Made by a program: the position numbers and the translations under genes. The notes beneath the pieces are model-generated. The model saw nothing but the letters and a program-made list of their open reading frames with translations. It had not been told where the DNA came from and searched no databases. Source: an uncultured Chloroflexia bacterium (GTDB taxonomy: Bacteria; Chloroflexota; Anaerolineae; Anaerolineales; Anaerolineaceae). Taken from it: a stretch of DNA of 64,000 nt. The first letter of the stretch is position 1. Every line of letters starts with the position of its first letter. Below, piece by piece: positions 1 through 64,000 of this stretch. The DNA lies in NCBI GenBank assembly GCA_963708715.1, contig CAVPSU010000001.1, forward strand, positions 736,000-799,999, written 5' to 3'.

Positions 1-32
1 GGAAAAAGGTGGTGGTAAAATGACATCCGCTT

Positions 33-104
33 GGGTGCGTAGCTCAATGGTAGAGCAGTGGCCTTTTAAGCCATTGGTTAAGGGTTCGAGCCCCTTCGCA
101 CTCA
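33..104 (+). tRNA. tRNA-Lys (anticodon UUU)
   Basis: Hand-folded cloverleaf: acceptor GGGTGCG/CGCACTC (one G-T pair), D arm GCTC-AATGGTA-GAGC, anticodon stem GTGGC/GCCAT with loop CTTTTAA (anticodon TTT at 65-67), T arm AAGGG-TTCGAGC-CCCTT, discriminator A. No encoded CCA. Confidence 0.85.
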
Positions 105-109
105 CAAGG

Positions 110-130
110 GCACTCTTCGGAGTGCTTTTC
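110..130 (+). terminator. intrinsic terminator after tRNA-Lys
   Basis: GCACTC-TTCG-GAGTGC stem-loop followed by TTTT. Confidence 0.6.
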
Positions 131-341
131 TGTTGGAGATTCATGGTTCAAGCCTGCTCGCTGTGCGTCCATCGGATCGCGCTCATCAGGTTCCAACAAA
201 TCAGTATGGGTATGTCTTTATTGGTTAAGTTGACTGAAAGTGTTTAACCATCGGACTGGATTGTAGTGCCTAACCGCGTAAATATGGATGGTCTGGACAT
301 GCGTCTGAAAAGTGGGAGGTGAGTGATATCGGGGGTTAATA

Positions 342-443
342 TGTCATTCTGAGCCCAGGAAGGGCGAAGAATCTCTACCAACCCATAAAAACGTCTTGAT
401 CAACATAGAGATACATTGGTCATTTCACTTCCTCAGGATGACA
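342..443. repeat. MITE-like palindromic element, copy 1
   Basis: 12-nt terminal inverted repeats TGTCATTCTGAG ... CTCAGGATGACA. The arms match the element at 57353-57442 in inverted orientation (GAGATTCTTCGCCC and CTCAGAATGACA blocks are identical). Confidence 0.6.
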
Positions 444-633
444 AATACCATTCATCGCAATCATGTAGCATCCCTTTGATGGAGGCAGGTTGGCAGAAAC
501 AATCTCATCTTACCTCTGATTACCACCATCGCACCGCCTCCGCCGGATCGCCTTCTTCCCCAATATCAAATTTCCATTGCATTAAACAAAACGTACCCGA
601 CTCGCATCGGGCACGTGATCAACGATCAAACAA

Positions 634-1143
634 TTAGGCGACTTTCTTTTTCCGCCTGAAAGCACCGACCAGGATGAACAAGCCTAATAGGATGAGCGCC
701 ACTGGCCAGATCTTGTCGACATTCACAATGTTGCCAAAGGCAGCACCGAAGATACTGAACATGATCAAACTGATGACGATATTCCACAACCCGCCGATGA
801 TCGCTCCGACCTTTCGACCGAACACTCCGAATAAAATCAATCCCACCCCGACAAATCCGGGGATGAGCGCCCAGGCGTATGACCAACTGCCCCAGTCACC
901 AGTGAGATTCTGGTAATACAGGAGTCCACCGATACCGGTAATGATCGTTCCGGGAATAAACAAACTGGGAACCCACCCAAGAACGGCAGCAACATAAAAC
1001 AGCAGTCCGAAAGCGATGATCTGGATCGGCCAGGTAACATCACTATAAGCAAATTCCTTCAGCGCTGGAGATAATGCAACCGCCAGATACCACAGACCGA
1101 CACCAATGAAAATGATTGCAGTAGAAATTCTTCCTTTGTTCAT
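634..1143 (-). CDS. hypothetical polytopic membrane protein
   Basis: 169-aa ORF that is almost entirely hydrophobic helices (about 5 TM segments). GAGG-type RBS upstream of the ATG. No family recognised. Confidence 0.6.
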   Translation of the reverse strand: MNKGRISTAIIFIGVGLWYLAVALSPALKEFAYSDVTWPIQIIAFGLLFYVAAVLGWVPSLFIPGTIITGIGGLLYYQNLTGDWGSWSYAWALIPGFVGVGLILFGVFGRKVGAIIGGLWNIVISLIMFSIFGAAFGNIVNVDKIWPVALILLGLFILVGAFRRKKKVA

Positions 1144-1326
1144 CGTTCGCCATCCTCTTCAGATTCGAAGTGTTGTTTCTATAGATATACGTACAATAGT
1201 TACTATAGTCGCAAGGTCATATTTGGCAAGTAGTATTTTAAGCCCAGCAATAAAATTCCAATGGATCGATTGATTTGTGATAGAAAATAAGAAAGACGTA
1301 CAGATAGCCATAATTTTACGTTGATT

Positions 1327-1335
1327 TGATATAAT
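1327..1335 (+). promoter_or_regulatory. candidate extended -10 promoter (TGnTATAAT) for azlCD
   Basis: TGATATAAT lies about 30 nt upstream of the azlC ATG. No good -35 element seen. Confidence 0.35.
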
Positions 1336-1365
1336 CGCTCCATCCAATCCTCCGTGGGGGGAAGT

Positions 1366-2076
1366 ATGACTGCGTTGCAATCCGTTATTCACCCTCAAAC
1401 TCCTTCGAAACGCTTTTTCAGCGGGCTGAAGGATGTCTTCCCGTTAATCATCGGGGCGTTTCCATTGGGGGTCATCTATGGAGCGCTGGCAATGAAAGCT
1501 GGACTATCTGCTCCAGCCGCTCAATCGATGTCTGCGTTTGTATTCGCCGGATCGGCTCAGTTCCTGATCGCTCAGATGGCAGCAGCATCAGTTCCTGCGA
1601 TCGTAATGATCCTGGCTGTTGCGGTAATTAATTTGCGTCACGCATTGTACAGTGCGTCTGTTGCCAGTTATATACAAAACCTCTCACCATTTTGGAAGAG
1701 TGTGCTTGCTTTCCTGCTTACAGATGAAGCCTTTGTGGTGGTTATTACCAACTTCGAGAAAGAAGAAAGTACTCCTCTCAAACGCTGGTATTTTCTGGGT
1801 GCTGGATTGAGCATGTGGTTTTTTTGGCAAATCGCGACGGCTGTTGGAATCTTCCTTGGAGAGATCATTCCTGCATCCTGGCCGTTGGATTTCGCGTTAC
1901 CGCTCTCTTTTATCGCCATGGTAGTACCTGCATTACGAGATCGGGCATCCACTGGCGCCGCGCTCGCAGCCGGAATCATCGCTGTACTGGCATTCAGCCT
2001 GCCGTATAAACTCAGCATCATCCTCGCAGCTTTTGTAGGCATTCTGGTCGGTGTCCTTTTGGAGAAGAAAGCATGA
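1366..2076 (+). CDS. azlC: AzlC-family branched-chain amino acid exporter subunit
   Basis: N-terminal pattern FPLGVIYGALAMKAGLS...MSAFVFAGSAQF is typical of AzlC. ATG at 1366 is preferred over the GTG at 1354 because it follows a G-rich RBS. The gene overlaps azlD by 4 nt. Confidence 0.8.
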   Translation: MTALQSVIHPQTPSKRFFSGLKDVFPLIIGAFPLGVIYGALAMKAGLSAPAAQSMSAFVFAGSAQFLIAQMAAASVPAIVMILAVAVINLRHALYSASVASYIQNLSPFWKSVLAFLLTDEAFVVVITNFEKEESTPLKRWYFLGAGLSMWFFWQIATAVGIFLGEIIPASWPLDFALPLSFIAMVVPALRDRASTGAALAAGIIAVLAFSLPYKLSIILAAFVGILVGVLLEKKA

Positions 2077-2387
2077 TGATCTGGATTGTCATTGTCGTTT
2101 GTGCCATCATCACATTCCTGATCAGGGTGTCATTCATCGCAGTTTTTGGAAAAAAGGAAATACCAATCTGGCTCCAGAGAGCCTTGAAGTATGTACCCCC
2201 ATCAGTTCTATCGGTAATAGCCTGCCAGAGTATCCTCTTTCAGGGTAACCACTTGGATATCAGCCTGAATAATACTAGATTGATTGCCGGAATCATTGCT
2301 GCTTTCGTCGCCTGGTGGACGAAGAATATCCTGATCACCATCATAGCCGGGATGGCCGCCCTAATATTAATCCAAATAGTTCTCTGA
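2073..2387 (+). CDS. azlD: AzlD-family small membrane subunit
   Basis: 104-aa, 3-4 TM protein translationally coupled (ATGA overlap) to azlC, which is the classic azlCD arrangement. Confidence 0.75.
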   Translation: MMIWIVIVVCAIITFLIRVSFIAVFGKKEIPIWLQRALKYVPPSVLSVIACQSILFQGNHLDISLNNTRLIAGIIAAFVAWWTKNILITIIAGMAALILIQIVL

Positions 2388-2571
2388 TCAGTATTTCCCC
2401 CAACCAATTACCCCGAGTATGAGTATTTAGAGTTAGCTATACCCCTTGAATCATTGTCTCTATTTGCTACAATAAGTAGTACGCGACTGGATTCATAACG
2501 CGCATAATCAGTATTCCAACATTAAGGCAACCAGGCCGAAAATAGATCCAGACGGGGATTTGGAGGTCCAA

Positions 2572-3444
2572 ATGGACAAGAGGAGATGGATTTCGGTTGT
2601 AGGAAGAGGGATGATCTTATTCATTCTTCTGGTAAATGTACTCTTCACGAGTGCTTTCGTTAACCAGGCTTCTGGTTCAAATTGTACAGACACCCACTAC
2701 ATCAGCTATGGTGATACCCTCTATAAAATCGGACTTTGGTATGGGGTTCCGTGGCCAGATATCGCTGCCGCGAATGGTTTATCTTATCCTTATACCATCT
2801 ACTACGGAAAAACACTCTGCATCCCTGATGCCACCTCCAGTGGATCTTCTGGAGGTATTGGAGTCGTTGTAACTTCGGTAAAAACGAATGATTATATCAA
2901 CATCAAAGCTACTAATTTGCCAAAGAAAGAAAACTTTGATGTCTCGATTGGCAAGTGCTATAGCTCTTCCAAGACACTGGTTGGCAGTTTGCGAACAGAT
3001 GGAGATTCGGGGACGTTCTATGAAAAATATGACATCCCCGGTAAGTACAATGGTGTATCCTGTCTGACCCTTTATCTGGAGAGTATAAAATCCTCCAGGG
3101 AAGCGTTCACTTCTTTCACAAATACGACAAGTTCAACGCCCAGTGTCAGCTCTTCATCAGATATGTACTTCAAGATCATCGATGTAGAGAAAAATAAATC
3201 TATCACCATTAAGATGTATAACCTGGTAAAGAATAAACGCTATAAAGTATTCATTGGACCTGCAGGAAGTGGCGCACCTTCCGGCTATCTTCGTGACGCG
3301 TTTACCGCAAGTTCTTCCGGAACACTTACGGCAACATATACCATTCAGTCTGCATTCAAAAATCGCGCAAAATTGGACATTCGGGTGGAAGGGATGACGA
3401 TCACCGCTTCTATGGTCCAGACGTTTAACAACACAACGTATTGA
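2572..3444 (+). CDS. secreted LysM-domain protein with two repeated beta-rich domains
   Basis: Signal/TM segment followed by a LysM motif (YISYGDTLYKIGLWYGVPWPDIAAANGL...YYGKTLCIP). GGAGG lies 5 nt before the ATG at 2572; the track start at 2560 is a TTG. Confidence 0.75.
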   Translation: MDKRRWISVVGRGMILFILLVNVLFTSAFVNQASGSNCTDTHYISYGDTLYKIGLWYGVPWPDIAAANGLSYPYTIYYGKTLCIPDATSSGSSGGIGVVVTSVKTNDYINIKATNLPKKENFDVSIGKCYSSSKTLVGSLRTDGDSGTFYEKYDIPGKYNGVSCLTLYLESIKSSREAFTSFTNTTSSTPSVSSSSDMYFKIIDVEKNKSITIKMYNLVKNKRYKVFIGPAGSGAPSGYLRDAFTASSSGTLTATYTIQSAFKNRAKLDIRVEGMTITASMVQTFNNTTY

Positions 3445-3465
3445 TGTAAAATTTGGTTATGATTT

Positions 3466-3491
3466 AAGAGGTCACCGTAGGGTGACCTCTT
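3466..3491. terminator. bidirectional stem-loop between convergent genes
   Basis: AAGAGGTCACC-GTAG-GGTGACCTCTT, an 11-bp perfect stem. Confidence 0.6.
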
Positions 3492-3492
3492 C

Positions 3493-4323
3493 TTATTTGC
3501 AGTTGATCACCTGACTATACGCCACATTGCAGGTGTACCAAAAACCATCGAAATCCACCAGGACCTCCATGGATTCATTCAAGTCTTCGTAGGTTTTCAA
3601 CGCGATATGGTAAGGTTTATCGATTACATCCATTAACGGCTTCATTGCCAGGATTTGCAATTTACTTGCTTCTTTACCATGATCAAACAATGCTTTATTC
3701 GCTCTGGCTACATCAATAGTATCGGATGTCAGATTCAATGGACGGCGCAATGGCTTATTGTAAACTTCGTCCATCATAAACCCCATCCCTACAAATAAAG
3801 CCAACCACAGGGTTACATTCATGACCATGGGTCCAATATACATCGCCATGTGAATTTGCTCCACAATGGTGGGAAAAAGCAGGCTAACAATAACACCCAG
3901 AACGATTACTACACATACGCTAAAGATGATTCTGGTATCTTGTAGTGGTGGGATCGGATAGTTTATTTCGGCTCCAAGGAGGGGATTTAGTTGACGTATT
4001 ATCCACTCCATCCAACGAAATGGAATGGAAGAGGCGACCAGGGAACAGCCAATAGCCCAGCCAACCCAGAGGATAAAAGATATCGAACCTCTCCCGGATT
4101 TTGCGGAAAAATATCCGCATAAACCTGCCAGCAAGGTAACCACAATGGTTGCAGGGATTACCTTGATCCAGGGAAACACGACATGCGATCCCGCCAGTGA
4201 AATCGCATCCATTCCCCATGCCAAGGATGAAAAAACAAACCCACCCAGTAATCCGGCTATGATCCCTACTTTTCCAACTGCTTTGGATGGATTGTAAATG
4301 GTTTGTACAGGTTCCATTTGCAT
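3493..4323 (-). CDS. hypothetical polytopic membrane protein
   Basis: The ORF in the track runs to 4524 but would then overlap rnz. The internal Met at 4323 (MQMEPVQ...) precedes the first TM helix and leaves a divergent intergenic gap. Confidence 0.55.
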   Translation of the reverse strand: MQMEPVQTIYNPSKAVGKVGIIAGLLGGFVFSSLAWGMDAISLAGSHVVFPWIKVIPATIVVTLLAGLCGYFSAKSGRGSISFILWVGWAIGCSLVASSIPFRWMEWIIRQLNPLLGAEINYPIPPLQDTRIIFSVCVVIVLGVIVSLLFPTIVEQIHMAMYIGPMVMNVTLWLALFVGMGFMMDEVYNKPLRRPLNLTSDTIDVARANKALFDHGKEASKLQILAMKPLMDVIDKPYHIALKTYEDLNESMEVLVDFDGFWYTCNVAYSQVINCK

Positions 4324-4401
4324 ATTATACCAAGATACAATCACTCTTTTAGGGTACAATTGCAAGACGATTTTCCTCCAATCACCGAAAAAAGGTCCAG
4401 C

Positions 4402-5340
4402 TTGTTCGAAATTATTTTCCTCGGCACTTCCGCTTCTGCTCCTTCCGTCCACAGGGGGCTTTCCGCTCAGATCGTTACTCACAATGAACATCGATTCTTG
4501 ATCGATTGCGGTGAAGGCACACAACGCCAGATCTTACAATCCGGTTTGGGATTCAAGCATCTTAATAAGATCCTGATCACTCACAGTCACCTCGATCATA
4601 TACTTGGGTTAGCGGGATTGATTTCCACCTATATGCGCTGGGAGGCAATCGACCAGCTGGATATCTATGGCGGAAAAGCGTCTTTGGAGAGAATCCGTGA
4701 TCTGATATATACGGTCGTTCTGAGAAATGCACCTCCACCCATGGATATTCAACTTCATGAGGTTAATCCCGGTGTCATTATCGAGGAAGATGACTTCAAG
4801 GTTTCAGCATTTCCGGTTCAACACCGTGGACCTGACTGCTTTGGATATACGTTTATCGAAAACAGCCGACAACCATTCCTGGCAGAAAAAGCGGAAGCTC
4901 TTGGGATACCAAATGGACCGATGCGACGGGATTTAGTGAATGGAAAATCGATTTCCCTGTCGGATGGAAAAATTATTCGTCCAACCGAAGTATTGGGAGT
5001 TCTCCAGCCGGGAGTCAAGCTTGTCCATGTGGGCGATGTGGGATATACAGAAAACCTGGTAGATGAGGTGAGGGATGCTAACACCCTCGTTATCGAAGCG
5101 ACCTACCTGGAAGAAGAAGTGGTAATGGCAAAACAATTCGCCCACCTTACCGCGGTTCAAGCCTCACAATTAGCGATCAAAGCGGGCGTGAAAAACCTGA
5201 TATTGACCCATATCTCCCGCAGATACCGTGAAAAAGATGTTTTGGCAGAAGCACAGGAAATATTCCCGAATGTTAAAGTGGCGCGAGATTTTGATCGTTT
5301 CTCCGTTCTTCGGGATGGCGAAAGAAATCCTAGCGAATAA
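4402..5340 (+). CDS. rnz: ribonuclease Z (tRNA 3' endonuclease, MBL fold)
   Basis: FEIIFLGTSASAP N-terminus and HSHLDH metal motif; length about 312 aa when started from the TTG at 4402. The ATG at 4303 adds an atypical 33-aa extension. Confidence 0.8.
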   Translation: MFEIIFLGTSASAPSVHRGLSAQIVTHNEHRFLIDCGEGTQRQILQSGLGFKHLNKILITHSHLDHILGLAGLISTYMRWEAIDQLDIYGGKASLERIRDLIYTVVLRNAPPPMDIQLHEVNPGVIIEEDDFKVSAFPVQHRGPDCFGYTFIENSRQPFLAEKAEALGIPNGPMRRDLVNGKSISLSDGKIIRPTEVLGVLQPGVKLVHVGDVGYTENLVDEVRDANTLVIEATYLEEEVVMAKQFAHLTAVQASQLAIKAGVKNLILTHISRRYREKDVLAEAQEIFPNVKVARDFDRFSVLRDGERNPSE

Positions 5341-5584
5341 TTTTCCGATAAAGAAAAATCATTCCGATTGACACGACAAATATCACAGCAATAAGCCCGA
5401 TAAAAAATAGCCTAACCTGATTTGTCCAGATCGGGTTATTCCAATTAATGATCAAGTAGGTAATAACACCAATCAGGCATAGGGTACTGCTCATTAAAGC
5501 CAAGAGTATCGTTGCGAGGACCGGATTGCCGGGATGAGGATTATTCTTCATGTTTGTTTCCAGAACTCTGAATTTGTAAGACAT
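5330..5584 (-). CDS. small two-TM membrane protein, hypothetical
   Basis: 84-aa ORF with two hydrophobic helices. No homology recognised. Confidence 0.4.
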   Translation of the reverse strand: MSYKFRVLETNMKNNPHPGNPVLATILLALMSSTLCLIGVITYLIINWNNPIWTNQVRLFFIGLIAVIFVVSIGMIFLYRKIIR

Positions 5585-5651
5585 TTTCCATTATAAATGA
5601 ACATTGCTTGATATTCATTAAGTCATTGTCTTTAATAATGGGACAATTCTA

Positions 5652-5679
5652 TTGACACTATGCGAAAAAACCGTAAAAT
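5652..5679 (+). promoter_or_regulatory. sigma-70-type promoter (TTGACA-16 nt-TAAAAT)
   Basis: Perfect -35 TTGACA at 5652-5657 and TAAAAT at 5674-5679. Confidence 0.5.
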
Positions 5680-5698
5680 CAACCCTAACATGTCACAT

Positions 5699-5785
5699 AT
5701 CGCTTTTACACCCCGCAAAGATAAGCAGCCCAAGCGCCATACCTCCAAGGTAAGGTCAGTTTTGCTTATGCGGTAAGCGATTTTT
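5699..5785 (+). promoter_or_regulatory. long imperfect hairpin in the leader (candidate riboregulator or small RNA)
   Basis: ATCGCTT..CCGCA..TAAGCA pairs with TGCTTA-TGCGG-TAAGCGAT and is followed by TTTTT. It sits between the promoter at 5652 and the terminator at 5806. Confidence 0.4.
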
Positions 5786-5805
5786 CCAGAATCAGAGCAG
5801 ATAAG

Positions 5806-5842
5806 GTCTTCCTTGAAAATTGTTGAGGAAGGCTTTTTTTTA
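5806..5842 (+). terminator. intrinsic terminator/attenuator upstream of the SBP gene
   Basis: GTCTTCC-14 nt loop-GGAAGGC followed by T8. Confidence 0.6.
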
Positions 5843-5878
5843 TTTCTGCAAAGAAGCAACCAACACGGAGGAGGTGCT

Positions 5879-5920
5879 ATGAAAATGGGTAAGACGAAAT
5901 ACTTTTTGACAGACAACTGA
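5879..5920 (+). CDS. 13-codon upstream ORF (MKMGKTKYFLTDN)
   Basis: GGAGGAGG RBS lies 5-6 nt before the ATG. The uORF ends 38 nt before the SBP start. Coding status is unproven. Confidence 0.25.
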   Translation: MKMGKTKYFLTDN

Positions 5921-5958
5921 AAAACCAATAAATCAACCAATCGTTAGGAGAAAGAAGA

Positions 5959-6732
5959 ATGAAGACACACTTAATTTCTAAAATTGTTACCCTGATCGTG
6001 CTATCCTCCGTTTTCCTGGCTGCCTGCGGAGCAGGCGCTGCAAGCCAGCCAACCAATACCCCGCGGGTTGTCCGCATCGTCACCGAAGCTGCCTATCCTC
6101 CATTTGAGACCGTCGATGAAACCACCAAGGAACTGGTTGGTTTCGATATGGATCTGGTCCGAGCCGTCATGGATACGACTGGATTACAATACGAAATCAT
6201 TAATATCGCCTGGGATCCGCTACTTACCGGCATGGCCCAATGCCAGTACGACGCTGCCATCTCAGCCATTACGATCACCGAAGAACGTAAACAGGCGATG
6301 GGTTTCTCGAACGGCTATATCAATGCCGGTCAGATTGTAACGGTCAATACAGCCACCACCGATATTTCCGGTCCAGAAGACCTGGTCGGTAGAGTAATTG
6401 CCGTTCAATTAGGGACAACTGGTGATATTGAAGCAAAGAAAATTGAAGGGGCTGAAGTAAAAGCCTATGATTCAGTCGACCTGGCATTTCAGGACTTAAA
6501 AAACAGGCAGGTGGACGCTGTTGTAGCTGATTATCCAACCTCGCTGGCGTTTGTGGAAGCGAATGTTGAGGATCTCGTTACAGTAGGTGAGCCCTTCACC
6601 GAGGAAGTCTACGGAATCGCCGTTTGCAAGAACGACACCGCATTATTGGAACAGATCAATGCTGGTCTGAAAACCGTTTCCGACAATGGACTTATTAAAG
6701 AACTTGAACAGAAATGGCTTGCAGGTCAATAG
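5959..6732 (+). CDS. polar amino acid ABC transporter substrate-binding lipoprotein (family 3 SBP)
   Basis: Lipobox LAAC. Family-3 pattern: GFDMDL...AISAITITEERK..FS..Y..AGQ. No cognate permease or ATPase gene is adjacent. Confidence 0.8.
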   Translation: MKTHLISKIVTLIVLSSVFLAACGAGAASQPTNTPRVVRIVTEAAYPPFETVDETTKELVGFDMDLVRAVMDTTGLQYEIINIAWDPLLTGMAQCQYDAAISAITITEERKQAMGFSNGYINAGQIVTVNTATTDISGPEDLVGRVIAVQLGTTGDIEAKKIEGAEVKAYDSVDLAFQDLKNRQVDAVVADYPTSLAFVEANVEDLVTVGEPFTEEVYGIAVCKNDTALLEQINAGLKTVSDNGLIKELEQKWLAGQ

Positions 6733-6750
6733 GGTTAATAGGTATGTAAG

Positions 6751-6786
6751 AGAAGAGACCGATGTTGTTCGACATCGGTCTCTTCT
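6751..6786. terminator. bidirectional terminator (SBP / greA)
   Basis: AGAAGAGACCGATG-8 nt-CATCGGTCTCTTCT, a 14-bp perfect stem. Confidence 0.65.
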
Positions 6787-6807
6787 ATAATTTTCATGTA
6801 AAATTCT

Positions 6808-7269
6808 TTATTCCACTTTTAATATCTGGACCTCGAAAGAACCACCAGGTGCTTCCACTTTCACCACATCCCCAGAGCGATGGTTCATTAGCGCCTTACC
6901 AAGAGGGGATTCATTTGAAATTCTCCCGCCACGCGGATTCGCTTCGGCTGCGCCTACGATAATGTAGGTTTCCTTGTCGGAACCTTCTTCTTTGATCGTT
7001 ACTTTTGTTCCGACCTGAATATTTTCGTGCTTTTCCTCATCGGTTATTACCCGGGCTGTCGCCAGTAGAATTTCTAGTTCTTTAATCCGACCTTCAACGA
7101 ATGCTTGTTCATTCTTGGCGTCTTCGTATTCAGCATTCTCAATCAATTCTCCGCCTTCCATGGCTTCATGGAGTCGGTTGGCTATTTCCTGTCGGCGGAC
7201 GGTGCGAAGGAATTCAAGTTCTTCCTGTAGCTTGTCATACCCTTCACGTGTGAGGAAAGTTATCGGCAT
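6808..7269 (-). CDS. greA: transcription elongation factor GreA
   Basis: 153 aa. N-terminal coiled coil (TREGYDKLQEELEFL) and a C-terminal GreA/GreB domain. Confidence 0.9.
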   Translation of the reverse strand: MPITFLTREGYDKLQEELEFLRTVRRQEIANRLHEAMEGGELIENAEYEDAKNEQAFVEGRIKELEILLATARVITDEEKHENIQVGTKVTIKEEGSDKETYIIVGAAEANPRGGRISNESPLGKALMNHRSGDVVKVEAPGGSFEVQILKVE

Positions 7270-7376
7270 AATATATCCCTATCTGCATTGAATGATTGTA
7301 ACTGAACCCACCTAGCGGTTCGATATGAACACAAACAGCGCCCCGAAGGGACGCCATCGATAAACGCTGTTACGGT

Positions 7377-7405
7377 ATATTACCATAATCCAATTGTTTG
7401 TGCAA
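7377..7405 (-). promoter_or_regulatory. candidate greA promoter (TTGCAC-17 nt-TAATAT)
   Basis: Read on the minus strand. A GC hairpin (7338-7354, GCGTCCC-TTCG-GGGCGC) follows in the leader. Confidence 0.45.
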
Positions 7406-7492
7406 TAGGATTATTGCGCACGGTTGAACCAGATGGAATAAGTAATTCAAGTCGAAATTGGTGATACGCAGTTAAGCCAAACAACGATTGGT

Positions 7493-8347
7493 TTATTCAA
7501 CGTGTGGTGGCCATTGTATCATCAGGTAGGGGGTATAACCATGCTTTTCAACTCCATACACTCTTCCAAACGAAGCCTGGCTACAGCCTGGTTGGTCAAT
7601 TACTGTTACCTCGGTATCGTATACTCCAAAGGGGATAAAGACGATGGAACCGTTTTGACATACCCAGGTTTCCACTAGATACGGCTCCTGTTCTGAATCG
7701 TCCCCAGCCCTGAGTTCAAGCGGACTCCATGAGATGGTAACATTTTCGCCAACACGCGTGGCGAGCACTGATCCGAGGGCATCATAATAGGGAGACCAGG
7801 GCAATTCGATATTCAACGGATCAACAGTCGGAATTGATTCTAGATTACCCTGGACATCCATAAATTGCAAATTCATCCAACAAGGATTATTGCCACCGAT
7901 CGCGCGGATCTCAAGGTATCCGGTATCCCGTAGAATTCCGATAATCTCCAACCTGTTGCCACCCAATAACCCATATTTATACAGGTACGCTTTTGATGGA
8001 CCATAAAAGCACATCACATGCTCCTGATTTACCTCGCCCCGAAGAATGGTGTAGGTCGGGGCAGTCCTGGGAGTTGCCGTAGCAGAAAATGTGGCGGTCA
8101 TTGTTGGATTGACAGGATCGGTCTGCAAAGGTGTAACCGAAGGCAAAGGCGCGGGGGTGACTGTAAATGTAGTGGGAATGGTTTTCGCGCCGATTGGAGT
8201 GAAAGCTGGCGGCAAAGTTTCTTTATCGGGAATTGGCTGCGTTGAACAGCCTGACAGAAATCCCAGGTATAAAAAAACGGCGATTACTGAACAAGTTTCG
8301 CGGCGTAGCCTACGGCCACGGAATTTTCGCTGGTTCAGAGTAGCCAT
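7493..8347 (-). CDS. secreted lipoprotein, paralog A (unknown family)
   Basis: Lipobox LSGC and a Thr/Pro linker. It shares the motifs C.YGPSKAYL, Y(L/F)(V/I)E.WVCQ.G and VEKHGY with the upstream gene. Confidence 0.6.
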   Translation of the reverse strand: MATLNQRKFRGRRLRRETCSVIAVFLYLGFLSGCSTQPIPDKETLPPAFTPIGAKTIPTTFTVTPAPLPSVTPLQTDPVNPTMTATFSATATPRTAPTYTILRGEVNQEHVMCFYGPSKAYLYKYGLLGGNRLEIIGILRDTGYLEIRAIGGNNPCWMNLQFMDVQGNLESIPTVDPLNIELPWSPYYDALGSVLATRVGENVTISWSPLELRAGDDSEQEPYLVETWVCQNGSIVFIPFGVYDTEVTVIDQPGCSQASFGRVYGVEKHGYTPYLMIQWPPHVE

Positions 8348-9095
8348 GTTTCTCCACAGTTAGAATTTCACCGCGCGACGGTTCCCCACAGTCCGAATCA
8401 TCTTGAACCGTGTAGGAGGTCTTAAACTGATTGGGAAATGAAACCGTCCACCACAGATATGCCCCATCCTGGCACACCCAGGCTTCGATGAAATAGCCAC
8501 GATCTTTATCCTTGGTCATGTTGACCTGCTTCCAGGTGATAGTCACCATATTTCCATCGCGAACAGCATTCACATTTTTGGGTGGTCCATATTGGTTGTA
8601 CCCGATTGTCTGTAGCTTGGGCTCGGTGAAATACAACAGCGTGACATCCCCGGTGACATCCACTACCGACGGCGAAACCCAGCAGAAGTAATTCAGCTTT
8701 TCGAATTTGATATATAACCAGTTACTATATTCGAAACGTCCACGAACAGTGCCCCTGTCCCCGGCATAGAGATCCGCCGCATGCAGATATGCCTTCGAAG
8801 GACCGTACCGGCAATGTGCTTGCATATTTACCTCTACCGCTGGAAAAGCATAGGTCGGGGTGTATGTGATCGTCGGGGTATTCGTGCTCGTAGACGTAAG
8901 GGAATTAGTCGGTGTAAGAGTCAGGGTTGGAGTGGCATTGGGGGTTGCTGTTGGTGTGGCTGAAGGGGTCGAAGTCGGGGAAGAGGTCCACTGCGCAGCC
9001 GTGGAGGTCTTCTGCTGCAAGACTTGCTCGGCGCTTGGAGCGCATGCAGAAAGTACAACCAGTAACAAAAACAGGATACTTCGCCTAAACCTCAT
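8310..9095 (-). CDS. secreted lipoprotein, paralog B (unknown family)
   Basis: Start chosen at MRFRRSILFLLLVVLSAC (lipobox LSAC). It has the same domain order as 7493-8347. Confidence 0.6.
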   Translation of the reverse strand: MRFRRSILFLLLVVLSACAPSAEQVLQQKTSTAAQWTSSPTSTPSATPTATPNATPTLTLTPTNSLTSTSTNTPTITYTPTYAFPAVEVNMQAHCRYGPSKAYLHAADLYAGDRGTVRGRFEYSNWLYIKFEKLNYFCWVSPSVVDVTGDVTLLYFTEPKLQTIGYNQYGPPKNVNAVRDGNMVTITWKQVNMTKDKDRGYFIEAWVCQDGAYLWWTVSFPNQFKTSYTVQDDSDCGEPSRGEILTVEKHGYSEPAKIPWP

Positions 9096-9205
9096 CAACA
9101 CGTCATTCATCCATCTGATTCTATCACCCATGCTTTTGAACTCCGATGGGTGTATCGGTCTGGAAAATTCTCTATCGCAATGGATATCTTCTTCCATCTC
9201 GGATT

Positions 9206-10838
9206 CTACTCAATTCGAATCCTGTCGCCATTAATTTCCCATAATAAAGTAGCAAATTGCTGAATAAAATAGCGATCATGCGTAACAACCAAAACGGTAC
9301 CTTCGAATGAAGATAATGCCTGTTCGAACCGATTTCGGGAGGGAATATCGAGGTGGTTAAGCGGTTCATCCAAAATTAGAAAATTGCAACCTGAGGCAGA
9401 CATCGCAGCCATCATTAACCGCGCCCTCTCACCATAAGAAAGTTGATTAATAGGGACAAACACAGCATCACCAGTAAACAGGTATTTATGCAGGAATGTT
9501 CGGGCGGCTGTCTCATTCTGTTTGCCTTGGCTCTGAATGAACTCAAGGGCATTCAAATGTAATGGAAGGCTGCTTTGATCTTGCTGCATGTAACCAGTTT
9601 TGACACGCGAACCCAGCTGGATTCGCCCATGCAGTGGGTCGATCTCACCCAGAATAGTGCGTATGAAACTGGTTTTCCCGCTGCCATTGGGTCCCAGCAG
9701 GCAGCAGCGAGGACCCGTATCGGAGGACCAGATCGATATTCCTGAGCAACACCTGCCCGGTATAACCCACAGATAGATTCTCGCATACCAACACATCTCT
9801 TCCTGATTCGGCTGGGTCTTTGAAGTTCAATCTCAATTGCCAACCTGTTTTCGGTTTTTCAATTCGATCTTCAGTCAGTAGTTTTTCCAGTTTATCTTCC
9901 AATTGGATCGCTCTTCCCAGAGTTGCCTTGCCACGATTCGCGAAAAAACCCCGTGCAAACTTGTCTCCCGAATCCGCTTTCCCACCACGCCGAAATGTAG
10001 CGATCCGGTGTAGATGAGCAGCCGCCGCACGGAGCTGATTAATCTCATCCAACTGATCCTGGTATGCTGACCGATGGCGTTCCTTTTCACGGACTTTTTC
10101 TTCCAGGTACTGCGAGAAATTACCTGAATATAACTTTGTCTTCCGGCTGGATGGATCCAACTCCAGGATCGCCGAACAAACACGATCTAAGAAGACCCGG
10201 TCATGGGAAACCATCAACACGGCGCCTGGGAATTCAAACAACCAATTCTCCAGCCATTCCAACATGGCAATATCAAGATGATTAGTTGGCTCATCGAGGA
10301 TCAGGAGGTCAGGCTGCAGGAAAAGGGTTCCTGCAAGCGCAAGACGGGTTTTCTGTCCTCCGCTGAGGTGATTGACCGGAAAATCAAAGGGGACACGATC
10401 CAGCCCAAGCCCCGATAGGATCTTCTTTAAGGTGGGTTCGAGATTGGATTTACGCTCGATCTGAATAAGAATGTGATTGTATTCCTCTTGAACCATGGGA
10501 TTGTTTGGTTGTATCGCCATCTCGTGGGATATATGGACGAGCCGGGCATCCAACCCGGTTTCAATCTCCGCAAGCTGGTCAAGATACTGTTCAACTGTGA
10601 CATCTTCCGGGTATGTATATCCCTGAGGTAGATAGGCTTTGATCAGATCCGTCGGTATGTACTGAAAAGTCCCCGAATCCGCTTTTTCTACTCCGATCAA
10701 TATACGCAGAAGGGTACTCTTTCCGCACCCGTTCGGTCCTACCAGACCGAATTTATCTCCATACTGCATGGAGAAAATTACTTCGTCGAGGATTGTATTC
10801 AATTGATACGATTTGGAGATCCGATTTACTGAAAGCAT
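9206..10838 (-). pseudogene. ABC-F family ATPase, two cassettes split by an apparent 1-nt frameshift near 9705-9725
   Basis: ORF 9645-10871 carries cassette 1 plus the linker and ends ...LLRNIDLVLRYG. ORF 9206-9796 continues in the +1 frame with ...LLGPNGSGKTS (Walker A of cassette 2), the signature motif and Walker B. Confidence 0.75.
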
Positions 10839-11017
10839 TGCCAACCTCTTCAAAAAACATAACCGGGGCAAATGCCCCCGGCCAGGATTAAATCCAAGTA
10901 CACCGAGATAACTACCCGATACCTGTGGATTAGAGGTTTTTGTCCATTGTTTCTACATGCTCCTTTGCGTTACAAACCAATTATATCAAGGAACCTGCAT
11001 CAAGCGCAATTAATAGA

Positions 11018-11049
11018 ATCAGTTCCCGCTCGAAGGAACGGGAACTGAT
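11018..11049 (-). terminator. stem-loop downstream of the decahaem cytochrome gene
   Basis: ATCAGTTCCCG-10 nt-CGGGAACTGAT. Confidence 0.5.
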
Positions 11050-11075
11050 ATTGACATCGAACCAGAGCAAAGTAC

Positions 11076-13220
11076 TTATTTCGGACGGGTCATTCCGGTG
11101 ACAGATCCACCGAGGTCTTTGATGCCGTCATAGAGGAACTGCATCACATACTTCGGATTGTGGATGTAGGCACCTGGATCCTTTACCACATAGTGGTAAT
11201 TGTAACCAGCCGCGAACAATTTAGGTGAGAAGAGGTTGTAAGCAATGTTGGCACCCTTGTCGTCCTTGTCCGGTTTTCCATCCGCGTCCTGATCGAGCAG
11301 GATGTATGGGCGAGCATTCGCATCGTAAACAAAGGGAGAACCAAGTTTTGTCGTGGCGTAGTTTTGCATCGCCGCTAACAATTTCTCTTTCATCGTCTCG
11401 ACTTCGCCGTAGATGCCTTCGGTGGTATCACCATCGCCATCATAGTCGGTCTTATCCATGCGGATCTTGGTAGGATCGTTCACCTGGTGGCATCCCGCGC
11501 ATGCATCCAGTTTGGGCTCCAGTGCATGAACATCATGGCAGCTGGAGCATGTCTGGAAGTTTTCAACATGCAGGAACTTACCCACATAGGTCTGACCAGG
11601 GTATTCATAGACGCCCTTTGCATCGGTTCCAAAGAGAGTGGAACCAGCCGCAAAGTAGTGGACATTGATGAATTTGAGTTTGTCAGAAGCAGTATCCGGA
11701 GCCATTCCATCGATGGCTTTTGTTACTGCTGAGCCGGATTGGCGTCCCTGGTGGCAGGTGATGCACAGGTTGTTCGGATCGCCTTCACCGAAAGTGACAG
11801 CTAATCCACTTGGGAAAGTGACCTCATTGAGTTTATAGAGACCAGGCCAGGCGGCTTCATCATGGCAGGTACTGCATGCGAAACCATTGCTGGTTGGCAC
11901 CATGATATTGGTTCCGTTCTCAATGAATTGCGGCATACCAGAAGCAGAGTGGCATTTGGCACAATCAGCTTCCACCTTGCCTTCTGCATCCCAGTGACGG
12001 AATGCTTCACTGTTACCAGCGAAGTGACCACTATCATCACGCGCCAATTTGGTCATATCGACCGGGGCAGCAAGTTTCGTGTTCAAATCTTCAATCGAGT
12101 CGAAGAGTAGTTGAACAATGTACTTGTTACCATGGGCATACGCGCCAGGATCCTTGACCGAAAGCTGGTAGTTATACGCCGCTTTCAACAATCGAGGAGT
12201 CCAGGATTTGTATGCGTTCGGGAAGACAGCTTCCGCTTCATCGGTCTTGCCATCGGCATTGGTGTCGATGAAGAAGTACGGATACACATCCCTGGTGTAG
12301 ACGATGGCTGATTTAGCCACATCTTTACCATACACCTGAAGCGCGCCGTAGAGGGCAGTCTGGAGACCTTCGATCTCGTAGAACATGCCTTCTTTGACGT
12401 CACCATCCCCATCATAATCGCGGAGAGAAGATGGCTCACGAACGTTCTTCAGATCTTCGACAGCCTTCACATCAGAGTGACAGCCAGTACATTCCTGAAC
12501 CTTGACTTCGAGAGAGTGAGAGTCATGGCAGGCTGTGCAGGTATCATAGCTTTCGACGTGATCATTCTTGGCGTCGTATGATTTGCCTTCATATTGATAG
12601 CCACCTTTTACCTCACCAGCATACATGGTAGCTGCTGCAGCAAAGTAGTGAATATTTGTGAAGGGTGCATCCGCGATAACCGTATCAGGTTCTTTATCTT
12701 TTGTGGCTTCATCCACCTGAACCATAGATGCCATACCCTGGTGACAGGTCATGCAGACTGCCTCTTCGCCGAGTCCCTTGATTTCAACACCAGAGGGGAA
12801 AACGACCGAGGTCAGCTTGGCAGTACCTTCATTATGGCAGGTATCACAGGTAAGGACGGTGCCGATGGCTGCAACTTTATCAACTGCCATCGCTGCGCTG
12901 CCATCCGCGCCAACAAAATCTTTGAAACCGTCACTGCTATGGCATTTGGCACAAGTCGGAGGTATCTCTTTTGGATCTTCCTCATTCCAGTGCGTGAATG
13001 CTGCAGCTTTTGAATCTGCATGCCCGGAGGCTTGCCAGACGGCGGCAAAGGGCGCCTTCACACCGGTGTCCGCCCCGGACTGAGCAGGCTGGGCTGGACA
13101 GGGTGTGGTCTCTGGGCACTTCTGCGGTTCTGCAGTGGCGGCTGGTGTTTGAGGCTGGCAAGCGACGACAATAAAAGCCAACCCAATTACCAAACCTACA
13201 ATGATCAATATTTTCTTCAT
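11076..13220 (-). CDS. decahaem c-type cytochrome lipoprotein (two tandem pentahaem modules)
   Basis: Ten CxxCH motifs: CAKCH, CDTCH, CMTCH, CTACH, CTGCH, CAKCH, CSTCH, CITCH, CSSCH, CAGCH. Signal peptide MKKILIIVGLVIGLAFIVVAC, with GGAGA RBS before the ATG at 13220. Confidence 0.85.
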   Translation of the reverse strand: MKKILIIVGLVIGLAFIVVACQPQTPAATAEPQKCPETTPCPAQPAQSGADTGVKAPFAAVWQASGHADSKAAAFTHWNEEDPKEIPPTCAKCHSSDGFKDFVGADGSAAMAVDKVAAIGTVLTCDTCHNEGTAKLTSVVFPSGVEIKGLGEEAVCMTCHQGMASMVQVDEATKDKEPDTVIADAPFTNIHYFAAAATMYAGEVKGGYQYEGKSYDAKNDHVESYDTCTACHDSHSLEVKVQECTGCHSDVKAVEDLKNVREPSSLRDYDGDGDVKEGMFYEIEGLQTALYGALQVYGKDVAKSAIVYTRDVYPYFFIDTNADGKTDEAEAVFPNAYKSWTPRLLKAAYNYQLSVKDPGAYAHGNKYIVQLLFDSIEDLNTKLAAPVDMTKLARDDSGHFAGNSEAFRHWDAEGKVEADCAKCHSASGMPQFIENGTNIMVPTSNGFACSTCHDEAAWPGLYKLNEVTFPSGLAVTFGEGDPNNLCITCHQGRQSGSAVTKAIDGMAPDTASDKLKFINVHYFAAGSTLFGTDAKGVYEYPGQTYVGKFLHVENFQTCSSCHDVHALEPKLDACAGCHQVNDPTKIRMDKTDYDGDGDTTEGIYGEVETMKEKLLAAMQNYATTKLGSPFVYDANARPYILLDQDADGKPDKDDKGANIAYNLFSPKLFAAGYNYHYVVKDPGAYIHNPKYVMQFLYDGIKDLGGSVTGMTRPK

Positions 13221-13538
13221 AGTTCGCATTCTCCTAGACATTTTTTGAAGTCTGGTCATCTCCGTAATTCTTAGAAACACCACCTCCTTAATTTGGAAAT
13301 AAAAAAAGACGAGGGAAATCTACTTCACTCACAATAGATTATAGCCAGAGGCATAGATTAATACAATATTAAAATCAGATGACAATTCTCTTAATTTTGA
13401 TATGCTTCCAGCAGGTAAATCGTCACTTAAGGACAATATTGGTCTAAATAAACCATTTTCTCTCACTTCAATTTAATCTCCATATGGCAAAATGACGCAA
13501 GGCATATCCTGCTTATTGTTATTGAATTTAAATCAATC

Positions 13539-14087
13539 ATGGAGAAAAACAGTATGAATTCGACGGATGCCCATGCCAAATCCGCACTCCCTTCAACAGG
13601 GGCGAAATGGAAGTTTATTGTAGGAGGATTACTGATCCTTGCTGCTGTCGTGTACCTCATCATCTCATCCACTCAGGCAAATGCACAGTATTTTTTAACT
13701 GTTGAGGAGTTAAACCAAAAAGCAGGGCAGATGGCTGGTCGCGAGATCCGTATCTCTGGCGCGGTGATCGGCGAATCAATTGTCTATGACCCTCAAACGC
13801 TCGATTTATCCTTCGAAGTTGTCCATATTCCTGCTGACAATAAGGAAATTGAAGCTCAGGGTGGACTAGCGAATGTGCTTCATGATGCGATCATGAATAC
13901 CAGCGCGCCCAGACTGAAAGTCGTCTATAACGGACCTCGACCTGACCTTCTTAAAAATGAAGCACAGGCAATTATGACGGGAACTCTTGATCCAAACGGT
14001 GTATTCCACGCTGAGGAATTATTATTAAAATGTCCCAGCCGCTATGAAGAAGCACTTCCCAGCCAATCAGAACAATCGAGCAATTAA
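13539..14087 (+). CDS. ccmE: cytochrome c maturation haem chaperone CcmE, Cys-type (CxxxY) variant
   Basis: N-terminal TM anchor and OB-fold-sized body. C-terminal LLLKCPSRYEE replaces the usual HxxxY haem-binding motif. Located in the ccm cluster. Confidence 0.8.
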   Translation: MEKNSMNSTDAHAKSALPSTGAKWKFIVGGLLILAAVVYLIISSTQANAQYFLTVEELNQKAGQMAGREIRISGAVIGESIVYDPQTLDLSFEVVHIPADNKEIEAQGGLANVLHDAIMNTSAPRLKVVYNGPRPDLLKNEAQAIMTGTLDPNGVFHAEELLLKCPSRYEEALPSQSEQSSN

Positions 14088-14192
14088 CCGGTATGATTTG
14101 TCCAGGCATCTTCTAACAATCATCGCACGGAATAAGCAGGGTTGCTTATTCCGTTTGCATTTATTGATAGTACTGGTCCTGACGGAGAGTGT

Positions 14193-16202
14193 ATGATAGT
14201 TCAATTTGGATATGGGGTTCTGGTTATTGCGCTAGCATTAACTGCCTATGCGGCGTTTGCTTCGATCTACGGTGGAGTAAAGAAAGATCGTCGGTTGGTA
14301 GATTCCTCCCGATTGGCGATGATCAGTATTTTCCCACTCATTACGATGGGTGTACTGACCTTGATCTATTTATTAGTCAAGGGCGATTATACCGTTTCGT
14401 ACGTATATTCTGTAACCAGCAACTCCATGCCGATCTATCTCCGAATAACTGCTTTGTGGGGTGGACAATCAGGATCCTTACTTTTTTGGAGTTGGTTGAT
14501 GGCTGCCTTTGCATTCGCAGTCAGTTTACGGAATTGGGATCGGGATCGCGAGTTCTTGCCCTGGGTTATTTTCGTTCCCGCGGTTACCCTCGGCTTTTTC
14601 TTGAGCATGGTCATCTTCATTGAAAATCCATTCGTGAGGTTTTGGGCAAGCGGAATGGGTCAGCAATTTGAATCCATGTTTCAACCGGCAGGGGCAGATC
14701 TCATCCTTCCTCCGGACGGGCGTGGTCTTAATCCACTATTACGACACCCGGGCATGATTATCCACCCTCCAATGCTCTATCTCGGATTTGTCTCATTCGT
14801 CATCCCCTTTGCCTTTGCTGTTGCTGCCCTGGTTACAGGTCGTACCGACGATCGCTGGATCCGTCTTACCCGCCGCTGGACTCTGGTTGCCTGGCTTTTC
14901 CTCACCATTGGATTGGTGCTTGGGATGCGTTGGGCGTACGATGTCCTCGGATGGGGTGGGTACTGGGGTTGGGATCCGGTAGAGATCGCCGCACTTATGC
15001 CCTGGCTTACCGGAACCGCATTGTTGCACTCGGTCATGATTCAGGAAAAACGGGGAATGTTCAAGCAATGGAATATGCTGCTCACCATCCTCACTTATGA
15101 TCTCGTCATCTACGGCACTTTCCTGACTCGCTCAGGTGTTTTATCTTCGGTACATGCGTTCGCTCAATCACCAGTCGGGCCTCTGTTTTTTGGGTTTATT
15201 GCCCTCACCCTCCTTGCGTCGGTTGGGTTGCTGATCTATAGGTGGAAAGACCTTAGAGCAGAAGCGTCCCTCAAATCGGTTCTTTCGCGAGAATCTCTCT
15301 TCCTTGTGAATAACCTGCTTTTTATGGGCATATTTATCGTTTGTTTCTGGGGTGTCAACTTCCCATTAATCTCTGAACTCGTCACCGGACAGAAAGTGAC
15401 TGTCGGACCGCCATTTTACATCAGGGCAACCGGTCCCCTCTGGGGAGGTATCCTGCTGTTGATGGGAATCGCCCCACTCTCTGCCTGGACAATCACATCC
15501 GCAAAAACGTTAGGTAGAACGATCTGGAAAGCCCTGGCGCTGTCCTTTGTGGTTCCTATCATACTGCTTGCCACTGGAATGCGCAGTTTTGCGGCCATTC
15601 TTGGATTTTGGTTGATCACTCTTGTCATTTTGGTCACATTATACGAATATGGGCGGAGTATACGCGCAAGAGCTCGCTCGTCGCGTGAAAATATATTGCA
15701 GGCTATCTGGAATCTTACCAGCCGTAACCGCCGAAGGTATGGTGGATATATCATCCACCTGGGTATCGTCTTCATGGGATTGGGTATTATTGGCATAGAG
15801 GCATTTCAGACCCAAACTCAGGGAACCCTATCACCCGGGCAGGAATTGAGGGTCGGCGACTATGCAGTTACGTATAAAGGATTAGCTGAATTTGACGCCT
15901 CTGATGGACGAAATGTTGCCAGAGCTGTCCTATCTGTCAATAAAAATGGTACAGATTTAGGAGAACTTTACCCACGCCGTGATTTCTTCTATGATGCTCA
16001 ACAAACCATGACCATTCCAGGTGTTCGCAGCACGATGGAAGATGATCTCTATGTCATCCTGGTAGATTGGCAACCAATCTCGACCCGAATGGCTACCTTT
16101 AAGGTGTACCATAATCCATTAGTGAACTGGTTATGGCTCGGCAGCCTTGTATTGATTTTCGGCTCACTTATCGCCGTATGGCCTACGCCCGAAAAAGATT
16201 AA
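14193..16202 (+). CDS. ccmF: cytochrome c haem lyase subunit CcmF
   Basis: Polytopic protein of about 670 aa with the WWD motif WGGYWGWDPVE. ATG at 14193 follows a GGAGAG RBS. Confidence 0.85.
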   Translation: MIVQFGYGVLVIALALTAYAAFASIYGGVKKDRRLVDSSRLAMISIFPLITMGVLTLIYLLVKGDYTVSYVYSVTSNSMPIYLRITALWGGQSGSLLFWSWLMAAFAFAVSLRNWDRDREFLPWVIFVPAVTLGFFLSMVIFIENPFVRFWASGMGQQFESMFQPAGADLILPPDGRGLNPLLRHPGMIIHPPMLYLGFVSFVIPFAFAVAALVTGRTDDRWIRLTRRWTLVAWLFLTIGLVLGMRWAYDVLGWGGYWGWDPVEIAALMPWLTGTALLHSVMIQEKRGMFKQWNMLLTILTYDLVIYGTFLTRSGVLSSVHAFAQSPVGPLFFGFIALTLLASVGLLIYRWKDLRAEASLKSVLSRESLFLVNNLLFMGIFIVCFWGVNFPLISELVTGQKVTVGPPFYIRATGPLWGGILLLMGIAPLSAWTITSAKTLGRTIWKALALSFVVPIILLATGMRSFAAILGFWLITLVILVTLYEYGRSIRARARSSRENILQAIWNLTSRNRRRYGGYIIHLGIVFMGLGIIGIEAFQTQTQGTLSPGQELRVGDYAVTYKGLAEFDASDGRNVARAVLSVNKNGTDLGELYPRRDFFYDAQQTMTIPGVRSTMEDDLYVILVDWQPISTRMATFKVYHNPLVNWLWLGSLVLIFGSLIAVWPTPEKD

Positions 16203-16232
16203 CGGTCAAACTAGCATGGAACGAGGAAATGT

Positions 16233-16724
16233 ATGAGAAGGAAATGGTATTGGCTTGCCTTTCTTACTGCCATGGTATTGGCGGGAATTTCCATCTCCCA
16301 GGCTGCCGCGCAGGAAAAAACGCCAATCACTGACGACCAGGTGAATGAAGTTGCCCGGCAACTTTATTGCCCGGTGTGTGAGAACACCCCTTTGGACGTT
16401 TGCCCAACCACTGCTTGCGCCCAATGGCGCGCCCTCATCCGCGAGAAACTGGAATTGGGTTGGTCGAATGATCAGATTAATACCTATTTTGTGACCCAGT
16501 ACGGTGACCGAGTATTATCAGAACCTCCCCGCCGAGGATTAAATTGGTTGGTTTACGTGCTTCCTCCCGTAGTAATCCTTATTGCTGCTTTATTCCTCGT
16601 TTTTATGATCCGGAGAATGAAAATGACTGCACAAAGCAATAAAGTGCATACCGTTCAACCAATCTTGCCCGATGACGAATATCTGGCACAAATTGAAAAA
16701 GAAATCCATTTGCGAGAAAAATAA
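16233..16724 (+). CDS. ccmH: CcmH/NrfF-family cytochrome c maturation protein
   Basis: Signal peptide, LYCPVCEN redox motif, then a C-terminal TM helix. Confidence 0.75.
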   Translation: MRRKWYWLAFLTAMVLAGISISQAAAQEKTPITDDQVNEVARQLYCPVCENTPLDVCPTTACAQWRALIREKLELGWSNDQINTYFVTQYGDRVLSEPPRRGLNWLVYVLPPVVILIAALFLVFMIRRMKMTAQSNKVHTVQPILPDDEYLAQIEKEIHLREK

Positions 16725-16727
16725 CGA

Positions 16728-17303
16728 ATGAATAATCCCATCCCAGACGATCGATCCGAGATAAGCCCACCTCGCAGACAATTGCCAATCGCAGCGATGG
16801 TTCTGGCTGCAATTGTTCTCGGTGGTTTTTTATTATTCCTCTATTTTGGTTTACAACGGACATATCAGGGTCCGGTCAGGGTAAGCGAACCGGTCAAGCC
16901 ATTCGCAATTAAGACCTTTGATGGTGAGGTTATCAATACGTCCGAACAGGCGGGAAAAGTTATCCTTGTTAATTTTTGGGCTTCCTGGTGTAAACCATGT
17001 GAAAGTGAAGCAGGATTTCTACAAAAAGCATGGGAATACTACCAACCCGGTGGAGAAGTCCTCTTTCTGGGTGTGGATTATGTGGATACTGAACCAGAAG
17101 CAAAAGCATCCCTGGAGAAATTTGGTATCACTTTCCCAAATGGTCCTGACCTGGGTACACGTATCTCTCAAGAATTCCGTATTCGCGGAGTGCCAGAAAC
17201 ATATATCGTAAAAAAAGATGGAACCCTTGGTTATATTCAAATAGGTCCATTTAGTTCTCTCAAAGATATCCAGGACAAGATAGACCCACTTCTTAATGAG
17301 TAA
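16728..17303 (+). CDS. ccmG: membrane-anchored thiol:disulfide oxidoreductase (CcmG/DsbE/TlpA family)
   Basis: TM anchor plus a thioredoxin fold with WASWCKPC. Confidence 0.75.
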   Translation: MNNPIPDDRSEISPPRRQLPIAAMVLAAIVLGGFLLFLYFGLQRTYQGPVRVSEPVKPFAIKTFDGEVINTSEQAGKVILVNFWASWCKPCESEAGFLQKAWEYYQPGGEVLFLGVDYVDTEPEAKASLEKFGITFPNGPDLGTRISQEFRIRGVPETYIVKKDGTLGYIQIGPFSSLKDIQDKIDPLLNE

Positions 17304-17320
17304 AGCGAGATAGGAGCAAC

Positions 17321-17827
17321 ATGGAAATTGAAGCCATCCTATTGTTATCTGCGGTCATGCTGATCGTGTTCGCGGTGATCATCCGCCCATGGATGCCTGT
17401 ACAGAATAATTCAGGAAAAAACCGAACATCACGACCATCGACAAACCAACAATTTTCGGTATGGCTTGCCGAAAAAGAACGATTATTGAATATGATCCAG
17501 GAATTGGATTTCGACCACGAGACAGGGAAGATACCGGACGACCTATTCAATGAACAACGATCGGATTTGGTGCAATCTGCTGCAAATGTTTTGAGACAAC
17601 TTGCGGAAAACGGATATATTGAGACAAACCACTCAAAGCGAATCGTCGAGGATATTTCCAAACCTGCAAGTACCCATGAGTATGATGATTTGGATGAATT
17701 GATCGCAAAGCGCAGGCTGGAAAAAAATGGGAAGGCGACCGGTTTTTGCCCTAAATGCGGAAACCCGCTTCAAGTCAGTGATCGATTTTGCCCCAAGTGC
17801 GGAACGACGATTTATGCTGCAAACTAA
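17321..17827 (+). CDS. membrane-anchored protein with C-terminal double zinc ribbon
   Basis: N-terminal TM helix, a helical segment LLNMIQELDFDHETGKIPDDLFNEQRSDL, then C-terminal FCPKCGNPL...FCPKCG. Confidence 0.6.
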   Translation: MEIEAILLLSAVMLIVFAVIIRPWMPVQNNSGKNRTSRPSTNQQFSVWLAEKERLLNMIQELDFDHETGKIPDDLFNEQRSDLVQSAANVLRQLAENGYIETNHSKRIVEDISKPASTHEYDDLDELIAKRRLEKNGKATGFCPKCGNPLQVSDRFCPKCGTTIYAAN

Positions 17828-17830
17828 TCC

Positions 17831-19748
17831 ATGAGATATCATTCTCTGTTATTTTTCTCCTTCGCAACATTAATTCTTACCGGATGCGGCTTTTCCCTGG
17901 CAGGGGATGTAACTCCTCCACCCGGATATACACCACCCGTTTCTGTCGCTGTGAAAGCTACATCTTCGGTCTTTCCACTTATTCCTGCTAATCCAGAACA
18001 AGGGAAGAACTATTTATCTGCAAGAATGTGCGGGGTGCCATGGAGTGACCGGTCGGGGGGACGGCGACCAATCGGGTAATTTGCCAAAGCCGCCACAAAT
18101 CTTGACCGACCCAAAGGTGATTGCGAATACCTCACCGGCACAATTGTTTTCTATAGTCACCGACGGGATACCTGAAAACAATATGCCCGCATTTAGTGCT
18201 GTGCTTGATGATCGGGCAAGATGGGATGTGACATCCTATTTATTTCTGATGGGTTCAGATGAGACTGACCTCTCTGCCGGAAAAGTGATATTTGATTCTA
18301 TCTGTGCCGGGTGTCACGGTCTGCTTGGAAAAGGCGATGGTGAGACTGCGCGCGGATTACCGCTCCAACCCCCAGATTTTACGAATCAAAGCATTCTTTC
18401 ACCCAGAACAAACCAGGAATTATTCCAGATCGTAACCAGCGGATCCGCGAATGTAATGCCCTCCTTCGAGAAGTCGTTGACCTCAGATGAGCGTCAGAAC
18501 GTCGTTCAATATGTCCGAACATTATCGTTCCTCAAGGTGGTGGTCCCATCATTACCTCTCCCTCAACCGATAGAAAACCCTCCGGTTGATGACCAGGGAG
18601 GTACGCCTCAAGCTGAAAACGGAGTAACTCAAAGTGATATTTCTGTTACTCCTGAACAGGTATATATTTCCGGCAAGGTGATTAATGATTCCGGCGCGAA
18701 TCTCCCGGAGAATTTGGAAATCACTCTTCATATTTTCGATCAAATGGCCGAAACATCCACAGCGAAAACAAAAATCATGACTGGCGGTAGTTTCGACTTT
18801 GGCCAGGTTGAGATGAAAGCCGGCAGGATATTTATTGCATCCGTCATGTATGATGGACGTGAGTTCAATTCACAGCCATCATTCCATCCGGGATTGGTCC
18901 AAGATGGGGAAGATTTTGTTCAACCTGAGAACGTTACCCTGGATGTGCATATATCCGACTCGACCACGGACATTTCAGCACTAAGCGCGGACCGTATGCA
19001 CCTATTCATTGATTTCCCCCAGCCCGGGATGATGCAGGTCGTTACATTATTTCTGATCTCAAATAACGGTAATGAAGTTGTTGTACCCTCAAAAGATGGT
19101 TCTGAAAGTTTGCAATTTCTACTCCCTGAGGGTGCTACCAATCTCCAATTCGATGACAGCACTCTGGGCGAACGATACATGCCGATTGACAATGGGTTTT
19201 TTGATACGGTTGCGATCCCACCCGGAAAAAGCTCACACCAGGTATTATTTGCTTATGATCTGCCCTACGAGAAGAAAGCAACCATCAACGTTCCAATTGC
19301 CCTCAAGACCAGCTCTGTAAGTGTAATGATCCCGTTTGGAGGGGTCACATTGAAGAGTGGACAATTGGTGGATGGCGGGGTGCGGAGTAGCCAACAAATG
19401 TCTTTCCAGGTTTACAATGGTTCTGATTTTGGCGCGGAAGACAATTTAGTTCTGAACCTCTCGGGATCACCACAGGCAGGAGCCAGTCCACAAAAAATAA
19501 GCATTAATCCCGTCCTGTTTGGATCAGGTGTATTGATCCTGGTTATCACGGGTATACTATATTATTACTTCTGGCGTAAAGATAAACCAGCTCAGCAAAT
19601 ATTCACCCCTGGAGAACTCCCAACAAAAGAAGCGATCATGGACGCAATTCTATCTCTGGATGAACAGTATAAATCCGGGAATCTGAACGACACAGTGTAT
19701 CAACTCCGTCGATCAGAGCTAAAAGAACAATTACGGAAACTGATGTGA
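17831..19748 (+). pseudogene. dihaem c-type cytochrome lipoprotein with large extracytoplasmic domain and C-terminal TM; apparent 1-nt frameshift near 18005-18012
   Basis: Frame 1 (17831-18079) gives the lipoprotein signal MRYHSLLFFSFATLILTGC...ANPEQGK. The other frame reads ...GRTIYLQECAGCHGVTGRGDGDQSG upstream of the GTG at 18045. A second CAGCHG motif lies downstream. Confidence 0.7.
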
Positions 19749-20446
19749 TTCAAGTCGATCATCTAGTGAAACGGTTCGGGGCGAAAACCGTCCTTTCAAA
19801 TCTGGATTTTCAGGTGGAGGAAGGCGAATTTGTCGCTCTCATGGGTCCAAACGGTGCAGGGAAGACTACTTTTCTTAGAATCCTCTCTTCCTTGATGAAA
19901 CCAACGTACGGAACGGTCATTGTGGCTGGATATCATCTGCCTGCACAATCTGCTGCCGTTCGCAGCCGGATGGGAATTGTTTCCCATTTACCTCTCCTGT
20001 ATGGCGACCTGACAGCGGAAGAAAACCTGCGGTTTTTTGGCATGATGTATTCAGTGCTTGATCTCAAGACGAGGATCAGTTCTGTTCTGGACTTGATCGG
20101 ATTAGCCAACCGAAAAGCTGACCTTGTTCGTACTTTCTCGCGAGGCATGCAGCAACGGTTGGCCATTGGTAGAGCAATCCTCCATGATCCGGCTGTCCTT
20201 CTTCTGGATGAGCCACATACCGGTTTAGATCAAGATGCCTGTGAAATGCTGGATCGCCTGCTCCGTGAAGTGGCTGCCACCGGACGAACGGTCGTTATGA
20301 CCAGCCATGACCTTGCCAGGGTCCAGGATCTGGCACGCCGGTTCGATGTCTTATCTCGCGGAAAGATCGTAGCCTCCATCTCAGCCGAACAGCTACCTGC
20401 GGATGGCTTATTAGCCTATTATCGCCAGGCATTGGAGGGAAAATGA
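19745..20446 (+). CDS. ccmA: haem exporter ATP-binding protein CcmA
   Basis: Walker A GPNGAGKTT, signature FSRGMQQRL, Walker B LLLDEP. Overlaps the ccmB start. Confidence 0.75.
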   Translation: MIQVDHLVKRFGAKTVLSNLDFQVEEGEFVALMGPNGAGKTTFLRILSSLMKPTYGTVIVAGYHLPAQSAAVRSRMGIVSHLPLLYGDLTAEENLRFFGMMYSVLDLKTRISSVLDLIGLANRKADLVRTFSRGMQQRLAIGRAILHDPAVLLLDEPHTGLDQDACEMLDRLLREVAATGRTVVMTSHDLARVQDLARRFDVLSRGKIVASISAEQLPADGLLAYYRQALEGK

Positions 20447-21138
20447 CCACGGTGGTACCATCCAAACCCTCTTTCTTTCAAGCCATGGGAGCGGTAGTCT
20501 GGAAAGATCTGACCGCGGAAATCCGCAGCCGTGAGATCTTTTCTGCTATGCTGGTCTTCGCATTACTCGTCGTGTTGATCTTCAATTTCGCGCTGGAACT
20601 GGAAGCAGGTACTCGAGCGACGGTTGCAGCCGGCGTCCTTTGGGTTACTTTTACCTTCGCCGGTACTATTGGATTGAACCGCTCGATGGCTTCAGAGAAA
20701 GACCGCGGCTGTCTGGATGGTTTGCTCCTGGCGCCAGTCGATCGCAGCGCGATCTATTTTGGGAAGATGGTGGGCAACCTGATTTTCATGCTCATTGTGG
20801 AAGCAGTCGTGATCCCGGTATTCAGCCTGCTCTACAATATAAATTTGATCAACCCGGGATTGATTGCCGTGACCTTGCTTGGATCGATTGGATATATTGC
20901 TGTTGGGACATTACTATCTGCCATGGCAGTCGAGGCTCGTACCCGGGATATCTTATTACCGATCCTGCTTTTTCCGGTCGTTATACCCGTTGTGGTTGCT
21001 GCGGTAAAAGCCAGCACAGGATTTATTCAGAGAATTCCGCTGGATGAAATTACACCCTGGCTTAATCTGCTCGTGGTATATGATATTATTTTTCTGACTG
21101 TAGCCTGGATGATTTTTGACAAGGTTGTTGAAGAATGA
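20443..21138 (+). CDS. ccmB: haem exporter membrane protein CcmB
   Basis: 231-aa, 6-TM protein between ccmA and ccmC, with 4-nt overlaps on both sides. Confidence 0.75.
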   Translation: MTTVVPSKPSFFQAMGAVVWKDLTAEIRSREIFSAMLVFALLVVLIFNFALELEAGTRATVAAGVLWVTFTFAGTIGLNRSMASEKDRGCLDGLLLAPVDRSAIYFGKMVGNLIFMLIVEAVVIPVFSLLYNINLINPGLIAVTLLGSIGYIAVGTLLSAMAVEARTRDILLPILLFPVVIPVVVAAVKASTGFIQRIPLDEITPWLNLLVVYDIIFLTVAWMIFDKVVEE

Positions 21139-21854
21139 TCTCGAAAGGAAAGCCTATGCGCAATTCAATTGATCGATTGAAAATACTGGATATCATCGCT
21201 CTTATTCTTTTGCTGCTTGTAACATTGATGGTCTTTTTCTATGCCCCGATCGAACGAGTTATGGGTTTGGTGCAAAAGATCTTCTATTTCCATGTGGCTA
21301 CTGCCTGGGTAGGAATGCTCTCTTTCATTGTTGCCGCTGTCGCCGGTGGAATATACCTTAAGCAGGGCACCAAGAAATGGGACCACCTGAGCTATGCATC
21401 TGTTGAGATAGGGATTGTATTCGCTCTCGTCGCGATTGCCACGGGTTCCATCTGGGCTCGCCCGATATGGAATACCTGGTGGACCTGGGATCCCCGTCTG
21501 ACTACAGCTGCTATTATGGCGTTAGTATATGTCGCCTACCTCATGTTACGGCAGGGGATTGATGACCCAGAAAAACGAGCTCGGTTTGGCGCTGTCTACG
21601 CTATTATTGGTGCACTGAGCGTCCCGCTGACATTCCTTTCAATCCGGATATTTCGAACCATCCACCCGGTTGTGATCGGTGTTCCCGGTAACACCTCTGC
21701 TGCGTTTGAGATGGCTCCCCGTATGCTACAGACCTTTTTATTCGGATTGTTGGTCTGGTCAATTATCTTTATCGACTTGTTGTGGCACCGGATGCGGCTC
21801 GCCAACCTGGCCGATGAAGTGGAACATGCAAGATTGAGCAACCAGGATATCTAG
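21135..21854 (+). CDS. ccmC: haem exporter/haem-handling protein CcmC
   Basis: WWD motif IWNTWWTWDPRL; polytopic, 239 aa. Confidence 0.8.
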   Translation: MISKGKPMRNSIDRLKILDIIALILLLLVTLMVFFYAPIERVMGLVQKIFYFHVATAWVGMLSFIVAAVAGGIYLKQGTKKWDHLSYASVEIGIVFALVAIATGSIWARPIWNTWWTWDPRLTTAAIMALVYVAYLMLRQGIDDPEKRARFGAVYAIIGALSVPLTFLSIRIFRTIHPVVIGVPGNTSAAFEMAPRMLQTFLFGLLVWSIIFIDLLWHRMRLANLADEVEHARLSNQDI

Positions 21855-21866
21855 GAGGAGAAAATT

Positions 21867-22007
21867 ATGGACCAACCTGCCCAGACTGCCACTTATATGA
21901 TTGCCGGTTATGTGATCATCTTCGGTGCTCTGATCGGTTACATCATTAGCCTGATCACCCGTTGGAAAAAGCTCACCGAAGAAAAAAAATATCTCGAACA
22001 AAAGTGA
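21867..22007 (+). CDS. ccmD: CcmD-like small membrane protein (46 aa, below the ORF-track cutoff)
   Basis: AGGAGG RBS at 21853. Sequence is MDQPAQTATYMIAGYVIIFGALIGYIISLITRWKKLTEEKKYLEQK: a single TM helix plus a basic tail, directly after ccmC. Confidence 0.55.
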   Translation: MDQPAQTATYMIAGYVIIFGALIGYIISLITRWKKLTEEKKYLEQK

Positions 22008-22031
22008 AACAGAGTACTCTGGTAAAAATAA

Positions 22032-22067
22032 ATCAAAATGCCCGGTCCATTCGCCGGGCATTTTGAT
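22032..22067 (+). terminator. intrinsic terminator ending the ccm cluster
   Basis: ATCAAAATGCCCGG-8 nt-CCGGGCATTTTGAT. Confidence 0.65.
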
Positions 22068-22143
22068 TATTAATACCAGAGCAAACAATGATCCTGTTAT
22101 TCCAGATTATTTTGGCTTTTATCCCTAAGCAAACCTATTTATA

Positions 22144-22665
22144 ATGAACCATATGTCGAACACAGGTAATTTATCTCAGCCAGTCCTGCGAAACAAAATT
22201 TCTCCACCCAGATTAAGACCCAACCGTATCCATCGAAATCAATTGGTGCAACGGGTGGAGGAGAGCATTTGGAGTAAACTCACCCTATTTTGCGCACCCG
22301 CCGGGTATGGAAAAACATCTTTGATTAATGAATGGGCTTAAAGCTCCCATTATCCAATCGCCTGGATTCAAATAGATAATGAGGATAATGTCCTACACAA
22401 TTTTGTTCAGGTGTTTGTCGAATCTATAGGGTCACGATTTCCTGATTTCGCATCTTCCCTTTCCTATGTATTCCAACATTCGTTATTGCCAGTACCTGAT
22501 CAACTGGCTCATTCGATCCTAAACGAACTTGAAAAATTATCGAAATCGTTGGTGATTGTGATAGATGATTATCATCTCATTCATCAAATGGAAGTCCAAA
22601 CCTTGATGCGAGTATTGGTTGGTCACCTGCCTGACAACATTCATCTATTGCTGGCTACCCGCGGC
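22144..22665 (+). pseudogene. N-terminal remnant of a LAL/MalT-type large ATP-binding regulator
   Basis: PPRLRPNRIHRNQL...LFCAPAGYGKTSLINEWA, then an in-frame TAA at 22339, then ...IAWIQIDNEDN...LVIVIDDYHLI...LLLATR in the same frame. Truncated at about 22665. Confidence 0.65.
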
Positions 22666-23290
22666 AATGACGGTGGATGAATTAATGCGATTTTTCTGTG
22701 CCTATCATAATGTTCAACCGCAATTCGAATTGCTTGAGCGGATGAATTTGGGAGAAAAGAGAAAAGCCGAGTATGGATCGCTCTCTATCGGTCAGCAGCG
22801 CAGGTTGGCTTTTGCGCTGGCGATATCTTAAACCGGAGATCCTTTTTCTGGATGAACCAACTGCTGTTTTAGATGTCGCTTCCCGGGTGGAACTGCACGC
22901 CATAATGCACGAATTGAAGGCAGACGGTACAACGATCATTCTGGCAACACATGATATGGCAGAAGCTGAGAAGATGGCTGATCGGGTAGCGATCTTATTG
23001 AAAGGTAAGCTGGCGGCTATTGGTACTCCCCAACAATTGACTGCTCAGGGAAACAGACACGCATCTCAGTCCATACTGAATTGAGTTGCCTATCTAAAAA
23101 TAGAGCTTCTTTTCGGGGGATTAGGAATCATCGTATCCAGGATGACTACTACATTTACTTCACAACTCAAACAGGATCGGCTGTTTCTGCCATTATTCGT
23201 TATATCGAAGAAAAAGGGGATACGTTGATCGACCTTCAGGTTGAACCCCCAACTCTCGAAGAACGATTTTTGGAAATTACAAATCTATAA
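22666..23290 (+). pseudogene. 5'-truncated, twice-frameshifted ABC transporter ATPase
   Basis: Starts mid-protein with no Walker A (TVDELMRFF..LSIGQQRRLAFALAI). Frame changes to KPEILFLDEPTAVLD...ILATHDM, then changes again to the C-terminal ...LQVEPPTLEERFLEIT. Confidence 0.7.
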
Positions 23291-23310
23291 ACTGAATTAA
23301 AGAGGATACG

Positions 23311-24113
23311 ATGAAAGCTTTTTACACTCACCTTCTGTATTAATTTCGTGCTACGCTGCGGATAAAACGCAACTTTTAATGAACTACCTGTTTCCGCTGT
23401 TTTTCTTTGTAATGATGGGATTGCTGATGGCAAAAGTAAACCCGACGTTCAAGGAAACGATGATCCCTGCAATGATCTTGGTCGCGGTGATGTCATCCCC
23501 TTTGCTGGGCATGCCCGGTCCAATGTTAAGCTCAAGGGAAGCCGGGATATTTCGAAGCTACAAGATCAATGGAGTCCCATCTTTCTCCATATTACTTATC
23601 CCGATCCTGAACGTACTGCTCCACATAGTGTTGGTTTCGGTCATCATCATATTTTGCGGTTATCTATTCTTTGATGGAGTTCTTCCCGCCAACTGGTTCC
23701 TATTTGCAGTAGTATGGTCCATCTCCTTTGTTGCCTCTTCAAGGCTTGGAATGTTAATCGGCGTGGTTGCTCCTAATTCACGCGCCACAATCCTGATCGC
23801 GCAACTAATATTTGTCCCTTCCATGATCCTTGGTGGTCTGATGATGTCCATATCCATGCTACCAAAATCCTTGAGTCTGATAGCCAATCTGTTGCCTACC
23901 GGACATGCGATGAGTGCATTCGCCAGCCTGTCATCGGCTGAATTACCTCAGTTCAATGACTATCTCAATCTCGGGTTATTGCTTGCGACAGGCATCCTGG
24001 CATTGGGACTCTCCTCCTACCTCTTCCATTGGGACAATTCAATCAAACGCAGACGTCCTGCCCTGTTGGGATTAGTTGTCCTCATCCCTTTTGTAATCAG
24101 TATGGCACTTTGA
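23311..24113 (+). pseudogene. ABC-2 type permease with nonsense codon and frameshift near its 5' end
   Basis: MKAFYTHLLY, then TAA, then FRATLRIK in one frame. The frame then shifts to QLLMNYLFPLFFF..., a 6-TM body of 244 aa. Confidence 0.65.
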
Positions 24114-24116
24114 CCG

Positions 24117-24153
24117 GTAGAGGAGGAGGTTCAAACCTCCTCCTCTACTTTTT
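24117..24153 (+). terminator. intrinsic terminator
   Basis: GTAGAGGAGGAGG-TTCAAA-CCTCCTCCTCTAC plus T5. Confidence 0.65.
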
Positions 24154-24164
24154 GGGGATGATCT

Positions 24165-24392
24165 ATGACAAGCTACAACTACCATATTTCACTTATTATT
24201 CCGCAACTGGTAGATCAAAAAATCATCTCCTGGTTGGGAGATCTGGCCGTAACGTATATTGATATTCAAACCTGCTTAGATGGCTCGGTATCTGACCAAA
24301 GTGAATTATTTGGGTTGATTAATCGTGTTCGAGACTTAGGTCTTCGGGTTGAGACTCTTCATCTTCAGCGGATATCACTCCCAGATAAATAG
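24165..24392 (+). CDS. small conserved hypothetical protein (DQSELFGLINRVRDLGL motif)
   Basis: 75-aa ORF. I recall the C-terminal motif DQ(A/S)xLxGLLxxhxDLGLxh from uncharacterised small proteins of Actinobacteria and Chloroflexi; this is recollection only. Confidence 0.45.
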   Translation: MTSYNYHISLIIPQLVDQKIISWLGDLAVTYIDIQTCLDGSVSDQSELFGLINRVRDLGLRVETLHLQRISLPDK

Positions 24393-24480
24393 ATTTCATA
24401 TACTATGTTCACAATTGACTACTTCTCTTTCGTCATTTTTTGATTACAATTGAATTATTATGTAAAGAGGAGTGGCGCCA

Positions 24481-24966
24481 GTGAAATATATTGGAAAATT
24501 ACTATTTTTGACGGCTTTATATATGGGGGTCATTTTCATCAATGTCTCATGTACCCCGCAGGTTGCTCTTGTACCAACTACTGCCTCATCGTCCACTCCA
24601 ACGTCGTTACTAAGTCAGCCCGTCCAAGTCGAACCAACAGCTGCACCCACGCCGACTCCCAAACCGACCCCCGATCAAACGGTGGAAAGTCAAGCGATGC
24701 CTACGGAAGTTGTAGTGGAAGAAGTGCTGATCTCTCCATTGGGAAAAGCCAACTGTAGATCCCTGCCATTTGGAACCTCGAGAATTGTAGGTTACCTACG
24801 GACAGGACAGATCGTGAAAGCGAACGGAATGGATGTAGGTGGTGAGTGGATATCCATCCAAAATCCCGATAAAAAAGATGGATCCAGTTGTTGGGTATCA
24901 AAAACAACGGTGAAGGTCTCTGGAGATCTAACTAAGTTACCGTTTATATCTGCGGTACAGAAGTAA
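24481..24966 (+). CDS. secreted SH3b-domain protein
   Basis: Signal peptide, Thr/Pro linker and an SH3-like segment (GKANCRSLPFGTSRIVGYLRTGQIVKANG...WISI). GTG at 24481 is better spaced from AAGAGGAG than the GTG at 24472. Confidence 0.6.
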   Translation: MKYIGKLLFLTALYMGVIFINVSCTPQVALVPTTASSSTPTSLLSQPVQVEPTAAPTPTPKPTPDQTVESQAMPTEVVVEEVLISPLGKANCRSLPFGTSRIVGYLRTGQIVKANGMDVGGEWISIQNPDKKDGSSCWVSKTTVKVSGDLTKLPFISAVQK

Positions 24967-25340
24967 ATTGGCATATCAATTACCTGAATTCAGACAAAAG
25001 AAAAGACCTCTAGAGCAGCTGCATTGAAGTCATAGGGCTCTAGAGGTCATCTCTTTCCAGCATAAGGGGAGCTGGAAAAACCGAGGTAGGAGAGTTTTCA
25101 AACAATAAACCAAACCAGTATCACGTTCTTCAAAGAAGAAGTATAAACGTCCCCCAGTCGAAACGTTAGTGACAAATTTCCCCAACCTGTCATTACAGGA
25201 TGTGATGATTATCTCTACATTCGTAAAGCAGTAAATCAAATACCAAAATGCTTGACTTAAATTGAGCACAATACAAGCACTTGCCCTCACAGAAAACCCA
25301 TATATAATGGACATATCAACCTATCCTGAAGGAGGGAACA

Positions 25341-25487
25341 ATGGCTGAAATAGCATACTGTGTTAAATGCAAACAGAAACGTGAAATGGTCGACACCGAA
25401 AGAGTAACCATGAAGAATGGTCGTCCAGCTCTAAAAGGGAAATGCAAAGTTTGCGGCACCGGAATGTACAAGATTTTAAAAGCCTGA
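25341..25487 (+). CDS. 48-aa zinc-ribbon protein (DUF5679-like), below the ORF-track cutoff
   Basis: GGAGGG RBS. Sequence is MAEIAYCVKCKQKREMVDTERVTMKNGRPALKGKCKVCGTGMYKILKA, with two CxxC pairs. Confidence 0.6.
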   Translation: MAEIAYCVKCKQKREMVDTERVTMKNGRPALKGKCKVCGTGMYKILKA

Positions 25488-25502
25488 TCCGGATTTTGTC
25501 AT

Positions 25503-25542
25503 AAAAAAAATACACGCCCAGAAATCGGGCGTGTATTTTTTA
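25503..25542. terminator. bidirectional terminator
   Basis: A-run, ATACACGCCC-7 nt-GGGCGTGTAT, T-run. Confidence 0.65.
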
Positions 25543-25554
25543 TTAATTTTCCAT

Positions 25555-26454
25555 CTAATCTTCCGGACCTTCCTCTGGTCCGCCAATGGAATAACGTTTC
25601 AATGGGAATAAAGTTTTTACACCTTTACCCATCAACCGTAGAAGAGCGAAAACAGGTTTGAGTATCCAATCCAAAACAGTATTGAAATTTGCCATACCTT
25701 CTGCGATCCATTTCAAGGCAGGCTTCAATTTTCGTAGAGCCGGTGAATGGGAATATAGGAGGCAAAGCAAAATCGTGGCCACCGAGATCCCGAACCGAGC
25801 ATAACTATTGAGCTCAAAATGGAACAGATCGGCAAGCAACAATTCTATCCCGATGTTGAAGACCAACAGGTAGGCAGCAGGTTTGAGGATCGGCTCCCGT
25901 TCAACCGCATAACTGAAAACACCCGCGGCGAAACGCATCAGGAGAATCCCGATAGCCACGCCCAGCATGACCACCCAGAGTTCTTTTGATAGGGTCACTG
26001 CGACGACCACATTATCAAGGCTGAAAACAAGGTCGGTGACCTCGATTGTAAGCACCACATTCCAGAAGTTATTTCCTTCGAGCCTGTGGACATGGGCATC
26101 CTCTTCAGATTCGCCCTCGGCAGGTCTACCCAGATTATCGCATCCCAGTTTGATCAAATATATTGCGCCTACCAATTTGAGCCAGGGATTCTGAATGACG
26201 ATATTCGCCAACAAGAGCATCAATCCCCTACCGAAATAGGCTCCCAACAACCCGACTCGGAGAGCAGCCGTTCGCTGTTGCCCGAGGAACTTATTGAATC
26301 GATAACCAAACCGCCTTAGAGAAGAAGGCCAGGTGACCGGCCGGTCATCCGGCAAGTGAACTACCATAGCCCCAAGAACTGCAGCGTTATCAATTGATAA
26401 AATACCCTCCATAAAAATAAGCTGGAGAATGATCAAGGGGATTGTATAATCCAT
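25555..26454 (-). CDS. TerC-family / DUF475-like integral membrane protein
   Basis: Paired motifs ILSIDNAAVLG and VFSLDNVVVAV in a polytopic 299-aa protein. Confidence 0.65.
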   Translation of the reverse strand: MDYTIPLIILQLIFMEGILSIDNAAVLGAMVVHLPDDRPVTWPSSLRRFGYRFNKFLGQQRTAALRVGLLGAYFGRGLMLLLANIVIQNPWLKLVGAIYLIKLGCDNLGRPAEGESEEDAHVHRLEGNNFWNVVLTIEVTDLVFSLDNVVVAVTLSKELWVVMLGVAIGILLMRFAAGVFSYAVEREPILKPAAYLLVFNIGIELLLADLFHFELNSYARFGISVATILLCLLYSHSPALRKLKPALKWIAEGMANFNTVLDWILKPVFALLRLMGKGVKTLFPLKRYSIGGPEEGPED

Positions 26455-26650
26455 GTAACCTCATAAGAATGGTGCGGGGATGAAAGACAATTGCGCCTTC
26501 AGTATATCTGATAAGAAACACTGCTGAAATGTATCCTTTGTAATGATTGGGCTAATCTAATATCTGTCTTTTTTGTGATGTTAGCTTGACGCTCATACTT
26601 TGATGGGATAGGATTAACCGAATTGGTATATACAGAACGTGATAAATCGG

Positions 26651-27259
26651 ATGGATGATCTAAAACTCGTACAAGATGCTATTCAAGGAGACCTGGACGC
26701 CTTCAACCGGCTGGTCTTGGCGTATCAGGATATAGGGTTCAACCTTGCATATCGGATGTTAGGTGATCCGGTCCTGGCAGAGGATGCTACCCAAGATGCA
26801 TTCTTATCTGCGTATAAACACCTGAATACATTTCGGGGCGGGAGTTTTAAAGCCTGGGTCATGCGGATGGTTACCAATACCTGTTACGATGAACTCCGCC
26901 GACAACAACGTCGTCCAACCACCGCATTGGAACCCGTGAATGATGATGACGATGAAATTGAATTGCCACCGTGGTTGGCAGATGGGAGTCTCTCCCCTGA
27001 AGAGACTATCGAAACGGGCGAGCTGGATCAGGCTATCCAACATTGTCTTGGCGCACTTTCTCCAGAATTTCGTTCTGTGGTAATTTTGGTAGATGTCCAG
27101 GGAATGGATTACGATGAAGTGGCATCTGTAGTAAATACTCCACTAGGTACAATAAAAAGCCGTCTTGCCCGAGCCAGACTTCGAATGAGAGATTGTTTGC
27201 AAGGTTTCGGGGAACTATTGCCCTCGTTTTTGCGTCATGACAGGGAGGGCGTAGTATGA
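26651..27259 (+). CDS. ECF-type RNA polymerase sigma factor
   Basis: Region 2 (DATQDAFLSAYKHLNTFRGGSFKAWVMRMVTNTCYDELRR) and region 4 (GMDYDEVASVVNTPLGTIKSRLARAR). Confidence 0.8.
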   Translation: MDDLKLVQDAIQGDLDAFNRLVLAYQDIGFNLAYRMLGDPVLAEDATQDAFLSAYKHLNTFRGGSFKAWVMRMVTNTCYDELRRQQRRPTTALEPVNDDDDEIELPPWLADGSLSPEETIETGELDQAIQHCLGALSPEFRSVVILVDVQGMDYDEVASVVNTPLGTIKSRLARARLRMRDCLQGFGELLPSFLRHDREGVV

Positions 27260-28353
27260 GCAAAGTGTTTTCCCCACAAGATTGGCAGCAAATATCAGAT
27301 TACATGGATGGTCAGTTATCAAACCAAGACCGACAGGCAATTGAAGAGCTCATCAATTCATCGGAAATCTGGAAAACAAATTATCGCTCCCTGGCTGAGA
27401 CCAGGCAGTTACTTCGTTCTGCACCGAAAAGACGCTCTCCCCATAACTTTACCCTTACTCAATCCCAGGCTGACCAACTGCGCAAACCCCGGTTTGCATT
27501 ATTCTCCTTCCGTTTTGCATCCGTATTAACCACCGGATTAGCAGTAGTAGTATTTCTTTTCAGCTTTCTACTTGAGACATCTACATCCTCATTGCCTGCA
27601 TTACCAGCGGCACTCGCCATGAAAAAGATCTCTCAAACTGAGTCTACAAGTTCCTCACCAGCGGGACCAGTAATCATTTGGGGTCCTCCTGGAACAATTC
27701 CACAGGCTTATAACGGATCAGGAATTGTTGGGGGACGTGGCGGAGGCGGTGGAGGCGGGGCGGAAGGACCCGGAGTAATACCTTATGGCGTTGGAGGTGG
27801 TGGCGGTGGTGGAGTTGATACATTCTCTTTAGAAGCGCCAACCGAAAAAGCAGTGACTGAAGCTACGCCGGAAACCTTCCCTGAGATTCCTCCTGAGATT
27901 GTATCTGAAACAGTCCCGGAATCGACACTGGAGGCTACAATCGAAGCGGCTCCTAATCTGGCTGCTGCACCAGCAACAGTAGCGGAACCTGGTGTCGCTG
28001 CTGAACCTGCACAAGATACGGCGGTCGCACCGGATACTGCACCCGCACCGGTACCTCCGGTCTCACCGGAGATCGCTCCCCAGCCTACCCAACTGCCACA
28101 ACCAACTCCAACCGCTGCATCAGAAAACCAGATAGCCCGACAACCTGCTTCGGATACGACCGGATTGGGCCCAATCCTGGGTGTCCAACCAACAAATCAG
28201 GTTTCGGAAGTTGTTCCTCGTCCTGTGGAAGGGGTACAACAGCCATCAGTCTTAAATCGCAATCCACTTTGGGTCGCATCAGGTATCCTCCTCCTCATCG
28301 GCATCAGCAGCGGTATCGTCGCATTTCTAAAATCCAGGAAAAAACCCAGATGA
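27256..28353 (+). CDS. putative anti-sigma factor (single TM; Gly-run and Pro/Ala/Thr-rich extracytoplasmic region; second C-terminal TM)
   Basis: Overlaps the sigma gene by 4 nt. N-terminal DYMDGQLS anti-sigma-like segment, TM helix at about residue 85, and poly-Gly runs. Confidence 0.55.
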   Translation: MSKVFSPQDWQQISDYMDGQLSNQDRQAIEELINSSEIWKTNYRSLAETRQLLRSAPKRRSPHNFTLTQSQADQLRKPRFALFSFRFASVLTTGLAVVVFLFSFLLETSTSSLPALPAALAMKKISQTESTSSSPAGPVIIWGPPGTIPQAYNGSGIVGGRGGGGGGGAEGPGVIPYGVGGGGGGGVDTFSLEAPTEKAVTEATPETFPEIPPEIVSETVPESTLEATIEAAPNLAAAPATVAEPGVAAEPAQDTAVAPDTAPAPVPPVSPEIAPQPTQLPQPTPTAASENQIARQPASDTTGLGPILGVQPTNQVSEVVPRPVEGVQQPSVLNRNPLWVASGILLLIGISSGIVAFLKSRKKPR

Positions 28354-28850
28354 GTCCATTCGAAGCCAAATATTGTCTTCGTTGCGGAACGCACCTGGAG
28401 ACTCAGCTATATCAGGACGGTCATCTCCACCCGGTTTGCCCCTCCTGCGGTTGGGTGTATTTTCCTGATCCGAAGGTGGCTGCTGCAGCACTCGTAACAA
28501 GTGAACAGAAAATCCTTCTGGTAAAACGCCATTTTGATCCCATGAAAGGTCTCTGGACTTTACCTGCTGGTTTTGTAAATGCAGAAGAAGACCCACAAGC
28601 AGCCGCAGAACGAGAATGCCTGGAAGAGACAGGACTTGTGGTCCATGCGCTGGAATTATTCCATGTGACCACCGGTCGTGACCACCCTCGGGGAGCAGAC
28701 GTAGTCCTTGTCTACCTCGTGGAAGTGGTTGCCGGAACTTTAGGCGCCCATGATGATGCCGATGAAGCAGTTTTCTTTCCAATACACTCGCTGCCGCCGA
28801 TCGCCTTCCGTGCAACAAAAGAGGCAATTGTCAAATTACAATCCAGTTAA
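28350..28850 (+). CDS. NUDIX hydrolase with N-terminal zinc ribbon
   Basis: CLRCG...CPSCG, then the Nudix box GFVNAEEDPQAAAERECLEETGL. ATGA overlap with the upstream stop. Confidence 0.8.
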   Translation: MSPFEAKYCLRCGTHLETQLYQDGHLHPVCPSCGWVYFPDPKVAAAALVTSEQKILLVKRHFDPMKGLWTLPAGFVNAEEDPQAAAERECLEETGLVVHALELFHVTTGRDHPRGADVVLVYLVEVVAGTLGAHDDADEAVFFPIHSLPPIAFRATKEAIVKLQSS

Positions 28851-28936
28851 TTGTAAAAGTTAAATAATTCCAGTGACGGAGTGAACCTATTTCAGCGAAG
28901 AGCATCGCCTATGACAATGCTTTGGGAATTAAATAC

Positions 28937-28971
28937 GGACATCGGCTGCCCTGCAACAGCCGATGTCCTTT
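28937..28971 (+). terminator. intrinsic terminator after the NUDIX gene
   Basis: GGACATCGGCTG-8 nt-CAGCCGATGTCC plus TTT. Confidence 0.65.
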
Positions 28972-29525
28972 CTAAGGAGGAGAACAAGTTTTATGCTCTT
29001 GAAGACTTCTTACCACTACCGCTAGAGGTTATTCTCAATCTATCAAGGGACATTGAACTATCATCATGTTAGCTCTATTTTAATTTTCGATTCTAAAGAC
29101 AGCATTAAATATTTGCGAATATTTCGTTAATATTGGTCTTAATTGGACAATTCAGGAAGTTTGTCGCGATGGTGAATGAATTACTCAGACGATTAATAAT
29201 CCTACATATGACAGTATTTCTTCTTTGGTATGACCTTTATCGTGAAGAGTGTCTGTTCCTCGATTCCAAACCAAATTCAGTCTGTTTGACTCCCAAATTA
29301 GCAGTTTTTCATCCGTAGATGTGATATCTTAAAACCAGTTCGGCACGAATCCTGCAGGATTATGGTTGACAGGTAAGGATCTTATGCCAGCCAAAAAAAC
29401 CAACACCAGACAATCAAAAATACCACTCAAATCTACCAAATCTTCTGTTCGCGCGGATAAGGTCAAAGGAACGACCTTTCGGGAAGTCTTATACGCCAAC
29501 AGGTAAATCCAGATCAAAAAAATCG

Positions 29526-31772
29526 ATGTCCGTCTATGGATATCAGGTTTCCCCAGAACGGAAGATGGACATCATCGGGGTGTTCCTTCTTCTGGCAGGA
29601 TTATTAGCTGCATTGAGTTTATTTGCTGGCAAAGATAACCCAATCACTGCCTGGGTTTCAGGAGTCTTACGCTGGATGACCGGCTGGGGTGTCTGGATCA
29701 TCCCTCTGGCAATCATGATCCCAGGTATCTATCTCATCCTTAGACGGGTTGAATCGCTACCACGTTTACCTTTTGAGCAAATAGCAGGGCTGGTATTACT
29801 GTATCTGAATATCCTGGCGTTTTTCCATTATTTCGCAGGTGGGGCAGTGGATCCCTATCTTCTTGCTGAGGATGGAAAGGGCGGCGGATTGGTTGGCGGG
29901 ATAATTATCCAGTTGTTGGTCGCGGGATTGGGAGATATCGGCGCTTTTCTGGTATTGTGCGCCTGGCTTCTGGTTTCCCTTATTTTCTCTTTTGATATTT
30001 CATTCCAACAAATTGCAAACGGTGTAGGTGGTTTCTTCGGAATCGTCAAAGCATCCACACCCGAAGGCACTAACCTCTTTGATGGTTTACGGACCGGTTT
30101 CAGCGAATGGAAAAATGCGATACGGGAAACCGTGACGATAGACACCGATGATTCTCAAGAGGAGGAAGAAACCATACAGGATGGATTCCAGCCGATAAAG
30201 GGTTCGATCCAAACAATCGATGGAATAGCCTCCCCTGAGATCGCACCAAGTATCGATATTCAACCAGTGGATCCTGTTTGGAAACTGCCGGAACCCGAGA
30301 AAATCCTTGAGCATGGTTCTCCTCAGGTTGAAAATGAAAAAATGGATCTGGAGCGAGCTCGGATGATCGAGGGAACTCTAGCCGACTTTGGAGCTCCAGG
30401 ACATGTTGTGGAGATCCTTCGCGGTCCATCCGTAACCATGTTCGGTGTGGAACCAGACTTTGTAGAAAACCGCAGTGGTAATCATATGCGGGTCAGGGTT
30501 TCAAAAATTGTTTCACTCCAGGATGATCTGGCATTAGCACTGGCGGCAACCAGAATTCGAATTCAGGCTCCAGTGCCGGGACGAAATTATATCGGGATTG
30601 AAGTACCTAACGACCATAAGGCAATGGTTCGTTTGCGGGATGTTGTGGAAAGTCCGTCTTTCAAACGGATCAGGACATCGTTGAAAATTGCCCTGGGTAA
30701 AGATGTATCCGGTGTACCCATTGCTACCGACCTATCGGCCATGCCACACTTACTCATTGCCGGAACGACCGGTTCAGGTAAATCTGTCTGTGTTAATGCA
30801 ATATTGAGCTGCCTTCTGCTCAACAATACTCCGGACGACCTCCGATTGATCCTTGTTGATCCCAAACGAGTGGAGTTCACCAATTACAATGGCATACCTC
30901 ACCTGCTCGCCCCGGTTGTTGTCGAAGCAGATCGGGTTATTGGGGCACTGCAATGGATGCTGCGCGAAATGGATGCCCGTTATCATAAGTTTTCTGCGGC
31001 GGGAGCTCGAAACCTGGAGGATTACAATGTCCGGATGCAGTTGCGGGGCGAAAAGAAGTTGCCAATGCTTGTCATCGTCATTGATGAATTGGCAGATTTA
31101 ATGATGCTCGCCCCTGCTGAAACCCAGGCAGCCATCACCCGTTTGGCGCAAATGGCACGCGCAACCGGTTTACACCTGGTCGTCGCCACCCAGCGTCCGT
31201 CGACCGATGTCATTACCGGATTGATCAAAGCGAATTTCCCTGCCCGAATTGCATTCTCAGTTGCCACTATGATCGATAGCCGTGTGATTCTCGATCAGCC
31301 AGGGGCTGAACAGCTGCTTGGGCATGGTGATATGCTATTTCAGGCGCCTGATGCTGCTGCGCCAGTCCGATTGCAGGGTGTCTATGTGTCCGACAGTGAG
31401 ATCCAAAGGCTTGTGGATTACTGGCGCGGGATCGTTATTGACCAGGCTGAAAGTAATTTTGAAGAGGGGGCGAACGAAGATCTGCCTCCTGCGAACATGT
31501 TGAAACAAGTGGACTTCTGGAGTCCTGGGGGAAGCTTAGGTAGGAGCAATGAAGACCCCTTATTGAGTGAAGTGACCGAACTTGTCCGGAGGGAAGGTCG
31601 CGCTTCGATCTCTATGCTGCAACGTCGTATGCGGATCGGATACACCCGGGCAGCCCGTCTGATCGATCGCATGGAAGAATTAGGAATCATCAGCGCTTCC
31701 CAGGCAAATTCTCAGACTCGCGAAGTATTGGATTATGGGCAGACGATTCCGCCCGAGGATGATGGAGCTTGA
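29526..31772 (+). CDS. ftsK: DNA translocase FtsK/SpoIIIE
   Basis: N-terminal TM domain, Walker A GTTGSGKS, Walker B VIVIDELADL, and a C-terminal gamma (winged-helix) domain SISMLQRRMRIGYTRAARLID. Confidence 0.9.
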   Translation: MSVYGYQVSPERKMDIIGVFLLLAGLLAALSLFAGKDNPITAWVSGVLRWMTGWGVWIIPLAIMIPGIYLILRRVESLPRLPFEQIAGLVLLYLNILAFFHYFAGGAVDPYLLAEDGKGGGLVGGIIIQLLVAGLGDIGAFLVLCAWLLVSLIFSFDISFQQIANGVGGFFGIVKASTPEGTNLFDGLRTGFSEWKNAIRETVTIDTDDSQEEEETIQDGFQPIKGSIQTIDGIASPEIAPSIDIQPVDPVWKLPEPEKILEHGSPQVENEKMDLERARMIEGTLADFGAPGHVVEILRGPSVTMFGVEPDFVENRSGNHMRVRVSKIVSLQDDLALALAATRIRIQAPVPGRNYIGIEVPNDHKAMVRLRDVVESPSFKRIRTSLKIALGKDVSGVPIATDLSAMPHLLIAGTTGSGKSVCVNAILSCLLLNNTPDDLRLILVDPKRVEFTNYNGIPHLLAPVVVEADRVIGALQWMLREMDARYHKFSAAGARNLEDYNVRMQLRGEKKLPMLVIVIDELADLMMLAPAETQAAITRLAQMARATGLHLVVATQRPSTDVITGLIKANFPARIAFSVATMIDSRVILDQPGAEQLLGHGDMLFQAPDAAAPVRLQGVYVSDSEIQRLVDYWRGIVIDQAESNFEEGANEDLPPANMLKQVDFWSPGGSLGRSNEDPLLSEVTELVRREGRASISMLQRRMRIGYTRAARLIDRMEELGIISASQANSQTREVLDYGQTIPPEDDGA

Positions 31773-31851
31773 GATAGAAAAATCAGTAATTAGTAAATGG
31801 AAAATTGGAAAGAGATGGATGAAGAAACAATCTTTCCAATTTGGGAAAAAG

Positions 31852-31880
31852 AAAAAGCTCATTTTTGTGAGCTTTTTTTT
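31852..31880. terminator. bidirectional stem-loop (ftsK on +, tRNA-Ser plus repeat array on -)
   Basis: A5-AGCTCA-TTTTTG-TGAGCT-T7. Confidence 0.6.
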
Positions 31881-32384
31881 GGCGGAGAGTGGCTGCTTGC
31901 GCCCTCGGAGCCTGGTTTCGTAGGCGGAGAGTGGCTGCTCGCGCCCTCGGAGCCTGGTTTCGTAGGCAGAGAGTGGCTGCTTGCGCCCTCGGAGCCTGGT
32001 TTCGTAGGCGGAGAGTGGCTGCTCGCGCCCTCGGAGCCTGGTTTCGTAGGCGGAGAGTGGCTGCTCGCGCCCTCGGAGCCTGGTTTCGTAGGCGGAGAGT
32101 GGCTGCTTGCGCCCTCGGAGCCTGGTTTCGTAGGCGGAGAGTGGCTGCTTGCGCCCTCGGAGCCTGGTTTCGTAGGCGGAGAGTGGCTGCTTGCGCCCTC
32201 GGAGCCTGGTTTCGTAGGCGGAGAGTGGCTGCTTGCGCCCTCGGAGCCTGGTTTCGTAGGCGGAGAGTGGCTGCTTGCGCCCTCGGAGCCTGGTTTCGTA
32301 GGCGGAGAGTGGCTGCTTGCGCCCTCGGAGCCTGGTTTCGTAGGCGGAGAGTGGCTGCTTGCGCCCTCGGAGCCTGGTTTCGTA
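31881..32384. repeat. 12 x 42-bp head-to-tail tandem repeat abutting the tRNA-Ser 3' end
   Basis: Unit is GGCGGAGAGTGGCTGCTTGCGCCCTCGGAGCCTGGTTTCGTA. Copies start at 31881 + 42n. The only variants are T>C at unit position 18 (copies 2, 4, 5) and G>A at position 4 (copy 3). Confidence 0.95.
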
Positions 32385-32386
32385 GG

Positions 32387-32474
32387 CGGAGAGGGTGGGA
32401 TTCGAACCCACGGTGGTCCAGAGGGCCACAACGGTTTTCGAGACCGCCCCGATCAACCACTCCGGCACCTCTCC
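32387..32474 (-). tRNA. tRNA-Ser (anticodon CGA), class II with long variable arm
   Basis: Minus-strand sequence GGAGAGGTGCCGGAGTGGTTGATCGGGGCGGTCTCGAAAACCGTTGTGGCCCTCTGGACCACCGTGGGTTCGAATCCCACCCTCTCCG. Acceptor GGAGAGG/CCTCTCC, anticodon loop CTCGAAA, T arm GTGGG-TTCGAAT-CCCAC, discriminator G. Confidence 0.85.
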
Positions 32475-32551
32475 TGCAGGCGATATTATATCAGAGAAAA
32501 TTTATGGGATGGTATCTGTCAGTGATTACCATCCCATTTATCATTTGCTCA

Positions 32552-33003
32552 CTACTCTTCTAGTTCGAAGATCAAGGGATTGATTCCTGGCCAATGCAGT
32601 TCGTAGGTTTTTAAATTTTCCGGAACACGGAACCCGATCGAAAAATCTTCATCCACCCATCCCGCCATAGTTGTGATTGTTTTGGAGCTGTCATCACCCA
32701 GGATATATACTCCTTCGGGGACCTCCTGAATGGCGGTTTGAAAAGCGGCCAGATCAATTTGCCCGCCATCCGTCCTTTCGAGAACAACCAGCAGGAGCTT
32801 TTCATTCGGGGTTGGCTTGTTCCCATTCGCCTCGGGAACAATTCGCGCTGAGATAAATTTATAGTCCCCATTCGAGGTCGGGAGGGTATTATCACCTAAA
32901 GACCCTTTCCTTTGGTTGTGGTTGCAGTGGTTATCGCCTGTGAGCTGCAGGCTGATAGGGCAAATAAACAGATCAGTAGAATTGAAGTAGTTCGAATATT
33001 CAT
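32552..33003 (-). pseudogene. hypothetical lipoprotein; signal peptide and mature part lie in different frames (shift between 32896 and about 32915)
   Basis: ATG at 33003 (GGGGAG RBS) gives MNIRTTSILLICLFALSACSSQAITTATTTKGKGL, then a stop at 32896. The long ORF 32552-33025 is one frame away and has no signal peptide. Confidence 0.5.
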
Positions 33004-33061
33004 TTTGCTCCCCTTTCATCGGCACAGTATATCAGAAATTTGTCGAAGGTTGAGCGCAGTA

Positions 33062-33070
33062 CCCCCCCCC
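33062..33070. repeat. C9/G9 homopolymer tract
   Basis: Nine consecutive C bases (G9 on the minus strand), about 60 nt upstream of the lipoprotein ATG at 33003. Confidence 0.9.
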
Positions 33071-33078
33071 TAATCAAA

Positions 33079-33108
33079 CAAAAAAGGTGGATTGATTTCT
33101 CCACCTTT
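33079..33108 (-). terminator. intrinsic terminator after the beta-CASP RNase gene
   Basis: On the minus strand: AAAGGTGGA-8 nt-TCCACCTTT followed by T6. Confidence 0.6.
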
Positions 33109-33146
33109 CCTTGTCATATACGGTGTTATTAAGGAATCATTGCGAT

Positions 33147-34541
33147 CTAGATCTCATACGTATCGTATAACTCGGGGTAGATTACGTCGGGAAAATTTTT
33201 CTCCTTGAATATCTCAATTAATGGCAGGCTGGACTTTGGCTCGCCGTGAACCATAAATATCTTCTTCGCGTTGTCCTTCACCCGAGCTGCATAACTGACC
33301 AATCCGTCCTGTCCTGCGTGCGCGGACAATCCACCGATTGTGACAACTTCCGCCCTGACCTGGTATTCTTCTCCAAAAATTCGCACCAGTGGCTCGCGAT
33401 CTGCCAGTCGCCTTCCCAGTGTATATGGAGCCTGCCAGGAAACGATCATGATCATGTTACGCTGATCTTCAATATTATTTTTCAGATGATGGAGAATTCT
33501 CCCGGTTTCTGCCATGCCGGATGCAGAAATGATCACCATTGGCTCATGTCGGTCATTTAGCGATTTTGATTCTTCCACTGATCTAACATAATGCAAGGAA
33601 TCAAAATTTAGGGCAGGGTGGCGATGTTCCCGGATGAATCTGTGAGTTTCCTCATCAAAGTTTTCCGGATGCTTAATAAAAATATCAGTTGTATTTACCG
33701 CCAATGGGCTATCTACATAAACAGGGATACGTGGAATTTCCTGGTGGTCCATCATTTCATTAAGGGCGTAAACCAATTCCTGGGTACGACCGACTGCGAA
33801 CGCCGGTATGATGACTTTACCCCGCCGTTCGAATGTCCGAAGTAAAGCTTTGCGCATTTCGATAAAGGCATCCTGCGGGTCTGTGTGTCGTTTATCTCCA
33901 TACGTGGATTCCATCAATAAGTAATCGCAGGTATCCGGCAAGACAGGGTCGCTCACCAGCGGAAGTCCCGGCCTGCCTATATCACCTGAGAACCAGAAAC
34001 GGGTATTTTTTCCATGTTCTTCGATATTCAATATTACCGCCGCAGATCCCAAAATGTGCCCTGCATCTACCAGTTTGGCCGTTACACCGGGGATCGGTTC
34101 AAATTCCTGGTCATAGAGCTTATCCACAAGCATTGGCTTGACCATTTCAGCATCGGCAATCGTGTATAGAGGTTCCACTGGTGGTTCGCCTCGGCGTTTT
34201 CGTTTCTTGTTCACATACTCCACATCACTTTCCTGGATATGCCCGGAATCTCGCACTAGAAGATCAGTCAGATCTGCTGTGGCGGGTGTGCAGTAGATCG
34301 GACCACTGTATGCATTCTTCATCAAATTGGGTAAATTTCCACAGTGATCGATATGGGCATGGGATAGGATCATCGCGTCCAGCTTGCGTGGATTGAAATG
34401 AAACGTGCGATTTCGTTCATAGGTATCATCTCTCCGACCCTGAAAGAGACCACAATCAAGCAGTAACGTGTTTCCGTTTATTTCAAACAGATATTGACTA
34501 CCGGTGACAGTCTGTGAAGCGCCAAAGAAATGTATTTTCAT
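33147..34541 (-). CDS. MBL-fold beta-CASP family RNA-metabolising hydrolase
   Basis: HAHIDHCG motif, 464 aa. Layout of MBL domain, beta-CASP insert and C-terminal RNA-specificity region is typical of bacterial CPSF73/RNase J-like proteins. Confidence 0.8.
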   Translation of the reverse strand: MKIHFFGASQTVTGSQYLFEINGNTLLLDCGLFQGRRDDTYERNRTFHFNPRKLDAMILSHAHIDHCGNLPNLMKNAYSGPIYCTPATADLTDLLVRDSGHIQESDVEYVNKKRKRRGEPPVEPLYTIADAEMVKPMLVDKLYDQEFEPIPGVTAKLVDAGHILGSAAVILNIEEHGKNTRFWFSGDIGRPGLPLVSDPVLPDTCDYLLMESTYGDKRHTDPQDAFIEMRKALLRTFERRGKVIIPAFAVGRTQELVYALNEMMDHQEIPRIPVYVDSPLAVNTTDIFIKHPENFDEETHRFIREHRHPALNFDSLHYVRSVEESKSLNDRHEPMVIISASGMAETGRILHHLKNNIEDQRNMIMIVSWQAPYTLGRRLADREPLVRIFGEEYQVRAEVVTIGGLSAHAGQDGLVSYAARVKDNAKKIFMVHGEPKSSLPLIEIFKEKNFPDVIYPELYDTYEI

Positions 34542-35686
34542 GGAGTTCCTCTTGATGTTCGTGGGTGGATGGCACTGAATATTTGCTCACCATAGGTTCG
34601 ATATCGCCAGGGATATTGCAGCATTCGGAGGGAAAAATCTTCCCAGTGGCGGGGTGGATCCTGTGCCAGATCGTATAACAAATCCCTGGGAAGTATGACA
34701 TCCGACTCGACCTTCATCTTTTCTGCTGCCGTTTTTCTGAATATTTTCAGACGGTCCAGACGTTTCCTAAATGCTGGATCCGAGACATGTTGGCGAGGCG
34801 GGTCTAGTGGGGAGCTTTTTCTACCTTTTTCCACAACCGATATGATTGTCTCTGCAAATTTATTCAATTGATATGGGCTTAATCGAATTTTATGTCGCAG
34901 AGTTCCCATTTGGCAAGTCTTACTTTGCGCGATCATCAATAATTGTTCGTTGCTTATGATCTTGAATGGAGGACGATTGGCTTTATTAGCAGCTTCTTCG
35001 CGCCAGAGTAGTAAATGTAAAAATACGGCTGCATCTTCTGGATTTAGGTCACGCGCTCCGTGAATTCGCCAGATCTCATCCTCGATCTTGTTTTCCGCCG
35101 GGACCGTGGTGCGAGTCATTCGAGCAAAGTCCTCCTGAGCCAGCTCCCATAAACCGGCTGCCCGAAGTTTGTCTTCCAAGACGTCTCGCAATTCCATCAA
35201 GTAATGGGTATCCATCCTGGCGTATGCGAGGTATTCTTCCGGCAATGGTCGCCGTCCCCAGTTTGCTTTTTGCAGACGTTTGTCCAGATTGATTCCAAAT
35301 TCAGTATTTAATAGATTATTCAAGCCGACTTCATGGATCCCAAGGATTCGAGCCGCGACCATGGTGTCAAAGAGACGATTAAATTCAATCCCATAATCCC
35401 GCTTCAAACAAATGACATCATATTCAGATGCGTGGAATATTTTTTCGATCCGGTCGGATGCGAAAATAGCTGATAGCGGAGAAATATCCGGCAACGCCAT
35501 AGGGTCGATCAGGTAATCGTAACCTGGGATTGAAAATTGAATCAGGCAAACTTGTTCCTGGTATGCATGCAGGCTATTCGATTCCGTATCTACGGCGATA
35601 CGTTTTTCCCCCGATAGTATCCTCGTTGTCTCCAGTAATCCTTGAGGAGTGTCAACCCAGATCGGTGGAGGCAATTGTGTGTCCAT
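34538..35686 (-). CDS. rnd: ribonuclease D (DEDDy 3'-5' exonuclease plus HRDC)
   Basis: IAVDTESNSLHAYQEQVCLIQFS exonuclease motif I and YARMDTHYL motif III. Start set at MDTQLPPP (35686). 4-nt overlap with the downstream gene. Confidence 0.8.
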   Translation of the reverse strand: MDTQLPPPIWVDTPQGLLETTRILSGEKRIAVDTESNSLHAYQEQVCLIQFSIPGYDYLIDPMALPDISPLSAIFASDRIEKIFHASEYDVICLKRDYGIEFNRLFDTMVAARILGIHEVGLNNLLNTEFGINLDKRLQKANWGRRPLPEEYLAYARMDTHYLMELRDVLEDKLRAAGLWELAQEDFARMTRTTVPAENKIEDEIWRIHGARDLNPEDAAVFLHLLLWREEAANKANRPPFKIISNEQLLMIAQSKTCQMGTLRHKIRLSPYQLNKFAETIISVVEKGRKSSPLDPPRQHVSDPAFRKRLDRLKIFRKTAAEKMKVESDVILPRDLLYDLAQDPPRHWEDFSLRMLQYPWRYRTYGEQIFSAIHPRTSRGTP

Positions 35687-35894
35687 TGTGTTGATTATAG
35701 TCCAGTTGCTTCCCTTGCTTCTTGGGAAATAGAAGTAACCATACAACTGTTAAACAACAGTCCATCCGTTGTGAAAGGAGGACTGTTGTTTGATTGATAT
35801 ATTGGAATGTTTTTTTTAATTTTGGAGCATTGTGCCACGTAGAATGAATTGCTACTTTGCTCTGACCAATTGAGAAATGGATCGAACCTAATAA

Positions 35895-37293
35895 TTAGGT
35901 TGAAATTGGATGCCCCAATGCGACATGAGCTGCTTCCATAATTATTTCACTTAAAGTTGGATGAGCGTGGATATTTCCTGCGATCTCTTCCGCGGTTAAT
36001 TCCATCTTTTGGGCGATCGTTAAATTCAGGCAATAACTCCGAGACTTCCACACCTATCAAATGTGCTCCCAGAATTTCGCCATATTTCGGATCGATGATC
36101 AGCTTGCAAAAACCTGCTGTCTCACCAAGTCCCAGCGCTTTCCCATTCGCCATCAAATTGAATTTACCAACTTTGTAATCCAATCCCTGTTCCTTCACCT
36201 GGCTTTCAGTCAGACCGAAGGAAGCTATCTGAGGTTGGCTGTAAGTAGCTCTGGGGACCATTGTGTAATCGATTGGTGTAGTTTCCTGACCGTCAATCGC
36301 TTCTGCGCATAGAATGCCCTGGGTGGATGCCACATGCGCTAAAAGCATTTTGCCGGTTACATCACCAATCGCCCATATCCCTGCGACATTGGTTGCCATA
36401 CGGTCATCCACTTCCACATACCCTCGCTGAGTGAGTTTAACGCCAACACCCTCTAGATTAAGGTTGGACGTGTTTGGTTTGAACCCGATCGCGACCAGCG
36501 CCTGTTCGGCTTGGAGGGTCTGCTCACCGTCCGCCCCGCTAACCACCACTTGCGCACCATCTGACGTTGCCTTTACAGATTGGACTTTATACCCCGCCAA
36601 CACTTTGATACCCCGTTTGCTAAAAGCCTTGGTCAATTCCTCACTGACCTCTTCATCTTCCAATGGGGCAATACGTGGCATCATTTCCACGAGAGTGATC
36701 TCAGAACCGTAACTGCTCCAGACCGTGGCGAATTCCAAACCGAGGGCACCTGCGCCGATGATGATCACCGATTTTGGCAAGTTGGTCTGCAAGATGGCTT
36801 CAACATAAGTCACCACATGTTTGCCATCCAGCTCCGCACCCGGTATACCGCTGGCGTGCGAGCCAGTAGCCAGGACAATATTCTTCGTTTTATGGTTTTG
36901 TTTTGATCCATCTGCGGCTGTGACTTCCACTTCACTTTTCGAAATGAGGCGAGCAGTCCCCATATAAACGTCGATATTATTCTTTTTCATCAGGAAACCG
37001 ACGCCTTTGGTCAATCGGTCTGAGACCTGGCGGCTGCGCTTGACCGCAGCACCGTAATCCAATTGTAAATTGTCGAACGTGAAACCAAAATCTTTTCCAC
37101 GTTCCCTTAATAAGTGGGCTACCTCGGCATTCTTCAATAATGCCTTTGATGGTATACACCCAACATTCAGACAGACTCCACCCAGCCATTGTTTGTCGAT
37201 AATGGCTGTTTTCAATCCCAACTGAGATGCACGAATTGCGCTTACATATCCTCCCGGACCAGCGCCAATGACGATCACATCATAATCGCTCAT
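35895..37293 (-). pseudogene. lpdA: dihydrolipoyl dehydrogenase with an apparent 1-nt frameshift near 36019-36030
   Basis: MSDYDVIVIGAGPGGY...GGVCLNVGCIPSK redox centre. After ...[16 protein letters not shown] the annotated frame becomes nonsense. The neighbouring frame reads [42 protein letters not shown] and stops at 35895. Confidence 0.8.
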
Positions 37294-37418
37294 ATTTTCT
37301 CCCTTTCTATGGTTCAATTATAGATTGGATTCGCTGGTTGAGGCGATAATTGTAAAAGACCACAAGAGACCTTTACAGGATACATGGGATTCAGTACATT
37401 TAACGGCAGGAGAGAATT

Positions 37419-38387
37419 ATGGCATTTTTTGATTTTCCACTTGATGAATTGCGAAGTTACAAACCGGATCGAGATGAACCAAAGGATTTTGATCTCTTCT
37501 GGAACCAAACACTCCTCGAAACGCGGATGTTTTCCCTGGATGCTCGTTTCGAACCATATCCGGCTGATTTCCGCTTGATCGATGTGTTTGACGTCACTTT
37601 TCGCGGATTTGGCGGGCAACCTATTAAAGGTTGGTTTTTACTCCCGTCTGGTTCTCAAAAACCCTTACCCTGCGTAGTAGAATTCATCGGCTATGGTGGC
37701 GGACGGAATTTCCCGGCGAATTGGCTTGTATATCCAGCCATGGGATTGGCCACATTCGTCATGGATAACCGGGGGCAGGGATCCACCTGGTCGCATGGCG
37801 ATACTCCCGATGTCGAGCCTGAAGGTAGCAATCCACAGCACCCCGGATTTATGACCCGCGGGATTCTAGACCCGCACACCTACTATTACCGGCGATTAAT
37901 AACCGACGCGGTCCGCGCTGTTGAGGCTGCCCGCTCTTACCCACTGGTGGATTCGAAGAAAATCATCGTTACCGGGGGAAGCCAGGGAGGCGGCTTGGCG
38001 CTGGCTGTCGCGGGTTTGGATACTACCATAAACTCTTGCCTACCCGATGTACCTTTCCTGTGTCACTTCCGTCGGGCGGTAACATTGGTGGATACTGACC
38101 CCTATAATGAGATCGCGCGCTTTGCAAAAGCACAGAGAGATAAAGTGGATCAAATCTGGCGAACCTTATCCTACTTTGATGGGATGCACTTTGCTGCTCG
38201 GGCAACAATGCCGGCGCTGTTTTCAGTAGGTCTAATGGATGACATCTGCCCACCATCAACCGTTTTCGCTGCATTTAATCATTATGTGGGAGAGAAACAT
38301 ATCAAGATCTACGAATTCAACAACCACGATGGTGGCGGTGAACATCATCTTCAGGAACAAATGCGGTTTGTTCGTAGCCTGGTTTGA
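37419..38387 (+). CDS. acetylxylan esterase / cephalosporin-C deacetylase (CE7)
   Basis: [17 protein letters not shown]-terminus, GGSQGGG nucleophile elbow, 322 aa. Confidence 0.8.
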
Positions 38388-38412
38388 TCTTGTCTCCATT
38401 GTCCGAAACAGA

Positions 38413-39357
38413 ATGCGTTCTATTGGTAAAGTCCCTATGAGTCAACCAGGTTCATCTCGTTGGAATATTCTCCCCCGGATCGCGCTCATGATGGTAGGAG
38501 TCCTTCTGGGCGCCACTGCTGTGATCATGATCAAAGCCGGAGATGAGCATCCGTTATTGGTAGCTTCCTTCCGATTGCTTATCGCTGCCTTAGCACTTAC
38601 TCCCTTATATCTTCGCGATATTCGATACCGTACAACGCCCTATGGTTGGACTCAGATCTCATGGACAATTGCACCAGCAGCAGCCCTGGCTGCCCATTTC
38701 ATAACCTGGATCATCGGCGCGCGGATGACCTTTGTAGCCAATGCCAGTCTGTTGGCGAATCTTACACCTGTGGCAATGCCATTCTTTGTCTGGGTATTCT
38801 TTCGGGAAAAGATCAACCGACAGGAGGTGGTAGGGACGTTATTGACCTTGAGTGGAGTCGTTCTCTTGACCATAACTAACTTACAGGTCTCGCCTGAGAG
38901 TGTTCCTGGAGATTTGATCTGCCTTGGATCCATGCTTGCATTTGCCTGCTATCTGGCGCTTGGCAGAAAAAATGGACAACGAATTACTCTCTGGCAGTAT
39001 ATGGTACCGATCTACTGGATTGCAGGTATGATGTGTCTCCTGATTGCCGTTTTCTTTATCAACCCGATCAAACCATATACCCTGAAAAACATCTTATTGA
39101 TTCTTGGTCTGGGTTTGATCCCAACCGTGTTTTCCCACAGCATTTTGAATTATTCGCTCAAATCATTCCGCGGTCAGGTGGTCAGTGTGACCAACCTGAC
39201 CCAGCCGATATTCTCCGGGATATTAGGGTATCTCATCTTTCATGAGATACCCGGACCATCTTTTTATCCTGCGGCCGGGATCATACTGGCAGGGATTTTG
39301 GTGGTTCTACTTACAACGAGAAAGCAGGCAACGCAGGTTACTCCAAAGCAATTGTGA
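38413..39357 (+). CDS. DMT/EamA-family transporter
   Basis: Ten-TM pattern with duplicated EamA halves. Start moved to the ATG at 38413 to remove the overlap with the esterase gene. Confidence 0.7.
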   Translation: MRSIGKVPMSQPGSSRWNILPRIALMMVGVLLGATAVIMIKAGDEHPLLVASFRLLIAALALTPLYLRDIRYRTTPYGWTQISWTIAPAAALAAHFITWIIGARMTFVANASLLANLTPVAMPFFVWVFFREKINRQEVVGTLLTLSGVVLLTITNLQVSPESVPGDLICLGSMLAFACYLALGRKNGQRITLWQYMVPIYWIAGMMCLLIAVFFINPIKPYTLKNILLILGLGLIPTVFSHSILNYSLKSFRGQVVSVTNLTQPIFSGILGYLIFHEIPGPSFYPAAGIILAGILVVLLTTRKQATQVTPKQL

Positions 39358-39599
39358 TATTTAACAATCTTAATAAATATCTCCAAAATCTGGATGAAGA
39401 TCCGATTAAAACCACTATTGCGAGGGATTCGGTAAAAACATCTCGAAGATGACAAAGTCACCATAGGAATCTCGCCCAGGGTGGCCCAAGCCATATCCAT
39501 CGGTGGGGTTGAGTAGATGGAAAACCCTGGTTATACCCGCTTGCCCTCATAAACCGTGCGTGATAGACTCATCCTATCTTAAGTCTCCAGGAGGAGATC

Positions 39600-42395
39600 A
39601 TGCCTCCCACTCTATATCTAATTGATGGACACGGTCTGGCTTACCGGACCTATTTTGCACTTAATCCAGCCGGCACAACCGACGCTCGGTGGTTGACATC
39701 CAAAGGTGAACCGACAGCCGGCGTTTATGGCTTTGCCAGCGTACTGATACGTCTTTTGGAGCAGGAAAAACCCGATTACATCGCTGTGGCTTTCGATACC
39801 GGACGGACGTTTCGAGACAAGATCTTTCCTGAATACAAAGGAACTCGCGCAAAAATGCCGGATGACTTGCGGACTCAGATGGAACGAATTCGCCAACTAG
39901 TTGACTCGTTCAATATACCCCGCCTTGAATTAGAAAACTACGAAGCCGATGATATCCTTGGCACCATCGCACGGGAAGCGGAAGAGAAAGGATTGGCAGT
40001 TAAAATTATCACCGGAGATCGGGACCTGCTGCAATTGGTCACAGATCGGGTGATCGTCAACCTGGCTGGAAGTAAACTTTCCGAAGCCAAAGATTACTTA
40101 CCTGGGGATGTTCAAGCCCATCTCGGCGTACGTCCAGATCAAGTTGTCGATTATAAAGCGCTGGTAGGCGATAAATCCGATAATATTCCGGGCGTGGCAG
40201 GAGTTGGCGAGAAAACTGCGATAAGTCTTTTGGAAAGCTATCAAACCCTGGATGGCGTATACGAAAATCTGGATAAAATGACTGCCGGTCTGCGCGCCAA
40301 GTTGGAAAAAGACCATGACATGGCATATACGAGCCAGGATCTGGCGCGGATCAGGGTAGACGCACCCATTCACCTGGAATTGGAAAAAGCCACAACCGCA
40401 GATTATGACCACAACAAAGTGGAAGAGCTGTTCCGGGTGTTGGAATTTCGTTCTTTATTACCACGTCTGTCTTCACTTGGGAAAGCACTCCCGAGTCAGG
40501 GACCGGCTCAGCAATTAAATCTATTCGGTGAAGCGTTGACCGGTTTGGGAACCACTCCAGCTTATGAATTGGAAACTGAGATCGTGGATACACCCCAAAA
40601 AATGACTGCCTTGGTCAAGCAGCTTAAACAGGCAAAGTTGATTGCCCTGGATACCGAAACGACATCCACAGATCCAATGCGGGCGGAGCTGGTCGGAATT
40701 TCGTTATCCATCGAACCGGGTAAAGGGTATTACATTCCGGTCGGACATACTGCTGCGGACTCAACACAGCTACCCCTTCAAGAAGTTAAGGCAGCTCTGC
40801 GTCCTATTTTGGAAGAGATGGCTATACCAAAAGCAGGTCACAATATCAAATATGATGCACTGGTATTGAAACGCAATGGCATTCGTGTCCATCCTATCAC
40901 GATGGATACAATGCTGGCAGAATGGCTGGTCAACCCTGCGTCGCGTAACCTGGGTTTGAAAAATTTAGCCTGGGTCCGGCTCGGAATCGAGATGACCCAT
41001 ATTGAAGAATTGATTGGGAAGGGTAAAGCCCAACTGAATATGGCCAATGTGAATATTGCTGCGGCGGCTCCTTACGCGGCAGCCGATGCCGAAGTCACGC
41101 TTCGTCTGATTCCTCCATTAGAAAAAGAACTCGAGGATAACAACGGTCTCAAATTGTTACAGGAGATGGAGTTACCTCTCATCTCTGTTCTCGCAGATAT
41201 GGAAGAAGCGGGTATCCTGGTCAATGTTGATTTCTTCAAGAAATTCTCTGTTGAGCTTCAAGAAAAGATGTCCACCCTTGAGTCCCAAGTATATCAAGCA
41301 GCAGGATCGCCATTCAATCTGAATTCGACCCAACAGCTATCCCGGGTTTTGTTCGATCGACTCAAACTCGTGCCACCGGGGGCAGGGAAAAAGACGACCG
41401 CCGGAACATTTTCAACTTCAGCGGATATTTTGGATGAGATGCGCGGACAACACCCTGTCGTGGATGCGATTCTGGAATATCGCGAGCTTACCAAGCTGAA
41501 ATCCACCTATGTGGATGCATTACCACTTCAGGTGAATCCCAACACCGGTCGGATCCATACTTCGTACAATCAGACCGGTTCTGTCACCGGTCGGATCGCC
41601 TCTTCCGATCCGAATTTACAAAATATCCCAACTCGAACTGATCTCGGACGACGGGTACGGGAAGGATTTATCGCCGGAACCGGACTGGCGCTGCTATCCA
41701 TTGATTATAGCCAGATCGAACTCCGGATTGTTGCCCATATGGCTAAGGATGAAGCCATGTTGGAAGCCTTCCGGGCAGGGCAGGATATTCACGCAACCAC
41801 CGCAGCCGCAATCTACAATGTCCCACTTGAACAAGTCAAGAAAGAGCAACGCCGGCATGCGAAAGCCATCAACTTTGGACTCATTTATGGCATGGGAGCA
41901 TTTGGTCTCAGCCGATCTGCAGATCTGACGCTGGCCGAAGCGGAGAATTTTATCAACGCCTATTTCACCCGTTTTCCAGGAGTAAAGCGATACCTGGACG
42001 GGATCCGTAAAGAAACAGCCCAACGGGGTTATGTAGAGACATTGTTGGGGCGGCGGCGTTACTTCCCGGGCTTGACAACTCAGCAAAACAATAATCTTCG
42101 TCTGCGTGAAGAACGCGAAGCGATCAACGCCCCGATCCAGGGTACTGCCGCAGACATTCTGAAGTTGGCGATGTTGCGAATCCCGAATGCCCTCTCAAAG
42201 AATAAATTGCATGGACGAATGCTTTTACAGGTTCACGATGAGTTGGTCCTGGAATGTCCCGAAGACGAATTGAAACTGACGGCTGAAGTCGTACAATCTG
42301 AGATGGAAAACGCATTCAAATTGGATATTCCCCTCGAAACCGAAGCCCGTTCCGGGAAGAACTGGGGATCAATGAAGGTAATGGTTGCAAAGTAG
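39600..42395 (+). CDS. polA: DNA polymerase I
   Basis: 5'-nuclease N-terminus (LYLIDGHGLAYR), 3'-5' exonuclease (ALDTETTS), and polymerase motifs (DYSQIELR, QVHDELV). 931 aa. Confidence 0.95.
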   Translation: MPPTLYLIDGHGLAYRTYFALNPAGTTDARWLTSKGEPTAGVYGFASVLIRLLEQEKPDYIAVAFDTGRTFRDKIFPEYKGTRAKMPDDLRTQMERIRQLVDSFNIPRLELENYEADDILGTIAREAEEKGLAVKIITGDRDLLQLVTDRVIVNLAGSKLSEAKDYLPGDVQAHLGVRPDQVVDYKALVGDKSDNIPGVAGVGEKTAISLLESYQTLDGVYENLDKMTAGLRAKLEKDHDMAYTSQDLARIRVDAPIHLELEKATTADYDHNKVEELFRVLEFRSLLPRLSSLGKALPSQGPAQQLNLFGEALTGLGTTPAYELETEIVDTPQKMTALVKQLKQAKLIALDTETTSTDPMRAELVGISLSIEPGKGYYIPVGHTAADSTQLPLQEVKAALRPILEEMAIPKAGHNIKYDALVLKRNGIRVHPITMDTMLAEWLVNPASRNLGLKNLAWVRLGIEMTHIEELIGKGKAQLNMANVNIAAAAPYAAADAEVTLRLIPPLEKELEDNNGLKLLQEMELPLISVLADMEEAGILVNVDFFKKFSVELQEKMSTLESQVYQAAGSPFNLNSTQQLSRVLFDRLKLVPPGAGKKTTAGTFSTSADILDEMRGQHPVVDAILEYRELTKLKSTYVDALPLQVNPNTGRIHTSYNQTGSVTGRIASSDPNLQNIPTRTDLGRRVREGFIAGTGLALLSIDYSQIELRIVAHMAKDEAMLEAFRAGQDIHATTAAAIYNVPLEQVKKEQRRHAKAINFGLIYGMGAFGLSRSADLTLAEAENFINAYFTRFPGVKRYLDGIRKETAQRGYVETLLGRRRYFPGLTTQQNNNLRLREEREAINAPIQGTAADILKLAMLRIPNALSKNKLHGRMLLQVHDELVLECPEDELKLTAEVVQSEMENAFKLDIPLETEARSGKNWGSMKVMVAK

Positions 42396-42466
42396 CGAAA
42401 AAGACTATTCCATGTTATATTTTCATTGCGGGATGTTAACATTGGCAATGATGGGGTAATCATACG

Positions 42467-44377
42467 ATGGCTGGACGGCAGGAAATTTTCCAAGAAGCAA
42501 TGAACAAAGGCCATTCAGCGGCCTGGGACCAGCAATGGGATTTGGCAGCACGCTATTACCGCCAGGCGTTGGAAGAATTTCCAAACCACCCTACAGCGCT
42601 AAGCAGTCTTGGAATGGCCATGTTCGAACAAAAAGATTTTCAGGAAGCTCTGAAGATCTACACCAAAGCCAGCCAGACCTCACCCGAAGACCCCCTGACA
42701 GCAGAAAAAATTGCTCAGGTATGTGAACGGCTCGGAAAACTGCCTGAATGTATTCAAGCATCACTTAAAGCAGCCGATCTATTCCTAAAAGCCCGAGATA
42801 TGGAAAAGGCGGTTCATAACTGGAACCGGATATTGCGTCTGGATCCCGATCACCTGGGTGCCCATTCCCGTCTGGCAACCGTATTCGAACGCGCCGGAAG
42901 AAAATCTGACGCTGTAAACGAATATCTATCCATGGCTGCAGTCATGCAGCAAAGTGGTGTGGTGGAAAAAGCAACTCAGGTTGTTGAGTATGCGTTGAAG
43001 ATCATGCCAGGAAATACCAAAGCGGAAGAAGCCTTGCAACAGTTACACACCGGCAAACCATTGGCAAAACCTACCCGTCCCCGTGGGACCGGACCGTTCC
43101 AATATCAGACCGGAGGCCTTCCAAACGCGTCGGGTGGACTCATCAAAAAGACGGATAAGCTGACTACCCCTAAAGAACAGCCAAAACAACCACCCAAACC
43201 TGTGGAAGAACGTGGTGATCCCATTACTCTGGCGAAGAAAAAAGCGCTAATCAAACTTGCAGACCTCCTGTTCGAACAAAACGAGGATAACAGCTCCGGT
43301 CAGGTAGCCCGACGCGGATTACAAGCCATCATGCGTGGAACAGGCACCCTATCCATGGAACAGGTGGAACGCAATAAGATCATGATGCATCTGGGTCAAG
43401 CCATTGATGCACAGACCAACGGGAATGATTTACTGGCGGCAGAAGAATTGGAAAAAGCGGTTGATTCAGGATTGGATCATACTGCGGCATTTTTCAATCT
43501 GGGATTACTACGCTATCAGAATGATAGGCTCGAAAGTGCAATTAAATACCTGCAACATCCCATCAAACACCCCGATTTTGCCCTTGCAGCACATCTCTTA
43601 CTGGGCATGTCTTATCGTAAATTGAACAGAGTCGTGGAAGCTGGCGTGGAATATCTGCACGCCCTCAAGTATGCCGATTCTATCGTCACCGGCGGAGATC
43701 AAGCGGATGAATTGATCCAGCTCTATGATCCACTTATCGAAGAACAATCTAAGTCAACGGATATCGCTGCCAGCATGAAGTTATGCGATAGTGTCGGAAA
43801 TCAGCTTCAGTCCATTGATTGGCGCGAAAATTTGGGAAGAGCCCGTGAGCAACTCCCCGAACAACCGATAGGAAGCCCTCCTTTACCTCTGGCTGAGATC
43901 TTTCTGGAATTGCGCAGTCATCAGATCATTGAATTGCTGACCGCCGTCCGATCTCTGGCAGCAAGGGGGTTATACCGAACTGCCATGGAAGAATCCTTCT
44001 TTGCCCTTCAATATGCACCAACATACCTACCACTCCATATCCAGATGGCAGATATGCTCGTTCAGGACGGACTGGTTCAGGAAGCATTGGAAAAATACCT
44101 GGCAGTAGCCAACACGTTCAGCTCCCGGGGAGAATTCACCCAAACGACGAGCTTGTTACGTCGCGTTGTCGCCCTGGCTCCCATGGATCTGGCAGCGCGC
44201 AGCCGGCTCATCGATCAGCTTGTATCGCAGGGAGCCATCTCTGAAGCATTAAAAGAATATGTAGATCTGGCAGAAATTTACAATCGGCTGGCTGAAATGG
44301 AAATGGGACGAAAGACTCTCACGATTGCCTTGCGATTAAGCCAGCAATCCAGTAATTTCCAGACTTCAGACAATTGA
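42467..44377 (+). CDS. TPR-repeat protein (N-terminal part if the shift at about 44340-44375 is real)
   Basis: Multiple TPR-like helical repeats throughout. Confidence 0.7.
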   Translation: MAGRQEIFQEAMNKGHSAAWDQQWDLAARYYRQALEEFPNHPTALSSLGMAMFEQKDFQEALKIYTKASQTSPEDPLTAEKIAQVCERLGKLPECIQASLKAADLFLKARDMEKAVHNWNRILRLDPDHLGAHSRLATVFERAGRKSDAVNEYLSMAAVMQQSGVVEKATQVVEYALKIMPGNTKAEEALQQLHTGKPLAKPTRPRGTGPFQYQTGGLPNASGGLIKKTDKLTTPKEQPKQPPKPVEERGDPITLAKKKALIKLADLLFEQNEDNSSGQVARRGLQAIMRGTGTLSMEQVERNKIMMHLGQAIDAQTNGNDLLAAEELEKAVDSGLDHTAAFFNLGLLRYQNDRLESAIKYLQHPIKHPDFALAAHLLLGMSYRKLNRVVEAGVEYLHALKYADSIVTGGDQADELIQLYDPLIEEQSKSTDIAASMKLCDSVGNQLQSIDWRENLGRAREQLPEQPIGSPPLPLAEIFLELRSHQIIELLTAVRSLAARGLYRTAMEESFFALQYAPTYLPLHIQMADMLVQDGLVQEALEKYLAVANTFSSRGEFTQTTSLLRRVVALAPMDLAARSRLIDQLVSQGAISEALKEYVDLAEIYNRLAEMEMGRKTLTIALRLSQQSSNFQTSDN

Positions 44378-44405
44378 CATTCTGAACAGAATTGCAGATA
44401 TCGAT

Positions 44406-44846
44406 ATGCAGCGTCTCGATTGGAAACAGGCGCTTCGTTCCTTTGAACAGATCCGAACGCTGGACCCGGGAGATACCAAATCCCGCTCCAACTTAATAGA
44501 TCTCAACCTGAGGATGGGACAGGATAGTACGGCCCTTGCCGAACTCGATAGTTTCATTGCCTACCTGGAGACTACAGGACAGCAACGCAGGGTAATCCCA
44601 TTTATGGAAGAACTGGTACAAGAAAGGTCGGATTATCTGGAATTACACCAACGGCTGGCTGAATTATACAGACAGGCCGGACGTATCCAGGAAGCCGTAG
44701 TGGAATTTGACCGGGTGGGAGATCTACTAATGGATGCAGGTAATCGGACCGGAACGATCGCAGTGATTCAGACGATCATTTCTCTAAACCCTCCCAATGT
44801 TCAGGAGTATCGATCTGTCCTGGATAAATTGCAAAGCGGGACATAA
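44406..44846 (+). CDS. TPR-repeat protein (probably the C-terminal continuation of 42467-44377)
   Basis: This frame is open from 44340 and reads ASNPVISRLQTIDILNRIADIDMQRLDWKQA across the upstream stop, so the repeat pattern is continuous. Confidence 0.55.
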   Translation: MQRLDWKQALRSFEQIRTLDPGDTKSRSNLIDLNLRMGQDSTALAELDSFIAYLETTGQQRRVIPFMEELVQERSDYLELHQRLAELYRQAGRIQEAVVEFDRVGDLLMDAGNRTGTIAVIQTIISLNPPNVQEYRSVLDKLQSGT

Positions 44847-44862
44847 GAAATTGACGAAAAAA

Positions 44863-44886
44863 GAGGACAGGTGACTGTCCCCTTTT
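44863..44886. terminator. bidirectional stem-loop between the TPR gene and dnaA
   Basis: GGACAG-GTGA-CTGTCC flanked by an A-run and a T-run. Confidence 0.5.
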
Positions 44887-44930
44887 GCAATCAGTTTACC
44901 TTTTACTCATTCCTCGAACTATAGAATAAC

Positions 44931-46286
44931 TCAGCACGCACCGTACATCATTTCACGCACCCGCATCGCCTGTTTTCGTAATCGGTCATCGCTGGTCATC
45001 AAACCATTCATCTTCTCGCAGGCATACATGACAGTAGTGTGATCTCTGCCACCAAATGCGTGACCAATTTGAGGCAGAGAGAGTCCTGTATCTTCGCGCA
45101 TTATATACATGGCTAATTGACGGGGTAAAGCTATATCCGCACTTCTGTCACGGCTGACCATCCGATCAATGGATACCTTGAACACGCTGGCAACCGTCTG
45201 GATAATTTGGTTCGGTTCAATATGGAAGGTATGCGGGAGAAGATCAGTGAGCGCGGAATTGACCAGAGAAGTATTGATGGGTAAACCGCTTAGGTCCGCG
45301 AATGCGAAGACCCGATTCATCGCACCTTCCAGCTCCCGAATATTGGATTGAAACCGTTTCGCGATCAACTCAAGGATGTCGTTCGGAACCTTTCGTCCGC
45401 CCTTGTCTGCTTTTGCCCTCAAGATCGCCATCCGTGTTTCCAGATCAGGAGGCTGAATATCCGCGATCAGACCCCATTCAAAGCGAGACCGTAAACGTTC
45501 CTCGAGTGTCATCAGCGATTTAGGTGAGCGATCAGAACAAAGCACGATCTGCTTTTCTGCGCTGTGGAGGGAGTTGAATGTGTGGAAAAATTCCTCCTGG
45601 GTTGATTCTTTTCCGGCGATGAATTGGATGTCATCGATCAGGAGTACATCCGCCTGCCGATATTTGTCGCGGAACTCGGGTGTGGTGTGATTTCGAATTG
45701 CCTGGATGAGATCATTGGTGAATTCTTCAGATGTCACATACAAAACTTGCAATCCATTTTGAATGCATCGGTTCCCAATCGCCTGTAAGAGGTGGGTCTT
45801 GCCAAGACCCACACCGCCATACAGAAAGAGAGGGTTGTAGGCTTTGGCAGGTTGATCCGCTACCGCCATGGATGCGGCATGAGCCAGCCTGTTCCCCGAA
45901 CCGACCACAAAACTATCAAAGGTGTAGCGCGAGTTTAACCTGGCACCCTGTGGAGGACGTAGTCCTGTTTGCAACGAGGGAACGGTTTGAACCGTATCCA
46001 CCACATCGGATGACTCAACCTCGAGTGGAACATCCTGCTCTTTCTGACAAACGATGAACTTTACTGTCTGAGGACGATTCATGATCCCGGTTAAGACCCG
46101 GTTAATAGTAATTGTCATCCGTGTTTCGAGCCAATCCCGGGCATATGCGTTTGGTACTCCGACTGTAAATTGCCCTTCCTGTGAATTAATCATCCGGCTA
46201 TTCTTGACCCACGTGTCATAAGCAGCTTTTGACATATCCATTTGAAGTTGTCCGAGTGTAGCCTGCCATGCCTGTTCTGCGTTCAT
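44931..46286 (-). CDS. dnaA: chromosomal replication initiator DnaA
   Basis: Walker A GGVGLGKTHLLQA, box VII, and the C-terminal DNA-binding helix ...AFGGRDHTTVMYA. Confidence 0.95.
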   Translation of the reverse strand: MNAEQAWQATLGQLQMDMSKAAYDTWVKNSRMINSQEGQFTVGVPNAYARDWLETRMTITINRVLTGIMNRPQTVKFIVCQKEQDVPLEVESSDVVDTVQTVPSLQTGLRPPQGARLNSRYTFDSFVVGSGNRLAHAASMAVADQPAKAYNPLFLYGGVGLGKTHLLQAIGNRCIQNGLQVLYVTSEEFTNDLIQAIRNHTTPEFRDKYRQADVLLIDDIQFIAGKESTQEEFFHTFNSLHSAEKQIVLCSDRSPKSLMTLEERLRSRFEWGLIADIQPPDLETRMAILRAKADKGGRKVPNDILELIAKRFQSNIRELEGAMNRVFAFADLSGLPINTSLVNSALTDLLPHTFHIEPNQIIQTVASVFKVSIDRMVSRDRSADIALPRQLAMYIMREDTGLSLPQIGHAFGGRDHTTVMYACEKMNGLMTSDDRLRKQAMRVREMMYGAC

Positions 46287-46766
46287 AGATGCTCCAGGAT
46301 TTAGTTTTGGGATGCACTGAACCGGACGGAAATTAGGTACTTTAATACCACGCCTGGCTCTACTTGAGAGGTGATTAATAATTAAAATGCATTTATGGGA
46401 GTACTACTTGGGGAGGAGTGACGATCTCCTGCCCCCCTCTTGCAGGGATTACATCCCTCGATTAGGGATGAACTGATTCTAGCAGAGACCGGAAGGAGTC
46501 GCAATACAAAAAAGCGACGTGAGTCTAAAACAATCATTAATTTTAAGGATTCTTAAGCTTAAGGAATCACTTTCTTTTACAAATCTAATGTTAGTAATCA
46601 GTTAGTCAATTATTGACAATCCGTAGCCTGACAGTTCCATTTACCCCCATATATAGGGGGCATTTGTCATAAAGCTCATTTTCCCTATACGAATGGAAAA
46701 TTTGTTCTAGGTTTTAATTGAATCCATACTCTTTGATTCTACATGGATGGCGTACCGAAAATGGAA

Positions 46767-48080
46767 TCAGTATTTTTTTTGAGCATTCATCATCAAACCG
46801 GCAGCCTTGCGTCCAATCTCGACTGCGAAATTTGTTCCGCGATCCCACGGGTAAACCTGGCTCATGCTCGCGAAGTATAATCCGTCGATCGGAGTTTGAA
46901 TAGCGGGTATGTTTTTTGAATGATTCACAAAGGGAACTGGCTGTGCGTATTTGGTGCGATTTAACCAGATCTTCTTGATCCATGTTTTATTGAATTCTGG
47001 GTTGATCCGCTGAATACCGGGGAGGAATTTATGCAATAGGGCTTCTTCGCTCAGTTGGAAGTTTTCGTGCTCTGGTTCCAGGTAGTCCCCGATATAAACA
47101 ATTCGATCCCCCCCGAAGTGTTCCGGCGGAAGGAAATTGGTATGCTCAACGATCGCGAGGAATGGAAATCCTGCTGATTTGGGGATGTTGTACCAGTAAT
47201 ACCCATCTGGAGAGAGCGGCTGATTCAAGGACAGGACCATCACTACTGCGCCCAGGCTTTTAAGTTCGAGCAATCCCCGGAGATAATCTGCAGGAAGATC
47301 AGGCGCCATCTGCGCCATCAAACCGGGTGAAGTGGTAACCAGGCATTGGTCATACAATTCGTCCACACCGTTTGCCTGGATCTTCACTTTCCCATCCGAT
47401 GACGGGATGATCGCCTGGATCGGTGTTTTGAGCTGAATGACGACACCCATTTCCCGGAGTTTATCCGCAAAGATGTTACAGAATCTCTGGAAGCCACCTT
47501 CAAATGTTCCCAGCCGGGTTGTCCTGCTATGCAAACGAGCCCACATCCAGGCCATATTCACCTGACGGGCATAGCGTTCACCAAATTTCCCGGTGACCAT
47601 TGGTTCCCACATGGATTTATATACTGATTCCCCCGCCCATTTTCGCATCCACTTTTCAACCGTGGTATTCTCCAGTGCTTTCCAATTCGTGGTGAGCCTC
47701 AGAAAAAGACCAACCAGACCAAACCGGATCTTATTGATTCCCCATCCCAAGCCTGGGAAGAGGATCATCGACGGGATGGCATCAAAGGGATAAAATTTGC
47801 CGTTGTGATACATCACGGTGTATGGGCGGGGAAAAAGGACCTTGTCCTGCAGACCCAATTCGCGGATCAATCCCAGTATATGTTTATCTGTCGTGAACCA
47901 GTGATGATAGAATTTCTCCACCGACCAATCCCAATTCGGCTCCTTGAATCCACCTGCCAGACCACCTACGACATCTGATCCTTCATACAAGGTAACATGG
48001 TTGCCTGCGCGGATGAGATCCCATGCGGCAGCCATTCCGCCCATACCTGCACCGATGATTGCGATATTCTTCCCTTTCAT
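46767..48080 (-). CDS. FAD-dependent oxidoreductase (amine oxidase / phytoene desaturase-like fold)
   Basis: Dinucleotide-binding N-terminus KNIAIIGAGMGGMAAAWDL. 437 aa. Confidence 0.7.
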   Translation of the reverse strand: MKGKNIAIIGAGMGGMAAAWDLIRAGNHVTLYEGSDVVGGLAGGFKEPNWDWSVEKFYHHWFTTDKHILGLIRELGLQDKVLFPRPYTVMYHNGKFYPFDAIPSMILFPGLGWGINKIRFGLVGLFLRLTTNWKALENTTVEKWMRKWAGESVYKSMWEPMVTGKFGERYARQVNMAWMWARLHSRTTRLGTFEGGFQRFCNIFADKLREMGVVIQLKTPIQAIIPSSDGKVKIQANGVDELYDQCLVTTSPGLMAQMAPDLPADYLRGLLELKSLGAVVMVLSLNQPLSPDGYYWYNIPKSAGFPFLAIVEHTNFLPPEHFGGDRIVYIGDYLEPEHENFQLSEEALLHKFLPGIQRINPEFNKTWIKKIWLNRTKYAQPVPFVNHSKNIPAIQTPIDGLYFASMSQVYPWDRGTNFAVEIGRKAAGLMMNAQKKY

Positions 48081-49114
48081 CCATTCTCCTTGGCGAGTGT
48101 ATCGCTTGTCTTACCTGCATCCGATTCTTCAGGGACTTTTCCCCATTTCAAGCCTTCACGAGCAAAGTAGTATCCGCCGAGGGCGGTAATTGGCAACCAG
48201 AGGGCTACATGTAGGACCAGGGTATACCCAACCGCGATGGAGTTGGGAATGGAATAGGCGGTCAGAAGGGCAATACCCGGCGCGTCAAATGTACCAATAT
48301 ACCCGGGCGCGGAAGGAATGGTTGTAGCTAGATTGACAATACCATTCATCAGCATCAAGGCAAAAAAACTAACCTCGAATGGGAATGCATGCATCACAAA
48401 CCAATATTTTCCGGTCTCCAAAAGCCAGATAATTGCAGAAGTGAACAGGATCATTAAGGCATCCAGTGGGGAACGGAGTGATTCCAAACCGCCCAAAAAA
48501 CGATGCACAATTCCACTTATTTTTTCCTGGAAACGGTGCGGTATAAGGTATTGGATAAACCAATCGGCAATCTTTCGGGATTGATGAGGAAACATCGCCG
48601 CTACCAGAAACACTACCAACACTGCGATAAAGACAATTGCGCCATAAATGGCCAGGTTTCGGATGTTGCCAATAAATCCGGATGAAGAAGTGAGTTTGGC
48701 AAGTTCTCCCAAGTTAAGAAAAACAAAAGCCAGCATGATAACGCCGTCAAAAACACGCTCTACTATAATGGTCGCCAGCGAAGCCGAGATGGGAACTCCC
48801 TCGCGGCGTTTTAAAACAGCAGCCCGAAGCAATTCACCAGCCCGGTATGGGTAGATATTATTGCCCATATAACCAATGGCAACTACAGGAAACATACTTG
48901 CCGTACTGATCTTTTTTAATGGACGCAGAAGATAATGCCAGCGCCAGGCTCGAACCCAAACCCCCAGGAAATAAACTGCAACTCCAGGAAGGATCCACCA
49001 ATACCTTGCAGATTTGATAACATCCCACGCTTCCAAAATATTCAATTTGCGCAGAGAAAAATACATCAGCACAACGCTGATAAGCATTCCCAGCCAAAAA
49101 ATCCACTTTTTCAT
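48077..49114 (-). CDS. flippase-like membrane protein (UPF0104 / lysyl-PG synthase TM-domain family)
   Basis: Polytopic 345-aa protein with the RAWRW..LL motif. 4-nt overlap with the oxidoreductase gene. Confidence 0.65.
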   Translation of the reverse strand: MKKWIFWLGMLISVVLMYFSLRKLNILEAWDVIKSARYWWILPGVAVYFLGVWVRAWRWHYLLRPLKKISTASMFPVVAIGYMGNNIYPYRAGELLRAAVLKRREGVPISASLATIIVERVFDGVIMLAFVFLNLGELAKLTSSSGFIGNIRNLAIYGAIVFIAVLVVFLVAAMFPHQSRKIADWFIQYLIPHRFQEKISGIVHRFLGGLESLRSPLDALMILFTSAIIWLLETGKYWFVMHAFPFEVSFFALMLMNGIVNLATTIPSAPGYIGTFDAPGIALLTAYSIPNSIAVGYTLVLHVALWLPITALGGYYFAREGLKWGKVPEESDAGKTSDTLAKENG

Positions 49115-49146
49115 GGATTTAATTCTACCATGTTATACTTTTGAGC

Positions 49147-51048
49147 ATGCCGCTGCTCTCCGCCGTCTCCCTTGGTAAGGCATTTGGCTCACAAGACCTG
49201 TTCAGTCAGGTCTCTTTTGGGATTCCTCACCGGGCACGGATTGCGCTGGTCGGACCGAATGGGATCGGCAAGACAACCCTGCTCCGGATATTGATGGGAT
49301 TGGAAGATCCGTCAGAAGGTAAGGTCCAAAGGGCAAAGGGATTGAACATCGGTTATCTTCCCCAGGAAGCCCAATTTGAACATACCGAAGCCACACTCTG
49401 GGATGAATGCCTGCGACCGTTTGCGCAATTAGTCGAAAAGCAGCGGGTCTTACACAACCTGGAGGAAGAGATTGCCCGTTCACCCGCGCAATCCGATCTG
49501 CTGGAGCGTTACGGCAAGCTCCAACATGAGTTTGACCATCTGGGTGGATACACTTACGAACTGACCATCCGCATGACCCTCACCGGGTTGGGATTCGCAC
49601 CGGATGATTTTATCCGTCCGTTCACCCAGCTCTCCGGGGGGCAGCGCACCCGGGCACTTCTCGCCCGGTTGATCCTTTCCAATCCTGATATTCTATTGAT
49701 GGATGAACCGACCAATCACCTCGACATCGCCGCGGTGGAATGGCTGGAGAAATTCTTCAAGGATTGGCCTGGCGCCGTATTCTTCGTCTCTCACGATCGC
49801 TACTTCATTGATCAGGTTGCGGACCATGTCTATGAGCTGGCTCCCGAGTTCGAAATCTTTCGGGGAAATTATTCCGCGTATTTACAGCAACGCGAAGAAC
49901 GCTACCGCTTACACTTACGTGAATACGAAGACCTCCAGGAGTTTGTTGCCAAAGAAGAAGAATACATCCGCCGGAATATGGCCGGGCAGAATACCCGCCA
50001 GGCACAAGGACGATTGAAGCGGCTGGAGAGATTGCTGGAAGAGACACGCCTTACCCGACCGCGACAGCGTCGCAGCCTGCACCTGGCAATGAACAGCTCT
50101 GGCCGGTCTGGTGATCTCGTCATCCGAACATATTCGCTCGATGTGGGGTACGCCGATGAAGGTCAGCCTCTTTTCCATGTTCCTGATTTGATTTTGAAAC
50201 GGGGCGAGTGCGCCGCAGTGATCGGTCCGAATGGGGCTGGAAAGACCACTTTCCTCAAGACCATTCTCAACCAACTTCCGCCCTTTTCCGGAGAAGTCGA
50301 TCTGGGCTCTTCCTTACAAATCGGATATTTCTCCCAGGCGCATGAAGGTCTGAACCCTGACCTGAACCTGATCGAAGAGATCAACACCGTCGCACCTCAC
50401 ATGTTGCCGGGGGAAGTGCGCAACTACCTTGCAAAGTATCTCTTCACAGGGGATGATGCCTACAAACCTGTGGAGGTATTATCCGGTGGTGAACGCGGAC
50501 GGCTGGCACTGGCAAAACTCTCGCTCACCACTGCCAACTTACTCCTGCTCGACGAGCCAACCAACCATCTCGATCTCGCATCACAAGAGGTGTTGCAGAC
50601 CGTTCTTAACGACTATCGGGGTACGATCCTGTTGGTCTCCCACGACCGCTACCTAATCGATTCGTTGGCATCTCAAATTTGGGCGGTAGACCCTGACGCT
50701 AGGCAATTGTCGGTTTTCCCGGGTAGTTATAGTGAGTACAAGTCCTTCCTTGCCGGACAGGAATCGGTTCAACTGGATTCAGGTCAGCGACTCGAATCTC
50801 AAACCATATCTTCACCCAAAGACATAAAGAAGTCCAGGGAATTATCCAACTGGAAGAAGAATAAGATGTTGGATGATTTGGAAAGTAGAATTTCCGAGCT
50901 CGAGACAGAACTCGCTCGTTTGAACACTATTCTCACGAATCCACCTGCAGATCCTTTGCTAGTGGAACACTCTGGAAGAGAATACGTACGGGTAGAGCGG
51001 GAATTGGCCAGATTAGTGGAAGACTGGAGTCACCTGGCACCGGGGTAA
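49147..51048 (+). CDS. ABC-F family ATPase (intact, two cassettes plus C-terminal coiled coil)
   Basis: GPNGIGKTT / LSGGQRTR / LLMDEP, then GPNGAGKTT / LSGGERGR / LLLDEP. Confidence 0.85.
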   Translation: MPLLSAVSLGKAFGSQDLFSQVSFGIPHRARIALVGPNGIGKTTLLRILMGLEDPSEGKVQRAKGLNIGYLPQEAQFEHTEATLWDECLRPFAQLVEKQRVLHNLEEEIARSPAQSDLLERYGKLQHEFDHLGGYTYELTIRMTLTGLGFAPDDFIRPFTQLSGGQRTRALLARLILSNPDILLMDEPTNHLDIAAVEWLEKFFKDWPGAVFFVSHDRYFIDQVADHVYELAPEFEIFRGNYSAYLQQREERYRLHLREYEDLQEFVAKEEEYIRRNMAGQNTRQAQGRLKRLERLLEETRLTRPRQRRSLHLAMNSSGRSGDLVIRTYSLDVGYADEGQPLFHVPDLILKRGECAAVIGPNGAGKTTFLKTILNQLPPFSGEVDLGSSLQIGYFSQAHEGLNPDLNLIEEINTVAPHMLPGEVRNYLAKYLFTGDDAYKPVEVLSGGERGRLALAKLSLTTANLLLLDEPTNHLDLASQEVLQTVLNDYRGTILLVSHDRYLIDSLASQIWAVDPDARQLSVFPGSYSEYKSFLAGQESVQLDSGQRLESQTISSPKDIKKSRELSNWKKNKMLDDLESRISELETELARLNTILTNPPADPLLVEHSGREYVRVERELARLVEDWSHLAPG

Positions 51049-51140
51049 CTCCCATCGTTTTTGTCCCTTTTCTCCCCCATCTCCGTTTCTATACTGAGCT
51101 CACAAATCCATACTCAGGGATCTCGGAGGAAAGGAAAAGC

Positions 51141-51707
51141 ATGACAGACCCATCCATCGTAATCGCCATGGATCAAGACTGTGCACTTAATAACGAAGCT
51201 AATTGGATCGAAGCTTGTCGGAAAGACCCGGCAGCATTCGTCTGGTTATACGATGCCTACATCCAGAAGGTATATCGTTACCTGTACAGCCGCGTAAACA
51301 ACCAACAAGACGCAGAAGAACTCACCTCGCGTACTTTTTTATCCGCCTTAGAATCCATTCCCCATTACCAACACCGGGGTTATTTCAGCGCATGGCTATT
51401 CACCATCGCCCGAAATAAGGTCACGGATTTCTACCGGCGTGAAAAGCGCGATCTAGTTAGAGAGGATGTAGATCTAAGTAGCGGATCAGAGGAGATACTG
51501 GATGGCGTTATAGAATCAGAACGGACGCTAAAGCTAAGGTCTCTCGTCCATGCACTCCCGGAAGAGGAACAGGAATGGCTCCGGTTGCGTTTCGTCGCCC
51601 AGCTGCCATTCAACGAGATCTCTCAACTCCTTAGAAAGAATGAGGAAGCAATGAAGAAAAACATTTACCGGTTGCTGGACCGTTTACACCAGCAGATGGA
51701 GGACTGA
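51141..51707 (+). CDS. ECF-type RNA polymerase sigma factor
   Basis: Region 2 (AEELTSRTFLSALESIPHYQHRGYFSAWLFTIARNKVTDFYRR) and region 4. Confidence 0.8.
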   Translation: MTDPSIVIAMDQDCALNNEANWIEACRKDPAAFVWLYDAYIQKVYRYLYSRVNNQQDAEELTSRTFLSALESIPHYQHRGYFSAWLFTIARNKVTDFYRREKRDLVREDVDLSSGSEEILDGVIESERTLKLRSLVHALPEEEQEWLRLRFVAQLPFNEISQLLRKNEEAMKKNIYRLLDRLHQQMED

Positions 51708-51708
51708 C

Positions 51709-54105
51709 ATGCCTAAGCACGAGACCTCCAGAGAGTGGAAAGCGGACATCGAGCAAAGCATGGCTGTTCCTTCGGCATCATCTGAATTTGTCCAAAATTT
51801 GCGAGTTAAGTTACTCGCGCAAACACAAACCAAGCCAAAACGTTGGTATTCCACCTTTAGGCTTCGACTTGTCTGGAAAGGTGTGATGGCAGGATTGGTG
51901 CTCATTCTCATAGTCAGCGTGATCATTGGACCTCAAAACGTGCTGGCTGCTTTCCGCAGTTTGTTCGGTTACATCCCCGGCATCGGTCTAGTTCAGGCCA
52001 GTCCACAGTTACGACTGCTGGAGAGACCGGTCGAGATTTCCCGTGATGGGATCACCCTAACCCTGGAAAAGGCGGCTTTCGATGGCAACCGCCTAGTGGT
52101 TGTATATAAAACCGAAGGCTTGAGTCTGCAGGCGGCGAATTCCCAAGGCGAAGGTGCCGTCACCGGTGGTGTTGCTGCGATTGTGTTAAAAGATGGTACC
52201 GTTTTTACCCAGGATGAGGTTTCCTGGCGTGGATGGGCGACTGGATATCGCAACCGGATTGTATTCCATAACATCCCAAAGGATACCTGGGATATGACCC
52301 TTTTCATCCATCTACTCGAAACCATGCCGGAAGGCGCCGCGCCACAGGACTGGCAAGTCAAGTTCCACTTGTCCGCTGCGCCGCCAAGCTTGGTCATGAT
52401 GCCAGTATATGAATTGGAAACACCAACTCCGATGGATCAACAACCAACAGGCAATCCAGCCACTCCTTCCGCAGAAACCGGGACGATGTTAGGAAATGCT
52501 GCCACCAGTGAAGGATTGCAGATCGTGTTAGATAAAGTGATTGAGATGGAGATTGGTTATCTCTTCCAGGGATACATAGACTGGGAAAACCGTCCAGATA
52601 CAATTCAAGGCGGTGTGGACCCTTACTCTATCCAGATTTATAACAACGGAAAACTAGTTGCATCCGAACCTGCCGAGCCGGATGTTCCTGTGGAACATGC
52701 AACCCAACGATATTACTGGGCTAAACAAACCAATTCGAAAGCATTGTCCGGCGATGTCACCATTCAATTAAAAGACATCATAATCCATGAAAAATCAGAT
52801 ACCCCGTTTCAATTGGATCTGGGAAGTTCCCCACAGCCTGATCAAATCTTCAAGCCTAACCTTTCCTTGACTGTCAATGAAAAATCCCTTGTAATATCGA
52901 CCGCCCAATTGAAGGTGGAAGCCGATGGAACAACTGATCTGCATATCTACTTCATAGCCGATCCAACTTTCCGGTTTGTATCGTTTTCCGATCCAGAGAG
53001 CTACCCATCCAGCCGGCCAGCGGGTGGCGGAGGAGGAGGTGCAGGTGAGCCTGAATCCATCGACTCGCGAGCCAATTTCGAAACGGCTTTCAAATATGGC
53101 AGAATGCCTACCGGAGTTCGCAACCTAACCATCTTCGAAGTTGTACGCAATGTACCGGGAACGGTCGAACTGCACTGGCAGGCTCCCATGGATGAATCCC
53201 TGGAGATTGTCGCCACTGAACAATCTACTCAATCCATTTGTCTGACTGATGAGTCCTGGCAACGGTTAGACTTCACTAAACCGGTGCAATTACCCGCCGG
53301 GCTAACTGGCACCCTGCTTTTGGAAAAGTATGTTACCGGGCAACCTATGCCTGCCCTGATTCGCACAAACCTACTTGGAACCTCCCAGCAGCCATTTGAT
53401 TACGGCGGTTGGAGTTCGCTCTCACCAGATGGAAAGAAAATCGTATACATACATAGCGATGGTCCAGGCATCATTCTCTATGATGTGGCTACCCGTAATG
53501 CGATCGTCATCCCAGGCACAATTCCAGCGGACTGGAATCCGATCTGGTCGCCGGATGGAGAATGGATTGTTTTCAAGCGTGGCGTGGGAGGAACATATTA
53601 CCGTGTCCACCCGGATGGCACAAACCTGGATATCCTCTACCAAACCACAGCTTACCTTGATTTCGGCAATTGGGACCCGGATGGAAAAAGTATCATCGCA
53701 CAAGGATTGACGGATCAGGGAGTTATGATCCAGCGAGTAGACCTTATCAAAGAGACGACCACGAATCTATTCGCAACCGGATTAAGAAAAACTGTGGCTT
53801 TTCCACAGATCTCACCTGACGGCCAATTCATTGTGTATCGTGGTATGGAATTTGGGGCAGATCATTATTCAATCAAACTGGCGAAGGCTGATGGAAGCGA
53901 TCCTCAGACCATAGCCGACAGTGCATCTATGAATATCATGATCGGCGCCTGGAGCCCGGATGGGAAATGGGTGATCGTCACAATCGTTGCAGAAAACAGC
54001 GAATACCTCTACAAATCGGTTTTGATCCACCCGGAGAACTGCGAGGTGCTTCCCCTTCCAAACCTGATAGGGCAGGTGAAAGGCTGGTCAGCCAGCGAGC
54101 CATAA
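51709..54105 (+). CDS. putative anti-sigma factor with large extracytoplasmic region ending in TolB-like (PD40) beta-propeller repeats
   Basis: Starts 2 nt after the sigma gene stop. Single TM helix at about residues 58-80. Repeats SPDGKKIVY, SPDGEWIVF, DPDGKSII, SPDGQFIVY, SPDGKWVIV. Confidence 0.6.
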   Translation: MPKHETSREWKADIEQSMAVPSASSEFVQNLRVKLLAQTQTKPKRWYSTFRLRLVWKGVMAGLVLILIVSVIIGPQNVLAAFRSLFGYIPGIGLVQASPQLRLLERPVEISRDGITLTLEKAAFDGNRLVVVYKTEGLSLQAANSQGEGAVTGGVAAIVLKDGTVFTQDEVSWRGWATGYRNRIVFHNIPKDTWDMTLFIHLLETMPEGAAPQDWQVKFHLSAAPPSLVMMPVYELETPTPMDQQPTGNPATPSAETGTMLGNAATSEGLQIVLDKVIEMEIGYLFQGYIDWENRPDTIQGGVDPYSIQIYNNGKLVASEPAEPDVPVEHATQRYYWAKQTNSKALSGDVTIQLKDIIIHEKSDTPFQLDLGSSPQPDQIFKPNLSLTVNEKSLVISTAQLKVEADGTTDLHIYFIADPTFRFVSFSDPESYPSSRPAGGGGGGAGEPESIDSRANFETAFKYGRMPTGVRNLTIFEVVRNVPGTVELHWQAPMDESLEIVATEQSTQSICLTDESWQRLDFTKPVQLPAGLTGTLLLEKYVTGQPMPALIRTNLLGTSQQPFDYGGWSSLSPDGKKIVYIHSDGPGIILYDVATRNAIVIPGTIPADWNPIWSPDGEWIVFKRGVGGTYYRVHPDGTNLDILYQTTAYLDFGNWDPDGKSIIAQGLTDQGVMIQRVDLIKETTTNLFATGLRKTVAFPQISPDGQFIVYRGMEFGADHYSIKLAKADGSDPQTIADSASMNIMIGAWSPDGKWVIVTIVAENSEYLYKSVLIHPENCEVLPLPNLIGQVKGWSASEP

Positions 54106-54138
54106 GCCCATGGATCAAGGCGTTCAATAAAAACTTAC

Positions 54139-54169
54139 AAAATCCCCTTTCAATCGAGAAGGGGATTTT
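54139..54169. terminator. bidirectional terminator
   Basis: AAAATCCCCTT-9 nt-AAGGGGATTTT. Confidence 0.65.
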
Positions 54170-54227
54170 GGATTAATAGATACGAAATGCGAAATTGCGT
54201 TTCGAAGTCACCTGACAGATAATTTCT

Positions 54228-55494
54228 TCACGCGGCGGATCCGTTCTGTTCGATCGGTTGGTCCACTACCATCGGTTCATCCCCGTTATAGCGGAATAGT
54301 TGGGGAAAACGCGAAATTACCAATCCCGCTGCGATCACACATCCAATCCCACCTGAGACAATGGCAAATGGCACGCCAAACGCCTGCGCTACGATACCGC
54401 TCTCCACCTCACCCAATTGCGGGCCACCCTTGAAAAAGATCATATTGATACTGAGCATCCGTCCCCGCATCGAGTCGGGGGTTTGGAGCTGGCGGAGCGT
54501 ATTGCGGATGATGGTGTTCAGCCCATCCGCTGCGCCAATGACAATCAAAGCCGCCATTGTGATCCAGAAAGACGTGGACATCCCGAAAACTATGGTCGCC
54601 AGGCCGAAGATCACCACCGCGCCAGTGAGCAGCATCCCCTGGCGGACAAGATGTCTCCGTTGTGACACGAATAACGCAACCGATACCGTCCCGACCGATT
54701 GGGCAGCCGACAACCAGCCGTATTGAATGGCGCCAACATGCAGAATGTCACGCGCCACGAAAGGCAACAGGGTATTGGCGGAAGAGAAGAATGAAGCCAC
54801 AAAATCGACTATCATGGATGACAGGATGATGGGGGAGTTGCGAATGAACTGGATCCCTTCCCTGATGTCGATCATGGTACGATTGAATTGCAACCGGGTG
54901 TGCTTGATCTGACTTCTGAACCGGTCCCATGGCAACCAAGGCAGCGATCACAGCAATATAAGAGATGGCATTGATCCAGTAAGCCCATTGCAATCCGAGA
55001 TAGGCGATCACCAGTCCACAGATGGCGGGACCAAGGATCGAGCCGACATTGGATGAGATCGAATTCATACTATAGGCCGATGGGAGATCCTCCCTTGGAA
55101 CCAGGGATGGGATCAACGATTGTCGCGCAGGCAGGTCAAAAGAGACCGCTACGGATTGGATGATCACCATGATATAGATCGTCCAAAGCTGGGTAATATT
55201 GAGGTAGGTTAGTATGCCGAGCGCCAAGGCGACCAGGATCAGGATAGTCTGGGTAAGGATGGTCACCTTTCGACGGTTGAAATGGTCTGCCACCACACCC
55301 GCGAACAATGACAAGATCATCACCGGCAGAAAACGGGCCAAACCGATCCCGCTGATGACCAAAGGCTGGTCAGACAGGGTTCGCAGATGCCAGTAGATCG
55401 CCCAGAGCTGCATCTGGGATCCAATGGCAGAGATCATGAAGCCGATCCAATAAAGAAGATAGGGTCGGTGTTTTAATGCTGGTGGAATACGCAT
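54228..55494 (-). pseudogene. MFS transporter split into two overlapping ORFs (shift near 54900-54935)
   Basis: ORF 54748-55494 holds TM1-6 and turns to nonsense after ...AISYIAVIAALVAM. ORF 54228-54935 continues with RFRSQIK...IREGIQFIRNSPII and TM7-12. Confidence 0.7.
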
Positions 55495-55501
55495 GAAAGA
55501 C

Positions 55502-56344
55502 TTAGGTTCCCCAGTCTCGCAGGTAAAGGAAATCGTAGCCGACGGTACGGTTGGAGAGTTTTGCGATTGGCGGCATGACCCGCTTGAATTGAAACTTTCG
55601 AATCCGGTCTACTACTGAGTGGACAAATTGTTCCTTAAATCCAGCCTCTACACAATCCTGGGGAGAATAGCGCTGGTCTATCATCAGATAGAGTAATATG
55701 TCCACTTCAGCATACGTGAAGCCAAGTTCACTCTCGTCAGTTTGCCCAAGCCATAGATCAGCGGTTGGCGGTTTCGAAACGATCGCTTCTGGTACATTGA
55801 GTGCCCGGGCTAATTGACGTAATTGGGTCTTATACAAGTCCCCCAATGGATTGATGGCACAGGCAGAATCGCCATAAAGGGTTGAATAACCCAATAATAT
55901 CTCGGTTTTATTACTGGTTCCAACCACCAATCCACCAAAGCTGGCAGATTGATCATATAGAATTACCATCCTGAGTTTGGCCATGATGTTACCCATGCGG
56001 GTTTTACTTATGTCCTTGAACTGACCGATCAGAGGATCGGCCATATCGGTGATGGGAATCGTGATCGATTGGACACCCAATTGATCGATCACCTGTTGAG
56101 CATGGTCAAGCGAATCCTGTGATGATAATTTGTAAGGCATACGTACAGCAAGAACGTTTTCGGGTCCCAGGGCTTCAGATGCGAGAAAACAAGAAACCGC
56201 CGAATCCACACCACCAGAAAGACCGATGACTGCTTTCGTAAAACCCATCCGATTTAATTCTGTTCGGATAAAGCTGGTCAAGATCTCGCGCGCCAATTTG
56301 GTATTGATGGATAAATCCGGCTGCTGTTTTGAGAGTTCGATCAT
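55502..56344 (-). CDS. nadE: NAD+ synthetase (synthetase/ATP-pyrophosphatase domain)
   Basis: P-loop GLSGGVDSAV. 280 aa. Confidence 0.85.
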   Translation of the reverse strand: MIELSKQQPDLSINTKLAREILTSFIRTELNRMGFTKAVIGLSGGVDSAVSCFLASEALGPENVLAVRMPYKLSSQDSLDHAQQVIDQLGVQSITIPITDMADPLIGQFKDISKTRMGNIMAKLRMVILYDQSASFGGLVVGTSNKTEILLGYSTLYGDSACAINPLGDLYKTQLRQLARALNVPEAIVSKPPTADLWLGQTDESELGFTYAEVDILLYLMIDQRYSPQDCVEAGFKEQFVHSVVDRIRKFQFKRVMPPIAKLSNRTVGYDFLYLRDWGT

Positions 56345-56345
56345 C

Positions 56346-57200
56346 TTACCCCTCTTTTCCGACGATTCGGTTCATCTCACGCATGACCAGGGCAGTACGT
56401 TCATCGCGCAGAATAGGTAAGCGGGTGCGGGTACGATGCAATTGACCCAGGTCTAATTCTGCCAAGGTGAGTGACTCCTCCGCGTACGGCGCCTGGGCAA
56501 GCAAGGTCCCATCAGGGTCGTAGACCGTTGAGCCGCCCCAAAAATGGAGACCATCTTCAAACCCCACCCGGTTGACATGACTGACAAAGGTGGTGAAAAG
56601 ACTGGCATATGCCTGGTTGATATGTTCCACCCAGCGGGCAGATTCCAATTGGGGTGAACTGTTCAATCCGCGTCCAGGAGATGCAGAAGTAAAGAGCATG
56701 ATGTCTGCCCCATCGAGCCAGAGCAAATAGGGTGGTGAAGCATGCCAGAAATCTTCACAAATAAGGATCCCTGCCCGACCAAAGCGGGTATCAAAAGCAC
56801 GGATACTGTCTCCCCAGGCAAAAAAACGCCCTTCGTCGAAAAGACCATACGTGGGGAGATAGACTTTGTGGTGCACGTACTTCACTTCGCCATTTGAAAG
56901 ATAAGCTGACGAAATATAGAAACGGTTGCGCGCGTCTTCGTCCACAAAACCGACAACGATGTCAATGCCACGGCTGGCATCGAGTAGTTGCTTAAAGATG
57001 GGATTATCCCGGGTAGGCCTCATGGCTACCGAGGGAACAAGATCCTGTAAGACATACCCCGTGAGGGAAAGCTCGGGGAATTGGATGAGATCTGCTCCTG
57101 AGGTTTTTGCCTGCTGGATCAGTTCGAGGTGGCGGTTCAGATTATAGGTAGGGTCACCTAATCGGGTATTGATCTGTGATATGGCGAGGGTTATTTTCAT
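56346..57200 (-). CDS. carbon-nitrogen hydrolase (nitrilase superfamily), probable glutaminase partner of NadE
   Basis: CN-hydrolase pattern with the catalytic Cys in GILICEDFWH. Its stop is 1 nt from the nadE start. Confidence 0.8.
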   Translation of the reverse strand: MKITLAISQINTRLGDPTYNLNRHLELIQQAKTSGADLIQFPELSLTGYVLQDLVPSVAMRPTRDNPIFKQLLDASRGIDIVVGFVDEDARNRFYISSAYLSNGEVKYVHHKVYLPTYGLFDEGRFFAWGDSIRAFDTRFGRAGILICEDFWHASPPYLLWLDGADIMLFTSASPGRGLNSSPQLESARWVEHINQAYASLFTTFVSHVNRVGFEDGLHFWGGSTVYDPDGTLLAQAPYAEESLTLAELDLGQLHRTRTRLPILRDERTALVMREMNRIVGKEG

Positions 57201-57352
57201 GAAATCGTATGCCCTAAGAGTGAGGTGCTTTTATTATACGGCGAATGAAGTTTGCAAGGTAGGCTGGAATATCGATACGAGGAGGTTGCATGTCCAATGA
57301 AGCAATCTCCTTCATCTTTCCTGGTTCAGATGACTACTTATGGCTAGGTGTT

Positions 57353-57442
57353 TGCCATCCTGAACAAAGTGAAGGACCTCTAAAAGGGTCTTCGACGCTT
57401 ACTGCGGTAGAGATTCTTCGCCCCCGAGGTCTCAGAATGACA
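57353..57442. repeat. MITE-like palindromic element, copy 2 (inverted relative to copy 1)
   Basis: TGCCATCCTGAACAAAGTGAAGGACC ... GAGATTCTTCGCCCCCGAGGTCTCAGAATGACA. It matches the reverse complement of 342-443 at both arms. Confidence 0.6.
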
Positions 57443-57516
57443 ATGACACCTATAGCTTCATCCTCGTCACATTCCGCTTTCCTATGCAGATCATGCCCAG
57501 ATATATTGGTAGAATC

Positions 57517-58320
57517 TCAACGAGTATGGACTGCACGCAAAAAGCGTAGCACAATTAAAATCACTAGAGCAGCACCGAGATATATCCCTGCCGCCAGGCG
57601 GTCTGAGGCAATCCCAGCCAATGGTGCGACCGGGTCTGTTCGAATAAATGAAAAGAAGAGGAGCAACCCCATCTGAAACATAAATAAATAGCCGAAGTGG
57701 AAAACTCTTGCTTTTTGATGAAGAGAGAACCAATCAACAAGACTCCCCACCAGGACGGTCGCAACCGCTCCAATCCACGCCAGGGGTAGCCGAGTTGAAG
57801 CCGATCCCATTTCGTCCAACGTGGCAGGCAACCAACTCACAGACTGGATGGGTGATCCGACGAATAATCCTTCCATTCCACTTCCCAACCAGACAGCAGT
57901 CACCAAAACTGTCCAGAGTGGTGAAAGATCCTCCAGGATTTCAACTGGAGAAATACCCTTCCATCCAACATAGATCAAAAAAAATATACCAGCGCCAAGA
58001 GGTGCGCCCGTCCAATCCAACCCGCCTTCCCAAAATCGTCCGATCTCCATTGTATGGAATTGATAATGCGACCAATGCAGAAACACAAAAGCAATCCGTG
58101 AGCCTAGTAGGCTGCCTGTTAGCAAGGAAAAGGCTGCCGGGATAAGAATATCCCTTCTTGCTTGAATGGAACGACCCACAAAACGCCTGGGCTCATCAGC
58201 GATACGCCACCAGGACCACCACAATCCCAGCGCTGCACCAGCACCCGCTAAAATCGAATACAACGAAGATTGGGTTGAATCCATGGAAAGATTATAGCCT
58301 GTCAGAACATCCCTGACCAA
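57517..58320 (-). CDS. prolipoprotein diacylglyceryl transferase-like membrane protein
   Basis: RFWEGGLDWTGAPLGAG resembles the Lgt motif VWEGGMSFHGGLIG. The protein is polytopic, but the rest is divergent. Confidence 0.45.
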   Translation of the reverse strand: MVRDVLTGYNLSMDSTQSSLYSILAGAGAALGLWWSWWRIADEPRRFVGRSIQARRDILIPAAFSLLTGSLLGSRIAFVFLHWSHYQFHTMEIGRFWEGGLDWTGAPLGAGIFFLIYVGWKGISPVEILEDLSPLWTVLVTAVWLGSGMEGLFVGSPIQSVSWLPATLDEMGSASTRLPLAWIGAVATVLVGSLVDWFSLHQKARVFHFGYLFMFQMGLLLFFSFIRTDPVAPLAGIASDRLAAGIYLGAALVILIVLRFLRAVHTR

Positions 58321-58423
58321 CCGTCTTCACAAAATTGCCTGCCTTGCATGGAGCTATCCGTAATGTTATGATTAACCCAATATGCCAACCAGGAAATCAT
58401 CGATTTAACGTGTTCGTCGAATT

Positions 58424-58798
58424 TTGATACTGATAATTCTCACCACCCTTCCGTTTTATTGCCTGGGAGTGGTAAGTCTGAGAATTCTTTCTATCAATCG
58501 GAATAAACGAACCGCAACTCCTACCATTACGAGTACTGCAACCATTACCCAGACGATGGGACCCACATCAACCTACACCCTTGTCCCATCGGTGACACCA
58601 TCCATCACTCCGACGCCTTCCCTTACCCGGACTCCAACTCAGACTGATCTACCCACTGAAACACCAACAGATACTATTGTTCCACCCACGGATCTTCCAA
58701 CCAATACCCCGATTCCGCCTACCATTGCCCCGTCAGATACTCCAATCCCACCAACGGCTACTTCCACCCTTCCCCTCGAGACACCTGCACTCCCATGA
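58424..58798 (+). CDS. hypothetical TM protein with Thr/Pro-rich tail
   Basis: TTG start, one TM helix, then low-complexity TPT repeats. Weak coding evidence. Confidence 0.3.
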   Translation: MILIILTTLPFYCLGVVSLRILSINRNKRTATPTITSTATITQTMGPTSTYTLVPSVTPSITPTPSLTRTPTQTDLPTETPTDTIVPPTDLPTNTPIPPTIAPSDTPIPPTATSTLPLETPALP

Positions 58799-58808
58799 GG
58801 AGAATGTG

Positions 58809-60083
58809 ATGAAATTAAGGTCATTCCAATCAATTTCCGTTAGCCTATTAATAATCTCAACCATATTGAGTTCCTGCAGTAACACGGGGAGCACGCTTCC
58901 ACAATCCACTGTCATACCTTCATCCGAACCTCAGTCATTAGTTCCGGTAATAACTCCTACGTCCTCATCTGATGGCAAACCTGTCACTCAGCTGGTCATC
59001 TGGTTACCGGATCAATTGATCGAGAGAAATTCACCTCTGGTGCTTGAATTGATCCAGAAACAGACGGATTTATTCACCAGCAAGCATCCCGATTTCAGGG
59101 TTGATATACGGATTAAAAATAGTATCGGACCGTCAACATTATTGGATATATTACAAAATACCAGTCTGGCTGCATCGTCGTCCTTGCCAGACTTGATCTT
59201 ATTGAGCCGGGAAGAAATGGAAGTGGCTGCCCTAAAGGGATTATTGATCCCATTTGATGGGGCGACTGATATCCTGACAGCGAATGACTGGATGGAACCC
59301 ATCCGGCAATTGGCTACCATCCAGGGGAGCACCTTTGGCATTCCCGCTGCTTCGGATGCGCTGGTTTATCTATCCCCTGCCGGAGAAAATAAGACTCAAC
59401 CACCCCTTACAGAGAGCAAGCCGATCCTATGTTACCTTAATGACCCGAAGGCATTCCTTCCCCTCAGCCTGTATCTTGCTGCCGGTGGATCGTTGGTAGA
59501 TGAAGACGGGAATCCAGCAATTGACAAAGATGCTTTATTAACCGACCTGCAACAAATTAATAATGCAAAAGAAACGGGTGCCTTACCTGCCTGGGTGATG
59601 GATATTACTGAACCCATAGATGTTTATCGATATTTCAACTCAGGTCGAGGTAGTCGGATGGCGGTCTGGTATTCTGAAACTGCTGAATCAATTTTGTCTG
59701 CATCGGAATTATCTACATTTACTGACGCAACCGGTAACTCATCCACCCTGGTACGCGGATGGTTTTGGGCAATGACACAGCCTGAAAATTCTCGACGGAT
59801 CGCCACTGTGGAGTTAGCAGAAACCCTGGCGGAAGAATCTTTTCTGGCAGAATTCCAGGAGACCTCTCATTTATTACCTGTCAGGCAGTCGCCTAAAGTT
59901 CTTGATGATCCATCCCTGACTGCTCAGGCAGAAATTGTAGCTGAGGGGCGACCCATTCCCGATGGCTTATTTCTTGTAACCCTTTCACCAATCTTCCAAG
60001 ATGCGATCCGCCAAATTTATGCGGGATCATCCACTCCTGAAGAGATAGCTGATCAAGTAATGGCACTATTAAAACGTCCATAA
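58809..60083 (+). CDS. extracellular solute-binding lipoprotein (ABC family 1-like)
   Basis: GAGGAG RBS, lipobox LSSC. Size and pattern (LVIWLPD...PDLILLSREEM) resemble sugar SBPs. No transporter genes adjacent. Confidence 0.55.
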   Translation: MKLRSFQSISVSLLIISTILSSCSNTGSTLPQSTVIPSSEPQSLVPVITPTSSSDGKPVTQLVIWLPDQLIERNSPLVLELIQKQTDLFTSKHPDFRVDIRIKNSIGPSTLLDILQNTSLAASSSLPDLILLSREEMEVAALKGLLIPFDGATDILTANDWMEPIRQLATIQGSTFGIPAASDALVYLSPAGENKTQPPLTESKPILCYLNDPKAFLPLSLYLAAGGSLVDEDGNPAIDKDALLTDLQQINNAKETGALPAWVMDITEPIDVYRYFNSGRGSRMAVWYSETAESILSASELSTFTDATGNSSTLVRGWFWAMTQPENSRRIATVELAETLAEESFLAEFQETSHLLPVRQSPKVLDDPSLTAQAEIVAEGRPIPDGLFLVTLSPIFQDAIRQIYAGSSTPEEIADQVMALLKRP

Positions 60084-60091
60084 GGCAAATC

Positions 60092-60406
60092 ATGTCTCAT
60101 ACGCCCAGTCCACCACTTTCTACCATCCGTTGGGTCCTAATTACCCTTATTGTGTTTGGTATTGGTTGGTTAATATTTACAACGCAGCCAGGGGTCGTCT
60201 CAGCAAATCCACAGAATCAGGTTTCCGCTACCGAAATTCCTGCCCAAATCACCCCGACCTTACTTCAGACCGAGATTTCAGCTGATGTGGTTCGCGAGGG
60301 TCAGCCAACAGGCATCATCGTGGGGGCAATCGGCATTGTCCTCCTGATTGTGCTCGGCACCCTCCCCTTCTTACTCCGAAAAAGAAATGGCAGCGATCTG
60401 GATTAA
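60092..60406 (+). CDS. small two-TM membrane protein, hypothetical
   Basis: 104-aa ORF with two hydrophobic helices. Confidence 0.45.
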   Translation: MSHTPSPPLSTIRWVLITLIVFGIGWLIFTTQPGVVSANPQNQVSATEIPAQITPTLLQTEISADVVREGQPTGIIVGAIGIVLLIVLGTLPFLLRKRNGSDLD

Positions 60407-60417
60407 TTGCATTTCGC

Positions 60418-61551
60418 TCAGTGCCTATCCGCCGTTTTCTCCCCCAGACCAATTCGACATTCTTCCCTGACCCGCTCATCGGAATCGTGCATCTGGACTT
60501 GATACAACGCATCGACGGCATTCTCCCCTTTACGCTGACCTAACGCCCAGGCGGCGTGGATCCGGATGACCGGATCGGGTTCACTGACTAAGACATGTAA
60601 TAATGGGTGGAATGAACTCTGATCACCCGAATTGCCGAGCGCAATGCAGACGTTTCGCACGAATCCCTGCCGCTTTGGACGTACTAATGCTGTGCGAGTA
60701 TAGGTCTCTTTGTACTCCACATCCCCAATTTGAACCAGACCAGGCAAATCAGGGTATGGACTTGGGACCGTCTGGTTGTACTCATCGGGCAGACCGATCT
60801 GCTTCCGGTTCCACGGGCATACGATCTGACACACATCACAACCGAAGATCCAATTACCCATCTGTGGACGCAACTCGCGCGGGATGACACCCTTGTGCTC
60901 AATGGTGAGATACGAGATGCAGCGGCTCGCATCCAGGGTGCGGTCTTCGCGGATGCAGCCGGTGGGACAGGCATCCAGGCAACGCCGGCAGGTGCCGCAA
61001 CGATCCGGCACCTGCGGAACAGGTAGAGCCGACGACGGATGAACCAACTCGAAAGGCAGGTCGGTGAAAAGCTCACCCAGCAAAAAGAAGGATCCGGTCT
61101 GCGGGTGGATTAGGCAGCCGTTCTTGCCGATCCAACCCAAACCTGCCTGGGCAGCCATCTGGCGCTCCAGAATAGGGGCGGAATCGGTATATCCGCGCCA
61201 CTGGAATTGCCGCCCAAACTCTAATGCGAGCTGACCAGCCAATGCATCAAACACAGCCGGCATCGTCAGATGATAGTCCGCCTGCCAGGCGTAGGAGGCG
61301 ATCCGCCCATGCGGTAATCCATCTATTGGGACCTTGATCGATTCGGGGTGAGGGTAGGGTACAGCTACAGGCAAAATGCTTTGTACCTCAGACCAAAGCA
61401 GGCGGGGATTTTCGCGGGGTGCAAGGTGTCGGTCTGATGCAAGATAAGCCATACCGCCGTAGAGATCAAGTGAAAGCCAGTCCTTGTATGTGGATAAATC
61501 CTGTCGTTGGGGTGTGATCCAGCCTGGATGGGTTACGTTCTCTCTTGGCAT
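60418..61551 (-). CDS. queG: epoxyqueuosine reductase QueG
   Basis: Ferredoxin-type clusters CGTCRRCLDACPTGC and FGCDVCQIVCPWN, C-terminal HEAT-like repeats. Start set at MPRENV because the upstream codons lie inside a terminator hairpin. Confidence 0.8.
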   Translation of the reverse strand: MPRENVTHPGWITPQRQDLSTYKDWLSLDLYGGMAYLASDRHLAPRENPRLLWSEVQSILPVAVPYPHPESIKVPIDGLPHGRIASYAWQADYHLTMPAVFDALAGQLALEFGRQFQWRGYTDSAPILERQMAAQAGLGWIGKNGCLIHPQTGSFFLLGELFTDLPFELVHPSSALPVPQVPDRCGTCRRCLDACPTGCIREDRTLDASRCISYLTIEHKGVIPRELRPQMGNWIFGCDVCQIVCPWNRKQIGLPDEYNQTVPSPYPDLPGLVQIGDVEYKETYTRTALVRPKRQGFVRNVCIALGNSGDQSSFHPLLHVLVSEPDPVIRIHAAWALGQRKGENAVDALYQVQMHDSDERVREECRIGLGEKTADRH

Positions 61552-61587
61552 GTCTCCATTGTATTCGGAAATCGATGTTTTTTCATA

Positions 61588-61624
61588 AAACAAAGCCGAG
61601 GTGAATGCCACCTCGGCTTTGTTT
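61588..61624 (-). terminator. intrinsic terminator after 61643-62647
   Basis: AAACAAAGCCGAGGTG-AATG-CCACCTCGGCTTTGTTT. Confidence 0.65.
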
Positions 61625-61642
61625 GTTCACATTTGTCTTAAT

Positions 61643-62647
61643 TTATTCAGGACAATTAAAACTACCCGCAGGTGTAGATCCCATCGCTATCGGGCTGCTA
61701 GAGATATACAACTGTACTGTATGGTTACCACTTCCCAGGCCTGATACTGTCCCCGTAGTGGCAGTTTTCGAGCCTGTAGAATTGAAAGATAAATCTGAGA
61801 ATGTCGCGGATTTCAATGAACTACTTCCATCAACTATGTAGAAGTAATTCGGTGTATCTGCACTCGATGGAGCAGCAGATAACCCAATTGTCCCATCTAA
61901 AGTTGCGGTTCCACCAGAACAAACACCTTCAGCGGTCGTATTATATTTTACTGTTGTGCTCGTTGCACCAGTTTTGGTCACTTTGATATTAACATACCAG
62001 CCGGCGCCATTCGGACCACCGATGCCAAAGAAATTGCCCTGGTCGTCCTGCATCTTCCAGGTTTGAGTATAGGTACCTTCCTCTTTGGGTGCGAACATCT
62101 TTACGGTAACTTCCAGGATTCCACCAGGAGCGACATTGGCTTTGACGGGGAACTCACCATCACCGGTGATAACCGGAGAGGCTGGGTCGTTGCTGAAAGG
62201 AGCGGCACTATAAAGGGTCGTCCAGGTGCAGGATCCGCTGTTCTGGATCTTCCAGGTTTTTGTGAATTCCGCATTTGTCTTCACTGTAGTCCCATCCGGG
62301 ATATTCACATCGCTGAGGAAGAATACCTTGTTGCATTCTGTTGTTCCAGCCGAGGTCGGCAGGGGAATGAGGGTATTCGTGAGCGCGCCCGGGGTCAAAT
62401 TCAAGGTTGGAATTGCCAGGGTTGGAGCTACAGTCACCAGCGGGGTGGCGGTAGCCGGTTCCGGGGTGTTGGTCGCGGTAGCGGGAGGAGGAGCCATTTG
62501 GGTGGTGAGGGCTTCCACAGTCTGCGCTGCGATCGTGTTGATCTGATCCGGTCCGATCTGGGTTGGGTTTGCTGCTGACAGGTTGCATGCGCTGAGGAGG
62601 ACCGACAGCAACACCAACACTGTGATGGCAGTAAAGTTCTTTTTCAT
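61643..62647 (-). CDS. secreted lipoprotein with NBR1-type Ig-like domain
   Basis: AAGGAG RBS, lipobox LLSAC, Thr/Pro linker. Domain pattern: F..DVNIPDGT.V....F.KTWKIQNSGSCTW...EVTVKMFAP.EEG.Y...WKM. Confidence 0.65.
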   Translation of the reverse strand: MKKNFTAITVLVLLSVLLSACNLSAANPTQIGPDQINTIAAQTVEALTTQMAPPPATATNTPEPATATPLVTVAPTLAIPTLNLTPGALTNTLIPLPTSAGTTECNKVFFLSDVNIPDGTTVKTNAEFTKTWKIQNSGSCTWTTLYSAAPFSNDPASPVITGDGEFPVKANVAPGGILEVTVKMFAPKEEGTYTQTWKMQDDQGNFFGIGGPNGAGWYVNIKVTKTGATSTTVKYNTTAEGVCSGGTATLDGTIGLSAAPSSADTPNYFYIVDGSSSLKSATFSDLSFNSTGSKTATTGTVSGLGSGNHTVQLYISSSPIAMGSTPAGSFNCPE

Positions 62648-62809
62648 GCTATTCTCCTTATATAGCCTTGCCACTTACACTTCAGCAAGGGGTTAATTGG
62701 TGTAATTGTAAACGAAAGTGTGATTCCTATCAACCTTGCCCTCTCTGGGAGCTAACAGGCACAATCCGGCCTTGTATTCAGACGTAACAGTTGTCAAATA
62801 AGTTCCAGC

Positions 62810-63808
62810 CTAATATCTGCATTCCACATGGAAGGTTGTTTTACCAAAGGTCTGCCCGTTTGGACTGATGATCCGGATACGCGCCCAGGCGTAATTGATC
62901 CCCTTGGTATAAGTGACCGAATCATAGACATCCTGCTCGTATGCGCCAAAAAACTGTAGGGTCTTCGGTTTATTGCGGACGCCCTGAGATCCAACCCAGG
63001 TGTAGCGTACCTCACCCGCCTTATTTGTTTTGATCTTGCCATAAAGAGTGATGGTGTACCCTTTCCGTCCGCATGCACCGCTGAAGTTATTGGGGACGGC
63101 ATATGCGAGTGCGGAGACCACTTTGAATTCATCTGGACTCTCCTGGGCAACGATAATTCGGGTCCAAACCGGGTCCCCTTTTTCGCCCAGTCCAAACCGG
63201 ACTCCTTCTTTATTTTGTAGTTTCCAAAAGCCCAGCTTCTCGCCTTCTTCAATCGGAGCCACCATTTTTACATTCAATGTGATCTGCTCACCAGGGGCGA
63301 TATTCCCTTTCGGAAACTTGATCTCGGTTATATTCGTCATCGCTTCGCCTGACTCAAAAACCATTTTGTAGTCAGAGGTCCACGGGCATGTGCCGGAATT
63401 CCGTAATGTCCACGATTGGGTGAAAAAAGTTCCAGGAGCTATGATCGCCCCATCCGGGATCGTCTCAGAGACAAATTCAGCGTTGATACATTTTGCCCAT
63501 TCGGTCGCAATCGTTGGCGTTTGTGTGGGGGTCTTGGTGGGAGGGATGGGTGTAAGGGTCAGGGTACGTGTTGGTGTTGGAGTTGGGCGGGTGGCAGTCG
63601 GCGGCACAGGCATATCTGTCCATTTTCCTGCTAGATCGGTGCTCACCGCCTGAACAGTCAGAGCGGCTGCCGTATCGGTTGCCTGTCTTCTCTGCGCTTC
63701 AGATAGTGGTCTGGGACCACAACTGGAGAGCAAGACAGCCAATACAATTAAAATCATTAATCCATTCAATCCAAGAACTGGAGCCTTTTCTCGGAATATC
63801 GAAGCCAT
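62810..63808 (-). CDS. secreted lipoprotein with NBR1-type Ig-like domain (paralog)
   Basis: Lipobox LLSSC. Domain pattern: FVSETIPDGAIIAPGTFFTQSWTLRNSGTCPW...ITLNVKMVAPIEEGEKLGFWKL. Confidence 0.65.
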   Translation of the reverse strand: MASIFREKAPVLGLNGLMILIVLAVLLSSCGPRPLSEAQRRQATDTAAALTVQAVSTDLAGKWTDMPVPPTATRPTPTPTRTLTLTPIPPTKTPTQTPTIATEWAKCINAEFVSETIPDGAIIAPGTFFTQSWTLRNSGTCPWTSDYKMVFESGEAMTNITEIKFPKGNIAPGEQITLNVKMVAPIEEGEKLGFWKLQNKEGVRFGLGEKGDPVWTRIIVAQESPDEFKVVSALAYAVPNNFSGACGRKGYTITLYGKIKTNKAGEVRYTWVGSQGVRNKPKTLQFFGAYEQDVYDSVTYTKGINYAWARIRIISPNGQTFGKTTFHVECRY

Positions 63809-63957
63809 GTCCCAGCCTTTCCCTTTCACTTAGATTTCATTATAAGAGAGGTCTGAATCCATTGCAACCGGGTAACATGCCACCAGATAGCCCCTCTTGA
63901 AATCTTTTTCCAGCAGGTCATAATAGAAACATCATTGTTTATTGAAAGGAAAAGGAT

Positions 63958-64000
63958 ATGAAAAAGCGGGACATGGTCAAATCTTTTCCGTTAATCTTTA
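63958..64000 (+). CDS. 5' end of an ORF running off the window (MKKRDMVKSFPLIF...)
   Basis: ATG preceded by GGAAAAGGA. Only 14 codons are visible. Confidence 0.2.
   Translation, partial: MKKRDMVKSFPLIF

Follow-up and report, generated by a model that had tools for sequence, protein, structure and literature searches.

A decahaem lipoprotein cytochrome built from two duplicated pentahaem modules, a candidate component of extracellular electron transfer in Anaerolineae

Architecture of the decahaem cytochrome

The gene at 11076..13220 (minus strand) of the analysed window, a 64-kb stretch of Chloroflexota DNA, encodes a lipoprotein cytochrome c with ten haem-binding motifs arranged as two duplicated pentahaem modules. 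Judged by sequence comparison, it represents a large, conserved and widespread family that is so far unnamed and uncharacterised. We consider it somewhat probable that the protein is a non-catalytic extracytoplasmic electron wire of two modules with putative calcium loops, which acts downstream of quinol oxidases and is a candidate for extracellular electron transfer (EET).

The open reading frame, 11076..13283 (minus strand), starts with GTG, but the ATG at 13220 is the better start because AGGAG lies 10 nt upstream of it and a 94%-identical homologue (P0001) begins with the same MKKIL; the MKK start is shared by homologues. The 714-aa product includes a signal peptide, and the mature form has 693 aa (apoprotein 74.9 kDa, pI 4.9). 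A terminator-like hairpin with a 14-bp stem (11018..11049, minus strand), 27 nt past the stop codon, suggests that the gene is monocistronic. On the other side, the divergent intergenic region between this gene and ccmE (13221..13538) presumably contains the promoters; only weak consensus matches to promoter motifs were found there.

The signal peptide with its lipobox, MKKILIIVGLVIGLAFIVVAC (13158..13220, minus strand), begins with basic residues, continues with a hydrophobic core and ends in VVAC at aa 18-21, in agreement with the lipobox pattern [LVI][ASTVI][GAS]C and with the lipoprotein signal named in the original prediction. Cys21 is kept in 70 of 85 relatives (82%), and the protein is predicted to be lipid-anchored. 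Next comes a Pro/Ala/Thr-rich linker (aa 22-55; 13056..13157, minus strand), recognised from the sequence and the AlphaFold model, which is probably disordered since its pLDDT is 34-36. The linker contains a cysteine pair, CPxxxPCP (Cys35 and Cys41), with an equivalent in approximately 47% of relatives. At their N-termini, some relatives (P0007, P0021) carry Big_2 (Ig-like) Pfam domains, PF02368, and a three-module relative (P0121) has a repetitive region ahead of the modules.

Motifs, self-alignment and the AlphaFold model delimit two modules, each with a pentahaem core followed by a helical subdomain. Module 1 (aa 56-385; 12066..13055, minus strand) has CxxCH motifs at aa 90, 125, 156, 228 and 244 (12939-12953, 12834-12848, 12741-12755, 12525-12539 and 12477-12491, minus strand), and module 2 (aa 386-714; 11079..12065, minus strand) has them at aa 420, 449, 486, 558 and 574 (11949-11963, 11862-11876, 11751-11765, 11535-11549 and 11487-11501, minus strand). 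All ten motifs of the two colinear modules were thus found with the sequences originally predicted, as were the flanking blocks said to be conserved between the halves: FTNIHYFAA/FINVHYFAA, FPSG, and KDPGAYAHGNKY/KDPGAYIHNPKY. The proposed duplication is borne out by alignment of the halves, which are clearly related (39% identity over 317 residues, BLASTP E = 2e-75). The AlphaFold model is almost wholly helix and loop, with only short strands assigned by DSSP and no barrel.

Of the 85 relatives, 84 have ten CxxCH motifs, and the decahaem protein itself has no CxxCK or other atypical haem motif, all ten being CxxCH. Five non-motif histidines per module, H67, H191, H221, H235 and H363 in module 1 and H399, H521, H551, H565 and H687 in module 2, are 98-100% conserved among these relatives, whereas the sixth (H77/H409) can be replaced by Tyr or Asp. 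Because there are five invariant distal histidines per module, one per haem, bis-His haems are favoured; the pattern fits ten haems of the electron-transfer type and not a catalytic site. We infer this ligation, like the Ca2+ binding discussed below, from sequence conservation and not from model coordinates, the models being haem-free.

The DYDGDGD motif expected after each pentahaem block is present at aa 268 and 592. The first loop, DYDGDGDVKEG (aa 268-278; 12387..12419, minus strand), caps the first long helix (279-300) of the helical subdomain in the AlphaFold model, and its conservation among the 85 relatives is 100% for D268, 88% for D270, 88% for D272, 98% for G273 and 100% for E277. 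Its counterpart in module 2 is DYDGDGDTTEG (aa 592-602; 11415..11447, minus strand). In both modules the DxDxDG pattern takes the form DYDGDG with E at +9, is 88-100% conserved in the 85 relatives, and is modelled at pLDDT 88-93 (AlphaFold2, ion-free model). A function of these loops as calcium loops is plausible.

The sequence and its conservation also reveal a second EF-hand-like loop per module, overlooked in the original prediction: DTNADGKTDEAE in module 1 (aa 319-330; 12231..12266, minus strand), which follows the pattern DxNxDGxxDxxE, and the acidic loop DQDADGKPDKDD in module 2 (aa 643-654; 11259..11294, minus strand). When both helical subdomains were scanned alone against Pfam at E <= 10, zero matches were obtained; thus, the dockerin, thrombospondin type 3, EF-hand and Excalibur models all fail to fit them.

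Distribution of the family and forms of the module

Relatives occur in 575 or more species genomes. The closest genome match is 94% identical and comes from a Chloroflexota MAG (MFD05942.bin.1.115, contig CAVRIZ010000008.1), and almost all of the best 80 genome matches are labelled Chloroflexota/Anaerolineae, which supports the Chloroflexi origin proposed earlier. A homologue from Thermanaerothrix (L010) is 56% identical. Many carriers, namely Anaerolinea, Longilinea, Levilinea and Bellilinea, are described as fermenters, not as metal reducers, which weighs against the EET reading.

The module is also found as a single copy, as a triple copy and fused to signalling proteins, and it occurs outside Chloroflexota too. 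The two-module architecture singled out in the original prediction does lie outside the characterised families, but it is one form of a module that occurs in one, two or three copies and is in this sense shared with other proteins.

Literature searches for a characterised decahaem protein of Anaerolineae yielded genome inventories only (Hug 2013, PMC3971608; Arbour 2020, PMC7399161). The surface cytochrome of Ardenticatena maritima is a different protein, with seven haems (PMC5808234).

Genomic neighbourhood and proposed electron route

The decahaem gene is transcribed divergently, as predicted, from a system I cytochrome c maturation cluster (13539..21854, plus strand) that was identified by the Pfam models CcmE, CcmF_C, Cytochrom_C_asm, CcmH, Redoxin/Thioredoxin, ABC_tran and CcmB. 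The cluster starts with ccmE (13539-14087, plus strand) and ccmF (14142-16202, plus strand), followed by ccmH, the gene for a thioredoxin-like protein, and then ccmA/B/C up to 21854; genes for a zinc-ribbon protein and a dihaem cytochrome c are included. It thus provides CcmA, B, C, E, F and H together with a thioredoxin-like CcmG, as in system I. A ccm cluster adjoins the decahaem gene in 12 relatives as well, and the divergent layout is repeated in two of the relatives (L002 and L004).

To describe the neighbourhood, we used 85 loci, of which 52 are flanked by 9 kb or more on each side, and counted partners within 10 kb. Partner cytochrome genes, mostly on the same strand, were found at 43 of the 52 fully flanked relatives. 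They encode (i) a nonahaem cytochrome of about 408 aa (37 loci), (ii) an FdnI-like cytochrome b of about 390 aa (33 loci), and (iii) a NapC/NrfH-related, ImcH-like heptahaem cytochrome of about 575 aa (25 loci). The commonest gene orders are decahaem-ImcH-nonahaem-b (12 loci) and decahaem-nonahaem-b (10 loci), and the only recurrent neighbours across the 85 loci are cytochromes and ccm genes.

In 33 of 34 heptahaem partners, one transmembrane helix is followed by an atypical CX3CH motif (FCGxTCHTMPP), and most have seven CxxCH motifs. A CX3CH motif after a transmembrane helix is a hallmark of ImcH, and a homologue with one such helix has been noted in Anaerolinea thermophila (PMC6295460). The partners combine an N-terminal transmembrane region, CX3CH, at least about six CxxCH motifs and a NapC/NirT-like part with NrfH/NapC-type matches; the ImcH assignment relies on these hallmarks and on the homology described in PMC6295460. 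They resemble Geobacter ImcH in the NapC/NrfH-like N-terminus, the helix followed by CX3CH and the six or more CxxCH motifs, but span the membrane once instead of three times and carry an additional monohaem domain at the C-terminus. The nonahaem cytochrome and the FdnI-like cytochrome b have the same parts as Geobacter CbcL, which combines nine c haems with a HydC/FdnI-type b cytochrome (PMC6295460), but split over two genes.

We propose the following route for the favoured electron-wire function: (i) the ccm system next door would load ten haems onto the protein; (ii) the lipid anchor and the flexible linker of about 34 residues would tether it at the outer face of the cytoplasmic membrane; (iii) each module would hold five bis-His haems, with a helical subdomain stabilised by DxDxDG and EF-hand-like loops that presumably bind Ca2+; (iv) membrane cytochromes that oxidise quinol, namely the ImcH-type and split CbcL-type ones, would reduce it; and (v) it would send electrons outward through the envelope to an extracellular acceptor or a further cytochrome. 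The acceptor could be a mineral containing Fe(III) or Mn(IV), humics, an electrode or a syntrophic partner. Circumstantial support comes from Ardenticatena, a member of the same class that performs EET with surface cytochromes (PMC5808234), and from Thermanaerothrix, which dominated an iron-cycling consortium (PMC7729950).

The EET role suggested in the original prediction is supported indirectly by the linkage to ImcH-like and split-CbcL-like cytochromes in most relatives, but these partners are absent from the 64-kb window. A six-frame CxxCH count and tblastn with nine partner proteins revealed neither partner cytochromes nor pseudogene remnants there, the remainder of the window consisting of housekeeping genes (FtsK, PolA, RNase D-like and others), and the two closest relatives (L006 and L007) have no partner quinol oxidase within 10 kb. 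For this organism, the electron chain is thus a proposal.

The partner genes establish a link to quinol-level electron transfer and not to the acceptor, which leaves room for an extracytoplasmic hub or capacitor that would pass electrons from quinol oxidases to envelope reductases or oxidases (of nitrite, N2O, oxygen or sulfur compounds) and not to outside acceptors. One relative (L005) with an adjacent Rieske/cytochrome b complex and additional multihaem genes accords with such a role, as does the near-universal presence of the family in Anaerolineae, even in taxa that are not known to reduce metals. The single-module form in the alphaproteobacterium Limimaricola, an aerobe, would be periplasmic, so that the module is not specific to a cell-surface role; its gene adjoins an nqr operon, a neighbourhood that proved uninformative. 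However, a terminal reductase gene is recurrently linked at none of the 85 loci, and both the length and disorder of the linker and the Big_2 domains that some relatives carry speak for an outward role. We therefore regard the hub as rather unlikely, though the most serious alternative to outward electron transfer.

The direction of electron flow cannot be set from sequence alone. Uptake of electrons into the quinone pool, with Fe(II) minerals, cathodes or partner cells as donors, is suggested by the EET of Ardenticatena, which is cathodic as well as anodic (PMC5808234), and by the enrichment of Thermanaerothrix on siderite (PMC7729950), but ImcH homologues have so far been tied only to quinol oxidation (PMC6295460), and we hold this reverse direction to be improbable.

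Comparison with known multihaem cytochromes

No match to a characterised family was found: Pfam gives generic c3/c7 models only, with the c7, c3 and CIII models matching short stretches of the protein, and NCBIfam gives nothing above the cut-off. The original prediction could have fallen to a full-length match to a characterised cytochrome or to unrelated halves, and neither was observed. Its statement that the protein does not belong with MtrA, MtrC/OmcA or NrfB holds at the family level in Pfam, NCBIfam and PDB sequence searches. Searches of the PDB by sequence, for which both the protein itself and a module profile built from 20 sequences were used (HMMER), returned chance matches only, e.g. 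a restriction enzyme and ribosomal protein S14. Several families were rejected on scores far below the curated cut-offs: the MtrA/DmsE decahaem family (TIGR03508; 18.6 bits versus 192.2), the NrfB pentahaem family (NF008659/TIGR03146; 10.7 bits versus 184) and the HmcA hexadecahaem family (NF045713; 28 bits versus 400). In hhalign, haems 1-3 of each module do match NrfB with a probability of 91.7% across 76 columns, but this similarity is limited to about one quarter of a module.

MtrC and OmcA of Shewanella are likewise lipoproteins with ten haems in two duplicated pentahaem units and serve as surface conduits. In these proteins, two beta-barrel domains alternate with the haem domains, whereas our protein is nearly all helix and loop; their partners are MtrAB, whereas the decahaem relatives have ImcH-like and CbcL-like partners and no associated porin. 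Membership was rejected, as PF22113 has no match at E <= 1 and the model contains no barrel by DSSP.

Foldseek searches with AlphaFold models gave OmhA, OcwA and NrfA as the sole structural neighbours, all weak. For the full-length protein, OmhA and OcwA were matched with E-values of 3e-3 to 5e-3 and TM-scores of 0.21-0.31; the OcwA match has a probability of 1.0 over 326 columns, roughly one module. These best, though weak, neighbours are Gram-positive surface cytochromes, which we counted in favour of the EET reading. OcwA (Thermincola potens, PDB 6I5B) and OmhA (Carboxydothermus ferrireducens, PDB 6QVM) are likewise mainly helical multihaem proteins of single-membrane hosts; they are terminal EET reductases, proposed or shown, and each has two penta-coordinate haems (PMC9250108). 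The decahaem family appears to differ in having one conserved distal His per haem, and OcwA and OmhA contain nine and eleven haems without internal duplication, in contrast to the 5+5 arrangement found here. HMMER detected no sequence similarity to them, even with the module profile, and DxDxDG loops are not reported for them in the published accounts compared. The group of NrfA, ONR, OcwA and OmhA is defined by a superimposable haem core and backbone and an NrfA-type C-terminal module (Soares et al. 2022), and our models are haem-free; the observations that bear on this group are the Foldseek values just given for OmhA and OcwA and E >= 0.5 for a single module against NrfA. Membership in OcwA/OmhA proper, which have nine or eleven haems with two of them penta-coordinate, was rejected on the basis of the ten haems in a 5+5 arrangement and the invariant distal His predicted for each haem. 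The earlier claim of unlikeness to OcwA thus stands for the sequence and is too strong at the fold level, since OmhA, OcwA and NrfA are the neighbours found by Foldseek, albeit weak ones.

NrfA shares with each module five haems followed by long C-terminal helices, and it is the top Foldseek match of a single module, at non-significant values (E >= 0.5, TMq 0.34-0.42). Membership was rejected given the lack of CxxCK and of any Pfam (Cytochrom_C552, E <= 1) or NCBIfam match, and an hhalign probability of only 20.6% against E. coli NrfA. A catalytic reductase of the NrfA/OcwA type, which would have two active sites and act on nitrite, hydroxylamine, sulfite or other small molecules of this kind, is brought to mind by these Foldseek matches (NrfA for the single module, OcwA and OmhA for the full length), by the five-haem motif spacing and three long C-terminal helices of the model, and by the Ca2+ site that NrfA carries, but is made highly improbable by the same scores, the uniform CxxCH motifs and the five invariant distal histidines for five haems per module.

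Implications for Anaerolineae

In anaerobic digesters, activated sludge, sediments and subsurface soils, Anaerolineae rank among the most abundant bacteria; they often occur on bioelectrodes and together with methanogens. To our knowledge, no molecular EET route has so far been defined for them. Owing to its clear modular anatomy and the recurrent link to quinol-oxidising cytochromes of the ImcH/CbcL type, the decahaem gene offers a concrete candidate for such a route that can be put to the test, as cultured carriers exist (Longilinea arvoryzae and Thermanaerothrix solaris). Among the matches, neither Pfam nor NCBIfam provides a family for the module itself, and no solved structure resembles it in sequence; it would thus be useful to define the family and to determine its structure.

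More tentatively, the decahaem family together with the ImcH-like and split CbcL-like cytochromes may form the core EET pathway of the class Anaerolineae that is specific to single-membrane cells. In such a pathway, a lipid-anchored, calcium-stiffened tandem pentahaem wire would conduct electrons across the envelope, starting from quinol oxidases, and the module fused to Ser/Thr kinases would serve elsewhere as an extracytoplasmic redox sensor. If true, this would explain at the molecular level the electroactivity and direct interspecies electron transfer that have long been suspected for the abundant 'fermentative' Anaerolineae filaments of digesters, sediments and soils.

Architecture of the decahaem cytochrome

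The ORF of the decahaem gene occupies minus-strand positions 11076..13283. Its credible start is the ATG at 13220, preferred because AGGAG lies 10 nt upstream and because the 94%-identical homologue P0001 opens with the same MKKIL; translation from this codon gives the 714 residues originally predicted. A 14-bp hairpin is located 27 nt past the stop codon.

The original prediction described a lipoprotein built from two duplicated pentahaem modules, and its sequence features were all recovered: (i) a signal peptide with VVAC at its end, (ii) ten CxxCH motifs, at residues 90, 125, 156, 228, and 244 in module 1 and 420, 449, 486, 558, and 574 in module 2, (iii) the conserved flanking blocks FTNIHYFAA/FINVHYFAA, FPSG, and KDPGAY(A/I)H, and (iv) DYDGDGD loops at residues 268 and 592. 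The internal duplication is real, because the two halves (residues 41-370 and 371-714) align over 317 positions with 39% identity (BLASTP, E = 2e-75).

The mature protein (693 residues) is acidic, with a pI of 4.9. After lipobox Cys21, a 34-residue Pro/Ala/Thr linker (pLDDT 34-36) precedes the two modules of ~330 residues each. In the AlphaFold models (full length, mean pLDDT 86.6, pTM 0.80; module 1, pLDDT 84.5, pTM 0.86), each module comprises a pentahaem core followed by a helical subdomain of three long helices and a beta-hairpin. DYDGDG, an exact DxDxDG motif, caps the N-terminus of the first long helix. A second acidic loop, absent from the original list, lies in the hairpin; in module 1 it reads DTNADGKTDEAE and fits the EF-hand pattern DxNxDGxxDxxE, and its module 2 counterpart is DQDADGKPDKDD. 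The linker contains a cysteine pair within a CPxxxPCP motif (residues 35-42; positions 13095-13118, minus strand), which is kept in ~47% of 85 relatives and is otherwise replaced by Val or a gap; these cysteines could form a disulfide or an attachment site.

Among the 85 relatives, 84 have ten CxxCH motifs, and conservation is 88-100% at the DxDxDG positions. It reaches 98-100% at exactly five non-motif histidines per module; a sixth, H77/H409, is Tyr or Asp in some relatives. No CxxCK motif was found in the decahaem protein. One conserved distal ligand per haem, together with the lack of CxxCK, is the pattern expected of an all-bis-His electron-transfer cytochrome, which the protein would fit with ligation read from residue conservation, the models being haem-free.

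Relation to named cytochrome families

By the tests applied (Pfam, NCBIfam, PDB sequence comparison, Foldseek, and hhalign), the decahaem protein is outside every named family. Pfam returned only generic matches of short stretches to c7, c3, and CIII, and the helical subdomains alone had no Pfam match at E <= 10. No NCBIfam model scored near its cut-off: HmcA reached 28 bits against 400, DmsE/MtrA 18.6 against 192, and NrfB 10.7 against 184, so that the proposed lack of resemblance to MtrA and NrfB holds at family level. An hhalign comparison of the module profile with NrfB gave 91.7% probability, confined to haems 1-3; with E. coli NrfA it gave 20.6%.

The proposed distinctness from OcwA stands at the level of sequence, since no solved structure was matched with either the decahaem protein or a 20-sequence module profile as query, but not entirely at the level of fold. 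With the full model, the best Foldseek matches were OmhA (E 3e-3) and then OcwA (E 5e-3, probability 1.0, 326 columns); NrfA structures came next, and TM-scores were low throughout, at 0.2-0.3. With a single module, NrfA was on top at a non-significant E >= 0.5. The decahaem protein may be a distant relative of the NrfA/OcwA/OmhA group as defined by Soares et al. (PMC9250108). OcwA and OmhA are likewise surface or envelope multihaem cytochromes of single-membrane bacteria, and the decahaem protein is a distinct architecture of this kind.

Distribution and evolution of the module

A word-indexed search identified 5012 proteins at E <= 0.001 among 8000 candidates scored. The best 120 are mostly of ~700-750 residues, and the few with source names appear as an Anaerolineae 'cytochrome c3 family protein' or 'hypothetical protein'. 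At least 575 relatives were confirmed among species-representative genomes; the best 80 matches are labelled nearly all as Chloroflexota/Anaerolineae, in agreement with the Chloroflexi-like origin first proposed, and span Anaerolineales, Ardenticatenales, Promineifilaceae, Caldilineae, and Thermoflexus. The isolate Thermanaerothrix solaris is among them, and the closest among the genome matches listed is a 94%-identical gene of the MAG MFD05942.bin.1.115. Longilinea arvoryzae also carries a relative. One of the best 80 (54% identity; contig JANTGE010000095.1, 7.4 kb) is labelled as an Acidimicrobiia MAG, for which a binning error is more likely than horizontal transfer because the contig is short.

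The evolutionary unit is the module rather than the whole decahaem protein, and the two-copy form is dominant in Anaerolineae. An exhaustive profile search with a single module yielded 2542 cluster representatives at E <= 1e-3, of which 534 passed E <= 1e-30. Single-module proteins have ~360 residues and exactly five CxxCH motifs, and triple-module relatives have fifteen haems. One single-module protein, from the alphaproteobacterium Limimaricola and named 'polyheme membrane-associated cytochrome C' by NCBI, shows that the module also occurs outside Chloroflexota, there presumably in the periplasm, the host having two membranes; in L. soesokkakensis (locus L087, 8001-9089), the pentahaem gene is divergent from an nqr (Na+-NADH:quinone oxidoreductase) operon. 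Some long relatives (P0007, P0021) have N-terminal Big_2 domains (Ig-like, PF02368). In P0199 (789 aa) the module follows a Ser/Thr kinase as an extracytoplasmic C-terminal domain, and in P0227 (1439 aa), with one source name of Med/PBP1-type lipoprotein, it terminates a large multidomain protein; these fusions suggest that the module, pentahaem core with acidic loops, also serves as a redox-sensing domain. Module 1 shares 57-77% identity with its counterparts in other species, whereas its identity to any module 2 is only 40-47%; the duplication is therefore older than the split of the homologues compared.

Genomic context

ORFs were called in 85 related loci and in the window and then clustered, which revealed three partner genes: a heptahaem protein (~575 residues, NapC/NrfH-like N-terminus, seven CxxCH; 34 loci), a nonahaem protein (~408 residues, nine CxxCH, mostly transmembrane helices at both ends; 59 loci), and a cytochrome b (~390-residue membrane protein matching formate dehydrogenase gamma/FdnI-type, in many cases with a C-terminal monohaem domain; 50 loci). 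Of 52 loci flanked by 9 kb or more on each side, 43 have one or more of these partner genes, nearly always on the strand of the decahaem gene. The order decahaem - heptahaem - nonahaem - cytochrome b is the commonest (12 loci), with decahaem - nonahaem - cytochrome b next (10 loci).

In Geobacter, ImcH and CbcL carry quinol-pool electrons out of the cytoplasmic membrane, toward extracellular acceptors. Thirty-three of the 34 heptahaem partners have a single transmembrane helix with an atypical CX3CH (FCGxTCHTMPP) directly after it. This is the hallmark of ImcH according to Zhong and Shi, who also reported that Anaerolinea thermophila has a one-helix ImcH homologue (PMC6295460). Geobacter CbcL consists of nine c-type haems fused to a HydC/FdnI-type b cytochrome (PMC6295460), parts that equal the nonahaem and cytochrome b pair but are split over two genes in the relatives.

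This linkage is the strongest functional evidence obtained for the family, and it indirectly supports the originally suggested role in extracellular electron transfer. On the other side, no partner gene was found near the decahaem gene in the window or in its 94%- and 71%-identical relatives (L006 and L007), and the 64-kb window contains neither a second multihaem gene nor remnants of one. In locus L005 (12397-15534), the genes after the decahaem gene encode a Rieske protein, a cytochrome b, and a multihaem cytochrome of 521 aa; as a set they resemble a bc-type complex that includes a multihaem subunit. More multihaem genes lie beyond, in a dense cytochrome island.

The conserved neighbour in the window's lineage is a system I ccm cluster (13539-21854), divergent as first described and separated by 318 bp; 12 relatives share the arrangement. 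Between its ccmG-like gene and ccmA lie genes for a zinc-ribbon protein (17321-17827, plus strand) and a dihaem cytochrome c (18045-19748, plus strand; 567 aa, Cytochrome_CBB3-type Pfam match, two CxxCH). The dihaem gene, in the same position in 13 related loci, could encode a maturation client or a redox partner.

At 9206-10871 (minus strand), an ABC-F type ATPase gene is divided between two overlapping ORFs (408 and 196 aa), both with ABC_tran; its L006 counterpart is an intact 563-aa ORF (12319-14010 of that locus). Either the gene is a frameshift pseudogene, or the window carries an indel from sequencing or assembly. The window has two tRNA genes (33-104, plus strand; 32387-32474, minus strand). 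The latter lies within 31680-32563, a stretch with several overlapping long ORFs on both strands, most of which are therefore probably spurious.

Proposed function

The decahaem protein is very probably a non-catalytic, membrane-tethered, extracytoplasmic electron-transfer protein. With less assurance, we lean towards a chain from quinol oxidases through this protein to an extracellular end point. The ccm system would load the ten haems, and the lipid anchor and flexible linker would tether the protein to the single membrane at its outer side. Its reductants would be quinol oxidases of the ImcH-like and CbcL-like kinds, whose genes, if present, lie elsewhere in the genome. The two pentahaem cores would form a chain taking electrons outward, either to another cytochrome or to an acceptor that is insoluble or external, and the acidic loops would bind Ca2+, stabilising the helical scaffold. 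Circumstantial backing comes from Ardenticatena maritima, which performs extracellular electron transfer with surface cytochromes, although its main one is a different, seven-haem protein (PMC5808234), and from the dominance of Thermanaerothrix in an iron-cycling siderite consortium (PMC7729950).

An envelope hub supplying electrons to other reductases is a less likely alternative to this outward chain, and use of the same wire in reverse, for electron uptake, is improbable. A catalytic NrfA/OcwA-like reductase is more improbable still, since both the ligand count and the failed NrfA tests speak against it.

Large multihaem cytochromes of Anaerolineales have already been noted in genome surveys (PMC3971608, PMC7399161), and one more is unsurprising by itself; the functional link is missing from the window. 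We found no paper defining the decahaem family, its tandem module, its acidic loops, or the ImcH-like/CbcL-like linkage, nor does the family appear in a 2025 survey of multihaem module evolution. Abundant and of ecological relevance, the family can be tested in cultured strains.

What the first reader, a model, noticed from the sequence alone, without database searches (positions are those of the whole stretch)
31852..32474. Twelve near-perfect 42-bp tandem units fused head-to-tail to the 3' end of tRNA-Ser(CGA)
Positions 31881-32384 are 12 exact head-to-tail copies of GGCGGAGAGTGGCTGCTTGCGCCCTCGGAGCCTGGTTTCGTA. Only two positions vary: unit position 18 T>C in copies 2, 4 and 5, and position 4 G>A in copy 3. 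A 13th unit would begin at 32385. There the first 9 nt (GGCGGAGAG) run straight into the minus-strand tRNA-Ser gene (32387-32474); they are the complement of its acceptor 3' strand, its discriminator and 2 trailer nt. Read on the tRNA strand, every unit therefore ends ...CCACTCTCCGCC, a near copy of the tRNA end ...CCCACCCTCTCCGCC. Every unit also begins TACGAAACC, which resembles the T-loop TTCGAATCC. The far side of the array is closed by a stem-loop with a T-run (31852-31880), so the tRNA plus about 0.5 kb of repeats looks like one transcription unit. The unit is 14 codons long, so all six frames stay open and produce the 190-262 aa repeat ORFs in the track. Several of them run into the tRNA gene, so I do not regard any of them as genes. 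I know of no described element made of tandem units derived from a tRNA 3' end. Possible explanations: a minisatellite seeded by duplication of the tRNA 3' end, scars of repeated site-specific recombination at a tRNA attB, or a transcribed array presenting 12 acceptor-end mimics to 3'-processing enzymes. RNase Z, RNase D and a beta-CASP RNase are all encoded in this window, which may be coincidence.
Basis: partly seen in the sequence, partly recalled or inferred. Interest (0 to 1): 0.8.

Follow-up and report, generated by a model that had tools for sequence, protein, structure and literature searches.

The report
Conserved repeat array trailing tRNA-Ser
Twelve head-to-tail 42-base repeats sit directly behind a serine tRNA gene in an uncultured Anaerolineaceae bacterium; two related species carry shorter versions whose 32-base core has barely changed, so the array is probably a functional, non-coding tail of the tRNA transcript, built like the known repeats behind the E. 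coli tyrosine tRNA genes.

Summary
Positions 31881-32393 hold 12.2 copies of a 42-nt unit, and its first 9 nt (CTCTCCGCC on the tRNA strand) are the 3' end of tRNA-Ser(CGA). The only terminator lies beyond the array. The array is neither an artefact nor a one-off. Two related Anaerolineaceae MAGs carry orthologous arrays between the same tRNA and the same terminator: 3 x 41 nt and 4.2 x 43 nt. Periods of 41, 42 and 43 nt rule out coding. Each unit is a variable A-rich linker of 9-11 nt plus a 32-nt core. The core is 94-97% identical between species, although four-fold codon sites are at or near saturation (30-50% identity) and flanking spacers are about 60% identical. That indicates purifying selection, so this is not a neutral minisatellite. 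Beyond the last 9-12 nt the unit is not significantly tRNA-like, and the "T-loop" resemblance is not conserved. No RNA structure is supported by covariation. No mobile-element genes lie nearby. My best reading is a co-transcribed trailer RNA carrying repeated binding modules; that function is inferred. I rate it a new variant of a known kind, of moderate interest.

The parts
32387..32474 (-). tRNA-Ser(CGA) gene. CCA is not encoded; the discriminator G (32387) is followed by CC and then U.
   Evidence: ARAGORN and Rfam RF00005 at 56.1 bits. The sequence is 98-99% identical in L001 and L002.
31881..32393 (-). Tandem array of 12.2 copies of a 42-nt unit. On the tRNA strand each unit is a 10-nt A-rich linker (TACGAAACCA) followed by a 32-nt core (GGCTCCGAGGGCGCAAGCAGCCACTCTCCGCC). 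The partial copy at 32385-32393 is the tRNA's own 3' end. The seven tRNA-proximal copies are identical; all variants lie in the five distal copies.
   Evidence: TRF, pattern search and direct reading. Orthologous arrays occur in L001 (3 x 41) and L002 (4.2 x 43).
32343..32374 (-). The 32-nt conserved core, shown for the tRNA-proximal unit. It is the part of the unit under purifying selection.
   Evidence: The core is 31/32, 31/32 and 30/32 identical between the three species, while four-fold sites are 30-50% identical.
32375..32384 (-). The variable A-rich linker, shown for the tRNA-proximal unit. It is 9-11 nt long in the three species.
   Evidence: 64-80% identity, with indels.
31852..31877 (.). 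Bidirectional intrinsic-terminator-like hairpin (AAAAAGCTCAC..GAGCTTTTT). It closes the tRNA-plus-array unit on the minus strand and ftsK on the plus strand.
   Evidence: The orthologous GCTCAC/GTGAGC hairpin lies directly distal to the array in L001 and L002.
32485..32493 (-). Extended -10 promoter element TGATATAAT, whose last base lies 10 nt upstream of the tRNA 5' end.
   Evidence: Read directly. The block TTTTCTCTGATATAAT is conserved in L001, L002 and L187, and TGATATAAT in L195, while the surrounding spacer has diverged. The consensus scan, which needs a -35 element, did not call it.

Best explanation
This is a lineage-specific, non-coding tandem array built onto the 3' end of tRNA-Ser(CGA). 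Each unit is a free-to-vary A-rich linker (9-11 nt) plus a 32-nt core whose last 9 nt repeat the tRNA's acceptor 3' strand, discriminator and CC. The array arose in the common ancestor of a small Anaerolineaceae clade, by a duplication bounded on one side by the tRNA's terminal CTCTCCGCC. Since then it has grown and shrunk by slippage or unequal recombination: 12, 3 and 4 copies today, homogenised within each species. The core is held constant by purifying selection. The array lies between the tRNA and the only terminator, and tRNA genes here do not encode CCA. The most likely mechanism is therefore that the array is transcribed with the tRNA from the extended -10 promoter and released as a 0.15-0.5 kb trailer when RNase Z cuts after the discriminator. 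The terminator hairpin would protect the trailer's 3' end. The trailer would then act as a multivalent RNA presenting 3-12 identical sequence-specific sites, as a decoy or sponge for a protein or RNA that recognises the core. Shown: the anatomy, orthology, non-coding nature, concerted evolution and core conservation. Inferred: transcription through the array, RNase Z release, action at the RNA level and the sponge function.
For: Anatomy. Orthologous arrays between the same tRNA and the same terminator hairpin occur in two independent MAGs, with unit lengths of 41 and 43 nt. Core identity is 94-97%, against 98-99% for the tRNA, 64-80% for the linker and 59-65% for flanking spacer and terminator regions. 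Four-fold-site identity is 0.47-0.50 (window vs L001) and 0.30-0.31 (window vs L002). The binomial probability of such conservation at the neutral rate is 1e-4 to 1e-13, even for the 18 nt that neither the tRNA nor the terminator anchors. All five variable core positions fall in positions predicted to be unpaired. The other tRNA in the window has its terminator 4 nt after the gene and no CCA, so the array is an insertion into a normally minimal trailer. Among 31 tRNAs in 1.57 Mb of fetched DNA, only these three tRNA-Ser genes and E. coli tyrV have a tandem repeat touching the 3' end. Precedents for functional tRNA trailers are rttR in the tyrT repeats (PMC3318445) and a tRNA 3' external transcribed spacer that sponges the sRNAs RyhB and RybB (PMC9514646, citing Lalaouna 2015).
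Against: There are no expression data. Predicted folds are no better than shuffles (z -1 to -2; core hairpin matched or beaten by 131 of 1000 shuffles). None of 23 consensus pairs shows a compensatory change, so nothing shows that RNA rather than DNA is the selected molecule, or which strand matters. No Rfam family matches. Only three lineages carry the array, and a close relative of L002 (L187; beta-CASP 97% identical) has no array after its tRNA. The array is therefore dispensable or was displaced there. No binding partner is identified.
Confidence: 0.45

Rival explanations
1. Neutral bacterial minisatellite (VNTR). A chance duplication seeded on the tRNA end expands and contracts by slippage and has no function.
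For: Copy number differs between species (12, 3, 4), copies are homogenised within each array, and variants cluster at one end. The distribution is tiny, and the array is absent in L187 and L195. No significant structure is predicted.
Against: A neutral array diverges at the neutral rate. Here the 32-nt core differs by 1-2 nt between species whose four-fold sites are 30-50% identical and whose adjacent spacers are about 60% identical, while the linker inside the same unit did diverge.
Confidence: 0.2
2. DNA-level array of protein-binding sites, like an operator, centromere or nucleoid-protein array. Each 32-bp core would be an imperfectly dyad-symmetric site, repeated every 41-43 bp (about four helical turns) so that the sites lie on one face of the helix.
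For: The sequence itself is conserved, with no compensatory changes in any of the 23 predicted pairs. That pattern fits sequence-specific recognition better than selection on structure alone. The period stays at 41-43 bp although the linker sequence changes. The core can pair with itself: GGC..GAG.GGC / GCC.CUC..GCC. From memory, the F-plasmid centromere sopC is 12 x 43 bp.
Against: The dyad symmetry is not better than shuffles. No candidate DNA-binding or partition gene co-occurs with the array in the three loci. The position, exactly between a tRNA and its terminator and starting inside the tRNA, is more naturally a transcript feature.
Confidence: 0.15
3. Scars of repeated site-specific integration and excision at a tRNA-Ser attB site, or repeated insertion of a tiny element that duplicates a 9-bp target.
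For: tRNA 3' ends are classic integration sites (general knowledge). Every unit is flanked by the 9-nt CTCTCCGCC, like a target duplication. The tRNA 3' flank is a rearrangement breakpoint between lineages.
Against: No integrase, transposase or reverse transcriptase lies within about 10 kb. A 33-nt insert with no terminal inverted repeats is not a known element type. No other copy of the core occurs in 1.57 Mb of related DNA. The core occurs only as three single, chance-like hits in viral contigs. Species-specific linkers homogenised within each array indicate evolution in place, and conservation across saturated divergence is not explained.
Confidence: 0.04
4. Assembly artefact or protein-coding repeat.
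For: Perfect tandem repeats can be mis-assembled. All frames are open in the window.
Against: Three independent assemblies carry the array with different unit sequences and lengths. Periods of 41 and 43 nt shift the reading frame in every unit, so no repeated peptide can be conserved. The exact copy number of 12 remains unverified.
Confidence: 0.03

Closest known systems
E. coli tyrT-tyrV 3' repeats (rttR / rtT RNA, tpr)
   Same: The layout is the same. A tandem array begins inside the tRNA gene, every unit ends with a copy of the tRNA's 3' terminus, the array lies in the tRNA trailer, and an sRNA is annotated in it. I checked this directly on NC_000913.3: TRF gives 178 bp x 3.1 at locus positions 505-1063, overlapping tyrV at 1045-1129, and each unit ends AATCCTTCCCCCACCACCA. 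[quoted passage not shown]
   Different: There is no sequence homology (one search matches only the tRNA-Ser body). The unit here is 42 nt rather than 178 bp, the shared tRNA tail is 9-12 nt rather than 19 nt including CCA, and there are 12 copies rather than 3. No small ORF such as tpr is present. The phylum differs (Chloroflexota vs Proteobacteria). Here the evidence for function is cross-species conservation rather than a detected RNA.
3' external transcribed spacer of glyW-cysT-leuZ (3'ETS-leuZ), an sRNA sponge
   Same: It is a tRNA 3' trailer that is released during processing and has a function of its own (PMC9514646, citing Lalaouna et al. 2015).
   Different: It is a single short spacer, not repeated, and it acts by base-pairing to known Hfq-dependent sRNAs. 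No partner sRNA, Hfq dependence or expression is known here.
Multi-repeat sponge RNAs (CsrB/RsmZ, CrcZ type; from memory)
   Same: One transcript carries many copies of a short conserved motif separated by variable spacers, and copy number varies between species.
   Different: Those are stand-alone sRNA genes with 5-8-nt motifs (GGA, CA-rich). Here the motif is 32 nt, the repeats are exact and tandem, and the array is fused to a tRNA. The tRNA strand has no GGA motif.
Bacterial VNTR / minisatellite loci (e.g. MLVA markers; PMC1781188)
   Same: It is an intergenic, head-to-tail array with a 10-100-bp unit, and copy number varies between lineages.
   Different: VNTRs are treated as fast-evolving markers. 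Here the unit core is conserved across species with saturated synonymous divergence, and the array is anchored in a tRNA gene.
CRISPR arrays and REP/BIME elements
   Same: They also have short, partly self-complementary repeats of about 30-40 nt in non-coding DNA.
   Different: The array has no unique spacers: the 9-11-nt linkers are identical within an array. It has no cas genes, and no dispersed copies occur in 64 kb or in the relatives.

Membership tests
tRNA-3'-end-anchored trailer repeats (tyrT/rttR type) | The tandem array starts inside the tRNA gene, and each unit ends with a copy of the tRNA's 3' terminus. | tested here: met
   TRF array 31881-32393 overlaps the tRNA at 32385/7-32474, and every unit ends CTCTCCGCC. 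The same test on E. coli tyrV gives the same picture.
tRNA-3'-end-anchored trailer repeats (tyrT/rttR type) | The array is transcribed with the tRNA and processed into a stable RNA. | not testable with these tools
   The only evidence is positional: the extended -10 element upstream and the first terminator distal to the array in three species.
tRNA-3'-end-anchored trailer repeats (tyrT/rttR type) | Sequence homology to the E. coli repeats or the Rfam RtT family. | tested here: not met
   Rfam scans find no RtT match. blastn against E. coli matches only the tRNA-Ser body. The two are analogous, not homologous.
Neutral VNTR / minisatellite | Head-to-tail repeats whose copy number varies between lineages. 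| tested here: met
   12.2, 3.0 and 4.2 copies.
Neutral VNTR / minisatellite | The unit sequence evolves at about the neutral rate. | tested here: not met
   Core identity is 94-97%, against 30-50% at four-fold sites.
Structured RNA family | A secondary structure supported by covariation or by folding energy beyond shuffles. | tested here: inconclusive
   None of 23 pairs shows a compensatory change, and all paired columns are invariant. z-scores are -1 to -2. Only five distinct sequences are available.
CRISPR array | Repeats separated by unique spacers of about 26-72 nt. | tested here: not met
   The linkers are 9-11 nt and identical within an array.
REP/BIME or MITE-type dispersed element | Many dispersed copies in the genome. 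| tested here: not met
   No copy occurs outside the arrays in the window, L001 or L002, or in 1.57 Mb of loci. The whole genome could not be searched.
Integrative-element att scar at a tRNA gene | An integrase or element genes adjacent, or the att core present on mobile elements. | tested here: not met
   The neighbours are ftsK, a lipoprotein-like ORF, a beta-CASP nuclease, RNase D, Lpd, NUDIX and sigma/anti-sigma genes. The viral scan gave three single, chance-like hits.
Protein-coding tandem repeat | The period is a multiple of 3, and the peptide is conserved in orthologues. | tested here: not met
   The periods are 41 and 43 nt in L001 and L002.
tRNA 3'-half duplicate (pseudo-tRNA fragment) | The unit body aligns significantly with the T-arm and acceptor region beyond the terminal 9 nt. 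| tested here: inconclusive
   The collinear T-arm window is the best-scoring of all tRNA windows. However, 276-575 of 5000 shuffles score as well (p about 0.06-0.12), and local alignments are not significant.

The most novel reading that the evidence does not exclude
The array encodes a previously undescribed kind of tRNA-trailer RNA. It would be a selectively maintained, modular transcript in which 3-12 copies of a 32-nt module present the tRNA-Ser acceptor 3' strand, discriminator and CC in a fixed context. It would act as a multivalent decoy or titrator for a factor that reads the tRNA-Ser 3' end, such as a processing or repair enzyme, a toxin or an RNA. The dose would be set by repeat number.
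Probability: 0.25. Interest if true: 0.7.

Novelty: new variant of a known kind. Interest (0 to 1): 0.45.

Why it matters
If the conserved core is a working RNA module, this is a second, independent case (after E. coli tyrT/rttR) of bacteria building a repeat-based RNA out of a tRNA's own 3' end. It comes from a poorly studied phylum, and here the evidence for selection comes from comparative sequence alone. It would show that tRNA trailers can evolve into multivalent regulators by simple slippage. It would also give a concrete 32-nt bait for finding the binding partner. If it is not functional, it remains a clean example of concerted evolution in a bacterial minisatellite anchored in an essential-type gene. 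It is also a warning that 42-nt repeats create six spurious ORFs.

Tried and rejected
(1) Metagenome-wide scan with the 19-specified-base core GGCTCCGAGGGCGCNNGCNGCC. The pattern was too unspecific and the scan was wasted.

(2) Viral-contig scan. It gave three single hits and no array.

(3) Profile search (nhmmer) and fuzzy search of all 199 held sequences. They found no further copies.

(4) Rfam at gathering and E-value thresholds. Only the tRNA matched, plus an antisense-tRNA hit to a plastid motif.

(5) RNA folding of single and double units on both strands, and RNAalifold. No significant or covarying structure emerged.

(6) Similarity of the unit body to the tRNA, sense and antisense. At best it is marginal, so the "T-loop" resemblance is rejected.

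(7) Wider sampling through neighbouring proteins. The lipoprotein-like ORF has only 6 relatives in 5.8 billion proteins. One contig had no DNA held, two contigs were too short, and the window's own beta-CASP protein was not on record for look-up. No population-level copy-number data could be obtained.

(8) The coding hypothesis is rejected on the period.

(9) The integrase-scar hypothesis is rejected on gene context.

(10) A functional link to the neighbouring RNase D and beta-CASP genes is rejected. That gene pair is syntenic in relatives without the array, and even without the tRNA.

Full report
**Observation**

Tandem Repeats Finder reports one strong array at 31881-32393: period 42, 12.2 copies, 98% matches. 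A pattern search finds 12 head-to-tail copies with 0 or 1 mismatch, none elsewhere in the window, and none in shuffles.

ARAGORN and Rfam place tRNA-Ser(CGA) at 32385/32387-32474 on the minus strand. On the tRNA strand the gene ends ...GGGTTCGAATCCCACCCTCTCCG-CC. It is followed directly by (TACGAAACCA GGCTCCGAGGGCGCAAGCAGCCACTCTCCGCC) x 12, then A8 and the hairpin GCTCAC..GAGC with a T-run. That hairpin reads as a terminator on both strands and also closes ftsK (29526-31772, plus strand).

Upstream of the tRNA lies an extended -10 element, TGATATAAT (32493-32485). It is conserved in all relatives.

**Organism and relatives**

A FtsK-based scan of GTDB species genomes places the window in the Anaerolineaceae (Chloroflexota), near Leptolinea.

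- Only the two closest genomes keep tRNA-Ser(CGA) next to ftsK, and both carry an array in the same place.
- L001 (FtsK 95% identical) has 3 x 41 nt: TAAACACCA + GGCTCCGAGGGCGCAAGCAGCCGCTCTCCGCC.
- L002 (FtsK 89% identical) has 4.2 x 43 nt: TGATAAAACAA + GGCTCCGAGGGCGCAGGC[A/G]GCCACTCTCCGCC.
- In all three species the first terminator-like hairpin on the tRNA strand, the orthologous GCTCAC/GTGAGC stem, lies immediately distal to the array.
- Two array-less relatives were recovered through neighbouring proteins.
- L187 has a beta-CASP protein 97% identical to that of L002. Its tRNA is followed by unrelated sequence.
- L195 is a Leptolinea sp. and the outgroup. Its tRNA is followed directly by a T-run.
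- The beta-CASP tree is (window, L001), (L002, L187), with L195 outside. The array therefore dates to the ancestor of this small clade and was lost or displaced in L187.

**What the array is not**

- It is not coding. Periods of 41 and 43 nt shift the frame in every unit, so the six open frames in the window are a by-product of 42 = 14 x 3.
- It is not a CRISPR array, because it has no unique spacers.
- It is not a dispersed REP- or MITE-like element. No other copy occurs in the window, in L001 or L002, or in 1.57 Mb of fetched loci.
- It is not visibly a recombination scar. The neighbours are housekeeping genes (TerC, sigma/anti-sigma, NUDIX, FtsK, a lipoprotein-like ORF, beta-CASP nuclease, RNase D, Lpd, esterase, EamA, PolA). 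The core is not found as an array in viral contigs.
- It is not an assembly artefact in kind, since three independent assemblies carry it. The exact count of 12 is unverified.

**Relation to the tRNA**

Only the last 9 nt of each unit (CTCTCCGCC) are demonstrably tRNA-derived, or 12 nt if a 2-nt gap is allowed (CCAC--TCTCCGCC).

The remaining 33 nt show no significant similarity to the tRNA in local alignment, sense or antisense. In an anchored alignment the collinear T-arm segment is the best-scoring tRNA window, but 6-12% of shuffles score as well. A diverged T-arm origin is therefore possible but unproven.

**The key new result: selection**

Between the window and L001, four-fold degenerate sites in ftsK and the beta-CASP gene are 47-50% identical. 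Between the window and L002 they are 30-31% identical, which is saturated. Identities by segment are as follows.

| Segment | Identity between species |
|---|---|
| tRNA | 98-99% |
| 32-nt core | 94-97% (30-31 of 32) |
| Promoter block | 88-92% |
| Linker | 64-80%, with indels |
| Spacer upstream of the promoter | 61-62% (window vs L001/L002); 80% (L001 vs L002) |
| Region beyond the array (terminator) | 59-65% |

Consider only the 18 core positions that neither the tRNA end nor the terminator stem could anchor. Even for those, the probability of so few differences at the neutral rate is 7e-5 for L001 and 6e-7 for L002.

A tandem array that evolves in concert still fixes neutral changes at the mutation rate. 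The core is therefore under purifying selection, while the linker is constrained only in length (9-11 nt) and A-richness. This rules out a purely neutral minisatellite and is the main reason the feature deserves attention.

**Structure**

One unit can fold as GGC/GCC + GAG/CUC + GGC/GCC around a 7-nt loop, GCAAGCA. Adjacent units can form the same pairs between units, with the linker as the loop.

All five variable core positions (25, 26, 29, 33, 39) are unpaired in these models. However, none of the 23 pairs shows a compensatory change, and folding energies are within 1-2 sd of shuffles.

The terminator of the upstream gene, by contrast, has turned over completely in sequence while keeping its stem. 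The pattern at the core therefore looks like sequence-specific recognition rather than selection on structure alone. It does not show whether RNA or DNA is recognised.

**Mechanism**

The array lies inside the apparent tRNA transcription unit in all three species. tRNA genes in this genome do not encode CCA. The window's other tRNA, tRNA-Lys, has its terminator 4 nt after the gene.

I therefore favour co-transcription, RNase Z cleavage after the discriminator, and release of a terminator-capped trailer carrying 3-12 identical modules. That trailer would act as a multivalent decoy or sponge. Everything after "inside the transcription unit" is inference.

The main alternative that also explains the conservation is an array of DNA sites for a protein. 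The 41-43-bp period is about four helical turns, and the core has weak dyad symmetry. No partner gene is evident, and the symmetry is not significant.

**Comparison with known systems**

The closest precedent is the E. coli tyrT-tyrV locus. I checked NC_000913.3 directly. TRF finds 3.1 x 178 bp starting inside tyrV, every unit ends with the 19-nt tRNA-Tyr 3' end AATCCTTCCCCCACCACCA, and the sRNA rttR and the small ORF tpr are annotated in the first unit. PMC3318445 cites Bosl and Kersten (1991) for rttR being encoded by one repeat unit.

The present array has the same layout but is not homologous. Its unit is four times shorter, it has four times more copies, and it lies in another phylum.

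Functional tRNA trailers are also known from an E. coli tRNA 3' external transcribed spacer that sponges the sRNAs RyhB and RybB (PMC9514646, citing Lalaouna 2015). From memory, that is the glyW-cysT-leuZ 3'ETS.

Among 31 tRNA genes in all the DNA fetched here, only tyrV and the three tRNA-Ser(CGA) genes have a tandem repeat touching their 3' end. The arrangement is rare but not unprecedented.

**Verdict**

- The array is real, non-coding and orthologously conserved. Selection maintains its core. It is built on the tRNA's 3' end and evolves in copy number by slippage.
- It is a new variant of a known kind (tyrT/rttR-type tRNA-anchored trailer repeats). Its function is unknown but probably real.
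- Interest is moderate at 0.45. The conservation is a genuine surprise for a minisatellite. Against that, the distribution is three uncultured species, no structure or partner is identified, and the concept has a 40-year-old precedent.

Noticed in passing
window 25555-32474 compared with L195 6432-9923: The tRNA-Ser 3' flank is a rearrangement breakpoint. In the Leptolinea outgroup (L195) the tRNA is followed by DUF5679, then TerC, sigma, anti-sigma and NUDIX. In the window the same TerC-sigma-anti-sigma-NUDIX block lies in inverted order, with ftsK now abutting the array. L002 has two extra genes (a membrane protein and a methyltransferase) between ftsK and the array. In L187 the tRNA is followed by unrelated sequence. 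The array may have arisen at this junction.
   Followed up: partly
window 32552-33025 (-): The 157-aa ORF directly upstream of the tRNA has no Pfam or NCBIfam match and only 6 relatives among 5.8 billion proteins, all in this small clade. The L002 orthologue has a lipoprotein-like N-terminus (hydrophobic stretch followed by Cys). It is absent from the outgroup L195, where the tRNA follows the beta-CASP gene directly.
   Followed up: partly
L001 8431-8520: The L001 tRNA-Ser has CCCACCTCTCC where the others have CCCACCCTCTCC (one C fewer). ARAGORN therefore shifts the 5' end by one base. This is either a homopolymer error in a long-read MAG or a real acceptor-stem change.
   Followed up: no
L036 3735-3875, L037 1-176, L041 3801-3857: Candidatus Mesolinea-type loci carry 4-11 tandem copies of a 16-nt self-complementary unit, TACCCTTCGGGTACTC, about 2 kb upstream of ftsK. 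This is an unrelated short palindromic tandem array.
   Followed up: no
L022, L024, L027, L042, L043, L059, L063 (about 9.5-9.8 kb, or 2.5-4.6 kb in the shorter loci): Many Anaerolineaceae loci have 33/66-nt tandem repeats rich in GAAG/GTCG about 1.5 kb downstream of ftsK. The period is a multiple of 3, so this is probably an acidic repeat protein.
   Followed up: no
window 33147-35746 (-): The RNase D / beta-CASP MBL nuclease gene pair is conserved across Anaerolineaceae, with or without the tRNA-Ser downstream. The best NCBIfam hit of the beta-CASP protein is the 'type VII CRISPR-associated Cas14' model, far below its cut-off (391 vs 800 bits). This is family-level similarity only.
   Followed up: partly
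window 32387-32439 (+): There is an Rfam sub-threshold hit to 'Plastid-psbI-rps4 3'UTR' (44.5 bits, gathering score 68) on the strand antisense to tRNA-Ser. That plastid motif most likely overlaps an antisense trnS gene, so the hit is not a real feature here.
   Followed up: no
window 33-130 (+): tRNA-Lys(UUU) is followed 4 nt later by a GC-rich hairpin and T-run (GGCACTC-TTCG-GAGTGC-TTTT) and does not encode CCA. This appears to be the normal tRNA gene layout in this genome and contrasts with the 0.5-kb trailer of tRNA-Ser.
   Followed up: partly
window 28015-28070: A weak 18-nt x 3.1 tandem repeat (69% matches) lies inside the 365-aa ORF downstream of the ECF sigma factor. The period is a multiple of 3, so it is probably a coding repeat.
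   Followed up: no
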